From positions 14,774 through 78,773 of the forward strand of contig WQVC01000001.1 of the NCBI GenBank assembly GCA_009781765.1: a DNA stretch of 64,000 bases, in the 5' to 3' direction. Source of the stretch: Defluviitaleaceae bacterium (GTDB lineage Bacteria; Bacillota; Clostridia; Lachnospirales; WQUN01). Under the pieces are notes generated by a model, which saw only the letters and a program-made list of their open reading frames with translations, was not told the DNA's origin and did not search any database. This document shows positions 1-64,000 of this stretch, in pieces (within the stretch, counting starts at the first letter, position 1; each line of letters opens with the position of its first letter). The position numbers and the translations under genes were made by a program.

Positions 1-22
1 CGGGGACACGTGCGAGTTGCCA

Positions 23-40
23 CACATTCCCTCGAAGCCG
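23..40. repeat. family E short motif copy (CACATTCCCTCGAAGCCG)
   Basis: The same 17-18 nt motif, or its reverse complement, recurs at 6865, 18428, 19450, 19506, 27823, 33873 and 52572. Confidence 0.6.
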
Positions 41-59
41 GAGCAGCTTCCTGTGCAAT

Positions 60-102
60 AAAAAAACAGCCTCCCGCGCCGAAAATACGGTACGGGAGCT
101 GT
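60..102 (-). terminator. rho-independent terminator downstream of xylB
   Basis: Minus-strand hairpin ACAGCTCCCG..CGGGAGGCTGT followed by a T7 run, about 24 nt after the xylB stop. Confidence 0.7.
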
Positions 103-125
103 TAATCTTTTGCAGAAAAGCTCTC

Positions 126-1598
126 TTACAATTCGCAAATTTTGCGGAAATTATCTTTGAGCGCGGTGTAAAGACCCGTGTAAACGGGATAACGCTTGTC
201 GTAGTTTGCGGCAACGGCTTCGTCGGGGGTGAATGTTTCGGTTATTTTTATAAGCGCGGCACAGGCTTCTTCAACATTTTTATAAACGCCCGCACCAACC
301 ATCGCAAGTATTGCCGCGCCGAAAGCCGGCCCTTCTTCCGATTGCATTTTTTCAACTTTGAGCCGCAAAATATCAGCAATCATTTGACACCAAAGCGGTG
401 ATTTCGCGCCGCCGCCAATAATTCGCGCGGTTGTAACATTCGCGCCCAAATCACGCACACGAGTCAAAATATCACGCAACGAAAACGACACGCCCTCCAA
501 AACAGCTTGCGTCATGTCGGCGCGAGTAGTTGTGGCATTCATGCCGACAAACGCGCCTCGCGCAGTCGAATCATTATGCGGCGTACGCTCGCCGGACAAA
601 TACGGCAGAAAAAATACCGGATTCTTGCCGATTTTATCAATATTTTTTTGCTCGGCGGGATAGTCGGTCGTTTTAAGCACTTCTTCGTTCCACCATTTGT
701 TCGACCCGGCCGCCGCAAGCGTCACGCCCATGAAGTGATAACGCCCCGTAGAGTGACAAAATGCATGAATCGCCGCCGGCGACGTGTCAACGGCAAATTT
801 TTCAGCCGCAACAAACAACACGCCCGACGTTCCGAGCGAAACAGAACACATTCCCTCGCTCACAATCCCCGACCCTACCGCTCCGACAGCTTGGTCGCCG
901 CCGCCGGCAACAATTTTTGTGCCGGTCGAAAGACCGGTTTCTTTCGCAGCCGCGTCCGTGACGTTTCCGACTGCTTCATACGAATGAAACAATTTGGGCA
1001 ATTGCGCGCGCGTTACACCAACAATTTCAAGCATTTTGTCCGACCAGTCCTGATTTTTCACGTCAAGAAGCAACATTCCCGACGCATCGGAATAATCCGT
1101 GCAAAAAACGCCCGAAAGTTTGTACGCAATATAATCTTTCGGCAGCATAATTTTTTTCACTTTTGCGAAAATTTCCGGCTCGTTGTCCTTCACCCACAAA
1201 ATTTTCGGCGCGGTAAAGCCCGTAAGCGCGATATTTGCGGCGTTTGCAAGCAGCACATCTCGCCCGATTTCATTATTCAGATAATCGCATTGCGCTTGCG
1301 TGCGTTGGTCGTTCCAAAGAATTGCGCGGCGCAAAACGTTGTCGTTCTCATCCAACAAAACAAGCCCGTGCATCTGCCCGCTGAAACTTACTGCGGCAAC
1401 CTCGCCAAGCCCTGCGGTGATTTCGCGCAAAGCGTCGGCGGTTTGCGTCCACCAATCCTCCGGAGCCTGCTCGCTCCACCCGTTGTTAAACATGTACAGC
1501 GGATAATCGCGTGAAACCGTACGAAGAACCACGCCTTTTTCGTCAACCGCAACCAATTTTACAGCACTTGTTCCCACGTCAACACCAATCGTAATCAT
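126..1598 (-). CDS. xylB: xylulokinase (FGGY carbohydrate kinase family)
   Basis: ORF 126..1646. It has an N-terminal MITIGVDVGTSAVKLV kinase motif and a C-terminal GGGAKSPLWCQMIADIL. I moved the start to the ATG at 1598. Confidence 0.8.
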   Translation of the reverse strand: MITIGVDVGTSAVKLVAVDEKGVVLRTVSRDYPLYMFNNGWSEQAPEDWWTQTADALREITAGLGEVAAVSFSGQMHGLVLLDENDNVLRRAILWNDQRTQAQCDYLNNEIGRDVLLANAANIALTGFTAPKILWVKDNEPEIFAKVKKIMLPKDYIAYKLSGVFCTDYSDASGMLLLDVKNQDWSDKMLEIVGVTRAQLPKLFHSYEAVGNVTDAAAKETGLSTGTKIVAGGGDQAVGAVGSGIVSEGMCSVSLGTSGVLFVAAEKFAVDTSPAAIHAFCHSTGRYHFMGVTLAAAGSNKWWNEEVLKTTDYPAEQKNIDKIGKNPVFFLPYLSGERTPHNDSTARGAFVGMNATTTRADMTQAVLEGVSFSLRDILTRVRDLGANVTTARIIGGGAKSPLWCQMIADILRLKVEKMQSEEGPAFGAAILAMVGAGVYKNVEEACAALIKITETFTPDEAVAANYDKRYPVYTGLYTALKDNFRKICEL

Positions 1599-1674
1599 GT
1601 ACACACACCCTTGTCTTTTTTGAGAAGTATAATGAAAATTTTGCAAAAAAGCAAAGATGTTAATGAATTTTTAA

Positions 1675-1819
1675 GACCTCGGGACTCCGCCCCGAACCCC
1701 CGCGAACTTTTTGGAAAAAGTTCGACAAAAACTTAAAAATCGCGCGTTCGCGCGATTTTATGACAAAGTTTTGATGAAACTTTTTCAAAAGTTTCCGGGG
1801 TGCGGGGCGGAGCCCCGCG
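1675..1819. repeat. family A modular palindromic element, copy A1 (intergenic)
   Basis: Consecutive hairpins: CGAACTTTTTGGAAAAAGTTCG, AATCGCGCGTTCGCGCGATT, GAAACTTTTTCAAAAGTTTC, GCGGGGCGGAGCCCCGC. Near-identical to 5074-5212 and 48114-48258. Confidence 0.9.
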
Positions 1820-1854
1820 ATTTTATGATAAAATTGCGATGAGGAGCGCGAAGC

Positions 1855-2232
1855 ATGAAAAAATTATTTTTGCAATTTATAAAGTTTGGGATTGTCGGCG
1901 TAATAAATACGATTGTTTTTTTGAGTGTTTATTATGTACTTTTGTGGTTGTGTGTGCATTATTTGGCGGCGAATCTTGTTGCGTTTGTGATAAGCGTACT
2001 TAATGCATTTTTTTTGAGCGGAAAATTCGTTTTCAAGGACAGCAAAACATCTGCGGCGTTGCGCTTGGCAAAGGTTTACGCGGCATACGGATTCACGTTT
2101 TTGTTAGGCACGGCGTCGCTGTTCGTGATGGTTGAAATTTTCGGGATTTCGCAATTCATCGCGCCGCTTTTGAACATGCTTGTCACCGTGCCGACAAATT
2201 TTCTTGTGAATAAATTTTGGGCGTTCCGCTGA
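1855..2232 (+). CDS. GtrA family membrane protein
   Basis: 125 aa with four hydrophobic segments. The N-terminus KFGIVGVINTIVFLSVYYVL and C-terminus NFLVNKFWAFR are typical of GtrA-like proteins. Confidence 0.7.
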   Translation: MKKLFLQFIKFGIVGVINTIVFLSVYYVLLWLCVHYLAANLVAFVISVLNAFFLSGKFVFKDSKTSAALRLAKVYAAYGFTFLLGTASLFVMVEIFGISQFIAPLLNMLVTVPTNFLVNKFWAFR

Positions 2233-2836
2233 TTGCGCTGACCGACAAAAGCCCGATTGCCGGCAAATAAAATATCCAAATCAGCATGAACACGCCGGAA
2301 AAATATTGCGGCAAGCCCACGTAATGTGACAAATTGTAAAGCCCGACGCTTATGTCACAAAGCGCGAACAAAACAAGCCCCGTCGTTATAATTCGCCGAC
2401 GGGCTTTTATATTTACATACAAATTGACGGCAAAAAGTGTCGCGTAAAGCCCCGCAAGCACGACGACGGATTCTGCCGCAAATGCGATTACCCACACGAT
2501 AGCGGCAACGCAAAAAAACGCGGCAAGCAACTTATTTCCGGAAAGAAAAGAACGCTCCGCCGTCCCGGCTCCGAGAGCATGTGTCGCAATCGGCTCTTGC
2601 CCCCGGTATTCACAGCACGCTTGACGCGCCCGAATGATGTAAAACACGTGTACAAAACAAAACACAGCCACACCTTCGAGATGCCTGTTGTGCAAAACCA
2701 AAAAATAATCCGCCCAAAGAGTAAAAAAGAGGCCGCATGAAAGCAGCCCCCAATCTTTTACTGAAACGCATCTCGCTCGCGATAACAGCGCGATGATAAA
2801 ACAACACGCGACAAACGCGAATTTGTATTCCGTCAT
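2183..2836 (-). CDS. YhhN-like (lysoplasmalogenase family) membrane protein
   Basis: 217 aa polytopic membrane ORF with WADYFLVL and FALCDISVGL motifs that resemble the two YhhN signature regions. Its start overlaps the stop of the upstream gene (ATGA). Confidence 0.5.
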   Translation of the reverse strand: MTEYKFAFVACCFIIALLSRARCVSVKDWGLLSCGLFFTLWADYFLVLHNRHLEGVAVFCFVHVFYIIRARQACCEYRGQEPIATHALGAGTAERSFLSGNKLLAAFFCVAAIVWVIAFAAESVVVLAGLYATLFAVNLYVNIKARRRIITTGLVLFALCDISVGLYNLSHYVGLPQYFSGVFMLIWIFYLPAIGLLSVSAISGTPKIYSQENLSAR

Positions 2837-4896
2837 TCGAGTCGTTCCGCCTCAACAATTTGCCAAATTAAATCGGTGCTTTGCGCAACAATGCGGAAAG
2901 ACTCGCGGAAATATTGCAAATCCGCGCCTTCGCCCGCCGTCCAAAGAACCTCAACAACGGCAAGATAATAAAATTTGTGGTCTGTTTCGGAGGCTTCCGA
3001 GTCGTAAACCGACACGACTTCCAAATCGCCGGTTGCAATATTAACCGCATACATCGCGCGTCCCTCAAACCGCGCGGGTGCGAAAAAGCTCAGCAATTCG
3101 CTGTCGTTCGAAACCCCTACAAGATTCTCGCGCGAAAGTTCGCCCGATTTGTACTCCAAAAGCGAAAGAAATGTTTCGGTTACGGCACGTTCCGCCTCGT
3201 AACGGCGAAGTCGCGGCATATTGTTGAAGCGTGTAACATTCACCGGCACAACCACCGACGGCAACTCAAAATCCAAAGAATTTACAACAAAATAATACTC
3301 TGAAATATGAACATCGCGCAAACGCATAAGGTAGGGCTGCATGTTAAAAATCACGTCTGTGCCGCGCACATACACATTTGTGCGCCCCGGCATGGAAATC
3401 GACTCGCCGTCTGTGCGTACATTAAGCGAAATATCAAGATTCATCGGAACGCGACGCCCGCCTTCGTTCAAAGCGTGCATTGTCATGTAAACGCGACTGC
3501 CCTGCTGCATCATGCCCTCGAAATTCAGCGTAAAATCGCCGACCGGCACGGGAATCGGGTTCCATTGGTCGTTACCGAAAAGCTGCGACGGCGCGATTTT
3601 TACAACCGGTTCCGACATAAAATACGACAGCCCGCTGAAATGCACTTCAACGTCACTTTCGATGTTCAAAATCGGCCCGAAAGTTACCGAACCCATCAGC
3701 AAATCAAACTCTTCGAAGTAAACAACAGCATTTTCGTTCGTGAGCGGGGTGATGGCATTCACGGAAAAACGCTCGAAAAGTCGCACAAACGGCTCATCCT
3801 CCGGCATGTTAAGGCGTACGCCCGCTTCCGAGCCCGGCGTATAGCTGAAATGGATTGTGCTGCTTCCGCTGTCGAAAACGGCGTGACGAATTTGCAACCC
3901 GCCTTCGCCCATGGCATATATCGGATGATTTACAAACGCCGGCCCTTCGTGAATCGGCGGCGATGTAAAACGATAGTTAAACTGCGCATAATCGTGAGTA
4001 TCGCGGCACTGTATATGAAGCGTCAGAAACAACGTTCCGGCAGTAAGTTGCCCGAACCGCAAAACAGTTCCGCTTCCTTCCGATGCAGCTATGTCAAAAG
4101 ATGTGCGCGAATACAAATGCCGCGCCTGATTGTACAGCAGGATGTAATAATCGTCGGGATTAAAATGTTCATCGAAATAAAAAAACGTGCCGGAATACGC
4201 CGCAACCATCCGCGTAAGCGTAAACTGCGTTTCTTCATTTAAGTGCGTCCGCTCGTTCAAGAAGATGTTGCGGGCGTTATTTGCGGTATCCGCAGGGATT
4301 TCAATCGGCGTAAATCTGTCAAACGCGGCAATTTGCTCGTTTTGCGCATTAACCATGCCCGACGCCACAATCGCCGTTGCCGCCCCGACCACGATTATAA
4401 ATACGCCGACAAAAAACGTCGCCGCTATTTTCCAACCCGCCATGTTAGCAAAAAGTTTTTCCCCGCCTTCATTTTCGAGCGAGAATGAACCCTTCACATA
4501 CCGCACCGCGCCCAACCCGTCAACCTCCGGGTCGTAAACCTGCGTTGCCGGCGACACCGACAAATCCCGTACTTCGAAACCGGCGTCGGCGGATTTATCT
4601 GCCATAAGCAACATTTCAAGCTGCGCGTCCAAGTCCATGTCGTCACTTGACTGCATGGGCGACGGCGCAGACGACGGCGAATCGTCGTCGTCGAAATTAA
4701 AGCTCGCGAACGGGTCGGAATCATCGCTGTCGAAATTGAAGCTCGCGAACGGGTCGGAATCGTCGTCCCCGTCGGAAAAAATCCCGAGGGACGACAACTG
4801 CGCCTCTAAGTCGTCAAGACTGTCCATGCCTTCCAAGTCGCCCGAAGCACCGGTGTCGTCGTCATTTGTATTCAAATTATCCAAATCGTCGTTCAT
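2833..4896 (-). CDS. hypothetical single-pass membrane protein with an acidic repeat N-terminus
   Basis: 687 aa. GGGAGG RBS 7 nt before the ATG. The D/S-rich N-terminal ~110 aa contains a duplicated SDDSDPFASFNFD, followed by one TM (IAATFFVGVFIIVVGAATAIVA) and a ~500 aa domain I do not recognise. Confidence 0.75.
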   Translation of the reverse strand: MNDDLDNLNTNDDDTGASGDLEGMDSLDDLEAQLSSLGIFSDGDDDSDPFASFNFDSDDSDPFASFNFDDDDSPSSAPSPMQSSDDMDLDAQLEMLLMADKSADAGFEVRDLSVSPATQVYDPEVDGLGAVRYVKGSFSLENEGGEKLFANMAGWKIAATFFVGVFIIVVGAATAIVASGMVNAQNEQIAAFDRFTPIEIPADTANNARNIFLNERTHLNEETQFTLTRMVAAYSGTFFYFDEHFNPDDYYILLYNQARHLYSRTSFDIAASEGSGTVLRFGQLTAGTLFLTLHIQCRDTHDYAQFNYRFTSPPIHEGPAFVNHPIYAMGEGGLQIRHAVFDSGSSTIHFSYTPGSEAGVRLNMPEDEPFVRLFERFSVNAITPLTNENAVVYFEEFDLLMGSVTFGPILNIESDVEVHFSGLSYFMSEPVVKIAPSQLFGNDQWNPIPVPVGDFTLNFEGMMQQGSRVYMTMHALNEGGRRVPMNLDISLNVRTDGESISMPGRTNVYVRGTDVIFNMQPYLMRLRDVHISEYYFVVNSLDFELPSVVVPVNVTRFNNMPRLRRYEAERAVTETFLSLLEYKSGELSRENLVGVSNDSELLSFFAPARFEGRAMYAVNIATGDLEVVSVYDSEASETDHKFYYLAVVEVLWTAGEGADLQYFRESFRIVAQSTDLIWQIVEAERLE
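4691..4768. repeat. 2 x 39 nt in-frame tandem repeat within the 687-aa ORF
   Basis: TCGAAATTRAAGCTCGCGAACGGGTCGGAATC.. occurs twice and encodes DDSDPFASFNFD twice. Confidence 0.9.
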
Positions 4897-4911
4897 TTCG
4901 AAGCCTCCCTG

Positions 4912-5028
4912 CTACGAAAGTAATGCCGGCACCACGCCCGCAAGCGAACCTGCTGCCAGAAGAATCACAAGCAAAACAGCCACCACTATGCCTATTTTTT
5001 GCTTATGTTTTCGAAACCATCGACCCAT
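4912..5028 (-). CDS. small membrane protein (38 aa)
   Basis: GGAGG RBS 9 nt upstream of the ATG (MGRWFRKHKQKIGIVVAVLLVILLAAG..). The longer ORF to 5130 runs into repeat A2, so I shortened it. Confidence 0.45.
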   Translation of the reverse strand: MGRWFRKHKQKIGIVVAVLLVILLAAGSLAGVVPALLS

Positions 5029-5073
5029 TTTATCATACCTCCGAAAAAATTTCATCAGATTTAAATGTTTATT

Positions 5074-5212
5074 CGGGGCTTCGCCCCAGACCCCACGAAC
5101 TTTTTGAAAAAAGTTCGACAAAAACTTCATTAAAATCGCGCGACGCGCGATTTTTGATTAAGTTTTGATGAAACTTTTTCAAAAGTTTCCGGGGTGCGGG
5201 GCAGAGCCCCGC
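5074..5212. repeat. family A palindromic element, copy A2 (intergenic)
   Basis: CGGGGCTTCGCCCC, then CGAACTTTTTGAAAAAAGTTCG, AATCGCGCGACGCGCGATT, GAAACTTTTTCAAAAGTTTC and GCGGGGCAGAGCCCCGC. Confidence 0.9.
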
Positions 5213-5229
5213 AGTTTCAATCGAATATT

Positions 5230-7104
5230 TTATAAAAAACGCGACGGTTTAACGGGCTTGTCGTAGCGTGTTTTTATTGCGGACAAATAGAGTTCTTTTT
5301 TGGCGCGGGTTGCGCCGACGTAAAACAGGCGGCGTTCTTCCTCAATTTCGGAATCGGTTTTGCTTCGAATGTAGGGCAAAACGTCCTCGACCGCGCCTGC
5401 AATGAACACGCGCTCAAACTCCAACCCCTTCGCACTGTGAAGGGTTGTAAGTGTGCAACACGGACCGGTTTTATCCCGCGTTTTAGCGGATTCCGCAACG
5501 GTTTTTGCGTGTGCGATAAATTCGCCGGCTGTTGCAAACTCCTTCGCCGCTTCCTGCAATTCGTCGGCGATTTCAAAAAGCCCCGCAGGATTCAGTTTTC
5601 TGTACTCGCATGTGTCGATTATATACCCATTATACCCTATATTTGCGCGAATGTAACGCACTTGTTCATCCGGACTGTGTTTCGCCAGACGAATAAGGTC
5701 GCCGTGAAGCTCCTCGATTGTCGTTTTGGTGGCGAAATGCAGGGCGGGGTCGCTCTTGTACGCCGAAAAAATGTTTTTGTCGTCGCGTCGTGCGGCTTGC
5801 AAAAATACTTTGCTCACAAACCGAAACGGTTTGTTTATTATTCGTGCCGCGTCTGCATCGAAGCCGGTTTTTTGCCGAAGTTCGAGCCGCCGCGCAACTC
5901 GCATGTACGCGAAAAAATCTTCCGCAAGCCAGTGTTCGTAAATTGTCGGGGCTTCGTCGCGGCTTTTGAAGGGGATGTGCAGGTTTAAAAATGCGTCCGT
6001 AAATGCCCGCGCCTGTATGTTCAAACGAAACGCAACCGCGATTTCATCCAAATTCGCGCCGCTTTTCCAAAGGTCGCGAATTTGACGCGCAATTTCTGCG
6101 GCTTCGCGGTTTTGGTCGTCGTAAGTGGTGAACACCGGCGGAGTGCCGCTTTTTTCCGTGCCGCGAATATTTTTATTGTACCGCGATTTGTTGGCGGAAA
6201 TCAAATTATTGGAGTATTTGATGATTTCATCGGTGGAGCGGTAGTTTATGTCCAACGTGATTTTACTCGTTTCGGGAAAATCCTTGGGGAAGTTAAGCAA
6301 AAATTCCGGCCGTGACCCGCGAAAACGGTAAATACTTTGGTCGTCGTCGCCCACCACGAACAGGTTGTTTTCCGGCGCGGCAAGTAACTTCACCGTTTCA
6401 AATTGTACGCGATTTATATCTTGAAACTCGTCTATCATTATAAAGGGATATTTTTCGCGCCAGTAATTCAGCTCGGCATCGTTGCTTTTAAGTAATTCGT
6501 AGGTTTTGCACAACATGTCGTCGAAATCAATTTTATTTTTTGAGGTCTTGTATTTTTCAAACTGTCGGCACACTGCAACAAAATCATCCGCACCGATTGT
6601 TTTCGAATAATAATCTTTCAAATCGTGTAACTCGTTGCGAACAAGAGACATTTCCGACAGCAACGACGACAGTGTATCATCATCCGGTTCGTATCGCAAT
6701 TCCGCCAAAAAACCGCGCACAACGCCGCGCCTTTCACCCTCCGCAAGAATTTGCTCGGTGGTGAAGCCGGTTTTGCGCCGAAGCATTCGAAAAAACGCAG
6801 AGTGAAACGTACCGAAAGCCGGCGGTGGTGCGCCAAGGACGCCGGGGGCAAGAATCGGGGGCGGCACATGCTCTCGAAGCCGGGGGTCGAAAGCGGATTG
6901 TGCGACTCGTTTGTATCGTTTTTCCATTTCCGTTGCGGCGGCCTTCGAATAAGTAATGACCAACACGCCGCGCGGCTGCAACGACGCCAAAAACGCCGCA
7001 CGTGCCGTAATAACAGCGGTTTTTCCGCTTCCCGGTCCTGCGAGCACCATCATTGGCCCTGCAACATGCCGCGCCGCCGCAAGTTGATTATCGTTTAGAT
7101 TCAT
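5230..7104 (-). CDS. UvrD/REP-family ATP-dependent DNA helicase (short, ~625 aa)
   Basis: Walker A AGPGSGKT, DEFQD motif II, VGDDDQSIYRFRG, C-terminal TLHSAKGLEFERVF and YVGATRAKKEL. The ORF-track start at 7131 is TTG, so I prefer the ATG at 7104 (MNLNDNQL). Confidence 0.85.
   Translation of the reverse strand: MNLNDNQLAAARHVAGPMMVLAGPGSGKTAVITARAAFLASLQPRGVLVITYSKAAATEMEKRYKRVAQSAFDPRLREHVPPPILAPGVLGAPPPAFGTFHSAFFRMLRRKTGFTTEQILAEGERRGVVRGFLAELRYEPDDDTLSSLLSEMSLVRNELHDLKDYYSKTIGADDFVAVCRQFEKYKTSKNKIDFDDMLCKTYELLKSNDAELNYWREKYPFIMIDEFQDINRVQFETVKLLAAPENNLFVVGDDDQSIYRFRGSRPEFLLNFPKDFPETSKITLDINYRSTDEIIKYSNNLISANKSRYNKNIRGTEKSGTPPVFTTYDDQNREAAEIARQIRDLWKSGANLDEIAVAFRLNIQARAFTDAFLNLHIPFKSRDEAPTIYEHWLAEDFFAYMRVARRLELRQKTGFDADAARIINKPFRFVSKVFLQAARRDDKNIFSAYKSDPALHFATKTTIEELHGDLIRLAKHSPDEQVRYIRANIGYNGYIIDTCEYRKLNPAGLFEIADELQEAAKEFATAGEFIAHAKTVAESAKTRDKTGPCCTLTTLHSAKGLEFERVFIAGAVEDVLPYIRSKTDSEIEEERRLFYVGATRAKKELYLSAIKTRYDKPVKPSRFL
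6865..6883. repeat. family E motif copy inside the helicase CDS
   Basis: CACATGCTCTCGAAGCCGG, translated on the minus strand as PRLREHV. Confidence 0.55.
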
Positions 7105-7212
7105 GGCGAAATTATACAGGATATCGGACAAAAAGCCAACATGCCGACAGGCGTGCGGAACCCTTCCGTGTTTCTTATCTTGAAAAGATTCCGAACGATT
7201 TCTGAAGTCCGC

Positions 7213-7251
7213 AAAAAAAAGAACCCTTCGATATGAAAGGGTTCTTTTTTT
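7213..7251. terminator. bidirectional terminator hairpin
   Basis: A8-GAACCCTT..AAGGGTTC-T8, immediately 3' of tRNA-Arg. Confidence 0.8.
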
Positions 7252-7324
7252 TGCGTCCGGCAGGAATCGAACCTGCGACCTTTTGCTCCGGAGGCAAACG
7301 CTCTATCCCCTGAGCTACGAACGC
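7252..7324 (-). tRNA. tRNA-Arg (anticodon CCG)
   Basis: The reverse complement folds by hand as a cloverleaf: acceptor GCGTTCG/CGGACGC, D arm GCTC..GAGC, anticodon stem TTTGC/GCAAA with loop CTCCGGA, and T arm GCAGG-TTCGATT-CCTGC. Confidence 0.9.
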
Positions 7325-7353
7325 ATATTTATCTGCATATTATCACGCCGCGT

Positions 7354-8955
7354 TTATTTTTTCAAGCAAGCGGCGACAAATGCCTTAAAAATCGGACCGG
7401 GCCGTGTTATGCGCGACTTAAATTCCGGATGAAATTGCACACCGACAAACCACGGATGCATTTCTTTCGGAAGTTCAATTGCTTCAAGATGCTGTTCGTC
7501 CGGAGAAAGTGCGGCTTCAACAATGCCCGCTGCGGCAAAATCGCCGCGATACCGGTTGTTGACTTTGTACAAATGGCAAAAGCGTTCGTAAATCACGTTT
7601 TCGCCGTACGCCGCGAACGTGAGAGAATCGGGGTTCAATTTGCACGGGAGCGCGCCTTTTCGCTTGGGCAGCGAAGATACCTCCGCGTCGGGTTTTGTGA
7701 TGTGTTCGATTACGGGCATTGCGGTGTCGGGGGAAATTTCGGCGGTGTGGGCATCGGCATGACCCATGACGTTGCGCGCAAATTCAATAAGTGCGCACTG
7801 CATTCCGAGCCCGATGCCGAGGAACGGGACTTTATTTTCCCGCGCATGACGAATCGCGCTGATTAAGCCCGCTGCGCCGCGCTTGCCGTAGCCGCCGGGA
7901 ACGAGCAAGCCCGCTAAATTTTTCAGTTTTGTCGCGGCGTTTGAGTCGGTGATTTCTTTGGCATGAAGCCATTTTATTTTAATTTTCACATCGTTTGCGA
8001 CGCCGGCATGTTCGAGTGCCTCGTTTACGCTCAAATACGAATCGCGAAATTCCGTGTATTTGCCCAAAAGTCCGATTGTAATTTCATTTTTAATCGCGCG
8101 ATTTCTTTCAACAAGTTCGTGCCATTCGGCGAGGTCGGGTGCGGACGGGTCGAGTCTGAGCCGCTTGCACACAATGTCGGCAAATTTTTCTTCCTCCAAA
8201 AGCAACGGAACTTCGTAAATTGACGCTACGTTCATATTTTCGATGACGCACGATTTATCAACATTGCAGAACAACGCGAGCTTTTCGCGCATTTCGTCGG
8301 AAATATGATGCTCGGTGCGGCACACAAGAGCATCGGGTTTTATTCCGAAGGACAGCAAATCCTTTACGGAATTTTGCGACGGTTTTGTTTTCATCTCGTC
8401 GGCGAAATTCAAATAAGGAATCAACGTGACATGAATGTACATAACATTTTCCGCGCCGACATCGCGGCTTGTTTGCCGAATCGCCTCGATGAAAGGCAGA
8501 CTTTCAATATCGCCGACAGTGCCGCCGATTTCGGAAATTATTATATCCGAGCCGGCATTTTGGCTCGCGCGATAAATTTTTTCTTTAATTGCGTCGGTGA
8601 TGTGCGGAATAACCTGTATCGTCGCGCCTTTGTACTTGCCGTTCATCTCGCCGTTAAGCACTTCGCGATAAATTTTTCCGGTTGAAACGCTGTTTGCCGC
8701 GCTCAAATTTTCGTCGATAAACCGTTCGTAATGTCCGAAGTCGAGGTCAACTTCCGCGCCGTCTTCCGTGACAAAAATTTCGCCGTGCTGATACGGACTT
8801 AAAAGACCGGGGTCTTGATTGATGTAGGGGTCGAATTTTTGAATCGTCACCTTGTATCCGCGCGCCTTTAAAAGCCGCCCCAAAGATGCCGCCGTGATTC
8901 CTTTGCCCAACCCCGAACAAACGCCCCCGGTCATAAAAATGTATTTCGCGCTCAT
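7354..8955 (-). CDS. pyrG: CTP synthase
   Basis: 533 aa. N-terminal KYIFMTGGVCSGLGKGI, and a glutaminase domain with GIGLGMQ and HPEF motifs. Confidence 0.95.
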   Translation of the reverse strand: MSAKYIFMTGGVCSGLGKGITAASLGRLLKARGYKVTIQKFDPYINQDPGLLSPYQHGEIFVTEDGAEVDLDFGHYERFIDENLSAANSVSTGKIYREVLNGEMNGKYKGATIQVIPHITDAIKEKIYRASQNAGSDIIISEIGGTVGDIESLPFIEAIRQTSRDVGAENVMYIHVTLIPYLNFADEMKTKPSQNSVKDLLSFGIKPDALVCRTEHHISDEMREKLALFCNVDKSCVIENMNVASIYEVPLLLEEEKFADIVCKRLRLDPSAPDLAEWHELVERNRAIKNEITIGLLGKYTEFRDSYLSVNEALEHAGVANDVKIKIKWLHAKEITDSNAATKLKNLAGLLVPGGYGKRGAAGLISAIRHARENKVPFLGIGLGMQCALIEFARNVMGHADAHTAEISPDTAMPVIEHITKPDAEVSSLPKRKGALPCKLNPDSLTFAAYGENVIYERFCHLYKVNNRYRGDFAAAGIVEAALSPDEQHLEAIELPKEMHPWFVGVQFHPEFKSRITRPGPIFKAFVAACLKK

Positions 8956-9033
8956 TTAACATGTCCCTTTCGAGATATAGCAGTTTTTATAAGATGTTCG
9001 GAAAATTTCCGTACCGAAGCAAAAACTGCTGCA

Positions 9034-9756
9034 TCAAACTTCTTTCAGTTTCTCATACATTTCAATTGTGCCGATGTCGTGGCACTCGCCGTTCATTTTA
9101 TATACGTACACATCGCGGATGCGATACAGCCATTGCGGAAACGAGCCGATTAAATCGGCGTTACCGCCCTCATCCAGATATTTTTTAACCAACGGAACGG
9201 TGTCGCGGCGAAAAAAATATGTTGCGTAAATTGCTAAATTCGATTTGGGCTGCGCGGGTTTTTCTTCGAGGTCGAGAACTTTGCCGTTTTCGTCCGACAG
9301 CGCGACAGCGAATGCTTTTATTTTTTCCGAGTCATCCATGACTTTTCCGCAAAGAGTGTCGCAACCGGTTTTGCGGAAAACGTCGTATTGTTCGCGCAAA
9401 TCGTATGTGAAAAAATTATCGCCGGCAACAACGACGATTTCGTCGTCGATTTTTTTTTCGTCAATCACGAACTGAACATCTCCGACCGCGCCGCGTCGAT
9501 TTTCGTTTGAAGTTGTACCGTCGTCGAGAACGTGCAGAGATGCGTTGTTTTTTTTCGCCGCCCACTCGCAAAAATGCGGATAAAATTTGCTGTTCGTTAC
9601 AACAAAAATTTCGTCCGCGCCCGGAATCGCGTTAATCCGGTCGATAATGCGGTCGATGACCGTCGAGCCGCGAAAGGGCAGCAGCGGTTTGGGTGTGTTT
9701 TCGGTAAGCGGATACATGCGCGTTGCGTAGCCCGCGGCGAGGATTATTGCTTTCAT
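9034..9756 (-). CDS. sugar-phosphate nucleotidyltransferase family protein
   Basis: MKAIILAAGYATRMYPLTENTPKPLLP signature. I moved the start to the ATG at 9756, which overlaps the upstream stop (ATGA). Confidence 0.75.
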   Translation of the reverse strand: MKAIILAAGYATRMYPLTENTPKPLLPFRGSTVIDRIIDRINAIPGADEIFVVTNSKFYPHFCEWAAKKNNASLHVLDDGTTSNENRRGAVGDVQFVIDEKKIDDEIVVVAGDNFFTYDLREQYDVFRKTGCDTLCGKVMDDSEKIKAFAVALSDENGKVLDLEEKPAQPKSNLAIYATYFFRRDTVPLVKKYLDEGGNADLIGSFPQWLYRIRDVYVYKMNGECHDIGTIEMYEKLKEV

Positions 9757-10862
9757 AAAAAACCTCCTGCTTTCGGGAAAATTTTTTTTATTATTTCGGA
9801 AAAATTTTGCGGCAACGGTGCTTCCCATGCCGTGCCGACGGGATACATTGATTCGGCGGCAATTTCAAGACGGCGGCAATGCAAAAGCTGCCCTGAGCAT
9901 TGAAGACTGTTCGCGGCGTCGGGAGAATGCGTAGCCATACGTCCCCGGCGTTCATTGCGCGCTCGGCGCGTATATTTTTTGTCGCCGACAAGCGGATGCC
10001 CGATTGAGGCCAAATGTGCGCGAATTTGATGCGAACGCCCGGTTATCGGAAAAACGGAAAGCAGTGAATATTCGCCGGAAACGGCAAGAACGGTAAAAGA
10101 TGTAACGACGACCGCAGGCGGCGCGTTATCCGATTCCGAATTTATTTCCGGCTTGATTTCCTGATTCATTTCAGATTTCATTTCCGGTTTTGAGCGAACG
10201 CCTGATTTTGAAGTTTCGGGCGTTACGATTCGGGCGACGTTTCGCTTTTCATCTTTTTCGTAAAAATCCTCCAACAGACGCCGTTCCCCTACCCTGCCCG
10301 CGACGCCGTGCGCCAACGCGATATATTCTTTTTTCATGCCGCGATTCGCGAACAAAAAATTTATCGCTTGAAGCGCGTGTAAAGTTTTTCCGCAAATTAC
10401 AAGCCCGGATGTATTTACGTCCAAACGATTGCAAATGCCCGGCGTGAAATCGGCGTTTTCGCCGTTATACGCGCCGCTTTCCTGGAGGTAAAACAAAATT
10501 TGCGGAAGCAACAGTTTTTTCGAATTCAACCGGTCGTGATTTTTGAGATTTCCGGCTTGCGAAAAAACGCCGACATGCTTATTTACAACAAGCAAATTCT
10601 CGTCCTCGAAAATAATTCCTTCAAGCGGCGCGGCTTTTTCAAAAACACGAGCCTTGCGACAAGTTTCAAGCGTTTCCTCCGAAAGAAAAAATCGCAACTC
10701 GTCGCCCTCGCGCAAAATTTCGCTTCCTGCGGCTCGCGCGCCGTTGAGTTTGATTCGTTTTTTGCGCAGCATTTTATAAATGAAAGAATGCGGCGCATTG
10801 TTTAAGTACGCAAAAAGGAACTTGTCCAAGCGGCGACCGGCATTTTCGGAAGAAATAGTCAC
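9753..10862 (-). CDS. RluA-family pseudouridine synthase (RluD-like, S4 domain) with internal low-complexity insert
   Basis: S4-like N-terminus (RLDKFL..KMLRKKRIKLNG), catalytic NRLDVNTSGLVI, and HQIRAHLA motif. Confidence 0.85.
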   Translation of the reverse strand: MTISSENAGRRLDKFLFAYLNNAPHSFIYKMLRKKRIKLNGARAAGSEILREGDELRFFLSEETLETCRKARVFEKAAPLEGIIFEDENLLVVNKHVGVFSQAGNLKNHDRLNSKKLLLPQILFYLQESGAYNGENADFTPGICNRLDVNTSGLVICGKTLHALQAINFLFANRGMKKEYIALAHGVAGRVGERRLLEDFYEKDEKRNVARIVTPETSKSGVRSKPEMKSEMNQEIKPEINSESDNAPPAVVVTSFTVLAVSGEYSLLSVFPITGRSHQIRAHLASIGHPLVGDKKYTRRARNERRGRMATHSPDAANSLQCSGQLLHCRRLEIAAESMYPVGTAWEAPLPQNFSEIIKKIFPKAGGFL

Positions 10863-10942
10863 AGCAAAAACCTTTCCTTTACTTTGCCCGCAACAATTTC
10901 AGGCGCAAGGTCGGGAGTGTCAATTTTCATGCAACCCATCCT

Positions 10943-12053
10943 CTACCCGTTTTTGTGCATCCAAATCAAATATGCGTTCATAAAATTATCAATCGCGCCG
11001 TCCATTACGGCTTGAACGTTGCCGGTTTCTTCGTCGGTGCGGTGGTCTTTGACGAGAGTGTACGGGCAAAAAACGTACGAGCGAATTTGACTGCCCCAAG
11101 CGTTGTCCTTGGTTTCGCCGCGAATGCCGCTGAGTTTTTCCAAATGCTCTTCTTTTTGGCGCAGGAATAATTTCGATTGCAACATTTTCATGGCGCGGTC
11201 GCGATTTTGAATTTGACTGCGCTCGTTTTGACATTGCACGACAATGCCGGACGGCAGGTGCGTTATGCGCACGGCGGATTCCGTTTTGTTTACATGCTGA
11301 CCGCCCGCGCCGCCGGAACGATACGTGTCGATTTTCAAATCTTCCGATGCGATTTCAATGCCGGATGCTTCGTCAAGTTCGGGCATAACGTCGCAGGACG
11401 CAAACGACGTGTGCCGTCGTCCGCCGGAATCAAACGGCGAAATGCGCACAAGCCTGTGAATCCCCTTCTCGCTTCGGAAATAACCAAAAGCGTTTTCGCC
11501 GGAAACCTGAAACGTTACGGATTTTACACCCGCTTCGTCGCCGTCGAGCAAATCCAAAATTTCGAATTTGAAGCCGCGCTTTTCCGCCCATTTATTGTAC
11601 ATTCGCAAAAGCATCGCTGCCCAGTCGCAGGATTCTGTGCCGCCCGCGCCGGGATGAATCGTGACAATTGCGTTGTTAATATCGTATTCGCCGGAAAGCA
11701 GCGTTTCCGTGCGAAGCCGTTCATATGCTTCAACAAATGCCGCTGCCTGTTCCTTTGCTTCCGGAATCAAATCGGCATCCTGTTCCTCAATGCCCATTTC
11801 CGCAAGCGTGAAGGCATCGTCAAACAAGCCCTGCACACGTTCGAACGAGCCGACTTTGTTCTTTAATATTTTGAGTTCCTTGAAAATTCGCCCGGAATTT
11901 TCGCGGTCGTTCCAAAAGTTCAGTTTTTGCGTTTCCGATTCAAGCGATTCAATTTGAGCCTTCGCATTAGCGAGGTCAAAGTGAGTTCCCCATTTCAATT
12001 AACTTCGCTTTGTACGGCGCAAGCGTGCGCTTTAATTCTTCAAGCTCAATCAT
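10943..12053 (-). CDS. prfB: peptide chain release factor 2 (requires +1 programmed frameshift)
   Basis: The main ORF has SPFDSGGRRHTSF and RSGGAGGQHVNKTESAVRITH (GGQ). The short upstream frame MIELEELKRTLAPYKAKLIEMGNSL ends at CTT TGA C. Confidence 0.92.
11975..11981 (-). promoter_or_regulatory. prfB: prfB +1 frameshift site CTTTGAC
   Basis: The minus strand reads ..GGGGAACTCA CTT TGA CCT... Shifting +1 joins the frame to DLANAKAQIESLE... Confidence 0.85.
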
Positions 12054-12188
12054 TTTTTTCACCCTATCAATGAGCAAAAGTCGCGATGCTCAAATTTTGT
12101 AACACAAGTGTAACATGGAATTAGACAAAGGCGCAAACATGCTGTAAAATTTGTTTCGCGAGAAAAAATTTTTTTTGGAGTGATTTTC

Positions 12189-12689
12189 ATGTTGTTACAA
12201 GACGCTTGGAAACGCATTGCATTTGACACGCAAAATCAACCGGTGAAACACGTTTGGGACGAGTTTCACAACAAAGAAAAAGCCGCTTACGTCGGCATTT
12301 TAAAAGAAAAAAAGACGCGCATAGAAGGCACTGTTACGGAGCTTGCCGAGGGCTTCCGCATGACAAACGTGCAGGTATGCGCGTTTTTGGATGGAATTCA
12401 CGAGTGCGTTGACGGTCTGCCGGAAATCGGCACAATCGAGGACAGCACCGCGATTGCCTTCGACATCGAATTTGACCGGCTTTACAAGCAAATGGTCGAA
12501 TACAAAGCCGATAATTTGTACAACTTGCCGGAATGGGACAATGTTTTCCCGCCCGAAAAGCAAAAAGAGCTTTATCGCGAACAAAAAAGTTCGCACACTG
12601 TTGTTCGCAACGAAGCAAAAATCGGTCGCAACGAACCCTGCACTTGCGGAAGCGGAAAGAAGCATAAAAAATGCTGCGGAGCGGCATAG
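12189..12689 (+). CDS. SEC-C metal-binding motif protein
   Basis: C-terminal [23 protein letters not shown] upstream of the ATG at 12189. Confidence 0.7.
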
Positions 12690-13783
12690 ATTCCGCCGGA
12701 GATTTTATTCGCAACGGCGGACTTGTTGTGTTTCCGACGGAAACGGTTTACGGACTCGGCGCGGACGCTTTTAATCCTGACGCTGTTGCGAAAATTTACG
12801 CCGCGAAGGGTCGCCCCGGCGACAACCCGCTTATTTTGCATATCGCAAATGCGGGCGATTTTTCGCGCCTTGCGCACGAACCGCCGGATTACGCCTTTGC
12901 ACTTATCGAAAATTTTTGGCCGGGGCCGCTCACGCTTGTTGTGCGCAAAAATCCGACATTGCCGGCATGGCTCGGCGGGCATCCGAGCGGCACGACCGAA
13001 ACCGTCGGTATACGAATGCCGGCGCATCCCGTTGCGAGGGCGTTAATCGAAGCGTCGGGTTGTGCGATTGCCGCGCCGAGCGCAAACAAAGCCGGCAAAC
13101 CGAGCCCGACGAGCCTCGCGCACGTACTCGAAGATTATAATGAAGCCGAACGCAACGGCATTTTTTTTCTTGATGACTCCGAGCGAAACGACGAATTTAT
13201 CGGGCTTGAATCGACAGTCATTGATGCTACGGGCGACAAGCCCGTTATTTTGCGTCACGGCGGCATTACGGCAGAAGAAATTCTATCGGTAACCAACCGG
13301 CTGCCAACAGAAACAGCGAACGCTTCCCGTTGCGCAATAGCAACAGTGAGCGAAGCGAACGCTTCCCGTTGCGCAACAGAATTTGAACCGGCGCGAAAAT
13401 CCCCGGAAAATCCCCGTTCCCCCGGAATGAAATACAAACACTACGCACCGCGCGCGGAAATGACGATACTTTCGGGTCGGCCGGAAAAAATCGCGGAGTA
13501 TATCTCAAACGTCGGGGCGGGAAAAATCGGCGCGTTGGTAAGCGCGGAAACAGCGACGCATCTCCCCTGCCCTGCTCCGCCGAATTTGAAAATTCTCCCG
13601 CTCGGCGACGACGCGAGCGGCGATAAAAAAATCATAGCGCGAAACCTTTTCGCTAATTTGCGAAAATTTGACAGCCTCGGTGTTGATATAATTTTCGCCG
13701 AAGCCGTTTGCGAAAGCGGAATCGGCGCGGCAATAACGGACAGAATGCGCAAAGCCGCAGAGGGGCGCGCAGTAAGCGTCTGA
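12671..13783 (+). CDS. tsaC: L-threonylcarbamoyladenylate synthase (Sua5/YwlC type)
   Basis: YrdC-domain motif [40 protein letters not shown], and a C-terminal Sua5 domain. Confidence 0.88.
13283..13377. repeat. family B element, copy B1 (in frame inside tsaC, partly duplicated)
   Basis: CTATCGGTAACCAACCGGCTGCCAACAGAAACAG..CGAACGCTTCCCGTTGCGCAA occurs twice. It is the reverse complement of 29490-29559. Confidence 0.85.
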
Positions 13784-13792
13784 TTTTGCAAT

Positions 13793-14263
13793 GTGAGGGA
13801 CGTGTTAAAAGTGTCTGAAATAATTTTTGTATGCACGGGAAATACCTGTCGTTCGCCTATGGCGGCCGCGCTTGCTGCTGCCATTTTCGAGCGCGAGGGC
13901 ATAGAAATTGCGGTATCGTCGGCGGGAGTTTTCGCCTCATCCGGTGCCGGCGCAAGCAAAAATGCCGTTCTTGCGATGGAGCATGAAAATCTCAATTTGC
14001 GCGAGCATAAATCCCGCGTGACGGCGACTGAAATTCTCGAAAACGCCGTACTTGTTCTCACAATGACGCGCTCGCATCTTTCGCATGTTAAAGCCGCCGG
14101 CCCCGCCGCAAACGCATTCACATTGGGCGAATATGCCGGCGACTGCGCCGACGTTGCCGACCCTTTCGGCGGCGATTTGGAAGAATACAAAGCCTGCGCC
14201 GCTCAAATAAAAAAACTTCTCGAAGCGTGCGTCGAGAAGTTTCGCGCAGAGCAACACCGATAA
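13793..14263 (+). CDS. low-molecular-weight protein phosphatase (YwlE-like arginine/tyrosine phosphatase)
   Basis: CTGNTCRSPMA P-loop and a DP motif (VADPFGG). It follows tsaC, as ywlE follows ywlC in B. subtilis. The true start may be the GTG at 13811. Confidence 0.8.
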   Translation: MRDVLKVSEIIFVCTGNTCRSPMAAALAAAIFEREGIEIAVSSAGVFASSGAGASKNAVLAMEHENLNLREHKSRVTATEILENAVLVLTMTRSHLSHVKAAGPAANAFTLGEYAGDCADVADPFGGDLEEYKACAAQIKKLLEACVEKFRAEQHR

Positions 14264-14282
14264 TGCGAACCCGCAGTTAAAG

Positions 14283-14394
14283 ATAACAGCCCGCCGAAAA
14301 TGCCTTGTGGCAAGCGACCGGTCTTTTTTTCGGATGTTTTTCCCGAAAAAAAGACATCGAGCGAGCCGTTCACAATGCATCGGCGGGCTGTTAT
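14283..14394. repeat. family D long palindromic element, copy D1
   Basis: Outer arms ATAACAGCCCGCCGA / TCGGCGGGCTGTTAT. The core TTTTCCCGAAAAAAAGACATCGAGCG is shared with 52322-52427. Confidence 0.75.
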
Positions 14395-14426
14395 TTCAAC
14401 CACGGATTCGCATCTATGGTATCGGC

Positions 14427-14993
14427 TTAAAAAAAACTCTGCGGGCGAACGTGTGAAACAATTGTTAAAAACGGAGTCGGATTGCTTCTGACAGTACCGA
14501 CCGTTGCGGCAAGCGAATTAACAAAGCCGGAATTATTGACAATGCGGCTGATGTCTCCCCGCTCGGCGGCGGCGCGCACGCGGCTGTGGTTCATGCGCAC
14601 AGAACCGTCACGATTTACCGTTATGCCCATCTGCCTGAGTTCATCGGGATTATCGCGAACAATGCTCGCAAGTTCCCGCTCCAGCCTTGTAACGCTTCGC
14701 CCGCCGTACTCTCGCGCCGACGACAACATGTCATTAAACGAATTCACAACTCTGCGCACAGCTTGCAATTGTTCGTCGGCGTTGTTTGTGTTGCCGCTTA
14801 CATCCTGCAAATTGTTAAGCGTTCCGCGAACTCTGTCGGCCTCTCGGGTAAATTGGCGCGAAACCGCATCGGGAATATTCCTGCGCCATGAGCCGTCGAA
14901 ACTTCTGCTTGTTGACGAGCCGCCGCGATTTCTGTTCAAAATATCCGTTGCGTTTCGATTTTGACTCATAATTACTTGGTCACGAATTGTCAT
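14427..14993 (-). CDS. hypothetical protein (188 aa)
   Basis: GAGGGGG RBS 6 nt upstream of the ATG at 14993. I recognise no family. Confidence 0.55.
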   Translation of the reverse strand: MTIRDQVIMSQNRNATDILNRNRGGSSTSRSFDGSWRRNIPDAVSRQFTREADRVRGTLNNLQDVSGNTNNADEQLQAVRRVVNSFNDMLSSAREYGGRSVTRLERELASIVRDNPDELRQMGITVNRDGSVRMNHSRVRAAAERGDISRIVNNSGFVNSLAATVGTVRSNPTPFLTIVSHVRPQSFF

Positions 14994-15009
14994 AGTTTTC
15001 CCCCTCAAT

Positions 15010-15040
15010 AAAAAAGATGCTTTCTCAGGAGAATAGCATC
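15010..15040 (-). terminator. rho-independent terminator
   Basis: Minus strand GATGCT..AGCATC followed by TTTTTT. Confidence 0.6.
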
Positions 15041-15111
15041 CGAAAAACTGCGACTCAATGAATTTACATATTCAACACAAATCCTGCATAAACAACCGGT
15101 CGCTCAACACG

Positions 15112-15219
15112 CAGAGAGTGTCGAAAAATTACGCTTTCGCATATGCCGCATCTCGGCAACCGGTCTGAATCCGCCGGTTTCCTGCGATGCCGACACAGCT
15201 TATTTTTCAACACTCTCTG
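15112..15219. repeat. family C TIR element, copy C1 (overlaps the histidine kinase stop)
   Basis: Terminal inverted repeats CAGAGAGTGTCGAAAAATT / TATTTTTCAACACTCTCTG. The core TTTCGCATATGCCGCATCTCGG..CCGCCGGTTTCCTGCGATGC is shared with the other copies. Confidence 0.85.
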
Positions 15220-16480
15220 TCTCTATATACATCTGCAATTCAAATTGCACGTCATCGTATTCAAAACAAAGCTCGCCTCCGAGCTTGTCGCAAGTTTGCG
15301 CCATACTTCTGAGGCCTATGCCGTGATTTGCCTTGTCGGCTTTGGATGTTGCCAAAAATTTTCCGTCGGAACGCGGCTTTGTGCCGATTGTGTTTACTAT
15401 GCGACACAAAAATTGCGCACCGGCAGCCCGGATTTCCACTTTAATGAATTTGCATTTTTCCGACGAACGACCGCAAGCCTCGATTGCGTTATCCAAAGCG
15501 TTGCTCAAAAGCGTACATATTTCAACCGATATATCCGGCAGTCCTTGCGGAATGTCCATTTTCAATGTGAAATCAATATTGTTGCCGACCGCCTCTGCTT
15601 TTTTTGAAGTCAACACAGCATCAAGCATTACATTTCCCGTATCAAGTGTGAGAGTCAGCGGCTTTTTGCCCGATAACTCCGAAATATATGCCCTGAGTTC
15701 GTTTTCTTTTCCCAATAAAGCATGAATCATATCAATACTGTGCCTGAAATCATGTGACATCAGCCGTTTTTCCGCCAAATTATCAGCCAACCCCGTTATA
15801 TAGTTTTGCTGCGTTTCATTTTGAAATTTTTGCAAAATCAAGAGTCGTGATTTTTCATTTTGCCGGATTAAATTTTCAATGAGAACAAGAACAAGCACGT
15901 TTGCCACAACTACACTGTTCCTGATTAAAGGGCCGATTGCAAAAACACCGTCTTCCGCAACGGTATGAATAAATTGGTGCGTAACAAAGGAAGTAACCAT
16001 CATAAGCAAGCAAAAAATTATACCGAGCCTCGTTGTAACAAAATCCATCAGTCCCGGTTTTAACCGCCTGACCGCAAAAACAAACAGCAGCATCAGCAAA
16101 CAGGAAATCTTGAGAAAAACAATCGGATATGCCGCAGTCGGGAAGAAATGCACTACTATGCTGACTGATATTATATCCGAGGTTACCCATGTTAAATGAT
16201 GCAGCCCTGCAACCGCAGCTATAATTACAGGCTTTCTTCGGAAAAAAACCCAACCGATAATTGCAGTCCTTGTTACCGAAATAAAAGCCCCTGCCCAATG
16301 GCCGACAACCTCCGTCGCGGGAAGAAATACAACCGCTGTCGCAAAAACAAAAGTGAGAATTTTCCACACGACATGAATATTTCGCTTGTCCTGCAAAAAT
16401 GATTGCATGAATAAATATGTCAGCCCTGTCACTATAATCGACACGGATATATAAGCAAAATTAACGTAAGCGATACTCAT
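15200..16480 (-). CDS. GHKL-domain sensor histidine kinase (AgrC/LytS-like, multi-TM)
   Basis: ~6 N-terminal TM segments, SHDFRHS H-box, NALDNAIEA N-box, and HGIGLRSM G-box. Confidence 0.8.
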   Translation of the reverse strand: MSIAYVNFAYISVSIIVTGLTYLFMQSFLQDKRNIHVVWKILTFVFATAVVFLPATEVVGHWAGAFISVTRTAIIGWVFFRRKPVIIAAVAGLHHLTWVTSDIISVSIVVHFFPTAAYPIVFLKISCLLMLLFVFAVRRLKPGLMDFVTTRLGIIFCLLMMVTSFVTHQFIHTVAEDGVFAIGPLIRNSVVVANVLVLVLIENLIRQNEKSRLLILQKFQNETQQNYITGLADNLAEKRLMSHDFRHSIDMIHALLGKENELRAYISELSGKKPLTLTLDTGNVMLDAVLTSKKAEAVGNNIDFTLKMDIPQGLPDISVEICTLLSNALDNAIEACGRSSEKCKFIKVEIRAAGAQFLCRIVNTIGTKPRSDGKFLATSKADKANHGIGLRSMAQTCDKLGGELCFEYDDVQFELQMYIETESVEK

Positions 16481-17168
16481 TAAAAATCACCTTCGCCGAT
16501 TCTTTGTATTTTCTGCCGACGGGTATTTTTAAAAAATCGCCCCGGAGCACGACCTGATTATTAACCAACGCAAAAATATATTTCATATTAACCAAATATG
16601 ATTGATGCACTCGAACAAAACCCGGCAAATCAAATTGCGACAGCCGACCGTAAAAAATAAATGTATCGTCCTTCGTCACGGCCGTTACATAATGAAGTTT
16701 GCTTTCGAAATAAATTACCGCCGACAGGTTCAACTCTGCTTCCGCGCCGCTGCCTTTAAGTTTAACAATAAAACTGCCGATATCGCTCTTGCGGCGACGC
16801 TCTTCAAATAACCTGTTCATTAAACCGCTCACGGCCTGCACTGTTACCGGCTTAGACAAATATGCTCGCGCATTGTATCTGTACCCCTGCGCTATTTCTT
16901 CGCTCATTTTCGTGACAAATATTATGTCCGTATCCAAGTCAACTTTTCTGATTTGCTCCGCCGTGTCAAATCCGTCCGGGCTCGGCATATCTACGTCCAA
17001 GAAAATAAAATCAAATTTTTCGGGCAGATATTCCCGCAACAAGGATTTGCCGTTGGTGTAGGCTTGAATTTTACAGTCATTTTTTTCGATGCTGTGCATG
17101 TATTCCGCAATTATTCCGCAAAGATGACCTCGGCATTTGTCGTGGTCGTCACAAACGGCGATATTCAT
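16461..17168 (-). CDS. LytTR-family response regulator
   Basis: Receiver domain (MNIAVCDD.., FLDVDMP) plus a C-terminal LytTR domain (VRVHQSYLVN). I moved the start to the ATG at 17168. Confidence 0.85.
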   Translation of the reverse strand: MNIAVCDDHDKCRGHLCGIIAEYMHSIEKNDCKIQAYTNGKSLLREYLPEKFDFIFLDVDMPSPDGFDTAEQIRKVDLDTDIIFVTKMSEEIAQGYRYNARAYLSKPVTVQAVSGLMNRLFEERRRKSDIGSFIVKLKGSGAEAELNLSAVIYFESKLHYVTAVTKDDTFIFYGRLSQFDLPGFVRVHQSYLVNMKYIFALVNNQVVLRGDFLKIPVGRKYKESAKVIFNEYRLR

Positions 17169-17307
17169 GGTATCCCTCGCTTTCCGGTATGATTTTTCAG
17201 GCCGAATTATAGCAGTTTTTGCATCGGAACAAAAAATTTGCCGCACGTTCGCGCCCTTTGAAACCGAATCAAAATCATGTTAAACTGTCTCGGAAGGACG
17301 TGATTTT

Positions 17308-18285
17308 ATGATTCAGGTAGCAATCAACGGTTACGGAAATCTCGGGCGCGGAGTGGAAACATCGTTGGCGAATTTTCCCGATATGGAACTTGCGGCGGTT
17401 TTTACGCGGCGCAAACCCGCCGACGCGCTTAAAATTTCATCTCGTGTGCCGGTGGTGAACGTAAATGACGCAGCTAAATGGACAGACAAAATAGACGTAA
17501 TGCTTTTGTGCGGCGGTTCGGCAATGGATTTGCCCGAGCAAGGGCCGGAATTTGCCGGCATGTTCAACACGGTTGACAGCTTCGATACACATGCGAAAAT
17601 TCCCGAATACTTGGCGAAAATTGATGCCGCCGCAAACAAAAGCGGCAAGCTCTCAGTTGTTTCCATAGGATGGGACCCCGGACTTTTCTCATTGATGCGC
17701 ATGTACATGGGCGCGATTATGCCGAACGGACTGACCTATTCGTTTTGGGGCGACGGCGTAAGCCAAGGTCACTCCGACGCAATTCGCCGCGTTGAGGGCG
17801 TAATCGGAGCGGTGCAGTACACGCGCCCGGTTGCCGACGCAATGCAACGTGTTCGAAACGGCGAGTTACCCTCGCTCAAACTCAGCGAAAAACACACCCG
17901 CGAATGTTTTGTTGTTGCCGCAGAAAACGCCGACAAAGAGCGCATCGCCAATGAAATCCAAACCATGAAACATTATTTTGACGGATACGACACAACGGTT
18001 CATTTCATTACATTGGAAGAATTGCACGAGAACCACTCCACGCTGCCTCACGGCGGCAATGTAATTCACTCGGCAAAAACCGGCGCGAGCAATGCTCATG
18101 CGCTGGAATTTTCCTTGAAACTCGGCTCGAATCCGGAATTTACCGCATCGGTTATGCTTGCGTATGCACGGGCAGCGTATCGGCTCAACTCCGCCGGAGA
18201 AACAGGCGGGCGCACCGCTTTTGACATCGCACCGAAATTTCTTGCCGCCGGAACGCCCGACGAAATTGTGCGAGGATTACTGTGA
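17308..18285 (+). CDS. ddh: meso-diaminopimelate D-dehydrogenase
   Basis: MIQVAINGYGNLGRGVE N-terminus and WDPGLFS. Length 325 aa. Confidence 0.85.
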   Translation: MIQVAINGYGNLGRGVETSLANFPDMELAAVFTRRKPADALKISSRVPVVNVNDAAKWTDKIDVMLLCGGSAMDLPEQGPEFAGMFNTVDSFDTHAKIPEYLAKIDAAANKSGKLSVVSIGWDPGLFSLMRMYMGAIMPNGLTYSFWGDGVSQGHSDAIRRVEGVIGAVQYTRPVADAMQRVRNGELPSLKLSEKHTRECFVVAAENADKERIANEIQTMKHYFDGYDTTVHFITLEELHENHSTLPHGGNVIHSAKTGASNAHALEFSLKLGSNPEFTASVMLAYARAAYRLNSAGETGGRTAFDIAPKFLAAGTPDEIVRGLL

Positions 18286-19424
18286 AAATATTAACAGCCA
18301 TGAGCGGCGGAGTAGATTCATCGGTGGCGGCGCATTTGCTCAAAGCGGACGGACACGAACTCATCGGCGCAATGATGCGTTTTTTTGATGCCGGGGACAT
18401 AGCCGGGAACACATATGAGGCTTTTCAACATTCTCTCGAAGCCGTGACAGGTGCATCTGCCGGGCAAAAATTACACGTGTCGGGTGTTGCGCCGCGTTCC
18501 TGCTGCACGCTTTCCGATGCCGAAGACGCGCGCGCCGTCGCAAATGCATTGGATATTCCGTTTTACGTGTTCAATTTTTCGGAAAATTTCGCCGAAGCCG
18601 TTATGAACAAATTTGTTCGCGCATATCTCGCAGGTACAACGCCGAACCCATGCATCGACTGCAATCGCTTTTTAAAGTTCGAAAAATTTCTGCATCGCGC
18701 AACAGAGCTTGATTGCGACAAAATCGCGACCGGGCATTATGCGCGAATTTCTGCCGACGCGAACGGTCGATTTCTTCTGCGTACCGGCGCGGACACAACA
18801 AAAGACCAAAGCTATGTTCTGTACGCAATGACGCAAGCCCAACTTTCACGCACGATTTTCCCCCTCGGCGAATTAAAAAAGGAAGAGGCTCGCGAAATCG
18901 CGCAAAAAATGGGCTTCGTCAACGCGCAAAAACGTGACAGCCAAGACATATGTTTCGCTCCGGACGGCGATTACGCCGGGTTTATTCGGCAGCGAACCGG
19001 CGCAACAAAAAAAGGCCGCTTCATCGACAGAAGCGGCAAAATTTTGGGCGAACATAAAGGCATCGTACATTACACAATCGGGCAACGCAAAGGCTTGGGC
19101 ATATCCGCGCCCGAGCCGCTTTTCGTGCTTGCGGTAAATGCCGACGATAACACCGTCACCCTCGGCGCAAACGAAGACCTTTTTACAAGAAAGCTCACCG
19201 CCCGCGACGTAAATTTTATTCCTTTCGACAGGCTCGACAGCCCGCTTCGCGCGACGGCGAAAATTCGTTATGCCCACGCACCCCAACCCGCAACAATTTT
19301 TCAAACCGCTCCCGACGAAATTGTTTGCGAATTCGAGCAACCGCAACGCGCAATCACGCCGGGGCAGGCCGTTGTTTTTTACGACGGCGACATTGTTATC
19401 GGCGGCGCAACCATACTCGGATAG
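18282..19424 (+). CDS. mnmA: tRNA 2-thiouridine(34) synthase
   Basis: AMSGGVDSSVAA PP-loop, NPCIDCNRFLKF, GHYAR, and KDQSYVLY. The GTG start overlaps the ddh stop. Confidence 0.92.
   Translation: MKILTAMSGGVDSSVAAHLLKADGHELIGAMMRFFDAGDIAGNTYEAFQHSLEAVTGASAGQKLHVSGVAPRSCCTLSDAEDARAVANALDIPFYVFNFSENFAEAVMNKFVRAYLAGTTPNPCIDCNRFLKFEKFLHRATELDCDKIATGHYARISADANGRFLLRTGADTTKDQSYVLYAMTQAQLSRTIFPLGELKKEEAREIAQKMGFVNAQKRDSQDICFAPDGDYAGFIRQRTGATKKGRFIDRSGKILGEHKGIVHYTIGQRKGLGISAPEPLFVLAVNADDNTVTLGANEDLFTRKLTARDVNFIPFDRLDSPLRATAKIRYAHAPQPATIFQTAPDEIVCEFEQPQRAITPGQAVVFYDGDIVIGGATILG
18428..18444. repeat. family E motif copy inside mnmA
   Basis: ACATTCTCTCGAAGCCG, translated as QHSLEAV. It lies within an apparent ~25-30 aa extra segment. 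Confidence 0.55.
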
Positions 19425-19449
19425 CCGGGGACAAATTTCGACAGCCGAG

Positions 19450-19464
19450 CCTTCCCTCGAAGCC
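19450..19464. repeat. family E motif copy (intergenic)
   Basis: CCTTCCCTCGAAGCC. Confidence 0.45.
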
Positions 19465-19494
19465 AAAAACTCTTTCGGCGGCAGTCCGGTTATT

Positions 19495-20295
19495 TTAGCT
19501 GCCGAGCACTCCCTCGAAGTCGAAAACGCTGTTCGTATCGACGCCGGCCAAATGATTCAAATCCTCAAAGCGGTAGCCCATATCCTTGTATTTTACAATC
19601 AGGTCGCCCAAAATTTCGGCGTTGGTTTTCGAAACATTGTGCAACAGTATTATCGCGCCCGGATACGTGCGCGGAAGCAACTTCGCAAAGGCTTCTTCGT
19701 GAGACGGTTGATTGTCAACCTCCCAATCCTTGTACGCCGTTGACCAAAAAACCGTTTTGTATCCTAACTCCTGCGCGTGTTTTAAATTTGTTTCGTTGAA
19801 CGTACCCGACGGCGGACGATAAAATTTCGGCAACTCTTCGCCGGTAACTTCTTTGTAAACATCCTCTACTTTCGCAAGCTCTTTTGCAAAAGCATCTTTA
19901 CATAAAACTTTGCTCATATCGGGGTGCGTCATCGTGTGATTTGCCACGATATGCCCCTCTTGCACCATGCGCAAAATAAGCTCCCGCTCGTCACGAATAT
20001 ACGTTCCGACAAGAAAAAACGCCGCCGGAACTTCGTGCTCCGCAAGTGTGTCTAAAATTCCGGCGGTTAAACCGTTTTCATACCCCGCGTCAAAGGTCAA
20101 ATATAAAACCTTATCGTTCTCGTTCCCCATAAAAAACGCATCGAATTGCGCCAAATGTTCCGCGCTTGCGTTGGCCTCGGGTCTTCCTCCGTCTTTGGGA
20201 AAATGAATCCCCCAACTCTCGGCAAGGACGGTGCTTGCAAAAAAAATTACAGCGGCAATCGAAATACATATTCCGAAACATTTCGAAATTTTCAT
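19495..20295 (-). CDS. polysaccharide deacetylase family protein (PdaA-like), secreted
   Basis: Signal peptide, LTFDAGYENG, and HTMTHP motifs. Confidence 0.85.
   Translation of the reverse strand: MKISKCFGICISIAAVIFFASTVLAESWGIHFPKDGGRPEANASAEHLAQFDAFFMGNENDKVLYLTFDAGYENGLTAGILDTLAEHEVPAAFFLVGTYIRDERELILRMVQEGHIVANHTMTHPDMSKVLCKDAFAKELAKVEDVYKEVTGEELPKFYRPPSGTFNETNLKHAQELGYKTVFWSTAYKDWEVDNQPSHEEAFAKLLPRTYPGAIILLHNVSKTNAEILGDLIVKYKDMGYRFEDLNHLAGVDTNSVFDFEGVLGS
19506..19522. repeat. family E motif copy encoding the C-terminus of the deacetylase
   Basis: GCACTCCCTCGAAGTCG is the reverse complement of the sequence coding DFEGVL at the C-terminus. Confidence 0.4.
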
Positions 20296-20377
20296 AAAAA
20301 TTCACCTCGGACAATATTTTGCATTTCCGAGTGATTTTTTATTACGGCAAAATTTGCAAATATGATGAATAAAATTT

Positions 20378-20630
20378 GGGGGGCGTCGCCCCCTCTCACG
20401 CGCTGCGCGCGTTGGCCGGGCGGCCTCGCTGACGCGACCCGACTTCGCCGGGGGACAGCCCAAGCCCCCACCCGCTTTTTAAAGGGTGGCGCGGGAAACG
20501 TTCGCTTCGCTCACTGCGCCCTCTAAAAGCGGGGCAAAAATTATTAAAAAATCGCGCAAAGCGCGATTTTAATAAAGTTTTTGTCGAACTTTTTTCAAAA
20601 AGTTCGTGGGGTGCGGGGCGAAGCCCTGCG
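20378..20630. repeat. composite palindromic element A3 (family A modules plus family B core)
   Basis: GGGGGGCGTCGCCCCC, ACGCGCTGCGCGCGT, GGGAAACGTTCGCTTCGCTCACTG (B core), AATCGCGCAAAGCGCGATT, CGAACTTTTTTCAAAAAGTTCG. Confidence 0.85.
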
Positions 20631-20696
20631 GTTTTGATGTTCATTCGCGATATGATATACTTAGGGAGTGTGGATTATTTTTATGAGGTGGGGCTT

Positions 20697-23600
20697 ATGT
20701 CTAACATGATTGCTGTCGGTGTTTATTATTTTGTGGTGCTGCTTTTAATTGCAATTTTGATTGCGGTGCGGGCAAATTCGAACACACGTAAAAATAAAAT
20801 GCTGTTGTTTCTGTGTTTTAACATGATTGTTTGGACTCTGCTGAATATTGCCGAGCAACTCGTGGTGCATCCGGATTTAAATATTTTTGTTTGGAATCTC
20901 GGTTTAATACCGCCGGGGTTTGCAGCGGCAATTCTCTTCGTGCTTACGTATAATTTTCTCGTGCCCGAACGCAAACTGCCGAAATTCGCATATGTTTTGG
21001 TGTTTGCGATTCCTGTGATGACAGCGTTTGTCGCACTTACGGCAAATTTTCATCCGTTTTTGAGAAACATGCAAAACATTACCGTATGGCCTCGTTACAT
21101 AGAATATTCGAGGGGCTTGTGGTTTTATGTACACACGGCCGGCGCAGTAATGAACACAATCGCAGGTATTGTCGTGTTAATCGGAGCATTTAATAAAAAC
21201 AAGCGACCCGCCGGTTTATTTTTGGCGGGTATTTTTATAATGCTCGTCGGCGTGGCATTAACTACGCCGGGCGTTTATATGCTCAACATAAATCCGGCAT
21301 CCGTAACCGGCGGATTCGCGATGATTTTTTTATACACGGCGTTTACGGACGGCCGCCAAAGCGTACATTTTCGTTTGCTTAATACGCTGAAAAGCCGCAT
21401 AACCTTTCCGGTTGCAATGGTAGTGTGCGCACTTGTTATAACTTCTGTTTTGTATGCGGCAAGAAGCACGAGATTAACCGTTGAAAGCATGGAAGCCGAA
21501 CGAGCGGAGGCAGTGGCTTCTGCGGTAAGCGCGCATATTGATACGCTTGAACAGCAAACCGTTACTGCGGCGGCCGCATTGTCCGGAAGCGCGGAATTGA
21601 TTCGGCTTATGAACGCCGGCAACAGGGAAGACATTTGGCAATACACTGCCGACAGGCTCGAAATTTTGGGAGTGGATTCCATTATTGTTACCGACGCTCA
21701 AGGCATAGCGGTTGCGCGTTCATTGTTGCCCGAACGCTACGGCGATGATGTAAGCGGCGGGCCTTCAATTTCCGCAGGCATTCGCGGCGACGAAATTACC
21801 GTTTTTATGCCGACGCCCACAGCCCCTATCGTTCTCACAACGGCCATGCCGATTTTCGACGACGGCAGAATAATCGGTGTGGTTGCGGTTAATTTTGATG
21901 TGGGCATGAATCATTTTTTGGATAATTTGAAAGATATTTTCGGCGTTGAATTTATGGTTTTCGTACCCGACGGATACGGCGGTGCTGTTTCGGTTCCGTC
22001 TACCGTTATAAACCCCGAAACAAACGAACGCATCGAAGGCTTGGCGGCAGAAAGCCATATTGTTTCCGCCGTTTTCGGCGACCGCCGGCAGATATCCTGC
22101 ACGCCGGATTTATTCGGCGTACCGTATCTTGCTAATTTTTTTCCGCTTAACGGTGCCGTTGAGCCGGCGGGTATGCTTTTTGTGGGGCATTCATTGGAAT
22201 ACAGCCTGAATACTGTAAGCGATTTGCAGCGCAACATGATGTTAATCAATCTTTTAGGGCTTGTCGTTACCGCTGTGTTTATGTACGCAATGATACGCAA
22301 ATCCTTAAAGCCGCTTGACGAACTGCGTTCCGTTGTAACAAACGTTGCAGCGGGCAAAATCAACGTAAACACCGCGCAAATCACCGACGATGAAATCGGC
22401 GTTCTGACATCCGATGTAATAAACCTCACCGACGTAATCAAAAATATTATCTCAGACCTGACCCGCATCGACCGCGAATTTAACGTAATCGGAGATATTG
22501 AGTACAGGGCGGATTCCGGCAAATATGAAAATTCTTTCAGGGAAGTCGTGGAAAGTGTAAATAATATTGTGGCGCGCCAAGCAGATGATGTCGCAGCTAC
22601 ACTCGAGGTAATTAACCGCATCGCCGAAGGCGATTTTAACGCACCGATTAAAGATTTGCCCGGCAAGAGAAATTTATTGCCGCAAACTCTTCGCGCTGTA
22701 ACCGCAAACCTCAAAGAGCTTTACGAATCGGCGGTTTATCTGGCGGAAAACGCCGCCGAGGGTAATCTTGAGGCAAAAATTGATGCCGAAAAATTCAGCG
22801 GCAGTTGGGCGGAGCTTGTGCGCACGTTGAATAATTTAATGGAATCGGTTGAAGCACCCCTTACCCAAATCGAACACAACATGGAGTTAATGGCAAAAGG
22901 CGATTTTTCGCGAATCGAAGGAGACTTCAAGGGAGTTTTTCAAAAAGTAAAGCAGGCCTGCAATTTCAACAACAAAACAACTTTATCGTATATCAACGAC
23001 ATAGCGGATGTACTGGACAAAATGGCGCACGGCGATTTAACCGTTTCAATCAGCAAGGATTACATCGGCGCATACGCATCCATCAAAGCCGCGTTATCCA
23101 CGATTTTGGAGTCGCTCAACCAAACAGTGGCAAGTATTCAATCCGCAACGAGTCAAGTGGTTGCCGGCGCAGAGCAAATAAATAACGGAGCCTTGCAACT
23201 TGCCGACGGCTCTTCGAGGCAAAATGCCGCAATACAGGAATTAACCGCGTCGATGCAAATTATCGACCAAAAGGCGAAAGAAAGTGCCGAAAATGCCGAA
23301 AATGCAAACGAACGCGCTGAAAAATCCACAACATATGCCAAACAGGGCGACGAAGTTGTTAAGTCCATGCTCGCTTCAATAGACAACGTAAAGGCATCCG
23401 GCGACGAAATTTCAAAAATTATCAAAGTAATATCCGACATTGCGTTTCAAACAAACCTGCTTGCATTAAATGCGGCGGTTGAAGCGGCGCGGGCCGGCGA
23501 ACACGGCAGAGGTTTTTCCGTAGTGGCAGAGGAAGTCAGAAATTTAGCGGGCAGAAGCAAGCAATCCACGGACGAAACCTCAGTAATCATAGACGCCAAC

Positions 23601-23885
23601 GGGAAAAACACCGACAACGTTCAGGGCGCGGCAAAAAATGTTGTCGAGTCCTTCTCTACAATTGCGGACAATATTTCTGCAATGTCCGGCATCATTGCGG
23701 ATATTGCAGAAATGTCGCGGGAACAGGCGGATTCAATTTCTGTTATAAACAGCAACATAGCCGAAATATCCAAAGTTGTGCTTGAAAATTCGTCAACCGC
23801 AGAAGAATCTGCCGCCGCTTCCGAAGAGCTTAATTCCCAAGCGGAAATGTTGCAAACACTGGTTTCATTCTTCAGGCTGAAATAA
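20697..23885 (+). CDS. methyl-accepting chemotaxis protein with N-terminal multi-TM module, Cache-like domain and HAMP repeats
   Basis: GAGGTGG RBS before the ATG at 20697. ~7 TM segments, then a periplasmic-like domain and a further TM. C-terminal signalling domain with [34 protein letters not shown]. Confidence 0.88.
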
Positions 23886-23903
23886 TCAATACGTGTACTC
23901 CTT

Positions 23904-24039
23904 GAGGGCTCCGCCCTCAAACTCCCGCAAGGGGACTATGTCCCCTTGACCCCGTCAAAGAATCGCGCGAATGCGCGATTCTTGTTAAATTTTACTTTTT
24001 TTAAAAAGTTCGCCGGGTACGGGGCTGAGTCCCGCGAAC
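23904..24039. repeat. family A variant element, copy A4 (intergenic)
   Basis: GAGGGCTCCGCCCTC, GGGGACTATGTCCCC, AATCGCGCGAATGCGCGATT, ACTTTTTTTTAAAAAGT. Confidence 0.8.
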
Positions 24040-24058
24040 TTGAAAGGAAGTTGCAATC

Positions 24059-27000
24059 GTGCAAATTCAATTTATTCTCGGCGGTCCCGGAACGGGAAAA
24101 TCTACATATGTTTTGCAGGAAATGTGTCGCGCGGTGCAATCGGATTTCGCCGCGCCGTTGTATTATCTTGTTCCCGAGCAGTTTTCGTTGCAGTCGGAAC
24201 GGCTTTTGCTCGAAGCGGAAAACGGTCGTGCGGCAACAACTCGCGTGCAGGTGCTGAGCTTTAATCGGCTCGCGCATCGGCTTTTTTCCGTACTCGGCGG
24301 TTTGCCGGGAAAACACGCCGACGATTTGGGCAAACAAATGCTTCTTCGCAAAGTTATTTTCGAGGTGGCGGGCGAAACGGAATTTTACAAAAGCGCGACG
24401 GACAAGCAGGGTTTTGTTTCGGAACTCGGCAGAACAATCACGGAGCTGAACCATTATCGCGTGAGCGCGGCGGATTTGCGCGACCGCGCGGCGGACTCGA
24501 CTCCGGCGTTTGCGGCAAAATTACGCGATATTGCCACGATTTTACAAAAATATCGCGAGGCCGTTACCGGGCGGCACATTCTCACCGACGACATGCCGGA
24601 AATCCTTTGCAACAGGCTTGCCGAGCTGCCCCCCGGCGAAAGTTTTCCGCTTTTGGACGGCGCGATGTTTTGGATTGACGGATTTTCCGGCTTCACCCCG
24701 CAAGAGCGACACGTTTTGCAACACATTTTAAAACGCGCCGAAAAAATCACTCTGACGCTCACCCTCAAAGATGAAATCTCCCGCGCACCGCGCGACACAA
24801 TCGAAAAAATCGAGACATTCGCACATTCCCTCCGCGCGCAAATTCTCCCGCACATACACATGAAGGAAAATTTTCGCCACGTAAACGCGCCGGGGCTTCG
24901 ATATTTTGTTAATAATTTTGGGCTTCGCCCCCCGCACCCCAATATCCCCTTGACCCCTACAGAGAAACCGCGCGAAGCGCGGTTTCTCAATAAAAGTTTT
25001 TTTGAAGGGGGCTTGGGGGAAACTTTTTTTTCAAAAAAAGTTTCCCCCAAAGAAAACATAGAAATCATATCATCAGCGGATAAATACGGCGGAGTTTATG
25101 CGGCCGCGCACAGTGTTTTGCGGCTGCGGGAGAAAGGTTATCGTTTCAGAGACATTGCGATTTTGTGCGGCGACCGCGAGCAATATGAAAAAATTTTGCA
25201 AACTGTTTTCGACCGCGAAAAAATTCCCGTTTTCGTTGATACGGAAATTGATATTTTGTCGCATCCGCTTACCGAATTGATTCGTGCCGCGCTGGATATT
25301 TTTGTGAAAAATTGGAGCATCGAAAGCGTGTTTCGCTTTTTAAAAACGGGGCTTGCCGGCGCAGACAGGGATACCATTGATATTTTAGAAAATTACGCGC
25401 TTGCAAACGGCATAAACTCGTATCGGTGGCGATACGAATTCCACGACGAAATTGCCGAAGCCGGGCGCGAAATACTGCTTCGCGGGCTTGCGCCGCTTAC
25501 ATCGAAAAAACCAAATCAATCGGTAGAGCAGTTACCAATTGAAAGCGATTCCCGCAGCGCGATTGGTTTTTGCAAATCTTCCGACACGGTTAAAAATTAC
25601 TCGAAACGTGTTTTTGATATGCTGTTCGGGCTGAATGTTCCCGAAACTTTGCAAAGTTGGTTCGACACGCACATGCTTTCCGGCGACCCGCAAACAGCGC
25701 GTATTCACGGGCAAATTTGGCCGAAAATTTGCGAGGTCTTTGATAAATTGGTCGAAATTTTGGGCGACGAAAAAGTCGAGCTGAAAACTTTTGCGGCAAC
25801 CCTCGACGCAGGATTTGTACAAGTCGGGTTGGGGCGTATTCCGCCGACCCTTGACCAAGTTGTTTTAGGCGATATTGCGCGTTCGCGTTATCCGCAAATC
25901 AAGGCGATGATTGTGCTTGGCGCGAACGACGGCGTTTTGCTGCCCACGCCGACACAATCCGGATTGTTCACCGACCACGAACGCAAATTGCTGAACAATT
26001 CCGGGATAAATGCTAAACCCGGTCGATTTGAAGTCGCGCCGGAAAACGCCGTTCGAATCAGCGAGCAAACATATAATTTGTTCTGCGCGCTTTCGCAACC
26101 GAGCGAAAAACTCATCTTGATTTACTCGGCGGGCGAAGCCGGAAAACCGTTGCGCCCGTCGCCGATTGTAAAGAAAATTCAAGCGTTGTTCCCGGGGCTT
26201 GAAACAACGCCCGCTCCCCTCCCCTCCGAGGACGCGGCCGATATGAGCGTGTTTTTCGCGCCGGTGAGGCTGTCGTCGCCTAACACCGCCGGAAGCACAA
26301 TTTTCACCGCCGCAACGCGCCTCGAAGCCTTTGCGCGTTGTCCGTTTGCGTACTATATGGATTATCTTTTGCGCGTTCGTCCGCGAAAATATTTTGAAGT
26401 TTTGCCGGCCGACCTCGGCAAACTCTTTCACGAGGTCATTGCAGATTTCACGAAACGTGGAAATTTCGACGCAACGCGGGACGAAATTAACGCCGAAGTT
26501 AATGCTCTTGTTGACGCGCTCGACCTCGAAAATTCGATTTTTTACAGCTCGGCGCGAAACAAATATGTATTGGATAAAGTGCGGCGCGTTGCGGCAGCGT
26601 CGTGTCACGCGCTTTGTCGCCAAATAAAAAACGGGCAGTATCGCCCGGGAATGACAGAACAGGAAATTTTGCACAACATCGCCCTCAACGACGGACGAAT
26701 GCTGTCGCTTTCCGGCCGCGTTGACCGCGTGGATTTTTCCGACACAAATCAAATTCGCATAGTGGATTACAAATCCGGCGCGACGAAATTTTCCCCCGAC
26801 GAAGCGTTAAAAGGCGTACAATTGCAGCTCGTTTTGTACATGAACGCGCTTTTAAAATCGCGCCCGAACAGCACGCCCGGCGGAATTTTTTATTTCCCGG
26901 TCGGCGACCCGATTATCGACACGAACGAAATTCTGCCCGACGTAATGCGCGAGGATGCCATTTTCAAAGCGTTTAAAATGTCCGGCATGGAAGCCGACGA

Positions 27001-27163
27001 CCCCGTCGCGTTCACAAATTTCGGCGCAGAGGTTGAAAACAGCGTGAAAGAACTCGGCATACGCATGTTCGACGGCGACATTTCCGCCCGTCCGTGGAGT
27101 ACAAAAAAAAGCCCCTGCGACTATTGCAATTTCGACGGGGTTTGCGGCGGATGCACCGGCTGA
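24059..27163 (+). CDS. addB: helicase-exonuclease AddAB, subunit AddB
   Basis: GTG start after an AAAGGAAG RBS. GGPGTGKST Walker A. C-terminal nuclease/Fe-S region (RLEAFARCPFAYY, DYKSG, CDYCNFDGVCG). Confidence 0.88.
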   Translation: MQIQFILGGPGTGKSTYVLQEMCRAVQSDFAAPLYYLVPEQFSLQSERLLLEAENGRAATTRVQVLSFNRLAHRLFSVLGGLPGKHADDLGKQMLLRKVIFEVAGETEFYKSATDKQGFVSELGRTITELNHYRVSAADLRDRAADSTPAFAAKLRDIATILQKYREAVTGRHILTDDMPEILCNRLAELPPGESFPLLDGAMFWIDGFSGFTPQERHVLQHILKRAEKITLTLTLKDEISRAPRDTIEKIETFAHSLRAQILPHIHMKENFRHVNAPGLRYFVNNFGLRPPHPNIPLTPTEKPREARFLNKSFFEGGLGETFFSKKVSPKENIEIISSADKYGGVYAAAHSVLRLREKGYRFRDIAILCGDREQYEKILQTVFDREKIPVFVDTEIDILSHPLTELIRAALDIFVKNWSIESVFRFLKTGLAGADRDTIDILENYALANGINSYRWRYEFHDEIAEAGREILLRGLAPLTSKKPNQSVEQLPIESDSRSAIGFCKSSDTVKNYSKRVFDMLFGLNVPETLQSWFDTHMLSGDPQTARIHGQIWPKICEVFDKLVEILGDEKVELKTFAATLDAGFVQVGLGRIPPTLDQVVLGDIARSRYPQIKAMIVLGANDGVLLPTPTQSGLFTDHERKLLNNSGINAKPGRFEVAPENAVRISEQTYNLFCALSQPSEKLILIYSAGEAGKPLRPSPIVKKIQALFPGLETTPAPLPSEDAADMSVFFAPVRLSSPNTAGSTIFTAATRLEAFARCPFAYYMDYLLRVRPRKYFEVLPADLGKLFHEVIADFTKRGNFDATRDEINAEVNALVDALDLENSIFYSSARNKYVLDKVRRVAAASCHALCRQIKNGQYRPGMTEQEILHNIALNDGRMLSLSGRVDRVDFSDTNQIRIVDYKSGATKFSPDEALKGVQLQLVLYMNALLKSRPNSTPGGIFYFPVGDPIIDTNEILPDVMREDAIFKAFKMSGMEADDPVAFTNFGAEVENSVKELGIRMFDGDISARPWSTKKSPCDYCNFDGVCGGCTG
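24920..25048. repeat. family A element, copy A5, in frame inside addB
   Basis: GGGCTTCGCCCC, AAACCGCGCGAAGCGCGGTTT, GGGGGAAACTTTTTTTTCAAAAAAAGTTTCCCCC. Translated as GLRPPHPNIPLTPTEKPREARFLNKSFFEGGLGETFFSKKVSP. Confidence 0.85.
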
Positions 27164-27184
27164 TTATTTTTCGGATTTTTGAAG

Positions 27185-28432
27185 CTACAAAGCCGACGCA
27201 TTAACGTTTCGACGTGCGCGTTCGATGATTTCGTTAAGAACAAACGCCGCGATAACAAGCGCGATAATTGCCGGGAAAAATGCGTCGAGCGAGATATTTT
27301 CTAAAATTTGACCGATTGCAAGCGAGCCGAGTGCCGCACCTGCGCCGGCAGCCGCGACCTGCATTCCGACTAACTTTGACAGCATGGCGGGGTCGAAGCG
27401 ACGCTTTGTTTCGTTCATAAGGCAGGGAAAAATCGGCGCGAATCCGAATCCCACAAGCGCGATGCCGATAATATTGCTTGTAAAAATCAGCGCGACCAAA
27501 CCGACGCCGGCAATAAAAAATCCCGTGCGAATCACGGTTATGCCCGAAAATTTCTCAGTTATGTATCCGAAAATAAATCGCCCCGCCATTAACGCGCCGA
27601 GATACACCGCAGGAAAAAGCCCCGCCGTTTCAAACACAACGTCGCGTCGTGCGCTGTTTAACAAAACGTCAACCGTCCAAATTGTCACGGACGATTCAAA
27701 CGCTACATAGACAAAAAAGACCAAAAATTGCAAATACTGAAACCGACGCGCGGTAATAAACGAGACTTCGCCGCCGGCCGAATTTTGTTCGGCTTCCGGG
27801 GGATGCGCTTCCGAATTTTGTTCGGCTTCGAGGGAATGTGCCGCTTTCGACTCTTGCCCCCGGCTATCACCGCGCGCTTGGCGCGCATCCCAGAGTCCGC
27901 GCAAAATACTTATCAAGAGGATGAGCAAAATCAAAAACTGCACCGCGAAAATCGCTGCGTAGCCCGTTCGCCAGTCATAGTAAATTATCATTTGACGCAT
28001 AATGAGCGGGCTTATTGCGCCGCCCATTGCCCAAAAACAATGCAGATGATTCATGTGTCGTGCGGAAAATCGGCTCACAACAAGAGCGTTCGCGCCCGCG
28101 TCAACAAGGCTTGCGCCCGCGCCGAGCAGCGAGGTGGATACAAGCATTCCCGCCAAATTCGGCGAAATTATATAGCCCGCAATGCCCGCCATCAGCATGA
28201 AAAAACCGCCGCCGGTAACCCATTTCAGCCGCAAAAACTTTTCAAGCCGCCCCGCTTGCGACGCCGCAAGCGCGTAACTCAAAGAGTTTACAATCATTAT
28301 CGCCGACGCTTGTCCGCGCGAAAGTCCCATATCAAAACGAATGCCGGGTAACGCAACGCCAAACGCCTCGGGCATACCGATTGCGAAAAACGCCGCGTAC
28401 GCGGCAAGCAGCAAAAACCAAGATTTTTTCAT
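27185..28432 (-). CDS. MFS transporter
   Basis: 415 aa, 12 predicted hydrophobic segments in two halves separated by a charged central loop. Confidence 0.8.
   Translation of the reverse strand: MKKSWFLLLAAYAAFFAIGMPEAFGVALPGIRFDMGLSRGQASAIMIVNSLSYALAASQAGRLEKFLRLKWVTGGGFFMLMAGIAGYIISPNLAGMLVSTSLLGAGASLVDAGANALVVSRFSARHMNHLHCFWAMGGAISPLIMRQMIIYYDWRTGYAAIFAVQFLILLILLISILRGLWDARQARGDSRGQESKAAHSLEAEQNSEAHPPEAEQNSAGGEVSFITARRFQYLQFLVFFVYVAFESSVTIWTVDVLLNSARRDVVFETAGLFPAVYLGALMAGRFIFGYITEKFSGITVIRTGFFIAGVGLVALIFTSNIIGIALVGFGFAPIFPCLMNETKRRFDPAMLSKLVGMQVAAAGAGAALGSLAIGQILENISLDAFFPAIIALVIAAFVLNEIIERARRNVNASAL
27778..27840. repeat. 33-nt tandem duplication plus family E motif in the MFS central loop
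   Basis: CCGAATTTTGTTCGGCTTC occurs twice, and the second copy runs into CGGCTTCGAGGGAATGTG. The peptide is HSLEAEQNSEAHPPEAEQNS. Confidence 0.8.
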
Positions 28433-28511
28433 CAGAATTATCCTGTGTCCCTCTATAGCTTCAAATTTTCAGGGATTCGCAACGCGACCGACCGCGCAGC
28501 GAAGTTCTTAC

Positions 28512-28622
28512 GGCGACCTCTGAAAACCCATCTTTTCGCATATTTCGCTTCTCGGAAAATGGCTTGAAGCCGCCGGTTTTCTGCGATGCGACACAGCTCA
28601 AAGTGGGTTTTCGGAGGTCGCC
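28512..28622. repeat. family C TIR element, copy C2 (abuts the divIVA-like stop)
   Basis: TIRs GGCGACCTCTGAAAACCCA / TGGGTTTTCGGAGGTCGCC. The core matches C1 (TTTTCGCATAT..CTCGGAAAA..CCGCCGGTTTTCTGCGATGCGACACAGCT). Confidence 0.85.
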
Positions 28623-29411
28623 TTACGTACTCGGTACGTAGTTGTCGTCCTCGTTGATACGGGCGGTAGCCTGCGGAGCGTATGTCGTCTTGTCGGAATG
28701 CTTGTTGAGGCTGGGGCTGGACATCGGGCCGAGGCTCAAGGGCTGCGGAACTGCTCCTTTGGGCGGCGGCATATACGACATCGGCGGCGGAGCGTGAGCC
28801 GCAAGCGGGGGCGCGGGCTGCTTGGGACGCGGCGAAACAGAGGGCGGCGGCAAGGCGGGGGCAACCGGAGCCGCTTCCGGAATGACGTCGTAATGCGACG
28901 CTTCATAATATGATGCGTCGGAATACACCGGCTCAGTATTTGCGCTTGCGTCGGGGGTTTCGTCGGGTTCGGGGGTTGCGGCGTCGTCGGCCGCGCCGGC
29001 CGGAACAATATCCATATCCTTGAGGCGCAAGATGAATTTATCTACATCGTCGAGCCTGTGATGCAATTCGTTTACATCGTTGCTGTCGAGTTCGGTTAAG
29101 TATTTGCGTACCATTCCCGCATAAACATCCTGAAATGCCTTGATTTTCATGCGTTGACGGTCTACTTCACCGGTAAGTTTATCCAACTCTTTGGCTATTT
29201 GCCCCTTATATTCTTCGGCTTGTGCGCGGGCGTTTTTAATCATGTTATCCGCCGCGATTTGCGCCGAAATAATCGCATTTTTAATGGCGTTATCCTTCTC
29301 TTTGTAGCTTCTTACAACTTGCTCTAATGTAGCGATATATCTGTCGACCTCTTCCGGGTCGTAGCCGCGTTTTACGTAGGTGAACTGTTCCACTGCGAAT
29401 GCTCCTTCCAT
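28623..29411 (-). CDS. DivIVA domain protein with Pro-rich C-terminus
   Basis: N-terminal FTYVKRGYDPEEVDRYI DivIVA motif, a coiled-coil region, and a P-rich tail. Confidence 0.8.
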   Translation of the reverse strand: MEGAFAVEQFTYVKRGYDPEEVDRYIATLEQVVRSYKEKDNAIKNAIISAQIAADNMIKNARAQAEEYKGQIAKELDKLTGEVDRQRMKIKAFQDVYAGMVRKYLTELDSNDVNELHHRLDDVDKFILRLKDMDIVPAGAADDAATPEPDETPDASANTEPVYSDASYYEASHYDVIPEAAPVAPALPPPSVSPRPKQPAPPLAAHAPPPMSYMPPPKGAVPQPLSLGPMSSPSLNKHSDKTTYAPQATARINEDDNYVPST

Positions 29412-29489
29412 CTAAAGGGAAATTTTCAAAAATGATAACACACCGGGCAAGCACACGCAAGGCACGACGGCAAGTCGAAAAAAAACCTG

Positions 29490-29559
29490 TTGCGTTACAT
29501 AACGGGAAGCGTTCGCTTCGCTCACTGTTTCTGTTGGCAGCCGGTTGGTTACCGATAGG
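29490..29559. repeat. family B element, copy B3 (intergenic)
   Basis: AACGGGAAGCGTTCGCTTCGCTCACTGTTTCTGTTGGCAGCCGGTTGGTTACCGATAGG. Confidence 0.85.
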
Positions 29560-29691
29560 TTTTTCGCGCGACAAATTTTTCGCACATTTTGCAGGAAGCC
29601 ACACAAAATGCGTCAAATGTTCAACACGAATACAAAAAAATTTCGCCGTATGACAATTGCTTCCGAATATAAATACACAACCTCGCCGCAT

Positions 29692-29720
29692 TTGACATTT
29701 TTCCTTTGTTGGAGTATAGT
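29692..29720 (+). promoter_or_regulatory. sigma-70-type promoter upstream of hppA
   Basis: TTGACA, 17 nt spacer, TATAGT, about 110 nt upstream of the hppA ATG. Confidence 0.6.
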
Positions 29721-29831
29721 ACCAATTTGCAATCTGTCTGCGTCGGCAAACTTGTGTTGCAGTAAAAAACTGAGTTTTTCGGCGTTATCCGGAATGCAAA
29801 GTAAATAATTTAGAATCGGAGTGAAGGAAAA

Positions 29832-32066
29832 ATGCTCATCGACAATCTGTTTTGGGTCGGCTTTTTGGGTGCGGCGGCAGGTATCGGTTTCGCCGTGTTC
29901 CAAATTTTAAAGGTGTTTAAGTACCCCGAGGGCAACCCGCGAATGATTGAAATCGCCCAAGCTATTCGCGACGGCGCAAACGCTTTTATGAAGCGGCAGT
30001 ACCTTACCGTTACGATTTTTTTGGCGGTAATGTTTGTAATTTTGGCTGCTCTTGCGTACATCCCGCCGCTTTTCGACGCATCCCCGCTGATTAACCAGTA
30101 CACGCCCTTTGCGTTCCTTACGGGCGGCGGCTTAACCGCACTTTGCGGCTTTATCGGCATGAAAATTTCTACAAACGCAAACGCTCGCACTGCGCAAGCC
30201 GCAAGCGAAAGCCTTAACAAAGCGTTGCGCGTTTCCTTCTCGTCCGGCTCGGTTATGGGCTTTGTTGTAAACGGGCTTGCAATCCTTGAAATCACGGTTT
30301 GGTACATGCTTCTCACGATGGTTTTCCAAGAGCCGCCCGATGTTGTTTCCGAAACAATGCTTACCTTCGGAATGGGCGTTGCGGTTGTTGCTGTTTTCGC
30401 CCGCGTGGGCGGCGGTATTTTCACAAAAGCCGCCGACGTAGGCGCAGACTTGGTTGGTAAAGTTGAAGCCGGCATCCCCGAAGATGACCCGCGTAACCCC
30501 GCCGTTATCGCCGACAATGTTGGCGACAACGTGGGCGACGTTGCGGGCATGGGCGCAGACCTGCACGAATCCAACTCAAACGCACTTGTTGCCTGTATCG
30601 CGCTCAGTTTTGCCGCTCAGTACAATATCGGCGGATTTATTCTTCCTATTATAATTTCGGTAATCGGCGTTCTTTGCTCGATTGTGGGAACGTTCTTCGT
30701 TCGCGCAAAAGAGAACACGAGCCAAAAAGCACTTCTCAAAACCCTGCATCGCGGCGTTTATATTGCCGGTGCGCTTGCGGCACTTTTAACGCTTCCCCTG
30801 ATTCACTTTATCGCACATCACAACCTCGAAGGTGCGCTTGATGCTTATGCTCGCGGCGCGGTCGGCGCAGCAGAATGGGTTGCCGGCGCGGAGTCCATGG
30901 TTAATAACGCATGGGGAATGTTCGCGGCGGTTCTCATCGGTATCGTGGCAGGGTTTATCGTGAGCTACTTCACCGAACACTATACCTCCGACGCAAGCAA
31001 GCCCACCCGCGAACTTGCCGAATCCAGTAAATCAGGCTCTGCTCCGCTTGTTATCGGCGGGCTTGCCTTGGGAATGCGCTCTGTTGCCGGCCCGCTTATT
31101 ACAATCGGCGCGGCGGCTATCGGCAGCTTCATCGTTTCCGGCGGACTTGCGTTTATTCAAGCCGGCAGCCCTGCCGACGCACTCGACCTTAACTTCAGCG
31201 CGGGGCTTTACGGCATTGCTCTCGCCGCGGTTTCCATGCTTGCAACAAACGCAATAATTCTCGCAACCGACGCATTCGGCCCCGTTGCGGATAACGCCGG
31301 CGGAATTGCGGAAATGGCGGGTCTTCCCCCCGAAGTTCGTCAACGCACCGACGCCCTCGACGCGCTCGGAAACACAACCGCCGCAACCGGCAAAGGCTTT
31401 GCAATCGCATCCAACTCCTTCACTGGTCTTGCGCTTCTCGTTTCGTATGTAACCCTCGCGGAACGCGCGCTTCCCTACGGCGAATCACTTAACCTCGCAA
31501 TCGTAAACCCGCCCGTTTTGGTCGGATTCTTCTCAGGCGTAGCCGTTGTATTCCTCTTCGCGGCGATGTGTATGTCAGCCGTTCAACGTGCGGCGCAAAG
31601 CATTGTACACGAAGTACGCCGCCAGTTCCGCGAAATTGTCGGGCTTAAAGAAGGTAAACCCGGCGCGAAAGCCGACTACGCAACCTGCGTTGACATTTGC
31701 ACCCGCGGTGCACTCAAAGAAATGATACCTCCCGCGCTTTTGACAATTGCCGGTCCGATTATTGTGGGCATTTTGCTCGGTGCGCCCGGAGTTGTCGGTT
31801 ATCTTGCGGGAATAATCGGCTCAGGCTTTGCAATGGCCGTGTTTATGCTCAATTCGGGCGGCGCATGGGATAACGCCAAAAAATTCATCGAAGCCGGAAA
31901 CCTCGACGGCAAAGGCAGCGATAACCACAAAGCCGCCGTTATCGGCGACACCGTCGGCGACCCCCTCAAAGACACCGCCGGTCCTTCGTTCAACAACGTA
32001 ATAACTGTATCCTGCGCCGTTGCAATCGTGTTTATCGGCGTAACCAATGCATTTGCTCTGTTATAA
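29832..32066 (+). CDS. hppA: membrane-bound ion-translocating pyrophosphatase
   Basis: 744 aa, polytopic. It has GGGIFTKAADVGADLVGKVE, DNVGDNVGD and GNTTAATGKGFAI motifs. Ala rather than Lys in GNTTAA suggests the K+-dependent type. Confidence 0.93.
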   Translation: MLIDNLFWVGFLGAAAGIGFAVFQILKVFKYPEGNPRMIEIAQAIRDGANAFMKRQYLTVTIFLAVMFVILAALAYIPPLFDASPLINQYTPFAFLTGGGLTALCGFIGMKISTNANARTAQAASESLNKALRVSFSSGSVMGFVVNGLAILEITVWYMLLTMVFQEPPDVVSETMLTFGMGVAVVAVFARVGGGIFTKAADVGADLVGKVEAGIPEDDPRNPAVIADNVGDNVGDVAGMGADLHESNSNALVACIALSFAAQYNIGGFILPIIISVIGVLCSIVGTFFVRAKENTSQKALLKTLHRGVYIAGALAALLTLPLIHFIAHHNLEGALDAYARGAVGAAEWVAGAESMVNNAWGMFAAVLIGIVAGFIVSYFTEHYTSDASKPTRELAESSKSGSAPLVIGGLALGMRSVAGPLITIGAAAIGSFIVSGGLAFIQAGSPADALDLNFSAGLYGIALAAVSMLATNAIILATDAFGPVADNAGGIAEMAGLPPEVRQRTDALDALGNTTAATGKGFAIASNSFTGLALLVSYVTLAERALPYGESLNLAIVNPPVLVGFFSGVAVVFLFAAMCMSAVQRAAQSIVHEVRRQFREIVGLKEGKPGAKADYATCVDICTRGALKEMIPPALLTIAGPIIVGILLGAPGVVGYLAGIIGSGFAMAVFMLNSGGAWDNAKKFIEAGNLDGKGSDNHKAAVIGDTVGDPLKDTAGPSFNNVITVSCAVAIVFIGVTNAFALL

Positions 32067-32074
32067 TTGACCTT

Positions 32075-32155
32075 GGGGGAGAAACTTTTTTGTAAAAAAA
32101 GTTTCTCCCTCTCTTTTTCAAAAAATTTTAAAAAGCCGCGCTTTGCGCGGTTTTT
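32075..32155. repeat. family A element, short copy A6 (intergenic)
   Basis: GGGGGAGAAACTTTTTTGTAAAAAAAGTTTCTCCC and AAAAGCCGCGCTTTGCGCGGTTTTT. Confidence 0.8.
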
Positions 32156-32171
32156 CTGTAGGGATGGAAAC

Positions 32172-33005
32172 ATGGCGATTGATGCGAAATATTCGGGTGA
32201 CGTTGATATAATCATGTCGCATCGGTATGATTTGGGCGCGGATTATTGGACGACGCCGGATAAACGGTTAGCCAAGGGTTCGCCGTTTTCGTGCATGTGC
32301 AGTGCGTATATGTTATCGGAATTGGGCATGGAGTCGTCCGACCCTGTTTTGTCGGCGGTTGCGGAATTGTTTTTCACCACGTGGCAGAATGACGGTCGCT
32401 TCAAGTTGTATCCGAGCGGCGGAATTTTGCCGTGTCACACGGCGTATGCCGCCGATTTAATGTGTCGCATGGGTTACGTTGACGACGAACGCATTCAAAC
32501 AACTTTGCGACATTTTCTCGACACGCCCTATGCGGACGGCGGATGGCGGTGCAATAAATTTTCGTTCGGCAGAGGTCCGGAAACAGATTACTCAAACCCA
32601 CTCCCTACGCTGAACGCGCTTGACGCTTTTCGGCACAGCCGGTACTTGAACAACGAGCCTAAATTGGACAAAGCCGTTGAATTTTTGCTTGCTCATTGGA
32701 CGATTCGGACGCCGATAGGCCCGTGTCAATACGGCATGGGAACGCGATTTATGCAGGTGGAATATCCGTTGTGGAGTTATAATTTGTTTCAATATGTCTA
32801 TGTTCTGTCGTTTTACAATCGCGCCAAACGCGACGAACGATTTTTGGAGGCTCTTAGTGCGTTGCAATCCAAACTCATCGACGGGATGATTGTCGTTGAG
32901 CGAATTGTGCCGAAACTTTCGAAATTGAGCTTTTGCAAAAAAGGTCGGCCGAGCGAGCTTGCGACCGAGCGATACCGTGAAATTTCGGAGAATATAAAGC
33001 ATTGA
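32172..33005 (+). CDS. hypothetical protein, possibly prenyltransferase/terpene-cyclase-like alpha-alpha toroid repeat
   Basis: I moved the start to the ATG at 32172 because the upstream part of the ORF is repeat A6. The DGGWRC and WQNDGRF motifs give only weak family evidence. Confidence 0.4.
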   Translation: MAIDAKYSGDVDIIMSHRYDLGADYWTTPDKRLAKGSPFSCMCSAYMLSELGMESSDPVLSAVAELFFTTWQNDGRFKLYPSGGILPCHTAYAADLMCRMGYVDDERIQTTLRHFLDTPYADGGWRCNKFSFGRGPETDYSNPLPTLNALDAFRHSRYLNNEPKLDKAVEFLLAHWTIRTPIGPCQYGMGTRFMQVEYPLWSYNLFQYVYVLSFYNRAKRDERFLEALSALQSKLIDGMIVVERIVPKLSKLSFCKKGRPSELATERYREISENIKH

Positions 33006-34396
33006 GTGCGGTAAACATCCCCGACTATGCGGCAAAAATTATCGCTGCCCTGACCGCCGCCGGACACGAGGCGTTTATCGTAGGCGGGTGTGTGCGCGAT
33101 ATGATTCGCGGCGCAACCCCCGGCGACTGGGACATTGCAACATCAGCCCGACCCGACGAGGTTAAGGGCTTGTTTTCGCGTACATTTGACACCGGAATCA
33201 AGCACGGCACAGTATCGGTGTTGTGCGGCTCGAACGTTTGCGAAGTTACAACGTATCGCATTGACGGCGAATATTCCGACAATCGGCGTCCGGCAACGGT
33301 GACTTTCGCCGGAAAAATCGAGGAAGATTTAAGCCGCCGCGACTTTACAATTAACGCAATCGCGTACAATCCGACGCGCGGATTTGTTGACCCCTTCGAC
33401 GGACGCGGCGATATTTCGCGGAAAATTATAAAATGCGTCGGCGACGCGGAAACACGCTTCGGTGAAGACGCGCTGCGAATGCTTCGGGCGATTCGATTCG
33501 CGGCGGTACTGGGGTTTTGCGTGAATTCCGACGCCGTGCGGGCAATTACGAAACTGCGCGACAATCTCGCCGATATAAGCGGGGAGCGTATTCGCGAGGA
33601 ACTGTGCAAGCTCCTTTGCGGCGCACACCCCGATGCGGCGAAATTATTGCGCGAAACCGGTATTATGCGCCAAGTTTTGCGCGGGCGCGATTTCGGCGGA
33701 AATTTGGATGAGGTAGTTTCGCGATTGCAGGTGCTTTCCGGGGGACTCTGTCCCCCGAACCCCCTGCAAGGGGGGATAACACCCCCCCTTGACCCCCGAA
33801 ATGAAAAACCGCGCGAAGCGCGGTTTTTCGAAGGGGCGCGAGAGGCTTTTCCGCAGCCCGGGAAGCGGTATACGGCTTCGAGAGAATGTGTCGCAAGCTG
33901 TACGTGCAGCCGTGCAGCGGGAAGCGTTCGCTTCGCTCACTGCTGCTATCGGTGTTCAGTCTCCCCCAAAGGGACGTTGTCAAAAGCACTTGCGTTATTT
34001 TTTGCGTGGGCGGACGATGAGTGCGAGTATGTTTTGCGCGACTTGCGGTTCGACAATAAAACGATTCGGACAGTTTCACGATTCGTGCAAAATCGCGCGC
34101 TTCCCGGGTCGCGATATGAAATAAAGAAGTTAATGCGAATTTTTCCCCCGGACGAATTTGAGGATTGGTTGCATTTGCAGGAAATTTCTCAAAAGCGTTG
34201 TTTTGAAAAAATTCGCGCGGAAGCGGCGGATATTTTGACGCGGGGCGAGTGTTTTACTTTGCGCGGGCTTGCCGTAAACGGCAACGACCTCGCCGAAGTC
34301 GGCATAACCGGCAAAGCGGCGGGCGAGGCATTGGAGAAATTTTTGGACGCGGTTATGCGCGACCCGCAAATGAACGTGAAGGAGCGGCTGTTATGA
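33002..34396 (+). CDS. cca: CCA-adding tRNA nucleotidyltransferase with ~80 aa repeat-derived insert
   Basis: GGCVRDMIRG, DWDIAT, RRDFTINAIAY, and EDALRMLRAIRF motifs. Confidence 0.88.
   Translation: MSAVNIPDYAAKIIAALTAAGHEAFIVGGCVRDMIRGATPGDWDIATSARPDEVKGLFSRTFDTGIKHGTVSVLCGSNVCEVTTYRIDGEYSDNRRPATVTFAGKIEEDLSRRDFTINAIAYNPTRGFVDPFDGRGDISRKIIKCVGDAETRFGEDALRMLRAIRFAAVLGFCVNSDAVRAITKLRDNLADISGERIREELCKLLCGAHPDAAKLLRETGIMRQVLRGRDFGGNLDEVVSRLQVLSGGLCPPNPLQGGITPPLDPRNEKPREARFFEGAREAFPQPGKRYTASRECVASCTCSRAAGSVRFAHCCYRCSVSPKGTLSKALALFFAWADDECEYVLRDLRFDNKTIRTVSRFVQNRALPGSRYEIKKLMRIFPPDEFEDWLHLQEISQKRCFEKIRAEAADILTRGECFTLRGLAVNGNDLAEVGITGKAAGEALEKFLDAVMRDPQMNVKERLL
33740..33976. repeat. composite element A7 (family A hairpins plus E motif plus B core) in frame inside cca
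   Basis: GGGGGACTCTGTCCCCC, GGGGGGATAACACCCCCC, AAAACCGCGCGAAGCGCGGTTTTT, CGGCTTCGAGAGAATGTG, GGGAAGCGTTCGCTTCGCTCACTG. Confidence 0.85.
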
Positions 34397-34758
34397 GCAA
34401 CGTCGCGGCGGGGATTTTGGGTCAAAATGAGGCGGAAAAATTTCTTCGCGCCAAAGGGCTTGAAATTTTGTGCAGGAATTATCGTGTTCGTTCCGGCGAA
34501 ATTGATTTGATTTGCCGCGACGGCGGTGTAATTATTTTCGCGGAAGTGAAATTTCGCAGAGGCGTGGGGTTCGGGACGCCCGGCGAGGCGGTCGGCTACA
34601 CAAAGCAGCAAAAAATCATTCGCACCGCGATGCATTACATCGCCGCGACAGGTTCGGACGAAAACGATTTTCGCTTCGACGTAATCGAGGTGCGCGAGGA
34701 GCGAGGTCGAATGCACGTCAATCAAATCGAAAACGCATTTTGGGGGGAGTTACGATGA
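34393..34758 (+). CDS. yraN: YraN family (UPF0102) endonuclease-like protein
   Basis: GEIDLICRDGGVIIFAEVKFRR motif. The start ATG overlaps the cca stop (ATGA). Confidence 0.8.
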   Translation: MSNVAAGILGQNEAEKFLRAKGLEILCRNYRVRSGEIDLICRDGGVIIFAEVKFRRGVGFGTPGEAVGYTKQQKIIRTAMHYIAATGSDENDFRFDVIEVREERGRMHVNQIENAFWGELR

Positions 34759-36101
34759 AAAAAAATTCGCGGCATATAATTGAAATCACCGGCGTGACGG
34801 AAAAGGGCTTCGGAGTGGGCGGTGACGGTTTTGTCGTTTTTGTTGATGGCGCATTGCCCGGTGAAAAGGTCGATACGCTGATTGTAAAAGTGAAAAAAAA
34901 TTACGCTTACGGAAAAGTTATGCAAATTGTAAAACCTTCCCCGTTTCGTGTAAAAAATGCATGTTTTGCCGCAGAAAAATGCGGCGGCTGTCAATTTCAA
35001 CACTGCGAATATTCCGCGCAGCTCGGGTTCAAGAAGCAGTTTGTTGTCAACGCGCTTGAAAAAATCGGAGGGTTTCATGCGCCGCCGGTTGCGGATGTAA
35101 TCGGCATGGAAAATCCCGTGCGGTATCGAAACAAGGCGGTTTTTCCGGTTGTTCCGACGAAGGGCGATATCGAAATCGGCATGTACGCGCCGCGCAGCCA
35201 TCGGCTTGTTGCCGTTTCCGACTGCATGATTCAGCATGAGGCGCACGTGGGCGTTCTTGCCGCCGTGAAGAAGCACATGCGTCGCCGAAAAATTTCGGCA
35301 TACGACGAAACCTCGCACAAAGGGCTTGTGCGACATATTGTTGTGAGGACAAGCCTCGCCACGGGCGAAATTATGGTCGTGCTTGTAATCAACGGGCGAA
35401 ACATTCCCAAAGGTGCGGAGCTTGTCGAAAACTTGGTCGATGTCGGCGCAACTACGGTTCTTTTGAACAAAAATACCTCGAAAAGCAATACGATTTTTGA
35501 TTCTTCCGAGGACTCCTTCGAAATATTACACGGAACGGGCTTTATTCGCGAGAAAATCGGCGACATCGAATTTGAACTTTCCGCGCCGTCGTTTTTTCAA
35601 ATCAATCCCGTTCAGACGAAAATTTTGTACGAAACCGCAATCGCCATGGCGAAACTTGACGGCACGCAAGCCGTCGCAGACGCACATTGCGGCGTAGGCA
35701 CGGTCGCGCTTTTTGCGGCGAAGCATTCGCGCACGGTGATTGGCGTTGACATCGCGCCGTCGGCGATTCGCGATGCAAAAAAAAATGCCGCACATAACGG
35801 CATTTCGAACGCAGAATTTATTTGCGGCGCGGCAGAGGACGTAATCCCCGAGCTGATACCGGGCAAAATTCCGGATGTTATTTTTCTCGACCCGCCGCGA
35901 AAGGGCTGCGACCGCGTTCTTTTGGACGCGCTCATTGCCGCAAAGATATCACGTATCGTGTATATATCGTGCGACCCGGCAACATTCGCCCGCGATGCGA
36001 AAATTCTTGCCGCCGGCGGATACACTCTTGACGCCGTGCAACCCGTTGACATGTTTCCCTTTACCGGCAAGGTTGAAATTTGCGCGAAATTCAGCATCTA
36101 A
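34755..36101 (+). CDS. rlmD: 23S rRNA (uracil-C5)-methyltransferase, RlmD/RumA family
   Basis: TRAM-like N-terminus, Cys cluster CGGCQFQHC, DAHCGVGT SAM motif, and DPPRKGC. The start overlaps the yraN stop. Confidence 0.88.
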   Translation: MKKNSRHIIEITGVTEKGFGVGGDGFVVFVDGALPGEKVDTLIVKVKKNYAYGKVMQIVKPSPFRVKNACFAAEKCGGCQFQHCEYSAQLGFKKQFVVNALEKIGGFHAPPVADVIGMENPVRYRNKAVFPVVPTKGDIEIGMYAPRSHRLVAVSDCMIQHEAHVGVLAAVKKHMRRRKISAYDETSHKGLVRHIVVRTSLATGEIMVVLVINGRNIPKGAELVENLVDVGATTVLLNKNTSKSNTIFDSSEDSFEILHGTGFIREKIGDIEFELSAPSFFQINPVQTKILYETAIAMAKLDGTQAVADAHCGVGTVALFAAKHSRTVIGVDIAPSAIRDAKKNAAHNGISNAEFICGAAEDVIPELIPGKIPDVIFLDPPRKGCDRVLLDALIAAKISRIVYISCDPATFARDAKILAAGGYTLDAVQPVDMFPFTGKVEICAKFSI

Positions 36102-36118
36102 AAAGCCGCGCCAAGGTA

Positions 36119-37159
36119 TTACGACGGCGTTGTTCCGGTGTATGCTTTGTCGAGAATCATTTTTACATTTTTTGCTATCGCCTTAATTACAGGCACGGAA
36201 ACCGAATTTCCGAATTGCTTGTATAAGTGAACATCGGCAACGGTAAACGCAAAATTATCGGGGTAGCCTTGCAATCTTGCCCATTCGCGCGGGGTCATTT
36301 TTCGTATGCCCTCTGTGTTCACTTTACCTTTTATTTTTGTGACAGGGGTTAAATCGGTTTGGCGTTTGTCAATCAGCAAATTACGCTCCCGGCCCATGCC
36401 GCCGCATACAATTGCACCGGCGATGTCTTCCCAATCACGAATTTCAAAACCAAAGCCGTTGCCTTTTGATTCGTGCCTCGCACGATGACGGCGGAGCGTT
36501 TCTACATACACATCACTCAAATAATACTTTGCCGAAACGGGTTGAGCCTCAATTATGTCTTTGATTCGCTTGCTTGAATCTGTGGGGAGCGGGAACTCAA
36601 AGTCTGAACTGTCAATATCATTTCGGAACGCAACTATGTAAATACGCTCCCGATTTTGCGGTACGCCGTAATCCTTGCTGTTAAGTACGCTTTCGTGAAC
36701 CGTATATCCGATTTCTGTCAAAGTGCCTTTAATTATGTCAAAAGTACGCCCTTTGTCGTGTATGGTCAGCCCTTTTACGTTTTCGCAAAAAATTACTTTA
36801 GGCTTATGATGAGCGCAAATACGAGCAACATCAAAAAATAATGTTCCTCGTGACAATCCTTTGTAGTCGTCCGAAAAGCCTTTTTTTGCTCCGGCAAGAC
36901 TAAACGCTTGACACGGAAAACCTGCCAAACAAATATCAAACGGAGGAATATCAATCTCGTCAATTTGAGTTATATCACCCGAAATTTCAACCGAATCGGG
37001 ATAATTAGCACGATAGGTCTGCTGCGCTTTTTCGTCCGATTCACTGATAAAAACTGTTTCAATATTTCCATAAAACGCTTGGTCGAAGCCACGACGAATA
37101 CCGCCAATGCCGGCGAACAAATCTATTGATTTCAGTTTACCCACTTTGTTCACCGCCAA
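36119..37159 (-). CDS. dcm: DNA (cytosine-5)-methyltransferase
   Basis: Motifs DLFAGIGG (I), GFPCQAFS (IV), ENVKGL (VI), QNRERIYIV (VIII), GNSVSVPV (X). The start is uncertain (TTG at 37159, or GTG 15 nt downstream). Confidence 0.9.
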   Translation of the reverse strand: MAVNKVGKLKSIDLFAGIGGIRRGFDQAFYGNIETVFISESDEKAQQTYRANYPDSVEISGDITQIDEIDIPPFDICLAGFPCQAFSLAGAKKGFSDDYKGLSRGTLFFDVARICAHHKPKVIFCENVKGLTIHDKGRTFDIIKGTLTEIGYTVHESVLNSKDYGVPQNRERIYIVAFRNDIDSSDFEFPLPTDSSKRIKDIIEAQPVSAKYYLSDVYVETLRRHRARHESKGNGFGFEIRDWEDIAGAIVCGGMGRERNLLIDKRQTDLTPVTKIKGKVNTEGIRKMTPREWARLQGYPDNFAFTVADVHLYKQFGNSVSVPVIKAIAKNVKMILDKAYTGTTPS

Positions 37160-37200
37160 TCAACGATTTCCATAATTTGTTGCAGCTCATTGCCGTTGCC

Positions 37201-37220
37201 GTTTTTCAACACTCTCACAG
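37201..37220. repeat. solo family C terminal repeat
   Basis: GTTTTTCAACACTCTCACAG matches the right TIR of C1/C3. There is no partner TIR or core. Confidence 0.6.
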
Positions 37221-37230
37221 TATAGCAAAG

Positions 37231-37293
37231 AAAAAAAACCACGACAAACAGAATCCCGGATACGGCCCTCCGGAGTGATTCTGCCTGTCGTGG
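37231..37293 (-). terminator. strong rho-independent terminator
   Basis: Minus strand CCACGACAGGCAGAATC..GATTCTGTTTGTCGTGG followed by T8. Confidence 0.8.
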
Positions 37294-37317
37294 CTTGATT
37301 TTTTGTTTTTGAGCATT

Positions 37318-37438
37318 AAAAATTCGGACGTCCGAATCGGAACTTTGCCTCCGGCACCATCGCGCGGTTGTATACATGGTGCAGGAAAGCGGGCATTGTC
37401 CCGTTATGTGTAAGCGTCAAGACATTGCCCCTTCGCTC
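37318..37438 (-). ncRNA. candidate small RNA or structured leader (unclassified)
   Basis: Lies downstream of a consensus promoter. It contains hairpins GGGCAATGTC..GACAATGCCC and GCACCAT..ATGGTGC, and ends in ATTCGG-ACGT-CCGAAT plus T4. Confidence 0.35.
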
Positions 37439-37444
37439 GGACAC

Positions 37445-37473
37445 AATATAGACGAACAATACTCTTCTGTCAA
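37445..37473 (-). promoter_or_regulatory. sigma-70-type promoter (minus strand)
   Basis: TTGACA (37473-37468), 17 nt spacer, TATATT (37450-37445). Confidence 0.55.
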
Positions 37474-37540
37474 GAGTTTTTCGAAAATATTTTCGCATAA
37501 TTTTGCTTCTCAATTCATCGTCTCGCTCACAACGTGTAAT

Positions 37541-39952
37541 TCACGCTCTCACAAGCCGCGCTAAACCCGACATAAACTTTTTTTGCCCCGCGCCCGGAAA
37601 CTGCACGGTTACTTCATAATCCGCGCCGGCCGGCGTGATTTCAAGAACTTTGCCCACGCCGTATTTAATATGCTTCACATTGTCGCCGGCGGAAAAATCG
37701 GGCGGCGCGACTTTTGTTGAAAATGTTTTTTTTGCCGGGGGAACTTTTGAAAAAGTTCCCCCGGCGCCCCCCTCAAAACTTTTCTTGAAAGACCGCGCTT
37801 CGCGCGGTTTTTCTGCCGAAGCCGACCCGGCCGCTCCGCGATGCCCGGATTCACGGGGGGCAATGCTCCAACTTTTACCGGAAACCTCGCGAAGCGAGGT
37901 TTCCCTGAAGGGGTCAAGGGGACGAGTCCCCTTGTGGGGGTTCGGGGGCTGGTCGTCCGCCTGTCGGCGGACTGCTCGCCCATGCATCCCGGGCGAAGCC
38001 CCTGAGGCCTTAACGTTGCGAGCCTCGCCGTACATATTAACGGAAGTGATGCAAGTCGCCGGTACGTCGTCGAGAAAGCGGCTTGTTTTGTTGCGGGCGA
38101 TGTGGTCGAAGCGGCGACGCGAAATCGCGTGGGTGAGATAGAGGATTCGGCGGGCGCGAGTGAAGCCGACGTAGCATAATCGGCGTTCTTCCTCCATTTC
38201 CGAGGGAGTTTGGGCGTCGATTGAACGGGATGTGGGGAAAATATATTCCTCAAAGCCCACCATGAACACCACGTTAAATTCAAGCCCCTTCGCGCTGTGA
38301 AGGGTCATTAACGCTGCGGCGTCGGCGTTTTCGTCATAATTGTCCACGTCGGCAACGAGGGCAACATCTTCGAGAAATTTGCCCAAAGATGTGTCGTCGG
38401 ATTCGTTTTCGAAGGCGCGAGCTTTGGCGAGAAGCTCCTTGAGATTCTGCTCGCGCTCCGCGCCCTCGGGCGTACCGTCCTGAATTGTGCGGATGTAGTC
38501 GGTGTCGTGCAGAATTTTTTCGATAAGCGCGAGAACGCTGTTTTCGGCGGAAAATGCGGCGCATTCGTCCAGATATTCGGCGAATTGTTTGGCGGGCGCG
38601 GCTTTTTTGCCCAAATCGTGTATTTCGGAGGCGCGGGCAAGCGCCTGCGAGAAGGTGAGTTCGTTTTCTGCCGCGAACGCCTGAATTTTTGCGATTGACG
38701 CGCTGCCGATTCCGCGCTTCGGTACGTTTATTACGCGAAGGTGGGAAATATCGTCGGCGGGATTGTTGATTGCCTTGAGATACGCCAGCATGTCCTTGAT
38801 TTCCATGTGTTCATAGAAGCGTACACCGCTGAAAATGCGGTACGGAATGCCGCCGGTTACGAATTGGTCTTCGACGGCGCGCGACTGTGCGTTTGTTCGA
38901 TAAAGCACGGCGAAATCGCTGTAACGCGCCCCTTCGCGAATGCCGCGCGCAATCATTTGCGCAACAAAGTAGCCCTCGTCGCGCTCGTCGCGGGCGGTGT
39001 AAATGCGAATCGGGCCGCCGCGAGCATTTTCCGTCCACAAACGCTTTGCGGTTCGTTCTTCGTTATGAATAATTACGGCGTTCGCCGCGTCGAGAATTGT
39101 TGAGGTTGAACGATAATTTTGCTCCAATTTGATTACTTTCGCGCCGGGATAATCCTTTTCGAATCGCAAAATATTTTTTATATCCGCGCCGCGCCAACCG
39201 TAAATACTTTGGTCGTCGTCGCCCACAACGCACAAATTTTGCGCGTAACCCGAAAGATGCCGCACAAGTTCGTATTGCGCGTGGTTTGTGTCCTGATATT
39301 CGTCAACCATTACGTAACGAAAGCGATTTTGATATTTTTCGCGTATGTGTTCGTGTTGGGCGAAGAGTTCGGCAGTTTTGAAAATAATGTCGTCGAAGTC
39401 GAGGGCATTGCTGTTTTTCAGGCGTTTTTGATAAAGCGCGTAAACGTCGGCGATATTGCTTTCGCGAAAACTTCCCGCGACCATGCGTTCGTATTCCGCC
39501 GGCGAAATCAGCTCGTTTTTCTGCGCCGAAATTACTTGCGCAACATATCGCGGCGGATAATTTGTATCGCTCAAATTTTGCTCTTTGATGCATTCTTTTA
39601 TGAGACGCAGAGTGTCGGCTGTGTCATAAATCGAAAAGCCCGTTTTGTAGCCCAAATATTCAATTTCGCGCCGCAAAATTCGCGTACACGCCGCGTGAAA
39701 CGTGCTTACCCACACCTGCTCGCCGAGCGACGTTTTCGCGCTGATTCGCTCGCGCATTTCCCGCGCCGCCTTGTTCGTAAAGGTAATCGCAATAATATGA
39801 TACGGGTCAACCCCCGTTTCAATCAGCCGCGCAACACGATATGTAAGCACGCGCGTTTTTCCGCTGCCCGCCCCCGCGAAAATTAACAGCGGCCCTTCAA
39901 GATGCATTGCCGCCTCACGTTGGGCGGGATTAAGCTCGTCCAAATAATTCAT
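37541..39952 (-). CDS. pcrA: ATP-dependent DNA helicase PcrA with ~80-95 aa repeat-derived insert before the C-terminal domain
   Basis: LNPAQREAA, AGAGSGKT, DEYQDTN, VGDDDQSIYGWRGA, TLHSAKGLEF, and YVGFTRAR. I moved the start to the ATG at 39952. Confidence 0.92.
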   Translation of the reverse strand: MNYLDELNPAQREAAMHLEGPLLIFAGAGSGKTRVLTYRVARLIETGVDPYHIIAITFTNKAAREMRERISAKTSLGEQVWVSTFHAACTRILRREIEYLGYKTGFSIYDTADTLRLIKECIKEQNLSDTNYPPRYVAQVISAQKNELISPAEYERMVAGSFRESNIADVYALYQKRLKNSNALDFDDIIFKTAELFAQHEHIREKYQNRFRYVMVDEYQDTNHAQYELVRHLSGYAQNLCVVGDDDQSIYGWRGADIKNILRFEKDYPGAKVIKLEQNYRSTSTILDAANAVIIHNEERTAKRLWTENARGGPIRIYTARDERDEGYFVAQMIARGIREGARYSDFAVLYRTNAQSRAVEDQFVTGGIPYRIFSGVRFYEHMEIKDMLAYLKAINNPADDISHLRVINVPKRGIGSASIAKIQAFAAENELTFSQALARASEIHDLGKKAAPAKQFAEYLDECAAFSAENSVLALIEKILHDTDYIRTIQDGTPEGAEREQNLKELLAKARAFENESDDTSLGKFLEDVALVADVDNYDENADAAALMTLHSAKGLEFNVVFMVGFEEYIFPTSRSIDAQTPSEMEEERRLCYVGFTRARRILYLTHAISRRRFDHIARNKTSRFLDDVPATCITSVNMYGEARNVKASGASPGMHGRAVRRQADDQPPNPHKGTRPLDPFRETSLREVSGKSWSIAPRESGHRGAAGSASAEKPREARSFKKSFEGGAGGTFSKVPPAKKTFSTKVAPPDFSAGDNVKHIKYGVGKVLEITPAGADYEVTVQFPGAGQKKFMSGLARLVRA
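37733..37971. repeat. family A composite element A8, in frame inside pcrA
   Basis: GGGGGAACTTTTGAAAAAGTTCCCCC, GACCGCGCTTCGCGCGGTT, GGAAACCTCGCGAAGCGAGGTTTCC, GGGGACGAGTCCCC, GTCCGCCTGTCGGCGGAC. Confidence 0.85.
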
Positions 39953-40153
39953 AAGGGTCAACTCCTTTGCGCAGAATATTATACCGGGTTTCGCGAAAAA
40001 TTTGCGGCGAAAAATTTTTTCAAAAGTTTCCAAGGGTTCGAGGTAACGCCCCCGAGAACTTAAAAAATTAACTCCCACAAATCTGCACTTGCTAAATCGC
40101 GCATAATATGTTGTAATTCTTTCCGGTACGTTATAAAAGAAGGTGCGGATTTC

Positions 40154-41113
40154 ATGGACATTACGTTTGATGAGGGCGTTAAACTTACAGACAGTGTTAT
40201 TAACGAAAAATTAACCGGGTTTACAAACGGCTTACAAACTGTAACGTCGTATCTTACCGGGTCGAAAGGCAAGGGAGTTCGCACGGCTCTGTTGCTTCTT
40301 TCGGCGACGCAAAAAAACGGTTTGATTAGTTCGAAAGCGGCGCGAGCGGCGGCGTCAATTGAGATTCTACATATGGCAACGCTTATTCACGACGACGTCA
40401 TTGATAATGCGCCGTTGCGTCGCGGCGTTCAAACTGTTCACGAAAAATTCGGCACGAAACAAGCCGTAATTTGCGGCGACTATTTGCTTTGCATGTCCAT
40501 GAACCTGATTTTTGAGCTGCTTGAAAAAGATGAGAACACGCGCTATGCAAATTTGTTGCGAGTGTTGACCAAGGCGATTTCGCGGATTTGCATCGGCGAA
40601 TACGAACAAATGCTTCAAAACGGCAATGTTGACATCGACGTGACTAAGTATTTGAAAATAATTCACGGCAAAACGGCGGCACTTTTTTATGCGGCGTCGC
40701 ATTTCGGAGCAGTTTTCAGCGACGACACTAACGAAGATATTCGGCGCGTGTCGGCGTTCGGCCGGTATTTGGGCGTAATTTTCCAGGTAATGGACGACTG
40801 CAAAGACTTCATGTTCACGGAAGAAGAGGCGTTAAAGCCGGTAAAAAGCGACACTTCGTCCGGCGTGATAACCCTGCCGTTGATTTTCGCGATGCAAAAA
40901 AATGCGGAACTCCGAAATCTCGCGAAGCAGGTTATGCTTAACAAATTCGACAGCCTCGTTTTAGCCAAGGAAGTCATCGAAATCGGCGGCGTAACGGACG
41001 CGAAAGCCCTCGCGCTGCGCTATAAAAACAAGGCCGCAAGAACAATCGCCGATATTTCAAACACGCAAAAAAAAGACGCCCTTCTGAGCGTTTTGAACGA
41101 TATCGAAATATGA
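40154..41113 (+). CDS. polyprenyl diphosphate synthase family protein
   Basis: First DDxxD motif LIHDDVIDN and second FQVMDDCKD. Confidence 0.85.
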   Translation: MDITFDEGVKLTDSVINEKLTGFTNGLQTVTSYLTGSKGKGVRTALLLLSATQKNGLISSKAARAAASIEILHMATLIHDDVIDNAPLRRGVQTVHEKFGTKQAVICGDYLLCMSMNLIFELLEKDENTRYANLLRVLTKAISRICIGEYEQMLQNGNVDIDVTKYLKIIHGKTAALFYAASHFGAVFSDDTNEDIRRVSAFGRYLGVIFQVMDDCKDFMFTEEEALKPVKSDTSSGVITLPLIFAMQKNAELRNLAKQVMLNKFDSLVLAKEVIEIGGVTDAKALALRYKNKAARTIADISNTQKKDALLSVLNDIEI

Positions 41114-41979
41114 CGGGTCTGATGAAAAAGCTCAAATACTACGCAAATCACACGCTTTTTTTAACAAGCCTTACCATTGTGTTTCCCGCAGGGGTCGCGA
41201 TTGTTTTTGCCGCAGAAGGGTTGCCGGGCGTTCGGACAATGGTCTGGATTTTTGTCGCGCTGATTGCGACGCGACTGGGCGGAAATTCGTTTAATCGCAT
41301 CGCCGACCGAAAAATTGATGCGGCAAACCCCCGCACTGAAAACCGCGACATGGTTTCCGGGCGCATAAAACTTGCGGAAGCATGGGTGCTTACCGTTATT
41401 TTTTTTGGCGTTTTGGTGTTCACCGCATGGAATTTAAATTTCTTGTGCTTCATACTTTCGCCGGTTGCAATCGCGCTCGCAATCGGCTATTCCTACACGA
41501 AGCGATTCACATGGCTTTGTCATTACATATTGGGCTTTATTTTCGGCGGCGCGATTGTCGCGGTTTGGATAGCGATTCGCGGCACGGTAGAATTTTTTCC
41601 GTTTTGGTTCGGCGCGGGAATGATGTTTTGGGTTGCCGGACGCGACCTCGTTCTCTCGACGCTTGACGAGGACTTCGACTCCGGTGCCGGGCTGCATTCG
41701 ATTCCCGCTCGTTTCGGCGTAAAAACCGCGCTCGCTGCCGCAACCCTGTCGAAGCTCGCTTTTTTGGCGATTTTGGCGTCGTTTCCGCTGTTTATCCCGC
41801 AACTCGGTGTGCTTTATCTTGTCGGTATCGGCGTGATTTTCGCGTTGCAAGTCGTCGAGTTTGCGTTGATTAACCCGCAAAAGCGCAAACGAATGCTGAT
41901 TACATCGTTTGCTGTCAACAATGTGATTATCGTGGTGTTTTTCGCGGTTGCACTCACAGACTATTTTTTGTACAATTGA
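41110..41979 (+). CDS. UbiA-family aromatic prenyltransferase
   Basis: NSFNRIADRKIDAANPRT motif and 8-9 TM segments. The start overlaps the upstream stop. Confidence 0.8.
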   Translation: MTGLMKKLKYYANHTLFLTSLTIVFPAGVAIVFAAEGLPGVRTMVWIFVALIATRLGGNSFNRIADRKIDAANPRTENRDMVSGRIKLAEAWVLTVIFFGVLVFTAWNLNFLCFILSPVAIALAIGYSYTKRFTWLCHYILGFIFGGAIVAVWIAIRGTVEFFPFWFGAGMMFWVAGRDLVLSTLDEDFDSGAGLHSIPARFGVKTALAAATLSKLAFLAILASFPLFIPQLGVLYLVGIGVIFALQVVEFALINPQKRKRMLITSFAVNNVIIVVFFAVALTDYFLYN

Positions 41980-42035
41980 AGAGAGTTTTGAAAAATGCAG
42001 CGAGCTGCGAACGGGCAATTTTTCAACACTTTCTT
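41980..42035. repeat. miniature family C hairpin (TIRs with a short core)
   Basis: AGAGAGTTTTGAAAAAT..ATTTTTCAACACTTTCT, directly after the ubiA-family stop. Confidence 0.6.
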
Positions 42036-42064
42036 GAGGGCAAAAAATTTTTGAGGAGGGACAT

Positions 42065-42445
42065 ATGAAACGAGTAATTAAAGCAGCAACCTTTGCTTGC
42101 ATGATGGTTTTCGCGCTTGCGATTTTTGCGGGTTGCGGCGGAACAGGTCACGGCGAAGGCGACAGCCACACCGCCGCGCTTGTGGGCGAGTGGGACTTAC
42201 AGGGAAGCCTGTACTACACATTCAACGCCGACGGCACCGGACGTATGCTCGGCGCGGGCAATATTCGTTGGGCAACAAGCGGCGGCACATTGTCGATTTG
42301 CGTAACGCCGGGGTTTTGCGGCAGCGTAAACAATTGCAGCGGCCCGACAACTTGGGACTACACTCTTTCGGGCAACAATTTGACCATGGCCGGTCACGGC
42401 AGAGGTCCGGTTATGGGCGCGACTTATCAATTAACCAGACGGTAG
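42065..42445 (+). CDS. putative lipoprotein
   Basis: Signal peptide with lipobox IFAGC. 126 aa. Confidence 0.65.
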   Translation: MKRVIKAATFACMMVFALAIFAGCGGTGHGEGDSHTAALVGEWDLQGSLYYTFNADGTGRMLGAGNIRWATSGGTLSICVTPGFCGSVNNCSGPTTWDYTLSGNNLTMAGHGRGPVMGATYQLTRR

Positions 42446-42549
42446 CAGAGAGTGTTGAAAAATAGCTTGACCGGCATCTCGGAAGATGGCGGTTTCAGGT
42501 CATTTTCCGAGATGCGGCATATGCGAAAGCGTAATTTTTCAACACTCTC
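42446..42549. repeat. family C TIR element, copy C3
   Basis: CAGAGAGTGTTGAAAAAT..AATTTTTCAACACTCTC. The core is the reverse complement of the C1 core. It abuts the lipoprotein stop. Confidence 0.9.
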
Positions 42550-42561
42550 CGGTAATATTCC

Positions 42562-42733
42562 GAGACCTCGGACTCCGCCCAAACCCTCTCGCGTACTGCG
42601 TACGCCGGGCGGACGGGAAGTTGGGTTGGGTCGGAAACTTTTGAAAGAGTTTCATCAAAAAAACCGCGCGAATGCGCGGTTTTTTTGTGCTTCGGGGCTG
42701 CACGATTCCGGGAAAAATCCCCGTCACGGGGGC
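42562..42733. repeat. family A variant element, copy A9
   Basis: GAGACCTCGGACTCCGCCC (as in A1), GAAACTTTTGAAAGAGTTTC, AAACCGCGCGAATGCGCGGTTT. Confidence 0.75.
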
Positions 42734-42863
42734 AAGAACAAAGGGCTAAAACCTTCGACGGTGCGACAAAGGGAGACATTTTATTTAGACGCGCTTGTAC
42801 ATATGTTCCAAGGTATATTTCTGTTTTTTTCCTGTTTCGCATACTATCCGTTTTTGCGCGACA

Positions 42864-43165
42864 CTAGCAATCTACCGCAAATACGAATTGTGAACAAGCA
42901 ACGCTCGGTGGTCTGATACTATGCACGTATTGCCCCGGAGATTGAACTCCGAATCCTTTGCATATATCATAAGTTCCGCTGTCGAATATTGGAGCAATGC
43001 CGAGCCATTCAAGAGTAATGGCGTTGCGAATTGCTCCAATATTACAAAAATGCCTGTCTTCGTTAAGTATCAGATAGTCGAAGACAATCATTTTGTCAAT
43101 GCCCTCTTTTGCGCTTGGTATGCCGTAAGTTTTGCAACAATCTGAAAAATGTTGATGGAAACTCT
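42864..43165 (-). pseudogene. hipA-like kinase fragment (C-terminal part only)
   Basis: ..IDKMIVFDYLILNEDRHFCNIGAIRNAITLEWLGIAPIFDSGT aligns by eye to residues of the full copy at 44980-46245. There is a stop upstream and the sequence diverges after FDSGT. Confidence 0.75.
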
Positions 43166-43206
43166 ATTTCGTCTGCTTTGTATAGTTCCTATACTTAAAG
43201 CATTAG

Positions 43207-43482
43207 GGCGTCGTTTTCATCAACGACAACGAAAGCGGCTTGCACAGCAACTTCGAAAAGTGGTTGGAAAAACTCGCGCCCGAAAAGCCTCACAGTCAAT
43301 ACGCCCACAACGGCTACGAGGATAACGCGGATGCCCATTTGAAGCGCACCGTCATGGGACGTGAGGTGGTTGTCGCTGTCACCGAAAGCAAGTTGGACTT
43401 CGGAACATTGGAGCAAATCTTTTACGGAGAATTTGACGGCATGAGGGACAAGTGTGTTCTGATAAAAATAATCGGCGAATGA
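43207..43482 (+). pseudogene. YjbQ/UPF0047 family gene, 5'-truncated
   Basis: [52 protein letters not shown] matches the C-terminal two-thirds of YjbQ. It is preceded by an in-frame TAG. Confidence 0.65.
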
Positions 43483-43635
43483 CAAGTTTTCATAGATGCC
43501 GGCGGTTGCCCCGTGGTGGATATAACCGTGAAATTATGCACAAAAGCAGGCGCAGAGTGCGTAATTATTTGCGACACCGCCCACCGGTTTGCAAGGCTCG
43601 CCGAAGCGCACAGCGGAACAAAATATAGCGTTTGA
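43483..43635 (+). pseudogene. YaiI/YqxD (UPF0178) fragment
   Basis: QVFIDAGGCPVVDITVKLC.. resembles the N-terminal IxxDADACPV motif. There is no start codon and only ~50 codons. Confidence 0.5.
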
Positions 43636-43677
43636 AAATTCACTGCGAAAACTTTTGCATGAAGGGATTTGATTCTG

Positions 43678-44026
43678 ATGAACACACTGATAGCAGTATC
43701 AATCGCGCCATTTGGCGTGGGCGATGAACTTTCACAGTATGTAGCGGAAGTTGTGAAAGTTATCGAAGCGTCCGGAGTCATGCCGCACGACCTCCATGTT
43801 TACGGAAATCGAAGGCGATTGGGACGAAGTTACGCAGGTTGTGAAAGACGCAACATTCGTGCTTGCAAGCAAGGGCATCCGCACAAATGTCGTGACGAAA
43901 GCAGATATTCGCCCCGGTCGCACAAATCGTCTGACCGGCAAAGTCGAAAAACTCGACAGTATTTTGGGCGAGAAAAGAGGGCGGATTCAGGCTGGTTTCC
44001 GAGATGCGGCATATGCGAAAGCGTAA
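43678..44026 (+). pseudogene. MTH1187/YkoF-type thiamine-binding protein gene, frameshifted
   Basis: Frame 1 reads MNTLIAVSIAPFGVGDELSQYVAEVVKVIEASGV. Frame 2 reads MFTEIEGDWDEVTQVVKDATFVLASKGIRTNVVTKADIRPGR. The 3' end runs into repeat C4. Confidence 0.65.
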
Positions 44027-44043
44027 TTTTTCAACACTCTCTC
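43978..44043. repeat. family C element, 5'-truncated copy C4
   Basis: GGCGGATTCAGGCTGGTTTCCGAGATGCGGCATATGCGAAAGCGTAATTTTTCAACACTCTC. The left TIR is missing. Confidence 0.8.
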
Positions 44044-44201
44044 AGACGACTTTGGCAACCAATTAGATTGTATAAATGTGGGTTGCTTGCGTATTTTTCA
44101 TCTGCGATACATGTAGGAATACCGATTGATACATTTTTCACTCATTCTTGGGAATGCTACGGTAAGACAGCAAAAACTTTAGAAAAATCGGAGTGAACAA
44201 T

Positions 44202-44495
44202 ATGGAAAATCAAAATTCATCCGCATTGCCGATGATGTCTGTGAAAGAAATTCCCCAAGCAAGCAACACCGCCGCACAAATTACCGCACTCGTAAAAGAA
44301 AGCGGAAAAGTGGTAGGTTATCAGCTTTCAACCGGTCAAACGTTGGGTAAAGATGAAGCCGTAGCGTTAGCGCGTCAAGGCGGAATCCAAGGCGTCGGCA
44401 TTTCCGAACGCGACGGAAATGAATACTTGAAATCCATTCCTGACGGCACGGAAAGCAATAATTTGAACAATTTGCCGGCTGTATCTTTTACGTAA
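44202..44495 (+). CDS. DUF3892-like small protein
   Basis: ITALVKESGKVVGYQLSTGQTLGKDEAVALARQGGIQGVGISERDGNEYLKSIPDGTESNNLNNLP fits my recollection of the DUF3892 pattern. Confidence 0.5.
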   Translation: MENQNSSALPMMSVKEIPQASNTAAQITALVKESGKVVGYQLSTGQTLGKDEAVALARQGGIQGVGISERDGNEYLKSIPDGTESNNLNNLPAVSFT

Positions 44496-44534
44496 ATTTT
44501 TGCTCGGGAACACACGCGCAAAGGAGAGATTGAC

Positions 44535-44657
44535 GTGGCGAAGAAAAAGAAAAACGTGTTTAACGATGGCGTTAAAAATGCCGAGGATAATGAAAATATC
44601 GGTGAACGGCTTAATATGCCGGTAGGCAGCAAACGCCCCCGAAAAACCGCAAAATGA
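44535..44657 (+). CDS. possible 40-aa basic protein
   Basis: AAGGAGAG RBS 6 nt before a GTG. Not in the ORF track (<60 aa). Confidence 0.25.
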   Translation: MAKKKKNVFNDGVKNAEDNENIGERLNMPVGSKRPRKTAK

Positions 44658-44848
44658 TTTTATGGTGAGTCAAAATAATTTTGCTCGCGCTTGCGCGATA
44701 GCGAAATTATTTTAGACGAACGCCCCTCACCGACGAAGCGAAGCGTAGGGGGTGGGGAAAATTTTTCGAAGCAAAATATAGTCGGTCAATATTAAATTGA
44801 CCGACTGTATACCGTTCCTCAAGCCCGATGTTTAACATACTGTATTTA

Positions 44849-44958
44849 GGCGACCTCTAAAAACCCTAATTTTCGCATACCTCGCTCCTCAGAAAATGGC
44901 TTGAAACCACCTTTTCTTGCGGAGCTTCGGAGCTCAAAAAGGGTTTTTGGAGGTCGCC
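44849..44958. repeat. family C TIR element, copy C5
   Basis: GGCGACCTCTAAAAACCC..GGGTTTTTGGAGGTCGCC. The core is related to C2. It lies 21 nt downstream of the hipA-like stop. Confidence 0.85.
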
Positions 44959-44979
44959 TGTGTTGTCACAGCCACAGAT

Positions 44980-46245
44980 TTATAAATCCGGTTCATCGTT
45001 CCCCACAGTTTTCTTTTTTTGCGAAGGCTGTTTGACAATATTTTTGTGAGCTTTGATTTTTTGTGTAACAGATGGAATTTCCAAGTCAATACGCATTTGC
45101 TCCACAATTCCGGCACGGCGCACAACAGCGTTTCCGATAGCCTTGGCACGTTCGAGTGCTACCGTGCTTGACCTTGCAAATATTTCGGCACAATCAGACT
45201 CGATGCTTTTTAGCGCGTCGTAGTCAAACCAATTCAAACTTTGCACAAGTTTAAGTTGTTCGTCGTGGTTTTTCCTGAACGGCTTGGATTCAACCGCAGA
45301 GCCAACTCTTTGCGTGTTATACCAAAGCGATGTCCCGCTGTCATAAACAGGAGCGAAGCCAATCCATTCCAAGGTTTCGGCATTTCGCAAAAAACCGAAA
45401 TTATTGTAATGCCTATCCTCGTTGGCGATTATATAATCAAGTGTCAACATTTTATCAATGGCTGAGATGATGCCGGTCATTTCCATCCCAAGCCCTTCGC
45501 AACAACGCAACAGATGAGTCAGCTCCGACTCGTTGTTGAGCCGCTTCATAGTTTGAACGACCCTCCACGCGGGCACAAGCTCTGTATGGGAAGTAATGAA
45601 ATTTTCGCATACGCTGTATGCTTTTTCCCCTTCAGAAGCAGGCTCAAAAAGCAAGTCATAGGCGATGTGTGGAATTTGCAACCGCTTCATAACAGCGGTG
45701 GCAACAACTTCGTTAAAAGGCTCTTGCTCAAAAACTCCGCTTCCGCCTTTGATTAAAACTCGCTTGCCATCTGCTATGCTCCATTTTTTTCTGAGCCAAC
45801 CGTCCGAGGTGCAGTCCGGCGAAAGCATATTTATCGTGCCTTTGGGGATATTGCCAAATAATATCTCGCCAATATCCCCCGAAAAATCGTTGTCGAAGAA
45901 ATTTACAGCACTCCAATTAAGCCCTGAATCTTTGGGCTTTATCCAATATTGGTCAGACAGGCTCAGACCGTAGCATTTGACGATAAGGGCGGCGGGTGTC
46001 CGTAAATCCAAAGCGCAAAGAGCCGCCTCTATTTTATCTCGGCTTGCGGGAATAGAGCGACCAAGCCACCAATCGTTGAGGGCGGCTCGGTTTGGCTTGT
46101 TTTTATCTGCGCGCCTTAACCCTGTCGTGCCTATGGGTAAATGTTCGGGAGCATAAATTGTACCGATTTTATCAATATAACCGTTGTCAGGGTCAATTTC
46201 CACGTCCGCAATAGATATGTTTTTATGCATAAGTGTGCAAGTCAC
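44980..46245 (-). CDS. HipA-like serine/threonine kinase (type II toxin family)
   Basis: 421 aa. Catalytic-loop region LDYIIANEDRHYNNFGFL and APVYDSGTS. GGAGGG RBS 6 nt before a GTG. Confidence 0.75.
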   Translation of the reverse strand: MTCTLMHKNISIADVEIDPDNGYIDKIGTIYAPEHLPIGTTGLRRADKNKPNRAALNDWWLGRSIPASRDKIEAALCALDLRTPAALIVKCYGLSLSDQYWIKPKDSGLNWSAVNFFDNDFSGDIGEILFGNIPKGTINMLSPDCTSDGWLRKKWSIADGKRVLIKGGSGVFEQEPFNEVVATAVMKRLQIPHIAYDLLFEPASEGEKAYSVCENFITSHTELVPAWRVVQTMKRLNNESELTHLLRCCEGLGMEMTGIISAIDKMLTLDYIIANEDRHYNNFGFLRNAETLEWIGFAPVYDSGTSLWYNTQRVGSAVESKPFRKNHDEQLKLVQSLNWFDYDALKSIESDCAEIFARSSTVALERAKAIGNAVVRRAGIVEQMRIDLEIPSVTQKIKAHKNIVKQPSQKKKTVGNDEPDL

Positions 46246-46454
46246 AAGTCACCCTCCTTTACGCAAGGCTGTCATTGTAAAATGAATTCGAGCGAACCAA
46301 TTTTTAACTGATTCTAACACGGCAAAGCCTTGAAAACAAGGATAAACGCTGAATTTGCCTATATTTCCTCACCTTTGTTTTTCGCCTTTTTATGCTCACC
46401 GCGCTCTATTTGACACTTGCATTTCCGCACAACTTCGTTGACCAGATATTTTAT

Positions 46455-47041
46455 TCAATCATCAAATTTGCCAACATATAGCTTGTGAATTGCAACCACG
46501 TTTTTAGGATAAATATTGATGCCATCCGGAATATCAACTTCAAAAATGCATTGCAAGCTATCTGCCGAAAGCACTTTCAAGTTCATATTTATTATGGCCG
46601 AAGCTGCAATAACAAAAAGATTTTGAAGCGGTTTTATCTGTCAGAACAGACTGCCTTGCCCACGGGCAGTGACACGCATAATACCGTTTCATATTCCTTC
46701 ATTGCAACATCGTCGATTTTTTGATTAAAGAAAAGTTCACCGGACTTGTGACATTCTCTGGGTGCATTAAGGAGTTTGGCATTCAACTCATTGATTAACA
46801 AATCTACATCGTTAAGGGTTAAATTTTTCTTGTCGCTTTCCTTAAATGTTCAGGTGAACGGGTTTCCTTTTTTCCGGGCGCATTCGTAATTTTCCTTTGT
46901 CGTGGCGGACAGATGCTTTTGCTCGATTTTATATGTAAAATCGCTCATATCATCTGCCATCCAGCCCACTTCCGGCATTTGCACGTCTTTGAATATATTT
47001 TCCCATACATAACGCAGGGATGGCATTTTTGTTTGGGGCAA
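46455..47041 (-). pseudogene. disrupted ORF of unknown function (in-frame TGA plus frameshift)
   Basis: The 63-aa ORF ends at a TGA (46850-46852). The same frame continues TFKESDKKNLTLNDVDLLINELNAKLL.. for 71 more codons. A third piece follows in another frame. Confidence 0.5.
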
Positions 47042-47165
47042 AGGTTTGTTTCGCTCTTTGGAATGGGAAAGACAACGATGGAATTCAACGAGCCTAAACC
47101 ATTGTACCTGCCGGAAGCAATGAGAGTTCCTCCGTCACGTCGTAGTTATATGTAGCCCCAAAAAA

Positions 47166-48086
47166 TCAGGGCGTCTTCAAATTTGCCAAATCATACGGCG
47201 TTTCCTGATATACATAGTAGTTGAGCCAGTTTGCGAAAAGCAAATGTGCATGAGCGCGCCACCGCATTTCGGGAGGATTGTTCGGGTCGTCGTCGCGATA
47301 GTAGTTGATTGGCGGGCGAACATCCAATCCCTTTTCCGTATCGCGGCGATATTCCGCATCAAGCGTGTTAATGTCGTATTCCGCATGGCCGACGATAAAA
47401 ACTTGGCGACGGTCTTTGCTTGCGGCAATGTACAATCCGGCGTGCGACGACGTTGAAAGCGACGAAAGCCCCGCCGCGATAATATCTTTTTCGCGCACAC
47501 CGGTGTATCGCGAGTGCGGCGCGAAAAAAGGATTATCAAAGCCTCGAGTCAGGCGGCTTGTGGGAATAAGTACATTGTGGCGATAAACGCCGGACAACTT
47601 TTCCGGCAGAACATATTTATCCACTCCGTAATGATAAAAAAGCCCCGCCTGCGCCCCCCAACAAATATGAAAAGTGCTGTAAACATGCGTTTTCGACCAC
47701 TCCATAACGCGGCAAAGTTCGTCCCAATAGTCAACCTCTTTGAAGTCCAACAGCTCGACCGGCGCACCCGTTATAATAAGTCCGTCGAGAACGGTTTCCC
47801 GGATGTCGTCGAAAGTATGGTAAAACTCCTCAAGATGCTCACGCGACGTATTTTTCGAAACATGCGACGACATTTGAATCAACACCGGTTCAACCTGAAG
47901 CGGCGTGTTTGAAAGCATTCGCAAAAGCTGCGTTTCCGTTTCGATTTTTTTCGGCATAAGATTAACGATACCGATTTTCAGCGGACGAATATCCTGTTCT
48001 TTTGCGCGCTGCTCCGTCATCACAAAAATATTTTCAGAACCCAACGTTCGCGTGGCGGGCAAACTCGCCGGCATTTTTACAGGCAT
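47166..48086 (-). CDS. metA: homoserine O-acyltransferase (MetA family)
   Basis: MPVKMPASLPA N-terminus, RPLKIGIVNLMPKK, and FHICWGAQA. Confidence 0.92.
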   Translation of the reverse strand: MPVKMPASLPATRTLGSENIFVMTEQRAKEQDIRPLKIGIVNLMPKKIETETQLLRMLSNTPLQVEPVLIQMSSHVSKNTSREHLEEFYHTFDDIRETVLDGLIITGAPVELLDFKEVDYWDELCRVMEWSKTHVYSTFHICWGAQAGLFYHYGVDKYVLPEKLSGVYRHNVLIPTSRLTRGFDNPFFAPHSRYTGVREKDIIAAGLSSLSTSSHAGLYIAASKDRRQVFIVGHAEYDINTLDAEYRRDTEKGLDVRPPINYYRDDDPNNPPEMRWRAHAHLLFANWLNYYVYQETPYDLANLKTP

Positions 48087-48113
48087 AATTATTTTCCTTT
48101 CTCGTTATACTGT

Positions 48114-48258
48114 TGGGGGGGCTTCGCCCCCAAACCCCCACGAACTTTTTGAAAAAAGTTCGACAAAAACTTTATTAAAAAACGCGCTTTGCGCGTTTTT
48201 TATTTAAGTTTTGATGAAACTTTTTCAAAAGTTTCCGGGGTGCGGGGCGGAGCCCCGC
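48114..48258. repeat. family A palindromic element, copy A10 (intergenic)
   Basis: GGGGGGGCTTCGCCCCC, CGAACTTTTTGAAAAAAGTTCG, AACGCGCTTTGCGCGTT, GAAACTTTTTCAAAAGTTTC, GCGGGGCGGAGCCCCGC. Confidence 0.9.
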
Positions 48259-48279
48259 GATTTTTATTTTATCTGAACA

Positions 48280-50748
48280 TTAACTCCACTTTGTTTTGAA
48301 CGAAACCTTGCCGTCAATTATGTCACCGCGAACCTTATCGCCCTCGCGGAAGCGACCTTCGAGAATTGCTTCGGCGAGTTCATCTTCGACTTTCGTTTGA
48401 ATCGCGCGACGAAGCGGGCGCGCGCCGTAGCTTTGGTCATAACCTTCGCGTGCGATAAATTCGACAAGTTCGTCGGTGTAAATGAGGTCGATGTCCATGT
48501 TTTTGCGAATGCGCTCGGCGGTTTCCGTGAGCATGAGGCGTGTGATTTGCTGTACGTCTTCGTCGGAAAGCGGGTGGAACACGATTATGTCGTCGATGCG
48601 GTTGATAAACTCCGGGCGGAAAATATTTTTGACTTCCTCCATGACGAGCTTTTTCATGTCGTCATAATCGCGTTCTTTGTCGTCGTTGCCGACGAAGCCG
48701 AGTTTTTTCGGGTTGACGATGGAACGCGCACCGGCGTTCGATGTCATAATTATTACGGAATTTTTGAAACTGATTTTGCGCCCCTGCGAGTCGGTGACGT
48801 GGCCGTCGTCGAGAACTTGCAGGAGAATGTTAAATACGTCGGGGTGGGCTTTTTCGATTTCGTCGAAAAGGATGACAGAGTACGGCTTGCGACGAACGCG
48901 CTCGGAAAGTTGACCGCCTTCGTCGTAGCCGACATATCCGGGAGGCGAGCCGATGAGTTTTGAAGCGTTGTGTTTTTCCATGTACTCGGACATGTCTACG
49001 CGGATGATTGCATTTTCGTCGCCGAATAAAATTTCCGCAAGGGCGCGGCAAAGATGCGTTTTTCCGACACCGGTAGGCCCGAGAAACAAAAACGAGCCGA
49101 TGGGACGATTGGGGCTTTTAAGCCCTACGCGCCCGCGCCGGATTGCTTTCGAAACGGTTTTGACCGCGGCATCCTGCCCGATAACGCGCTTGTGAATCGT
49201 GTCTTCCATTTTCATAAGGCGCGCGGATTCTTCCTGCTGCATTTTTTTTACGGGAATGCCCGTTGTTGCCGCCAAAACGTCAGCGATTTCGTCGCCGTTT
49301 ACAATGTGGTGCGATTTTGTGTGGGTATCTTTCCAGTCTTTTTCTTCTTTTTCGAGGCGTTCCTTGAGGGCGGATTGACGCTGTTTTAAAATTCCCGCCA
49401 TTTCAAACGCTTCGGATTTGATGGCTTCTTCTTTTTCGGCTTCAAGCTCGTTAATTTGTTCGTTGAGATGTTTGATATTCGGCGGGGCGGTGTACGAACG
49501 CAGGCGCACTTTCGAGGCGGTTTCGTCCAGAAGGTCGATTGCTTTGTCGGGCAAAAATCGGTCGGAGATGTAGCGCGAACTTAATTGCACCGCCGCAATA
49601 ACGGCATCGTCGGTGATTTGTACGTTGTGGTGCGCTTCGTATTTATCGCGAATGCCCTTGAGAATTTCGATGGCTTCTTCCTCGGTGGGTTCGTCGATTA
49701 AAACGGGTTGGAAGCGGCGTTCGAGGGCGGCGTCTTTTTCGATGTGCTTGCGGTATTCGTCAAGCGTCGTCGCGCCGATTACCTGCATTTCTCCGCGAGC
49801 AAGAGCGGGCTTGAGAATATTCGCCGCGTCAAGCGCACCCTCCGCGCCGCCCGCGCCGATAAGCGTGTGAAGCTCGTCGATGAAGAGAATCACGTTTGTG
49901 TTTGTTCGGACTTCCTGCATGACTTTTTTGATGCGCTCTTCGAACTCGCCGCGATATTTCGTGCCGGCAACCATGCCGGATAAATCAAGCCCGATTACGC
50001 GCTTATCCTTGACGGGCTCGGGGACGTCGCCGGATACAATGCGCTGTGCAAGCCCTTCGGCGATTGCAGTTTTTCCGACGCCGGGGTCGCCGACGAGGCA
50101 GGGATTATTTTTTGTGCGGCGGGATAAAATTTGTATGACGCGCTCGGTTTCTTTTGCGCGACCGACAATCGGGTCGAAGTGACTTTCTTTTGCCATTTTG
50201 GTAAAGTCGCGCGAAAACTTGTCCAGCACAGGCGTGGTTGATTTTGCGTTTTTCGTGCCGCTGCCGGGGCTGATTGGAAACGGAAACGGCGGCATTCCGT
50301 GTTGATTCGCCTCGCCGAGCATTTGCATAATATCATCGAACATTTTTTGCGGATTTGCATTCAACGCCGTTAAAATTGTGTGCGAAAGCGAGTCGGTTTC
50401 TTTTAACAGCGCGATTAAGAGATGTTCCGTGCCGACATAATTTGTTTTCATGCGCAGAGCTTCCTGATGGCTGTTTGCGATTACGCGCTTTAAACGCGGC
50501 GTAAGGTCAACAAGTCCGCTTCCCACCGTCGGCGGTGAACCCGTGTTTCCGACACGCTCAAGTTCTTTCATTATATCTTCCGCCGTTACGCCCTGCATTT
50601 CAAGTGCTTTTGACGCAACGCTGTTTTCCACACGAGCAAGCCCCAGTAATAAATGTTCTGTTCCGCCGTGGGAAACGCCTGTTTCTTTCGCCGCGTTTTG
50701 CGCGTGTTGAATTGCAAGTTTGGCTTTTTCAGTAAAAGGCCCCTTCAT
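48280..50748 (-). CDS. clpC: ATP-dependent Clp protease ATP-binding subunit ClpC
   Basis: 822 aa. Clp N-domain repeats, two AAA+ modules ([16 protein letters not shown]), and a UVR-like linker. Confidence 0.93.
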
Positions 50749-50849
50749 TTTTTTCGCCCCTCTTTATATAAGTATGCATAGATTCTTACCGGATTTTATG
50801 TGATGTAAAACAGTTTATGAGTTTGATATGTTAATGTCAAACAACAGCA

Positions 50850-50986
50850 GGGCTTTGCCCCGCACCCCACGAACTTTTTTGGAAAAAAGTTCGACAAAAA
50901 ACTCAAAAATCGCGCATTGCGCGATTTTAATTAAAGTTTTTGCCCCGCTTTTTTCAAAAAGCGGGTGGGGTTTGGGGCGAAGCCCC
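50850..50986. repeat. family A palindromic element, copy A11 (intergenic)
   Basis: GGGCTTTGCCCC, CGAACTTTTTTGGAAAAAAGTTCG, AATCGCGCATTGCGCGATT, CCCGCTTTTTTCAAAAAGCGGG, GGGGCGAAGCCCC. Confidence 0.9.
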
Positions 50987-51056
50987 GAAAGTTGTAGTGT
51001 AATGAAATCGCCGGTCGTACGTATACCCTTATGAAAACCTTTGCAAGGGGAAGAAA

Positions 51057-51557
51057 ATGAGTGCTGAAATTCTCGACGCGCTGTATCGTGCGCATTATAA
51101 AAACGTGTACAACTACATTTGCTTTCGCATAAATAACCATTTCGATGCGGAAGATTTGGCGTGTACGGTTTTTGAAAAAGCAATGCGTTCGCGGTACGAT
51201 GCGGCGCGACCCGGCGAAGCGTGGCTGATTGCGATTGCAAAAAACGCAGTAAACGATTACTTACGTGCGCGCGGTCGGCGGAGCTTTGTTGGGCTTGATG
51301 CGATTTTCAGCCTTGTTTCCGAAAAAAAACAACCTGACGAGGTTGTTGTGCAAAACGAACAAAATCATGCGTTAATCGCCGCAATGTCGCGCCTCAAAGA
51401 CCGCGAGCGGCAAATTCTTTCCCTAAAATTCGCAACCGACCTTAAACATGACGAAATCGCAAAAATTATGCACATAAGTTCGTCGAATGTCGGCGCGATT
51501 GTTCACAGGGCGTTGAAGAAATTAAAAAATTTTTTGGAGGATGACGATGGACGATAA
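51057..51557 (+). CDS. ECF-type RNA polymerase sigma factor
   Basis: 166 aa. Region 2 (YNYICFRI..DAEDLACTVFEKA) and region 4 (ERQILSLKF..HDEIAKIMHISSSNVGAIVHRALKKL). Confidence 0.85.
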   Translation: MSAEILDALYRAHYKNVYNYICFRINNHFDAEDLACTVFEKAMRSRYDAARPGEAWLIAIAKNAVNDYLRARGRRSFVGLDAIFSLVSEKKQPDEVVVQNEQNHALIAAMSRLKDRERQILSLKFATDLKHDEIAKIMHISSSNVGAIVHRALKKLKNFLEDDDGR

Positions 51558-52299
51558 GAATTTGCTGATTAAGTATCGAAGCATCGACTTTTCGGCGGAA
51601 AGCAAAAACCGCGAAAAAAATTTGGAGCTTTTAAAATCAAAACTTGAGAATGGAGAAACCAAAATGAAAAATTTTAAAAAACCCGTCGCGATTATCGCGG
51701 CAGTTGTTGCAATTTTATTGCTGTCGGTGGGTGCGCTTGCCGCCGGGCCTGCTGTTTGGCGGCAGATTGAAACCCGCGTTATTGAAGGAAACGGCGATTT
51801 CGGCATGTGGGTGCTTGAAAACGGCGACGCATCAACGGCAATTTCGGTTTCGGTATTTGAAATGGGCGACGAATGTTTGGTTGTTGAAATCGACGGCGAA
51901 GAGCATCGGATTTCCGACATCGAAAACCGTACATTTGAGAACCTCGACGAAGCCTTGGCTCATTTTGCCGCGCCGGTGCTTCTTCCGGCAGACCTCGAAT
52001 TTGTCAATGCGTCCGTAAGCCTCAGCCCGCTTGTTAATCCCGACGGCGACCGTGCGCACGTTATGCATTTTCTGTTTAATGGCGACGCCGGCTTGATTTC
52101 GCTTCAACTCAGCTATATACCGCCGAGACACGCAATGCCCGGCGAAACGAGTTTCGAAGAAACAAAAATTTTCGGCGACTCTACCGTTACCGTAAGCGGA
52201 CTTTCGCGCAATATCGGCAGGGTTATGTACTTTTTCTCGTCCTCCGATGCTGATTATGCCGCATTGGAACGAATCGCGGAGTCGCTCACCGCGAACTGA
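51541..52299 (+). CDS. putative anti-sigma factor (single-pass membrane protein)
   Basis: Overlaps the sigma gene by 17 nt. One TM (VAIIAAVVAILLLSVGALAAG) and an extracytoplasmic domain. Confidence 0.6.
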   Translation: MTMDDKNLLIKYRSIDFSAESKNREKNLELLKSKLENGETKMKNFKKPVAIIAAVVAILLLSVGALAAGPAVWRQIETRVIEGNGDFGMWVLENGDASTAISVSVFEMGDECLVVEIDGEEHRISDIENRTFENLDEALAHFAAPVLLPADLEFVNASVSLSPLVNPDGDRAHVMHFLFNGDAGLISLQLSYIPPRHAMPGETSFEETKIFGDSTVTVSGLSRNIGRVMYFFSSSDADYAALERIAESLTAN

Positions 52300-52321
52300 T
52301 ATTGCCGTTTTATAAACTGTG

Positions 52322-52427
52322 CGGAAAATTTGCGTACATGCATTGTAGTGCGCGGCCGGTTGTTTTCGGGCGATTTTCCCGAAAACGACATCGAGCGCAC
52401 TGCTTACAATGCATAGCAAATTTTCCG
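52322..52427. repeat. family D long palindromic element, copy D2
   Basis: CGGAAAATTTGCGTACATGCATTGTAGTGCGC..GCGCACTGCTTACAATGCATAGCAAATTTTCCG. The core is shared with D1. Confidence 0.75.
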
Positions 52428-52571
52428 TACCGAATTAAAAACTGCTATATTGCGAATCCGCAGGTTTACTCGGCAATCGGCGCAGTCAAAAAATGCCACG
52501 CCTTTGCTGCAACAAAAAAACCCTATCGGTAGCCAACCGATAGGGTTTTTTATTCTACCGAAAATTCAATC

Positions 52572-52589
52572 CGGCTTCGAGGGAGTGCG
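52572..52589. repeat. family E motif copy (intergenic)
   Basis: CGGCTTCGAGGGAGTGCG. Confidence 0.5.
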
Positions 52590-52629
52590 TCGCCGCCGAT
52601 ATGCGTCCCCGGCGTCCGTCCCCGGCGCC

Positions 52630-53976
52630 CTAAGGGGCGTTCACCGCGCCGGTGAATAAAACCTGCCGTCCGCCGTCGGCGGTGTGGCTGTGCAGAACAA
52701 AAACAAACGGGCGGTTACATATCATTTCGAAAGTAATTTCCGGCGGAACGGGCATCGCACTGCCGCCCACCGCAAGCATTGTAACAGCGGCGGCGGTAAC
52801 GCCTTCTTCGTCAACTTCAATTGTGGCGATTTGCACAGCATCAAAAAGCCACAGCGGCACATCTTCTTCGATAATTCCGCCGGTCAACGGCGCGGAATCG
52901 CTGTCGAACAGCGGAACGCCCAAAGAAACAAGCGCGTCGGTGAGGTCGATGGTTGTTTCTTCGACGGTAAAACGCGGCAGTAAAAGTCTGCCTTCGGCAA
53001 GAACGGCGTCGTCGTGCATACGGTTGAAATATTCGTGCGTCATGGATGCGAGCAACCCTACGGCATCGCCGTCTTTAGGCAGAATAATTGTCATGCCGCT
53101 TCCGCCGTCGAAGGGAAGAGTCAACGCCTGTACACGTTCATCCTCGAAATAATTTGTGGGGCGACCGCGCCATTCTGTTTCCATAAAATACGCGAAGCGT
53201 TCGCCGGAAGGGGAATAAAAAATATCTCGCCGAGTTCTCGCCGGGTTAAATTGTTGCGACCATCTGCCGGAAAAAAATATTGCGTTCGCAATAGCGACCT
53301 CTGTGTCGGGGTGAAAATCCTGAACGATTTCGGGGATTAACCCCTGTGTGTTATTGCTTGCCCACCGATTTATTTCGTTTACGGCGGAAGGATTTTGAAA
53401 ATCCACTCGCAACATCTCGCCGCGAAAATAATCCGCAAAAGTTTGGGCAAAATCCGGGCGAATGGTGCTGTTGCGATTAACGAAAACCGCATTTGCGATA
53501 TGTACGGGCGCGCGGCGGTCTTCCGTCTCATGGGTCAAATTAAAAAGCATTCGCGACGCGGCGCGGTTTACGTCTTCGGGGGAAATTCCGCTTGCGCCCA
53601 ATGCGTCGGAAAGCGCGGATTGATGCGCTTCGTCGGTGGCGTTCAGCAACGCCGCAAGGGGCATCCAAACAGAATACGGCGACACAATGAAATTATTGAT
53701 TTCCGGCGCGATTTCCTGCACAAGAGCCGCACTTAACCGGAACGCAAAATCGTTTGCGCCGTGAGCCGCTTGATGCGCGGCAATATCCGGCTCATCCCAA
53801 CGGGGTGCGATGAGGGGCGCAACGGCGTTCGTTTGATGTACGGAAATTGCGGTAAACGACGGCGCACACGCGACGAGAAAAAGCAAAAAAAACGCCGTCA
53901 ACAGGCTTATTCGGCAAGCCGCTGACCGCGCTTCGAAAATTCCTGAACAATGCAGAAATTTCAGTAATTTTTTCAT
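52630..53976 (-). CDS. serpin family protein, probable lipoprotein
   Basis: Hinge/RCL region EEGVTAAAVTMLAVGGSAMP followed by NRPFVFVL. N-terminal lipobox LVAC. I moved the start to the ATG at 53976, which overlaps the mcsB stop. Confidence 0.8.
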   Translation of the reverse strand: MKKLLKFLHCSGIFEARSAACRISLLTAFFLLFLVACAPSFTAISVHQTNAVAPLIAPRWDEPDIAAHQAAHGANDFAFRLSAALVQEIAPEINNFIVSPYSVWMPLAALLNATDEAHQSALSDALGASGISPEDVNRAASRMLFNLTHETEDRRAPVHIANAVFVNRNSTIRPDFAQTFADYFRGEMLRVDFQNPSAVNEINRWASNNTQGLIPEIVQDFHPDTEVAIANAIFFSGRWSQQFNPARTRRDIFYSPSGERFAYFMETEWRGRPTNYFEDERVQALTLPFDGGSGMTIILPKDGDAVGLLASMTHEYFNRMHDDAVLAEGRLLLPRFTVEETTIDLTDALVSLGVPLFDSDSAPLTGGIIEEDVPLWLFDAVQIATIEVDEEGVTAAAVTMLAVGGSAMPVPPEITFEMICNRPFVFVLHSHTADGGRQVLFTGAVNAP

Positions 53977-55001
53977 GCAAAAATCCCCCTTAAATAATCT
54001 GCACGAATCATGTCGCGTTGCATTTCGTTCAAATTCTCGCCGTGCGTGCGTTGCAGATGCGCGGGCTGAATTTCCATCATAATTTGATAAATTTGTTTTT
54101 GCAGGCGGGGCATGTCCGACAAGGCGGATATGCAGCCGAGGCGGATGTCGGAGAGCAGATTCATCGCTTCGGAGGCGGAAATAAGGCGGCAATTTGCCAA
54201 AATTCCATAGGCGCGATATACGATGTCTTCGAGGTGGCGACGGTTCGCGCTCAATAATTTTTGTCGTTCGCAGCGTTCTTGCGAAATTACGTTTTGCGTA
54301 ACGCTTTTTAACCCGGCGATTATATCCGACTCGGATTTACCCAACGTATTTTGATTCGAAATTTGATAAATGCTGCCCATCGGAGCAGTACCCTCGCCGT
54401 AAATTCCCCTGATTGCCACGCCGAATTTTCCGAAATTCGAAAACGAGTGGCTTGATATATTCGCGCCGACGCGGCTCAAACAAGGCAGATGTACCATGTA
54501 CGATGCCCGCAAGCCGGTACCCGTGTTTGTAAGGCAGGCGGTTAAATAGCCGTATTCCGTGTCGAACGCAAATTCGACGCGCTCCTCGATTAAGTCGTCG
54601 ATTTGCGACGCCGTTTCAAACGCGCGGTTCAGGTCGTCGCCCGGTTTTACGGACTGGATTCGCACATGGTCTTCTTCATTTAACATGACGCTGATGTTTT
54701 GGTCGTCGCTGATTAACAAGCCCTTGGGCAGGTTGCCGCCCAAAAATTCGGGGCTTACGATATGCTTTTCCATAAAAACCTTCTGCTCGGTTTCGCTGAA
54801 ATTGCCGATGTCAACGCGGCGAAAATATTTTCCGCCGGGGGTTACGGATTCGGCGGCTTCTTCGACCATTGCCGCCGCGTCTTGTTGGGTAAGTTTAAGG
54901 CGAAACGGATATTTTTTTATATTTCGCGCAAGACGAACCCTCGACGAAAGAATTTCTCCTTCGTCGGTGACCGGCTCTTGATACCAGGGCGTGTTATTCA
55001 T
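53973..55001 (-). CDS. mcsB: protein arginine kinase
   Basis: ATP:guanido phosphotransferase motifs (LNEEDHVRIQ, TNTGTGLRAS). Confidence 0.88.
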   Translation of the reverse strand: MNNTPWYQEPVTDEGEILSSRVRLARNIKKYPFRLKLTQQDAAAMVEEAAESVTPGGKYFRRVDIGNFSETEQKVFMEKHIVSPEFLGGNLPKGLLISDDQNISVMLNEEDHVRIQSVKPGDDLNRAFETASQIDDLIEERVEFAFDTEYGYLTACLTNTGTGLRASYMVHLPCLSRVGANISSHSFSNFGKFGVAIRGIYGEGTAPMGSIYQISNQNTLGKSESDIIAGLKSVTQNVISQERCERQKLLSANRRHLEDIVYRAYGILANCRLISASEAMNLLSDIRLGCISALSDMPRLQKQIYQIMMEIQPAHLQRTHGENLNEMQRDMIRADYLRGIFA

Positions 55002-55534
55002 GGCTGAACCTCCGTGCTTTTATCGAGTGCGCGAATTTCGTCGCGAAGACGCGCCGCTTCTTCGAAGTCTTCGAGTTCGACGGCGTTTTTCAGCTTTCCG
55101 CGCAGGTCGGATACCTGACGCCGGCTTAAAATTCCCGCGCCCGTACGACGCGGATATTTGCCTTCGTGGCGCGTACTGCCCTGCATTGTTCGCAGCAACA
55201 CCTCGACCTCAACCGCAAATGATTTGTAACATGCATCGCAACCGAGCCGCCCGCCGCCGGTTTTAAATTTTCGAAACGTCATGCCGCACCGCGAACAGGC
55301 TTTTACCGGCAGGCTTGACGGGCGTTGCTTGTTTACCGCGCCGCCGGGCGGAAGATATTGCGGATTAACATGGTCCATAAGACTCTTAAATATATTTTCG
55401 AGCGAGAAAAGTATGTCCGAACTTTCGGCTTTAAACGCGCAATCCTGACATAAGTGCAGCTCAACCTTTTGACCGTTCATAAACTGTTGCATATGCACCG
55501 ATGCGGCATTCGTGTTGCATTTTTGACAAAGCAT
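54998..55534 (-). CDS. mcsA: McsA (zinc-finger/UVR-motif activator of McsB)
   Basis: CQKC..CQDC and CSRC..CDAC cysteine pairs, plus a C-terminal UVR motif EDFEEAARLRDEIRAL. Its stop overlaps the mcsB start. Confidence 0.85.
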   Translation of the reverse strand: MLCQKCNTNAASVHMQQFMNGQKVELHLCQDCAFKAESSDILFSLENIFKSLMDHVNPQYLPPGGAVNKQRPSSLPVKACSRCGMTFRKFKTGGGRLGCDACYKSFAVEVEVLLRTMQGSTRHEGKYPRRTGAGILSRRQVSDLRGKLKNAVELEDFEEAARLRDEIRALDKSTEVQP

Positions 55535-55732
55535 AAGAAAATTCCCTTCTGATACGGAATCAAGTTGCTTAGCGATTATTCGCGTTAGGATACCACAATT
55601 GCGTTTCGAAAATCAATTTTCAATAATCGCCGCAGCGCAGTTTCAAAAAAGCAAACGTGAAAAGATTCTGAAATGTCCGCTTGAAATTCACGGCGGGGAA
55701 GGTTAAAATTTTCAAAAAAAAGGGAGGATAAA

Positions 55733-56269
55733 ATGGATATTTTTAAGGCTTTTGAAGAGAGATATTCGCACAAGGAAGGTTTTTTGCCCGCACCTGTACC
55801 GATTGAGGATTTGGAAAAAATTGCGCGCGCGGGTCTTGCTGCGCCGAGCGGGGTGAATCGGCAAAGCGTGCGGCTTATAATTTTGCCGAACCGCGAGGCA
55901 ATTGCACCGGTTTGTGCTGTTTCGTCGGCAATCGGGCTTGAAACCGCGCCGGCGGCAATCGCCGTATTAACCGACAAAACAGTTACGCCGTCGGGTGAGT
56001 TTAATTTTGAAAAAGAGGACTATGCCGCCGCCGTCGGAAACATGTTGCTTGCGGCAACCGCGATGGGGTATTCGTCGCTTTGGCTCGACAGCCCGTATTT
56101 CGACGCAAAAAAAGAAGCCGCCGCCCGCGCCGTACTCGGAGCATCGGAAACAATGAAATTATGGGCTGTGTTGCCGGTAGGCAAGCCGGACGGAACCGGT
56201 TCGCGGCGCGAAAAATTGCCGTTTGACGCGCGGGTTTCTTATGTAAAATTCGGGGCGGCGAAGGAATAA
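55733..56269 (+). CDS. nitroreductase family protein
   Basis: RYSHKEGF.., APSGVNRQ motif. 178 aa. Confidence 0.75.
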   Translation: MDIFKAFEERYSHKEGFLPAPVPIEDLEKIARAGLAAPSGVNRQSVRLIILPNREAIAPVCAVSSAIGLETAPAAIAVLTDKTVTPSGEFNFEKEDYAAAVGNMLLAATAMGYSSLWLDSPYFDAKKEAAARAVLGASETMKLWAVLPVGKPDGTGSRREKLPFDARVSYVKFGAAKE

Positions 56270-56295
56270 CGAAAAAAAACCCCGCAGACTTTAAT

Positions 56296-57267
56296 TTATA
56301 CACATCTCGCCGCGTCGTAAATTCCGTTAATCAGCCTCTGAGTGCGAAGCCACTCCGCGCCGTCGGGTTGCGGAGCGATTCCCGCCGTAATGGCGTCGTA
56401 AAACGCCTGAATCTGCTTAACGTGCGACACGCCCCAATACGATTTCATGCCGAACCGCCGTTGCGCATCAACATCCGCGCCGGCGGTTATTTTTTGTCCG
56501 TCGGAGAAAAAAATCGTCGCGTCTTCGCCGATAATTTGCGCTCGTCCGTTTTCGCAAATGAGTTCGATGGTTGCGGGGGCGTCGTAGGGGTGATATGTGT
56601 TTACGAAAAACGAAATTTTCGCGCCGTTTTTATAGGTAATAATCCCTTCGGCGACGTCCTCGACTTCGATTTTCGGATGCGCGCGATTTGCAATTGCCGC
56701 GCTTATTTCGCAAAAATCGCCGAGAAAAAAATTTACCAAATCGAATGTATGAATGGATTGATTTATTAAAACACCACCGCCTTCGGTAGCGAGTTTGCCG
56801 CGCCAATCGCCGGATGAGTAATAATCGTCGCCGCGATTCCAGTTCACCCGAAGGAAACCGCTTTTTACCGCACCGAGCGCGTGTAAATTTTTTTTAATCA
56901 AAATCGCGCCCGGCGAAAAACGATTTTGAAACACGACGGATAAAAATGCGTCGTGTTTTTTTGCTGCTTCATGCATTTTTTCCGCGTCGGCAACGGTGGT
57001 TGCGGGCGGTTTTTCGCACAAAACATGAATCCCGCGTTCAAGTGCGGCTACGGCAACTTCCGCGTGCAAAAAATGCGGCAAGCAGATATGAAGCACATCA
57101 AATCCGCCTGCCGCAAGCATTTTTTTATAGTCCGAAAAAACGGGGCAATCAAACCCCGTCAAAATATTTTTGTCGCAAACCGCCGCGAGTTTAACTCCGG
57201 TCGCCTCCAGTGATTTCAAATGCATGGGAGCAACAGCCCCGAGTCCGATAACAGCTGCTTTAAACAT
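56296..57267 (-). CDS. Gfo/Idh/MocA family oxidoreductase
   Basis: N-terminal Rossmann AVIGLGAVAPMH, and CEKP motif. Confidence 0.85.
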   Translation of the reverse strand: MFKAAVIGLGAVAPMHLKSLEATGVKLAAVCDKNILTGFDCPVFSDYKKMLAAGGFDVLHICLPHFLHAEVAVAALERGIHVLCEKPPATTVADAEKMHEAAKKHDAFLSVVFQNRFSPGAILIKKNLHALGAVKSGFLRVNWNRGDDYYSSGDWRGKLATEGGGVLINQSIHTFDLVNFFLGDFCEISAAIANRAHPKIEVEDVAEGIITYKNGAKISFFVNTYHPYDAPATIELICENGRAQIIGEDATIFFSDGQKITAGADVDAQRRFGMKSYWGVSHVKQIQAFYDAITAGIAPQPDGAEWLRTQRLINGIYDAARCV

Positions 57268-57323
57268 GACAACCGCCTTTCACCCCTTGAAAACCGCCCT
57301 GAGTATACGGCGAAAAAAGTAAT

Positions 57324-57353
57324 TTGACAAACCCCTCGGGTAGAATGTAGAAT
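57324..57353 (+). promoter_or_regulatory. sigma-70-type promoter for the small ORF and tRNA-Thr
   Basis: TTGACA, 18 nt spacer, TAGAAT. Confidence 0.5.
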
Positions 57354-57396
57354 AGCTCTCGCACGTTTAAATCTGAAAAAGCAAGGAGAAACGACA

Positions 57397-57549
57397 ATGC
57401 CGAAACCGAAACGCGGAAAACTTGCGCGTACAGTAAAAGGTTGGCGCGGAAACTGCCCTGCCTGCACCCGTACCGGCGTAAAGCTCCTCTGGGAGAAAAC
57501 CGAAGGCGAAAAAACCATGAAAGTCTGCAAGCAATGCGGTGAGGTCTAA
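57397..57549 (+). CDS. 50-aa zinc-ribbon-like protein
   Basis: AAGGAGA RBS. MPKPKRGKLARTVKGWRGNCPACTRTGVKLLWEKTEGEKTMKVCKQCGEV has CxxC..CxxC. Not in the ORF track (<60 aa). Confidence 0.55.
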   Translation: MPKPKRGKLARTVKGWRGNCPACTRTGVKLLWEKTEGEKTMKVCKQCGEV

Positions 57550-57567
57550 CAAGCCGTCACCCTCCCC

Positions 57568-57640
57568 GCCGACATAGCTCAGTTGGTAGAGCAGCTGATT
57601 TGTAATCAGCAGGTCATCGGTTCGAGTCCGATTGTCGGCT
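57568..57640 (+). tRNA. tRNA-Thr (anticodon UGU)
   Basis: Hand-folded cloverleaf: acceptor GCCGACA/TGTCGGC, D arm GCTC..GAGC, anticodon stem GCTGA/TCAGC with loop TTTGTAA, and T arm ATCGG-TTCGAGT-CCGAT. Confidence 0.9.
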
Positions 57641-57644
57641 CGTG

Positions 57645-57684
57645 AAAAACCCTCGTAATCACTGCGTTTACGAGGGTTTTTGCT
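57645..57684 (+). terminator. rho-independent terminator after tRNA-Thr
   Basis: AAAACCCTCGTAA..TTACGAGGGTTTTT. Confidence 0.8.
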
Positions 57685-57897
57685 TTAGTGCGGTAACGGG
57701 TCAACATGTCGTCGGTGTGGTAACAGTGTGGTAATTATGTATTGTGCCGCATTCTGTATTCGTGATAAAATAAAAAAAGAAGCAGTCGCCACCCTACCAC
57801 AGATTAGCAACTGCCTCCAAACAACGAATCGGCAAGACGCCGCTCCATGTCCATTATATGTGAGCGGCTTCCTTGTTTCAAGAGGCGGGCGTCGAAA

Positions 57898-58101
57898 ATG
57901 GCATTGGAAAATATCAAAAACACGGTGCATCAAAATATTTCGGAGCTGTTCGCATCCGCCGCCGTGGATGCGTTGACCGGGGACACGGAGGCGCACCGCA
58001 CGAAGTTGGAAATAATCGCGCAAATCGCCGAACTGCTTGGCATTGAAACAGAGATAACGACGGTGACGATTAACCTCAAAGCCGAAATGGCGCAAAAATA
58101 G
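57898..58101 (+). CDS. hypothetical 67-aa protein
   Basis: The ATG at 57898 follows GAGGCGGG. Predicted helical. No family recognised. Confidence 0.35.
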   Translation: MALENIKNTVHQNISELFASAAVDALTGDTEAHRTKLEIIAQIAELLGIETEITTVTINLKAEMAQK

Positions 58102-58141
58102 CCACAATCAAAGACCTCTTGTGTAAACGGAACTTTTGCGA

Positions 58142-58801
58142 CTATGATTTTTCGTAAAATGCTTTCAAGTCCTTTAACATTTGAACAAGATAATCTCCGT
58201 CCACATCATTTTCATCGGGGTCGAGATACCTCTTGCCAAATTCCACGAAGCCGTTTTCCGAGTAAAAATCTATCAACTTGGGCTTGTCCTCACATTCAAG
58301 GTAGACAACTCTGCCGCTGAAAAGTCGTTGAAATTCCCAAACCTTATCACATGCGATTTTTAAAAGTTCGTCCCCTGTTATCAGCCTGCCGCCATTGACG
58401 GCATAGTTTTTACCCAATTGCCCTATCAATGGAGCAGGGATTGTATGTATGCCGAGCTTTTTATCGTGAGTGCCGAATTTTGCGATTTTTTTCAGCAACG
58501 CTTTGCTTAAACCTTGTGTTTTTCCGGTTTTCGATTTTGCCCTTACAGACTTATCGGCAATTGTGAATTGTTTTTGGGCAAGCGAAAAATATCCGGCCAA
58601 TTCCGGATTTTGCTTGTATGAAGCGTATACAAGGTATGTTGTTGCATATCCTCGTCGTTCAAACTCAATCGCCTTGAAATGTAAAAAATTCTCAACATCG
58701 GGATTCATTGGACACAAAAAAGAGGACACGATATTCTTTGTCGAATCCTCCCCAAGCTCTTTAAGCATATCTTTCAATAAAAATAAGCTATACCCTGACA
58801 T
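58142..58801 (-). CDS. GNAT-fold acetyltransferase resembling TacT/AtaT-type toxins, with insert
   Basis: SSFLCPMNPDVENFLHFKAIEFERRGYATTYLV, PLIGQLGKN, and RVVYLECEDKPKLIDFYSENGFVEF follow the pattern of GNAT toxins. Confidence 0.55.
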   Translation of the reverse strand: MSGYSLFLLKDMLKELGEDSTKNIVSSFLCPMNPDVENFLHFKAIEFERRGYATTYLVYASYKQNPELAGYFSLAQKQFTIADKSVRAKSKTGKTQGLSKALLKKIAKFGTHDKKLGIHTIPAPLIGQLGKNYAVNGGRLITGDELLKIACDKVWEFQRLFSGRVVYLECEDKPKLIDFYSENGFVEFGKRYLDPDENDVDGDYLVQMLKDLKAFYEKS

Positions 58802-58975
58802 TTATTGCACCCCAAAGTATCGCTTAATATTTTCACCTTTAACTTCATCAAGACGCCTTTGAAGCACAACTTCCTTAGAGCTTTTCTTTTCCGCATTTTC
58901 CAATGCGGAAACAAGCCCCTCAGCAAGACGCTTGTTCTTGATATTTACGCTTTTAATCATGCTCTTGGTTGCCAT
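58802..58975 (-). CDS. 57-aa protein directly upstream of the GNAT gene (candidate antitoxin)
   Basis: GGGGAG RBS. Its stop TAA is immediately followed by the GNAT ATG. Not in the ORF track (<60 aa). Confidence 0.45.
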   Translation of the reverse strand: MATKSMIKSVNIKNKRLAEGLVSALENAEKKSSKEVVLQRRLDEVKGENIKRYFGVQ

Positions 58976-59170
58976 GCAAATCGCTCCCCGAAAATAATAT
59001 TTGAAACGCCCTCAAGTGGGATAAGAGCATTGCATTAGTATTAACACAGGACACATAAAATACCCTCGCCGGAAAACACAAATCAGACCTGACTATGGTT
59101 GACTTGTTTTCATTATATTCATTCAACCGATGATTCGTCAATGAATGTGCGTAATATATTACCTCCCAAC

Positions 59171-59214
59171 AAAAAAAGCGGCATCCCTCCGAAACCGGAA
59201 GGATGCCGCTTTTG
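59171..59214. terminator. bidirectional terminator
   Basis: A7-GCGGCATCC..GGATGCCGC-TTTT. Confidence 0.75.
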
Positions 59215-59246
59215 AATTGCAGGAAATTTGAAGCACAGGAATCAGC

Positions 59247-60470
59247 CTACAGAAAAAACGAATGTCTGCCGATGTCGTGCGAGTGCGTGCGATTCTGCCG
59301 CGCCCAACTGTTGGGAGCGGAATCAAAAAATAACGCCCCCTTCGAGTGGTCAAAACCGGAGAGGGCTTGCCGGGCTGCTTCTTTTTGCGCGGATGTCGGT
59401 TCGGCTCGTTCATACGCGCCGTTTCGCGTCGGCTCGAACTGATTTTCCTGAAAGATGACATTGTAAATTCCGTCGGGGAATTTAGGGCTGCTGTGTCGGT
59501 TTATTACCACGTTTGCCACGGCGGTCTGTCCGATTAAATCTTCGCTGCGGGCTTCCGCCCAAATTATGCGATGCAGAGGGTCAAGACAACGATTGGCGAT
59601 GTTGATTAAAAGCTGCCCCAAAAATAAAATGTTGCTGTTTTTGACCTGCTCGCGCCAATAATCGGGGCTGCTCATAACGCCGGACATCTCCAAAACTTTC
59701 AGCGCGGTTTCAATGTCGGTTATGCCGTTGTCGATTCCGGCGTGAAGCACGTCTTCGCCCCGACCGAAACGCTCCAAAAGCTCATCCAACCACTGAACAC
59801 AGTCCACTCCCTGCCAAAATTCGGGGGTGGTGATTACGCCGAGTTCAGCCATGCGCCGGATATTGGCCTCGTCAATGGGAAATGACTGCAAGGACGAAGG
59901 TTCGGCCGGAGGCATTTCCATCGCTCTTCCGAGCAGACTTTCGGCGACAGCATGACATATCGCTTCGAAGTTTTCGCGGTATAATCGCACGTCCGTATGC
60001 GAGTTGACGAAACAAACCTCAATAAGTATCGACGGCGTTTTGATAAGCCGCAAAAATCCCAAAGTTGACGACATAGTGCCGTCACCGCGCCGAAGCGTTA
60101 ACCCGGAGACCGCCGCAACAGCTTGTGATACTGCCGAGGCTGTCGCTTTGCACTCGGGATGTCCCGCATGGTAAAGCGTTTCGACGCCGATACCTCGCTC
60201 GACCGTGTTGTCGGGAGTGCCGGCGTCAAAGGAATTAAAATGTACCGATACGTCCAAGTCGCGTTGCAGACGATTATGCTCACGCACGATAGCATTTACG
60301 TTGTCGTTTGCGGTACGAGCATTGTTTTCGTGAAAAACGTGAACCTGCGTGTGTCGCCGCAAAATTTCCGCCACTCGGTCGGTTACTTTGCGAGCTTCCG
60401 TAACCTCATCAATGAGATTACTCGCACCGCGAACATACTTCCCGTGGCCTGATGACATTGCAATAACCAT
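59247..60470 (-). CDS. two-domain phage endolysin (N-acetylmuramoyl-L-alanine amidase plus SleB-like cell wall hydrolase)
   Basis: The N-terminus SSGHGKYVRGA..VSVHFNS is amidase_3-like. The C-terminus IIWAEARSE..VANVVINR..QFEP is SleB/hydrolase_2-like. AAGGAGG RBS. Confidence 0.8.
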   Translation of the reverse strand: MVIAMSSGHGKYVRGASNLIDEVTEARKVTDRVAEILRRHTQVHVFHENNARTANDNVNAIVREHNRLQRDLDVSVHFNSFDAGTPDNTVERGIGVETLYHAGHPECKATASAVSQAVAAVSGLTLRRGDGTMSSTLGFLRLIKTPSILIEVCFVNSHTDVRLYRENFEAICHAVAESLLGRAMEMPPAEPSSLQSFPIDEANIRRMAELGVITTPEFWQGVDCVQWLDELLERFGRGEDVLHAGIDNGITDIETALKVLEMSGVMSSPDYWREQVKNSNILFLGQLLINIANRCLDPLHRIIWAEARSEDLIGQTAVANVVINRHSSPKFPDGIYNVIFQENQFEPTRNGAYERAEPTSAQKEAARQALSGFDHSKGALFFDSAPNSWARQNRTHSHDIGRHSFFL

Positions 60471-60511
60471 TGTAACTACCTCCTTTTTGATTGCAAAAAA
60501 AACCGGGTATC

Positions 60512-61057
60512 CTATTCGGAATGCCCGGCTTTGATTTCGGCTTTACGCCATGCTCTTAAATCTTCGTCATACCCGTCAACCGCACCGTTTCCGCCGTACT
60601 TTTTATACAAGGCATGTGTTTCGGTAAAACTTTTGTACATACTGCCGTTAAATCGTTCTTTTGCTCTCATGTCGTAGTAAATCCGCGTCAATGAGTTGTA
60701 CAGCGTGATTCGGGCAAGTTCGCGTTTGTCTGATTCGATTCCGTTTATTTTTTTCTCAAAGTTTTCCTCAATGCAGTTGAGCTTATCCTGCATTTCGGCG
60801 ATTCCGGTTGCGGCCTCTTGCACGGTTGCCGCAAGTTCCGTCATTGCATCGGCGGCGTTTTTCAACGGCGCGAGGGCTTCGTGGTCTGCGACCTTCTCGG
60901 CAAGTTTATTCACCGCTTTTTTTCCGCCGTAAATCAAGCGTTTTGCTATCTGATAAACGCTTGTAAACACGAACGCTCCCCATCCGAATATCGCAAGAAT
61001 ACTTTGCCAAAAACCCGGCGCGTTCTGAGCAACATCAATAATCTCGTAAGGACTCAT
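60512..61057 (-). CDS. phage membrane protein upstream of the lysin (holin-like position)
   Basis: One N-terminal TM (ILAIFGWGAFVFTSVYQIA) followed by a coiled-coil region. Confidence 0.4.
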   Translation of the reverse strand: MSPYEIIDVAQNAPGFWQSILAIFGWGAFVFTSVYQIAKRLIYGGKKAVNKLAEKVADHEALAPLKNAADAMTELAATVQEAATGIAEMQDKLNCIEENFEKKINGIESDKRELARITLYNSLTRIYYDMRAKERFNGSMYKSFTETHALYKKYGGNGAVDGYDEDLRAWRKAEIKAGHSE

Positions 61058-61072
61058 ATTTTCACCTCCGTT

Positions 61073-61840
61073 TCAATGTCGCGAAACATGGTCGCCAATG
61101 TCCGTCAAGCGTGAATCCCACACGATGCCGTGTTCGTATTGGTCGCGGGAGCGGTTTAAAATTCGATGAACGAGATGCTTTTGCCCGTGATTGTGGGAAG
61201 TCATCAGGCAAATATCTCCCGCTTTCAAGCCTTGCCATATGATTCCCTCGATTGCGGTGGTTTGGTTTTGTTGCGGTTTGTCCGGTTCGGGCGTATTGCC
61301 GGCAGCTTCGGTAAATTCGATGCGGAACGCAACATCGCCCGACATGGTTGTCGTTTTGCGTAATTCGCTGAAAACCTCGCTTGCGGTAAGCGCGGGCATA
61401 TCCAAAATAATGCCGCCGTCTTTCATTGTAAGCCAACGCGAAAACTCGTCGCCGCTGATTCCGTAGCTGCCCGGCGGCGACACGACGCTTCCGCCGCTCG
61501 TTCCTTCGGGGGCGAAAAACTGCAAATTAAAATCGCTCGCGCTTGCCATGCGATTATAAAATGCTGCGGCTAATCCGTCCGAAACATCGTCGGCTTGACC
61601 TTGAAACGTAACGATTTCAGGTCTGCCGTACATGCGATGCACGATGAGTCGCACTTTTTTCACGATTACATTGTCGGTAAGATAAAAAAATTTTGACGGC
61701 AGAATATCGCCCGATTGCATTTCAATTTCCAACGGGTCAACGTTTCGCACCGTACCGAAAATGATATGCGAATCATACTTTGCGGCACATTTTTCGGCGT
61801 ATTCCTGTTGTTCCTTTGCGTATTTTTGAAAATAATTCAT
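61073..61840 (-). CDS. phage baseplate-region protein, XkdR/DUF2577-like with a long internal insert
   Basis: N-terminal GTVRNVDPLEIEM and C-terminal LKAGDICLMTSHNHGQKHLVHRIL resemble the two ends of DUF2577. Confidence 0.4.
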   Translation of the reverse strand: MNYFQKYAKEQQEYAEKCAAKYDSHIIFGTVRNVDPLEIEMQSGDILPSKFFYLTDNVIVKKVRLIVHRMYGRPEIVTFQGQADDVSDGLAAAFYNRMASASDFNLQFFAPEGTSGGSVVSPPGSYGISGDEFSRWLTMKDGGIILDMPALTASEVFSELRKTTTMSGDVAFRIEFTEAAGNTPEPDKPQQNQTTAIEGIIWQGLKAGDICLMTSHNHGQKHLVHRILNRSRDQYEHGIVWDSRLTDIGDHVSRH

Positions 61841-61851
61841 CCCGTCACCAC

Positions 61852-62880
61852 CTACACATAAAACTCAACGTCCATTTCGTGCCGTTCCGCCGTTAAGGTG
61901 TGCGTCACTTGTTCGCACCAATGCCCGGCGTCGATATTCGCACGGTCGAGCCGCAACTGCACACCGGTGCCGGCTTGAATGCGAAAATCGCCGATGCCTG
62001 TTCCGCGCAGATGCCGCGTTACGCGATTATGCGCACGCAATTTCAAATGATTCACTTCCATGATTTCGGATTCGGTCATGTGTTCCGACGCTTCCCACGT
62101 AAGCTGTCTGAACCACCATTTGCCCTGCGTTTCGCTGTTTTCGACAATCCAAGCGTCACGCATTCCGATTTCCTCGTTGTCGCGGACGGCTTTGATTGCG
62201 TTATAAGTTTGCGAAAGACTTTGCTTGTAGTTGTACGACGTGATGAACGATTCATCGCCGAGAACAATCGGCCGGCGCAATGCCTTTAATTCGCGCCACT
62301 CGATAACGCCCGCATTATCGCGCAGCATGTACAGGCTGTCGGGAGCTTCCGCAACATGAGCGGAGGTCATTGTGTCAGCTATCATGCTGTAAAGCGTTTG
62401 CGTCAAAAAATAATAATCCTCCAACGGCGCGACGGCGGGTTCTTTTACGGCGAAGGTCACGCCGGCGCGAGCAAAGCGTTCCGCAAATTTATTGCCGAGA
62501 TGCAGAAAAAAATCGCTTCCGGTAAACCCGACGGGACGATACGCGCTTTCGACACCGGCAAGAAGTTTCAAATGGTCAACCGCTCGAAGCGTGTTTGTTT
62601 TTAAGCCGATGCCTTCTTTGTTTAATTCCGGCTCTTCGATTAAGCCAAAAAATAATTCCTCTCCGTTCACGCCGAATCGAATGCGTGAGCCGGGAGGAAT
62701 TACGATGTTGCTGTCCTTGCGTTTTTGCAGCGTGACTTCAAGCGTACCGGGGAAGCCCATGTTTCGGGACGTTTGCCATTGTATGCTTTCCGCGCTCGGG
62801 GTCAAATTGACGGGACGCCCTTTGTACGGGTACGCGGTTAAGTTGACCCTGTATTTCGAATGCGAAAGTGTACTCGGCAT
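61852..62880 (-). CDS. XkdQ/YqbQ-like phage tail/baseplate hub protein
   Basis: 342 aa. The N-terminal ..SIQWQTSRNMGFPGTLEVTLQK.. pattern and its position after a LysM protein match PBSX. Confidence 0.55.
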   Translation of the reverse strand: MPSTLSHSKYRVNLTAYPYKGRPVNLTPSAESIQWQTSRNMGFPGTLEVTLQKRKDSNIVIPPGSRIRFGVNGEELFFGLIEEPELNKEGIGLKTNTLRAVDHLKLLAGVESAYRPVGFTGSDFFLHLGNKFAERFARAGVTFAVKEPAVAPLEDYYFLTQTLYSMIADTMTSAHVAEAPDSLYMLRDNAGVIEWRELKALRRPIVLGDESFITSYNYKQSLSQTYNAIKAVRDNEEIGMRDAWIVENSETQGKWWFRQLTWEASEHMTESEIMEVNHLKLRAHNRVTRHLRGTGIGDFRIQAGTGVQLRLDRANIDAGHWCEQVTHTLTAERHEMDVEFYV

Positions 62881-62916
62881 AAATCACCTTCCAAATAAAA
62901 AAGTCGCCATAGGCGA

Positions 62917-63318
62917 CTAATTAGCGGTTTGCAAATATTCTTTTAATCCCTGCTGAAGAATTTGCGAAAAATTTACACCGGCACGTTCAGCCTCGGCATT
63001 TAACCAACTCGGAATTGACAAAGTTTTCTTTACAAATCTGTTGGCTTGACGCTCCCTTGTCGGGGGCATAAATACTTCCACCAACAGCGGAATTTGCCCG
63101 CTTTCGATGATAAGCTCCGTTATATCTGTCGGGGCAGGGATTTCATCGTTATCTTTTTCCATGCTCCACAAATGAAGCCTTAAAGCCTCATTTGCGCTCT
63201 TCGCGGCTTCCTCCGTTGTTTCGGCGCAGGATAAACAACCCGGCAAATCCGGAAACTCAATTGAAATTCCATCGGGGTCAACAGACAGTACCGCAGGATA
63301 TATATATGTGTCTTTCAT
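62917..63318 (-). CDS. hicB: HicB family antitoxin
   Basis: YPAVLSVDPDGISIEFPDLPGCLSCAETTEEA N-terminal HicB fold motif, and a C-terminal RHH-like region. Confidence 0.85.
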   Translation of the reverse strand: MKDTYIYPAVLSVDPDGISIEFPDLPGCLSCAETTEEAAKSANEALRLHLWSMEKDNDEIPAPTDITELIIESGQIPLLVEVFMPPTRERQANRFVKKTLSIPSWLNAEAERAGVNFSQILQQGLKEYLQTAN

Positions 63319-63359
63319 AGAAAAAGCTCCTTTCGTCGTTCGGGCAGGGGAAGCAGGGC

Positions 63360-63557
63360 TTAAAAATTCACCCCGGTTTGTCGCGCTATGCTTTGCAGTG
63401 TTCTTATCGGTATGTGATTTTTTGGGTGAGGTATCGTGGCTTTACCGATTTTTACGGGGTGCTTGTAGTGCCTGTGACTACCCTCTTGCCCTACAAAATA
63501 CCATCCGTCTTTCAAAAGCATTTTTATTACTTCCCTTGATGAATAGCTCTTCATCAT
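63360..63557 (-). CDS. hicA: HicA family mRNA interferase toxin
   Basis: 65 aa. LLKDGWYFVGQEGSHRHYKHP motif. GAGGGGG RBS. I moved the start to the ATG at 63557. Confidence 0.85.
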   Translation of the reverse strand: MMKSYSSREVIKMLLKDGWYFVGQEGSHRHYKHPVKIGKATIPHPKNHIPIRTLQSIARQTGVNF

Positions 63558-63631
63558 CGTGCCCCCTCTTGATACTACCGTACCACGTATTATATTACGT
63601 GTCAAAAGAAATGTGCTGTGACAGAGTTTTA

Positions 63632-64000
63632 CTACAGCCAATTTTCCGGAACAATAAACTCCTGCCCGGGAAAAATCAAATTTTGATTTCCGCGTGCGTG
63701 GATGATTTCTTTGTTCAAAGTGTAAAGCTCGCGCCATGCCGCGTCGGGTTGCCCGAACTGCCTCGCAATGCGCGTAAGATTATCGCCGCTTACAACGACA
63801 TGCGTTCGCGGATGCGGCGGTCGTTCGTCGATGCGCGGCGACTCCGGCTCACGAACGACAACTTCGCCGCCGCTGATTTCAACGTCCAATTCTTTCATCG
63901 CATGTTCTTCAAACTTGAAAATATCAAGCGCGTAATGAATATCGTGTTCTTCGCCGTTTACGATGCTGTACTGCCGCAGGTTAATCAGTGCCGGAAAATT
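63632..64000 (-). CDS. LysM-domain phage tail protein (XkdP-like), 5' end outside the window
   Basis: The frame is open to the window edge. C-terminal LysM: HVVVSGDNLTRIARQFG..LIFPGQEFIVP. Confidence 0.65.
   Translation of the reverse strand, partial: NFPALINLRQYSIVNGEEHDIHYALDIFKFEEHAMKELDVEISGGEVVVREPESPRIDERPPHPRTHVVVSGDNLTRIARQFGQPDAAWRELYTLNKEIIHARGNQNLIFPGQEFIVPENWL

Follow-up and report, generated by a model that had tools for sequence, protein, structure and literature searches.

Locus and host gene

Within the 64-kb stretch of DNA analysed here, which we refer to as the window (64,000 nucleotides), the minus strand carries the pcrA coding sequence at 37541..39952, an intact reading frame of 803 amino acids plus a stop. 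Its translation is identical to the database protein P0001, which is likewise called at 803 amino acids, and an 845-aa open reading frame reaching up to 40078 was discarded as a 5' over-extension of the gene. The product is a PcrA/UvrD helicase in which an SF1 UvrD-type core is followed by a C-terminal Tudor domain: a Pfam scan matched PF00580 (UvrD-helicase), PF13361 (UvrD_C) and PF21196 (PcrA_UvrD_tudor), and the alignment with the G. stearothermophilus PcrA structure 1pjr (PDB) reaches E=1e-196. The Tudor domain (37544..37702, minus strand, residues ~751-803, with the PF21196 match at residues 756-798) is intact and in frame 3' of the insert described below, and AlphaFold2 (AF2) models it as five strands with a pLDDT of 91-95. 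This PcrA is long, though not uniquely so.

According to the Pfam and PDB alignments the insert lies between the end of the helicase core at about residue 640 and the start of the Tudor domain at about residue 750. The AlphaFold2 model has a pLDDT of 31-37 over residues 648-743 and of more than 90 on both flanks, and nowhere in the protein other than across the insert does it drop below 50, the core and the Tudor domain being modelled with confidence. In G. stearothermophilus PcrA the linker is natively disordered and poorly conserved (PMC5397179).

Anatomy of the repeat-derived linker segment

The repeat-derived segment of the linker spans 37724..38011 on the minus strand and is read through in frame as about 94 amino acids (residues 648-743), with boundaries that were set by comparison with two related loci (L082 and L088, see below) and are uncertain by ~10 nt. 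It matches other copies of the family by both blastn and nhmmer, and the G+C content of the insert is 0.61-0.67 versus 0.49 for the whole window. An earlier, sequence-only reading of this DNA had described a ~240-nt insert of five hairpins at 37733-37971, located after the helicase core and before the C-terminal Tudor domain. We recovered all five hairpins (on the + strand at 37734-37765, 37787-37813, 37880-37904, 37915-37934 and 37955-37972), the quoted translations with ..SRFLDDVP.. upstream and ..GDNVKHIKYGVGKVLEI.. downstream proved right when the pcrA frame was re-read, and Pfam, the PDB alignment and AlphaFold2 agree on the location. The insert is thus present, but its extent had been drawn too short, the repeat-derived part running from ~37724 to ~38011. 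Its assignment to a 'Family A' holds in that modules are shared with the canonical intergenic copies, but not in the sense of one canonical unit. The insert instead consists of ~1.5-2 units of a G+C-rich subfamily that is marked by CCCCTTGACCCC and has modules in common with the canonical, A+T-rich intergenic copies.

Read along the minus strand in the direction of the gene, the segment begins with a leader, AAGGCCT (38005-38011), whose counterpart AAGACCT precedes the copy at 1681 and both intragenic copies in L088. The leader is followed by GGGGCTTCGCCC (37991..38002), a remnant of the terminal G-hairpin module and the same module as the GGGGCTTCGCCCC that opens canonical copies. The next hairpin, GTCCGCC-GACA-GGCGGAC (37955..37972), has a CGTC tetranucleotide adjoining its stem and belongs to a 45-nt module (GGATGCATGGGCGAGCAGTCCGCC..GGCGGACGACCAGCCCC) that is identical at 43/45 positions in the pcrA linker of L088, and the wider left half of the insert, this module included, is ~85% identical to an intergenic copy in another locus (L084:1-77). 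Then comes the hairpin CAAGGGG-ACTC-GTCCCCTTG (37915..37934), which together with the ACCCC spacer behind it makes up the motif CCCCTTGACCCC, found four times in the window where 0.1 occurrences are expected by chance; homologues of this hairpin with differing inner stems and loops lie at 23928-23948 and 33767-33791, at 49-69 of L084, and in L088. A variant of the CGCG hairpin, GGAAACCTCGC-TTC-GCGAGGTTTCC (37880..37904), aligns with 11 other copies and shows compensatory changes relative to the CGCG-hairpin consensus. It is separated by a more weakly pairing spacer (37814..37879), which has no significant blastn match elsewhere in the window and contains CGGCCGGGTCGGC, recurring in the cca insert of L088, from the CGCG hairpin module GAAAAACCGCGC-GAA-GCGCGGTCTTTC (37787..37813). 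This latter module is translated as EKPREAR and is 96% identical to 33803-33829 by blastn. Over the 12 copies of the CGCG hairpin 93.7% of cells pair and 6/12 pairs show compensatory changes, which none of 500 shuffles matched. The segment closes with a terminal hairpin, GCCGGGGGAACTTTT-..-AAAAGTTCCCCCGGC (37734..37765), with a stem of 14-15 bp, whose homologues are 25013-25050 in addB and the AAACTTTTTCAAAAGTTT hairpins of canonical copies.

Folded as RNA, the hairpin cluster has a minimum free energy of -138.2 kcal/mol versus -100.2 +/- 5.0 for shuffled sequences (z=-7.6, with 0/200 shuffles as good), and folded as DNA it gives z=-7.1, while z is -0.16 for 261 nt of pcrA taken as a control. 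No intrinsic terminator, that is a G+C-rich hairpin with a U-tract, was found on the minus (sense) strand within 37724-38011; terminator-like sites were flagged at several intergenic copies of the family. At the gathering threshold Rfam 15 returned two tRNAs as its only matches in the window and no described RNA family for the hairpins, and permissive scans added just generic long-hairpin matches far below threshold.

A modular family of nested palindromes

The family occupies ~12 loci in the 64-kb window. Its canonical copy is a nested imperfect palindrome of ~145 nt with five hairpins, as seen at 1679..1825, and three further canonical intergenic copies are found at 5073..5219, 48117..48265 and 50848..50995; the canonical HMM was built solely from these four (1679-1825, 5073-5219, 48117-48265 and 50848-50995). 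A partial canonical intergenic copy at 20525..20635 has further G+C-rich hairpins upstream of it (20370-20525), while the intergenic copy at 23899..24039 on the plus strand, between an MCP gene and addB, is of the G+C-rich subfamily. Another intergenic copy (32072..32163) lies downstream of the H+-pyrophosphatase gene, and L088 has an element at the orthologous place (9194-9240). A short two-hairpin copy lies at 42632..42688, and just upstream of the pcrA start codon there is a partial copy (39992..40053) that nhmmer detected with the canonical HMM at E=8e-4. The family draws for its modules on the G-hairpin GGGGCnnnGCCCC, the CAAGGGG..CCCCTTG hairpin, the A-run/CGCGCG/T-run hairpin and the (G)AAACTTTTT..AAAAGTTT(C) hairpin, between which stand short conserved spacers, ACCCC and AAAGTTTT among them. 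Canonical copies open and close with G-hairpins and are globally palindromic, with the HMM matching both strands, and their ends are not classical terminal inverted repeats.

The canonical HMM matches the pcrA insert at 37812-37739 with E=1.5e-7, and a reciprocal HMM made from G+C-rich copies matches the canonical ones with E=1e-13 to 5e-10. By blastn the insert is 84% identical over 45 nt to the intergenic copy at 23913-23957 (E=2e-7) and 78% identical over 102 nt to a copy in addB (E=1e-16), and the module alignment shows that the order of the modules and their spacers are common to the insert and other family copies. The family loci contain 46 perfect hairpins whose stems are 6 bp or longer, of which two have a GTAG or CGTC tag at the stem end, and a CGTC tag is consistent only for the GTCCGCC..GGCGGAC module (in the window, L084 and L088). 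Among the nine intergenic copies four lie between divergent and four between co-directional genes, and none between convergent genes.

The flanks of the four canonical copies were inspected for target-site duplications and have no flanking direct repeats. A Pfam scan of 43 window ORFs, together with the genes called on the remainder of the 84.9-kb contig, gave no transposase or other mobilising gene, and no RAYT (an IS200/IS605-type Y1 transposase) is found on that contig. The region 42450-44900 had been considered as an IS200-like source and was rejected, its content being limited to HipA-like fragments and a different repeat family. A viral-contig scan with a canonical 26-mer returned no match.

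In-frame copies in addB and cca

Two further genes carry the element in frame. In addB (ORF 24059-27163) a copy at 24916..25064 on the plus strand, in sense orientation, uses the same EKPREAR frame as in pcrA and lies, according to Pfam, between ADDB_N (residues 5-281) and the next domain, in a region whose alignment with B. subtilis AddB is poor; when all collected loci were searched with AddB by tblastn, no orthologue covered the insert. In cca (ORF 33002-34396) the copy at 33736..33850 on the plus strand is part of a ~70-aa insert that runs on into a second repeat family, to ~33960. Alignment with orthologues places this insert at a variable loop. It is missing from the closest orthologue P0122 and from P0124, P0126 and P0130, while P0123, the protein of L088, has its own, shorter element insert at the same place. 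The pcrA, addB and cca copies of the window all lie between protein domains and leave the ORFs intact, and inside genes the translation of CCCCTTGACCCC is PLDP or PLTP, the frame in which it would yield TGA not being used in any of them. All five intragenic copies (the three in the window, and those in pcrA and cca of L088) have one orientation, a bias that, like the copy number and an apparent preference for DNA-repair and tRNA-enzyme genes, is a matter of very small numbers because one contig of the genome was examined.

The pcrA linker in relatives

Searched with phmmer against 1.84 billion cluster representatives, the 94-aa insert peptide gave nothing at E<=1e-3, and close Defluviitaleaceae PcrAs (the proteins P0003, P0007, P0014 and P0017, and the loci L081, L083, L001 and L002) have unrelated linkers, that of L001 containing an unrelated palindrome with 26-nt arms. 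In L088, which is contig k141_767168 of ENA ERZ27257299 and comes from a related termite-gut Defluviitaleaceae whose PcrA core is 89% identical, the element is found at the same pcrA junction with a different set of modules. The 45-nt module is 96% identical between the two (43/45), compared with 81.6% for the DNA of the core and 59.4% for third codon positions, and it is translated in another reading frame in L088. Because of this frame difference it is the DNA or RNA palindrome that is conserved, and not the peptide. A second termite-gut Defluviitaleaceae, L082, keeps a weak, decayed remnant in its pcrA linker (Smith-Waterman z=5.8). The insert is thus not a private, recent one, and since two related species have it or its remnant at the same site it makes up most of the linker and does not interrupt an older one. 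The nearest PcrA cores available are only 87-89% identical, and among truly close relatives no empty site was seen.

Beyond pcrA, L084 has an intergenic family copy downstream of cysS, and L043, from a distant member of the Bacillota, has related two-hairpin units that the HMM matches. A PcrA-based scan of the genome collection, which placed the DNA among termite-gut Defluviitaleaceae MAGs, found CCCCTTGACCCC, CGCGCGAAGCGCGG and AACTTTTTNAAAAGTT in 0/80 loci, with HMM matches only in L043, and a metagenome scan with the C-terminal 189 aa of PcrA returned four loci and no same-species allele. The long linker of P0018/L086 was also considered as a hairpin insert and ruled out, being a 42-nt tandem direct repeat that points to a different mechanism.

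Origin of the linker

Our comparative, structural and folding data make it highly probable that the hairpin cluster of pcrA derives from repeat DNA and functions today as a protein linker. The sequence-only reading of the insert is supported in the points on which it depended: the similarity to intergenic copies was recovered by computation, with an HMM made from the canonical copies alone, no comparable linker came up in the PcrA of unrelated genera, the alignment of orthologues it had proposed separates close relatives with unrelated linkers from L088 and L082 with the element or its remnant at the same site, and its view that insertions are tolerated in linkers accords with an insert predicted to be disordered (pLDDT <50) between confidently modelled domains. 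A dispersed, modular family of nested palindromes is carried by this termite-gut Defluviitaleaceae genome, and ~1.5-2 of its units fill the tether, natively disordered, that joins the PcrA helicase core to the RNA-polymerase-binding Tudor domain; we suggest that these are transcribed and translated straight through to give a low-complexity peptide of ~94 residues that is predicted to be unstructured. The element may spread or be homogenised as DNA, through a hairpin-recognising process or through template switching or gene conversion, with selection acting as a filter such that inside essential genes only stop-free, frame-keeping copies in flexible linkers and loops would survive. For the protein, the insert is probably neutral and does no more than lengthen the tether. 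That the hairpin family is mobile is something we infer and do not observe, because no transposase is called on the contig and no target-site duplication is visible at the canonical copies, and the very high conservation of the 45-nt module could reflect functional selection instead of selfish or neutral persistence.

A bolder version, which we offer as a tentative and rather unlikely one, is that an active, nucleotide-constrained hairpin element, not a GTAG/CGTC REP, keeps remodelling the linkers of nucleic-acid enzymes (PcrA, AddB and the CCA-adding enzyme) in termite-gut Defluviitaleaceae, creating linkers de novo from selfish DNA whatever the frame, by an undescribed hairpin-specific mode of propagation or homogenisation, and with related two-hairpin units in distant Bacillota (L043). 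If so, the recurrence here of the functional classes that host intragenic REPs in Proteobacteria would be due not to chance but to a genuine bias, in targeting or in selection, towards genes of repair and RNA processing.

It is improbable that the hairpins are a selected cis-acting structure of pcrA itself, serving in ribosome pausing between the core and the Tudor domain, in RNase processing or stability, or in setting the ratio of full-length to Tudor-less PcrA. Such a role would sit well with an extremely stable fold (z=-7.6), with the compensatory changes in the stems, with a 45-nt module that is 96% identical across species despite 59% at synonymous sites and a different frame, and with an element that two species or more have kept at this position of pcrA. 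However, the modules recur at roughly a dozen unrelated sites, divergent promoter regions and two further genes among them, and their conservation therefore belongs to the family and not to pcrA; orthologous pcrA linkers moreover carry differing modules and most relatives have none at all, the hairpins lack a U-tract in the sense direction, and no Rfam family matches them.

The idea that this is an ordinary, natively evolved low-complexity linker, whose resemblance to the repeats is coincidental or whose intergenic counterparts are unrelated G+C-rich hairpins, is very improbable and effectively refuted. PcrA linkers in the clade do vary greatly in length and sequence, as the 42-nt tandem repeats of P0018/L086 and the palindrome of L001 illustrate, and a PcrA of 803 aa is long and not unique, but the segment matches intergenic copies and copies within other genes strongly at the nucleotide level (E=1e-16, 2e-7 and 1.5e-7), module order and spacers are shared with other copies, and since two species translate one DNA module in different frames, descent at the protein level is no explanation. 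Equally hard to credit is an artefact in which a short-read assembler (k=141) collapsed or mis-joined repeat copies into pcrA in silico, given that, although the contig (k141_1726639, ENA ERZ27257300) is metagenome-assembled and the repeat units are similar in length to the largest k-mer, pcrA continues in frame on both flanks with the Tudor domain following correctly, identical PcrA and CCA proteins are recorded by JGI and ENA/NCBI on contigs of 84,846 and 84,860 nt, and the element stands at this same site in a relative that was assembled independently, from a different sample.

With linker formation from repeat DNA as the preferred reading, the locus offers a natural experiment, in which one DNA module stands in orthologous pcrA linkers of two species in different frames while synonymous sites are near saturation. 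Its comparison separates constraint at the DNA or RNA level from constraint at the protein level, and shows how disordered linkers can arise and turn over from repeat DNA. On the practical side such inserts inflate protein lengths, confuse domain annotation and endanger the assembly of metagenome-assembled genomes.

Comparison with known repeat systems

Palindromic repeats that lie in frame within essential genes are a textbook curiosity, familiar from Rickettsia and from certain REP-rich Proteobacteria. Similar to the element described here, bacterial MITEs (ERIC and those of cyanobacteria) are small and non-autonomous, form long hairpins and show occasional in-frame fusions with host ORFs (PMC10969869), but in our case neither a target-site duplication nor a cognate insertion sequence was seen in the material searched, and the termini are palindromic hairpins and not simple terminal inverted repeats. 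The architecture, with a few kinds of short palindromic modules joined by conserved linkers in variable number and order, recalls the BIMEs of E. coli and the pneumococcal BOX elements (PMC10969869). Both of these, however, are essentially extragenic, and their module sequences are unrelated to ours. BIMEs bind IHF and gyrase, and we know of nothing comparable for the hairpin family here.

REPs, stem-loops of 20-40 bp, also share features with it, as both are short and high-copy, often clustered and also found in frame within genes. Intragenic REPs of the GTAG/CGTC superfamilies were reported to be concentrated in UvrD/Rep helicases, recBCD, uvrABC and tRNA-modifying enzymes (Di Nocera et al. 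2013), and different REPs occupy the same recB site in two Xanthomonas species (PMC3733652). The hosts here are likewise PcrA (of the UvrD family), AddB (a RecBCD analogue) and the CCA-adding enzyme, and related species have an element at the same site. Unlike REPs, only 2/46 hairpins have the tags, the GTCCGCC hairpin being the exception, no RAYT or other Y1 transposase was found on the contig, and whereas REPs lie mostly downstream of genes, 4/9 intergenic copies are flanked by divergent genes and none by convergent ones. Because hosts that are a UvrD-family helicase, AddB and a tRNA enzyme echo the unexplained bias of intragenic REPs, a preference for repair and RNA enzymes becomes testable across phyla.

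Together with intragenic REPs, the nearest likeness is to the RPEs of Rickettsia, dispersed palindromes of ~100-150 bp many of which lie in frame in housekeeping genes (Ogata et al. 2000 Science, 2002 Genome Res, as summarised in PMC10969869 and PMC3733652). In both systems dispersed palindromic repeats are translated in frame in unrelated genes, at fold-compatible sites and as a stop-free peptide, and in the window the palindrome is repeated many times and stands in several unrelated, intact genes at sites of that kind. The two differ in that RPE hosts are Alphaproteobacteria and ours belongs to the Bacillota, and in that our element is a mosaic of four or five short hairpin modules of variable number and order, has the same module read in more than one frame, and encodes a peptide predicted to be disordered, as opposed to a conserved structural module. 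As the organism comes from a different phylum, we consider the relation one of analogy and not of membership, and would expect no sequence relationship. With the pcrA linker, the 'selfish palindromes inside genes' described for Rickettsia and for REP elements have a counterpart in the Bacillota, the same phenomenon occurring here in an uncultured lineage and with an unrelated, modular family of hairpins.

The PcrA linker and its hairpins

The PcrA/UvrD helicase ORF at 37541-40078 on the minus strand has its true start at the ATG at 39952, and its 803-aa product is identical to both the database protein P0001 and the protein called on the source contig, k141_1726639 (84,860 nt; ENA ERZ27257300; also recorded at NCBI and, as an 84,846-nt contig, at JGI). 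By Pfam and by alignment to the Geobacillus stearothermophilus PcrA, the helicase core spans residues 4-639 and the Tudor domain about residues 750-798, with a core-to-Tudor spacing of ~110 residues versus ~20 in the Geobacillus protein. Both methods agree with the sequence-only reading that a hairpin insert lies between the two domains. In an AlphaFold2 model based on 32 homologues the core and Tudor domain have pLDDT values above 90, and residues 648-743, which are without secondary structure, have values of 31-37; this low range coincides exactly with the repeat-derived codons. Published work (PMC5397179) describes the PcrA linker as poorly conserved and natively disordered, and together with the model this supports the proposed flexible linker.

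All five hairpins named in that reading were found, with perfect stems of 7-15 bp, and its translations were correct. Folded as RNA, the 261 nt from 37720 to 37980 reach -138.2 kcal/mol (z = -7.6, with 0 of 200 shuffles as good) and as DNA they give z = -7.1 against shuffles, versus z = -0.16 for a control stretch of pcrA. Local G+C in the hairpin stretch is 0.63-0.67, against 0.49 window-wide. No U-tract follows any hairpin of the pcrA segment in the sense direction, in contrast to several intergenic copies of the family, which are terminator-like. For the repeat-encoded peptide, a search of 1.84 billion representative proteins found no relative. A word-index search of proteins with the low-complexity peptide (91 aa) was set aside because it missed even the identical P0001; negatives from that tool with such short, biased queries are unreliable. 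Nearby, a near-consensus sigma-70 promoter-like site (TTGACA-17-TATATT; 37445-37473, minus strand) falls in the intergenic spacer that separates pcrA from the C5 DNA methyltransferase gene downstream of it (36119-37159). A second UvrD-like helicase paralogue (5230-7131, 633 aa) has no Tudor domain, and a canonical repeat copy stands directly 3' of its stop codon.

A modular repeat family in the window

The 64-kb window holds about 12 clusters of like hairpins. Four canonical intergenic copies of ~145 nt each (1679-1825, 5073-5219, 48117-48265 and 50848-50995) are nested imperfect palindromes, in which a G-hairpin and ACCCC spacer are followed by a CGAACTTTTT..AAAAAGTTCG hairpin, an A-run/CGCGCG hairpin/T-run, an AAGTTTT spacer, a AAACTTTTT..AAAAGTTT hairpin and finally a GGGGT spacer with a second G-hairpin. 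A G+C-richer subfamily, marked by CCCCTTGACCCC (4 occurrences in the window versus 0.1 expected), comprises the intergenic copy at 23899-24039, the pcrA segment and copies in two other ORFs. No Rfam family matches the element, no transposase was called on the whole 84.9-kb contig, and no target-site duplications were seen in the flanks of the canonical copies.

By blastn within the window, the pcrA segment matches 24960-25059 (78% over 102 nt, E=1e-16), 24945-24998 (81% over 54 nt, E=2e-8), 33803-33829 (96% over 27 nt) and the intergenic 23913-23957 (84% over 45 nt, E=2e-7). Moreover, an HMM built from the four canonical intergenic copies only matches 37812-37739 (E=1.5e-7), and the reciprocal HMM from G+C-rich copies matches the canonical ones (E=1e-13 to 5e-10), so that the likeness to intergenic copies expected from the sequence alone is upheld by both methods. 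Module alignment resolves the segment into ~1.5-2 family units. In order, it consists of the leader AAGGCCT with what is left of a G-hairpin (37991-38011), a 45-nt module containing the GTCCGCC hairpin, the CAAGGGG hairpin plus ACCCC, two CGCG hairpins, the first a variant, separated by 66 nt of spacer, and finally AAAAGTTTTGAGGGGGGC and a terminal GGGGGAACTTTTT hairpin. From this order the repeat-derived part runs from about 37724 to 38011; thus the insert initially placed at 37733-37971 is real and composite but was drawn too short, and its assignment to 'Family A' is refined to the G+C-rich subfamily. Overall, the earlier interpretation is supported.

Other repeats are also present. A second family (CGGCTTCGAGAGAATGTGTCGC... 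/ CGGGAAGCGTTCGCTTCGCTCACTG) occurs at 2566-2629, 20492-20526, 27823-27886 and 29503-29537, in other ORFs and intergenic DNA, and forms the distal half of an insert in cca (33873-33952). A third, of ~65 nt (..TTCCGAGATGCGGCATATGCGAAAGCGTAATTTTTCAACACTCTC), occurs five times, with both orientations represented (15113-15175, 28512-28574, 42483-42549, 43975-44041 and 44849-44911), and several of these copies are in a gene-poor 42.4-44.9 kb region beside a HipA-like gene and a fragment of HipA. A phage-tail-like cluster at 58100-62900 (YQBQ-like, DUF2577, cell-wall hydrolase/amidase) points to the remnant of a prophage or to a tailocin-like region, and toxin-antitoxin genes lie farther along the contig (locus L091).

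In-frame copies in addB and cca

Two further essential genes carry family copies in frame between protein domains: addB (ORF 24059-27163), whose copy at 24916-25064 separates ADDB_N from the following domain, and cca (ORF 33002-34396), whose copy at 33736-33850 is inside an insert of ~70 aa (33736-33960). Neither the closest orthologue, P0122, nor P0124, P0126 or P0130 has the cca insert. At the same loop P0123, the CCA-adding enzyme of the syntenic termite-gut contig L088, carries its own, shorter insert built from element modules. The pcrA, addB and cca copies all lie in sense orientation with a common frame (..EKPREAR..) across the CGCG hairpin, and CCCCTTGACCCC is read in intragenic copies as PLDP or PLTP, never in the TGA-containing frame. 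Such frame usage is the expected outcome of a survivorship filter that removes copies with stop codons.

Remodelling of the linker among relatives

The nearest PcrAs all come from termite-gut Defluviitaleaceae (MAG source PMC7024585), and in most of these relatives, whose PcrA is 724-754 aa, the linkers are short and unrelated. Clearly, the linker is prone to change. In one relative (contig L086, protein P0018) PcrA reaches 856 aa with a linker enlarged by 42-nt tandem direct repeats (L086 3900-4320), a long tether gained by a different mechanism, and in another (L001, Defluviitaleaceae MAG Co191P1bin81) the pcrA linker contains an unrelated in-frame palindrome at 3695-3764 with 26-nt arms that are 96% complementary.

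L088, from another termite-gut sample and with a PcrA core 89.2% identical, has family modules at orthologous places 3' of the H+-PPase (pyrophosphatase) gene (9194-9240) and in the cca loop (10003-10100), as well as in the pcrA linker (13760-13870), where they start at the homologous junction with a module set that differs from the window's. Common to both pcrA linkers is a 45-nt module (GGATGCATGGGCGAGCAGTCCGCC..GGCGGACGACCAGCCCC), 43/45 identical with both differences in the loop and read in different frames (DAWASSPPKGGRPAP in L088, MHGRAVRRQADDQPP in the window); the pcrA core is 81.6% identical at the DNA level and 59.4% at third codon positions. L082 (core 87.3% identical) retains only a weak remnant (Smith-Waterman 30 versus 17.8 +/- 2.1 shuffled, z = 5.8), the linkers of four other relatives score at background, and on the termite-gut contig L084 a copy of the segment's left half, 85% identical, lies directly 3' of cysS. 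The insertion is not private, but common to related species and remodelled among them. In a distant Bacillota MAG (OH_PDB_109, locus L043; PcrA 42% identical) two-hairpin units (AAAAGTTTTGG-CAAGCTTTTTTAAAAGCTTG-CAGGGTTT-GGGGCAGCGCCCC) flank pcrA on both sides (3872-3928 and 6764-6818) and match the canonical element's right arm (canonical HMM, E=2e-9), and therefore the module architecture may be more widespread.

Constraint, interpretation and comparison with known repeats

When 12 copies of the CGCG hairpin are compared, 93.7% of cells are paired, and 6 of the 12 pairs change on both sides (the pcrA variant, for instance, has U-A in place of C-G and of G-C); this pairing was approached by 0 of 500 shuffles and by no slid register. 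The constraint acts on the palindrome. Two explanations remain for the close conservation of the modules, namely ongoing copying or homogenisation from other copies, and direct selection on DNA or RNA structure. Taken together, the evidence best supports a reading in which the disordered PcrA tether is occupied, and by now largely made up, by a lineage-specific modular palindromic repeat. There it would be translated passively, and would persist because the linker position tolerates almost any stop-free, frame-preserving sequence.

Functionally, the pcrA case is the phenomenon known from Rickettsia palindromic elements (RPEs), ~150-bp repeats found in frame in many Rickettsia genes (PMC10969869), and from intragenic REPs. 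Di Nocera et al. found intragenic REPs concentrated in UvrD/Rep helicase, recBCD, uvrABC and tRNA enzymes, with different REPs at the same recB site in two Xanthomonas species, and proposed that linkers or loops serve as neutral landing sites (PMC3733652). Similarly, the intragenic copies here sit in a UvrD-family helicase, in AddB (the RecBCD analogue) and in a CCA-adding enzyme, a striking parallel although drawn from three genes, and here too related species have the same site occupied. The element is taken as an analogue rather than a member of either family. It comes from another phylum, the GTAG or CGTC tag that defines the REP superfamilies is present on just 2 of its 46 hairpins, several hairpin types make up its mosaic, and 4 of its 9 intergenic copies sit between divergent genes.

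Follow-up and report, generated by a model that had tools for sequence, protein, structure and literature searches.

The DNA analysed here, called the window throughout, is a stretch of 64,000 nucleotides from a Defluviitaleaceae genome in which hairpin-rich elements recur. A clpC-like gene (48280-50748, - strand) has one such element, the focal copy of this study, on one side and another full copy on the other, between it and a sigma-70-family gene (51057-51557, + strand). The focal copy consists of two arms around a central hairpin (H3), and each arm carries, from the outside in, a GC hairpin (T1), a short third segment, an AT hairpin (H2) and a linker (Table 1). Its predicted fold beats those of shuffled sequences by z = -9.6 as RNA and -8.9 as DNA, and is thus more than chance would give. 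A preliminary description of this DNA had named the element family A, listed four full copies with five quoted hairpins each, and counted at least 11 copies in the window. With an nhmmer profile built from the four full copies, these are matched at E-values of 1e-46 to 1e-39, and both their coordinates and their hairpins are borne out. The count of at least 11 comprises these four, two clear partial copies, and about five fragments that have weak matches only (the last five rows of Table 1; module-level E-values of 3e-4 to 1e-6). In the partial copy at 20378..20632, a composite, the loop of the left H2 (CCCGC...GCGGG) holds a module of a second family, B (~20480-20530), and this family-B-bearing H2 is followed by H3 and a right arm at 20563-20637. 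The other, at 23904..24039, has TGAGGGCTCCGCCCTCA as T1 and ACTCCC as its mirrored third segment; H2 is replaced by a GC-type hairpin (CAAGGGGAC..GTCCCCTTG), and H3 and a right arm follow.

Table 1. Modules of the focal element and copies of family A in the window (coordinates of the preliminary description in brackets).
Feature	Coordinates	Strand	Remarks
T1 left, GC hairpin TTGGGGGGGCTTCGCCCCCAA, 3-nt loop	48113..48133	.	outer end, left arm
Third segment, left arm, ACCCCCA	48134..48140	.	mirror copy of the T1 G/C run
H2 left, AT hairpin CGAACTTTTTGAAAAAAGTTCG	48141..48162	.	
Left linker ACAAAAACTTTAT	48163..48175	.	conserved RCAAAAAC (alignment)
H3, central hairpin TAAAAAACGCGCTTTGCGCGTTTTTTA	48176..48202	.	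A-tract, GC stem and T-tract; bidirectional, intrinsic-terminator-like
Right linker TTTAAGTTTTGAT	48203..48215	.	mirrors left linker
H2 right GAAACTTTTTCAAAAGTTTC	48216..48235	.	stem allele unlike H2 left
Third segment, right arm, CGGGGT	48236..48241	+	R3 on the outward strand
T1 right GCGGGGCGGAGCCCCGC then ATTTTTATTT	48242..48258	+	terminator-like if read outward
Full copy	1677..1822 (1675-1819)	.	nhmmer; flanked by divergent ORFs
Full copy	5072..5215 (5074-5212)	.	nhmmer; absent from the orthologous spacer of congener G002
Full copy (focal)	48115-48261		nhmmer
Full copy	50845..50990 (50850-50986)		clpC-like to sigma-70-family gene
Composite copy	20378..20632	.	nhmmer match 20524-20632, E 6e-27
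Variant copy	23904..24039	.	nhmmer match 23957-24037, E 6e-12
Weak in-frame intragenic copy	24919..25044	.	within 1034-aa ORF 24059-27163
Weak intragenic fragment	37739..37812	.	within ORF 37541-40078
Fragment, merged T1/H2-type hairpin and H3 (AAAAAGCCGCGCTTTGCGCGGTTTTT)	32083..32160	.	
Fragment, H2-like hairpin and H3 (AAAAAACCGCGCGAATGCGCGGTTTTTT)	42632..42685	.	
Arm	39999-40067		weak match

The source genome (G000) is a metagenome-assembled genome (MAG) of 2.94 Mb in 154 contigs, with 49.5% GC and 94% completeness. Searching the whole assembly with the same profile gave 664 matches, which merge into 352 loci. These are spread over 113 of the 154 contigs and account for 1.3% of the genome; about 110 of them are full-length, meaning that 120 or more of the 145 profile positions are covered. 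Family A is therefore real and not a local duplication, a point that the preliminary description had left to a genome scan. When about 100 full copies are aligned, an overall two-fold symmetry becomes apparent. Each side begins with T1 (GGGGC-TTC-GCCCC plus 2-3 variable outer pairs) and the C-run linker ACCCCA, continues inward with H2 (xxxxx-CTTTTT-GA-AAAAAG-xxxxx) and the linker RCAAAAACTT, and meets the other side at the central H3 (AAAATCGCGCG..CGCGCGATTTT). Many copies bear optional extra outer modules (RGGTYTTAA, GAAAATTGATT, CGCGACAAACGCATGAA...), and family-B modules are nested in the loop of H2, as in the composite described above and on contig C126, or in the loop of H3, as on contig C93.

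The basic unit of the family is an arm of about 60 nt rather than the 140-nt whole. Read outward, it comprises the linker GTTTTTG, the AT hairpin H2, a G-run (R3), 3 nt and the GC hairpin T1, and an arm profile finds 448 matches in the genome. Neighbouring arms form 121 head-to-head pairs with T1 outward ('+-') and 0 tail-to-tail pairs ('-+'); indeed, the T1 ends always point outward from a central H3, in the layouts arm-H3-arm or arm-H3. Units of a single arm and H3 occur as often as pairs do. Nearly all of the best-scoring 70 of 157 solo arms keep H3, and beyond it these same 70 run on into unique sequence, an arm of variant type or a different repeat family. Similarly, 293 of the 315 H3-type hairpins genome-wide lie within or beside family A loci. 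The left and right arms of a copy are drawn independently from a pool of alleles and the modules assort independently, in line with the modularity first proposed for the element. The two-fold grammar of arm, centre and arm was absent from the preliminary description, as were the terminator-like centre, the strand asymmetry and the mirror-repeated third segment.

Covariation was counted in a 60-copy alignment against shuffled and slid controls. With the five local hairpins as the model, 98.7% of cells are paired, compared to a shuffled mean of 90.0% (0 of 500 shuffles reach the observed value), and all slid controls are far lower. Changes on both sides occur at 16 pairs in 214 cells, a count taken per copy rather than per event on a tree of copies, so that it overstates the number of independent events because copies share descent, as do the Fisher and binomial p-values given below. 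Pairing is maintained in 95% of cells for the left T1 helix, 100% for left H2 (with 3 pairs changed on both sides) and 99% for H3, and right H2 (helix 4) has 5 pairs changed on both sides. Therefore, each small hairpin is maintained by compensatory change, beyond both kinds of control, which is what the preliminary description had proposed to check. Its remark that stems vary between copies while palindromes are kept holds for H2 and T1; in the CG hairpin that it offered as an example, it is the loop that varies and the stem that is constant. T1, for example, has 152 stem alleles among 294 arms. In left H2 the inner CTTTTT/AAAAAG is constant, and the outer 4-5 bp vary with complementarity kept. 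Stems of H2 in G000 include CGAAC, CCCGC, GAAAC and CAAAC, and among the matches listed from elsewhere CCAGC, CCAAC, CCGAC and CCCAC, always with a complementary 3' half; among the matches listed in a pattern scan of public genomes, the RCAAAAAC linker adjoins H2 there too.

The minimum-free-energy fold of the focal copy as RNA is a different one, namely a single long arm-to-arm hairpin of the REPIN or cruciform kind, yet this structure is rejected by covariation. Arm-to-arm pairing amounts to 86.4% as compared to 87.8% after shuffling (500 of 500 shuffles reach the observed value), it fails at H2, and the 60-copy alignment holds no arm-to-arm changes on both sides outside H3. Since local pairs covary and arm-to-arm pairs do not, the modules are independent hairpins and the arms are drawn separately. 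Taken together, the covariation, the genome scan and the independent assortment of modules support the proposal that family A is a modular, structure-constrained repeat.

The two strands of an arm are not equivalent. Among 294 T1 stems read on the inward strand (T1 towards H2) there are 79 A.C mismatches versus 7 G.T, and A.C on the inward strand means that the mismatches of the outward strand are G.T (G.U) wobbles. At the loop-proximal T1 pair, GGGGC/GCCCC and GGGAC/GTCCC are both common end states, and the intermediate between them is found as an outward-strand wobble only (23 versus 0; binomial 2e-7, counted per copy). This path is the classic compensatory route via a wobble pair, with wobble intermediates tolerated only on the strand that runs from the centre outward. 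Outward-only intermediates imply that one defined strand per arm is folded as a single strand. The wobble-tolerant strands of the two arms of a copy are opposite DNA strands, so no single transcript holds both, and the folded molecule may be either RNA or single-stranded DNA.

A second regularity involves the linker between H2 and T1, in which the G/C run of T1 recurs. The two runs are equally long in 202 of 239 arms (r = 0.78), and the spacer from R3 to T1 is 3 nt in 288 of 296. In other genomes this third segment co-varies with T1, such that GGAGGC/GCCTCC is accompanied by ACCTCC and GAGAGC/GCTCTC by ACTCTC. Asymmetric T1 alleles allowed a mirror repeat to be told from a direct one. Arms with T1 = GGG(G)AC have AGGG(G) as their outward R3 in 39 of 46 cases in G000 and 13 of 14 in other genomes, compared to 17 of 239 and 3 of 52, respectively, for arms with T1 = GGGGC (Fisher 2e-27 in G000 and 4e-10 in the other genomes, again per copy). 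Similarly, T1 = GAGGGC goes with R3 = GGGAG in 4 of 4 G000 arms, including the one at 23906-23936 of the window, and in 1 of 2 elsewhere. These alleles favour a mirror repeat over the direct-repeat reading, and the third block is a mirror repeat of the T1 stem. The G.T intermediates retain R3 = GGGG, with A in 0 of 28, and so R3 tracks the purine strand and not the pyrimidine strand. A mirror repeat is what a purine-motif intrastrand triplex of the TM-ECO/PIT/BoxC type requires, and we put forward, as a hypothesis, that R3 and T1 could form one. Two of the three spacer bases are covarying outer T1 pairs and the blocks are only 4-5 nt long; because those bases are used in the outer pairs, the extended hairpin and the triplex would be mutually exclusive.

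By crude ORF calls, family A occupies 70 of 382 convergent spacers (18%) and 9% each of tandem (147 of 1592) and divergent spacers (36 of 401), the convergent versus tandem comparison giving an odds ratio of 2.2 (p = 2e-6). The orientation of solo arms is unbiased with respect to genes. There are 27 loci deep within long ORFs, and another 46 'intragenic' loci are artefacts of 5' ORF extension; copies create spurious ORFs as well as peptide-like insertions in housekeeping proteins. In a terminator scan H3 is picked out as terminator-like, on the + strand for the focal copy and the - strand for the one at 50850-50986, and the first-listed such site is the outward-read T1 (TGCGGGGCGGAGCCCCGCG then ATTTTTATTT). 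The element thus probably acts as a terminator as well, to judge from its sequence. Because copies break short-read assemblies, distort ORF calls and probably set transcript ends, family A matters for the annotation of gut Clostridia. The 36 copies between divergent genes occupy positions where a use as terminator is not obvious.

Arms are present in 6-7 of 9 congeners (BLAST and an arm covariance model) and, by the covariance model, in 42 of the 201 genomes sampled from the order, as well as in four genomes outside the order from a 351-genome sample of the class. Those 42 represent 27 of 133 genera and come from at least 12 families. The carriers include near-complete, low-contig genomes and rumen and gut MAGs; among the near-complete ones, G134, G151 and G211, of the same order and assembled in 10-20 contigs, have 4-19 scored arms. 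Some closely related species are without the family altogether. Among the matches listed in the public-genome scan, under their NCBI labels, are uncultured Ruminococcus (rumen RUG MAGs), Oscillospiraceae, Faecalibacterium sp. MAGs, Eubacteriales and termite Defluviitaleaceae MAGs; single H2 copies with the hairpin preserved occur, among the matches listed, in Aminicenantes, Omnitrophota, CPR and a proteobacterium. Complete arms were also found in four IMG/VR phage contigs. Arm stretches of 53 nt are identical across species whose ClpC proteins are 83-92% identical, which points to either turnover under sequence-specific constraint or horizontal spread.

Filled and empty states can be compared at individual sites. 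In congener G002, for example, a 13-nt AT-rich spacer is all that separates the two genes flanking the 5074-5212 copy, representing an empty site, and this spacer, single there, aligns to both flanks of the copy in G000. A duplication of 11-13 AT-rich nucleotides is therefore possible at this sole pair of empty and filled sites; element ends are heterogeneous, and neither a clean target-site duplication nor exact ends are definable. Similarly, the composites in the mcsB-clpC spacer differ between G003 and G005, and in G007 this spacer is empty. A search for paralogous empty sites within the genome found only composite repeat arrays, and an exact-protein look-up for strain variants returned only the assembly to which the window belongs. 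The DNA runs in which the window occurs are termite-gut metagenomes. Their Logan contigs stop at each copy, as short-read assemblies break there, the summed word depth exceeding that of the flanks about 1000-fold, and no empty site was seen in them.

The preliminary description saw no RAYT-like gene in the window, and the same is true genome-wide. The Y1/RAYT domain (PF01797, Y1_Tnp) has 0 matches in G000 and in the element-rich genomes G002, G005, G019 (100% complete) and G021, in a search that was positive in control genomes. Across 40 relatives PF01797 does not track the element and is common in element-free genomes, and a RAYT/IS200 mobiliser was accordingly rejected. An Rpn-like PD-(D/E)XK 'transposase' (PF12784, PDDEXK_2) with 11 copies in G000 does not track the element either, being present in the element-poor G001 and the element-free G010 and absent from the element-rich G002, G021, G028 and G037. 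An autonomous element flanked by arms was likewise rejected, since the spacing of arms has no second peak and distant pairs enclose housekeeping ORFs such as fmt, dnaA and der. The only multi-copy ORFs in G000 are an XRE HTH protein, two serine recombinases and the Rpn-like genes, with no multi-copy classical transposase in this 154-contig assembly, which may have lost IS elements and plasmids as MAGs often do.

Our leading reading, held with some reserve, is that family A, in a lineage of gut Clostridia, is a non-autonomous mosaic repeat present in many copies, of the same kind as REP/BIME or MITE elements and selfish-looking. Copies would spread and turn over through a single-stranded, hairpin-folded intermediate, either DNA or RNA, which would be handled by a trans-acting enzyme other than a Y1/RAYT transposase. 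After insertion, H3 and the outward-read T1 may terminate or insulate transcription at gene ends, which would explain the twofold excess in convergent spacers, and a minority of copies would land in frame within genes. If so, REP-like behaviour is separable from RAYT and another mobilising activity remains to be found, for which the strand-specific wobble signature and the mirror block provide two concrete experimental handles. The family makes up about 1.3% of the genome and recurs in roughly one in five of the order's sampled genomes.

The convergent-spacer excess would also follow if the copies were bidirectional terminator or insulator cassettes selected by the host, passed from one gene end to another chiefly by recombination or gene conversion instead of transposition, and kept for ending transcription and protecting mRNA 3' ends. 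H3 does have the textbook pattern of a bidirectional intrinsic terminator, the outward T1 has a T-rich tail, and a G.U-type wobble signature is expected from RNA-level selection. We nevertheless regard cassettes as unlikely: 27 copies lie in ORFs and 36 in divergent spacers, H3 is near-identical at about 290 sites, which is unexpected for independently evolved terminators, the family is wholly absent from closely related species, and the wobble-tolerant strand lies downstream of H3 for an incoming transcript, and not in the 3' UTR. A further proposal is that each copy is transcribed as a small structured RNA gene or a cis-regulatory RNA. This appears very improbable in spite of the strong fold z-score and the strand-specific wobbles, as the copies have no orientation bias relative to genes, the 'good' strands of the two arms are opposite DNA strands, Rfam matches stay far below threshold, copies occur within ORFs, and the alignment contains no conserved promoter.

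Two established kinds of mobile repeat are further alternatives. An ordinary MITE, in other words a deletion derivative of a DDE-type IS with terminal inverted repeats and a target-site duplication that is moved in trans, would suit the inverted-repeat layout, the outer consensus YTTAA on many arms and the 13-nt AT-rich stretch described for the 5074-5212 copy. It becomes improbable in view of the arms themselves, which assort independently, occur with H3 as solo units as often as in pairs, and have heterogeneous ends with several alternative outer modules; moreover, their spacing is without a full-length-element peak, housekeeping ORFs lie between distant pairs, and the genome has no multi-copy transposase. 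That family A is a classical REP/BIME whose RAYT (Y1 HUH transposase) is merely missing from an incomplete MAG is quite improbable as well, given that PF01797 is absent from the 94% complete G000, from the 100% complete G019 and from G002, G005 and G021, but occurs in many element-free relatives. The high copy number, the intergenic hairpins of alternating orientation and the strand-specific hairpin signature all speak for it; the arms, however, form no REPIN hairpin, and there is no GTAG-type tetranucleotide at the hairpin foot.

A more specific and rather speculative reading, which we consider unlikely, starts from the mirror repeat. The arm would be a DNA-level module rather than an RNA, with R3, the 3-nt turn and T1 on the outward strand folded into a short purine-motif intrastrand triplex. 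As a Clostridia counterpart of TM-ECO/PIT, it would be inserted by a non-Y1 enzyme in fixed orientation on both sides of two-fold-symmetric terminator hairpins. Such an enzyme would recognise the hairpin-plus-triplex on single-stranded DNA, and each palindromic arm-terminator-arm element would result from two separate insertions. This would, if true, represent a new structure-guided mobilisation system in many gut and rumen Clostridia and their phages.

Among known systems, Rfam identifies only two tRNAs in the window at the gathering threshold, and for the element itself its best sub-threshold match is 29 bits against a cut-off of 90, with none at E-value thresholds. A limited full-text search with keywords and core sequence strings found no published description of family A, which is apparently undescribed. 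The CGAAC..GTTCG of some H2 stems resembles a LexA (Cheo) box; in such a box the half-sites are 4 nt apart, whereas here the spacing is 12 nt, and other H2 alleles are without the motif, so LexA was rejected. Rickettsia palindromic elements (RPE) are palindromic repeats that also lie in frame inside protein-coding genes, and family A, with its 27 deep intragenic loci, shares this property; it differs in being unrelated in sequence and host, mostly intergenic and terminator-centred. The modular BOX elements of pneumococcus and the terminator- and promoter-active Correia elements of Neisseria are likewise high-copy, non-autonomous repeats of about 100-200 nt. The modules of BOX are not each self-palindromic, and Correia elements carry 26-bp TIRs with a TA duplication; the arm-terminator-arm grammar and the mirror block are missing from both. 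H3 resembles a bidirectional Rho-independent terminator in its A-tract, GC stem and T-tract, readable on both strands. Unlike ordinary terminators, it is one near-identical sequence at about 290 sites with repeat arms alongside, and is therefore part of the repeat rather than an independently evolved terminator.

The closest parallels in behaviour are the REP/BIME repeats of Enterobacteria and Pseudomonas, which are hundreds of intergenic imperfect palindromes associated with RAYT (= TnpA-REP), arranged as mosaics of alternating orientation with conserved linkers, enriched at gene 3' ends, and in which one hairpin strand matters (PMC2817692, PMC6006769). Family A has in common with them the high-copy intergenic hairpins, the mosaics, the linkers, the 3'-end bias and the importance of one strand. 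It differs in its Clostridia host, in being without RAYT, and in its three hairpin types, one of them forming a terminator-like centre; the GTAG-type foot tetranucleotide of REP is absent from the 60-copy alignment, where the conserved flanks are ACCCC(A) and RCAAAAAC, and unlike in a REPIN the two inverted arms do not pair together. As in a MITE, the inverted arms, drawn from one module pool, amount to terminal inverted repeats; unlike for a MITE, no partner IS having the same ends was found for family A in this 154-contig assembly. The mirror block recalls the intrastrand-triplex repeats TM-ECO/PIT/BoxC (Holder et al. 2015, PMC4666352), whose TM-ECO/PIT consensus is CCCTCNCCC-N3-6-GGGNGAGGG-N3-GGGNGAGGG with blocks of 9 nt in the order Y-R-R (PMC4666352). 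The blocks of family A are 4-5 nt long and ordered R-R-Y, and its sequence is unlike theirs and does not match the consensus. The predicted triplex block of family A is one module of a larger element in which outer T1 pairs compete with the turn, and yet both families combine a G/C-rich hairpin with a third block that mirrors the purine arm across a 3-nt loop, are intergenic, often occur as inverted pairs, and are patchy among close relatives.

Family A, the repeat in which ~60-nt arms face outward around a central terminator-like hairpin (H3), lies in places with further repeats in the genome of the window, a 154-contig MAG. Copies of a module of another repeat family, family B (GGCGCGGGAAACGYTCGCTTCGCTCACTGCGCC), sit exactly in the loop of the arm's AT hairpin (H2) at two loci and exactly in the loop of H3 at a third, which points to hairpin apices as places where other repeat families insert. 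Around some family-A copies, in turn, lies an outer pair of inverted sequences, CGCGACAAACGCATGAAyA..AAAAyC / ..TTATTCATGCGTTTGTCGCG, which gives the composites an onion-like layering. Another repeat of ~100 nt, TAGTGAGTCAAGTTGAAAACGGTCTTTCGCGCTTGCGCGAAAAGAACGGTTTCAATTTGAC...CCCCCGACACGAGTGCTTTTGCGCAAGCAAAAGTGCGAGTG, occurs at least eight times in this genome immediately after arm-H3 units. The same MAG has 11 matches to PDDEXK_2 (Rpn-like 'PD-(D/E)XK nuclease family transposase'), several at contig ends, and five copies of an XRE-type HTH ORF of 102 aa, likewise mostly at contig ends.

Locations of nested modules, adjoining repeats, multi-copy ORFs and similar elements
Feature	Genome or sequence	Location
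Family-B module in H2 loop	window	20480-20530
Family-B module in H2 loop	G000 (genome of the window)	C126 (~4717-4897)
Family-B module in H3 loop	G000	C93 (~3585)
~100-nt repeat beside solo arms (single arm and H3)	G000	C115:512, C1:4067, C7:34898, C36:11649, C8:29495, C7:36372
Family-A copies within outer inverted pair	G000	C77:11164, C26:28798, C83:4340, C123:2302, C8:20321
PDDEXK_2 matches / XRE-type HTH ORFs	G000	C15, C28, C21, C60, C79, C112, C40, C35, C131
Small terminator-like hairpin	window	48053-48070
ORF on opposite strand	window	47166-48086
Single H2 + CAAAAAC	Aminicenantes MAG	L029
Single H2 + CAAAAAC	Omnitrophota	L056
Single H2 + CAAAAAC	CPR	L060, L062
Single H2 + CAAAAAC	proteobacterium	L034

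Near the focal copy a small hairpin, TGGCGGGCAAACTCGCCG then GCATTTTTAC, lies within the 5′ end of the opposite-strand ORF, and its terminator-like appearance is probably due to chance. Three congeners have clpC immediately after mcsB (L015 in G003, L016 in G007 and L017 in G005), whether or not the mcsB-clpC spacer contains a repeat. Other neighbours flank clpC in G000 and the congener G002, and thus gene order around clpC is not conserved across the genus. In G001 (L018, G001:C10) a different, tandem-like repeat (AATCCGCGAAAATCCGTTAAATCCGCGAAAATCCGCGTTCCAT...), rather than family A, fills the spacer upstream of clpC.

Similar elements were also found farther afield. Long contigs from very distant phyla each hold one H2 hairpin whose outer stems are complementary, together with the CAAAAAC linker, and in some of these GCCTCCGGCGGC stands before H2 in place of the GC hairpin T1; such copies could reflect either horizontal transfer or convergence. 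Complete arms are present on four phage-like IMG/VR viral contigs (L151, L153, L154 and L164), where T1 differs (TTGAGAGCGTTGCTCTCAA) and the third segment, ACTCTCA, matches that T1. Phages may be a vehicle of arms between hosts.
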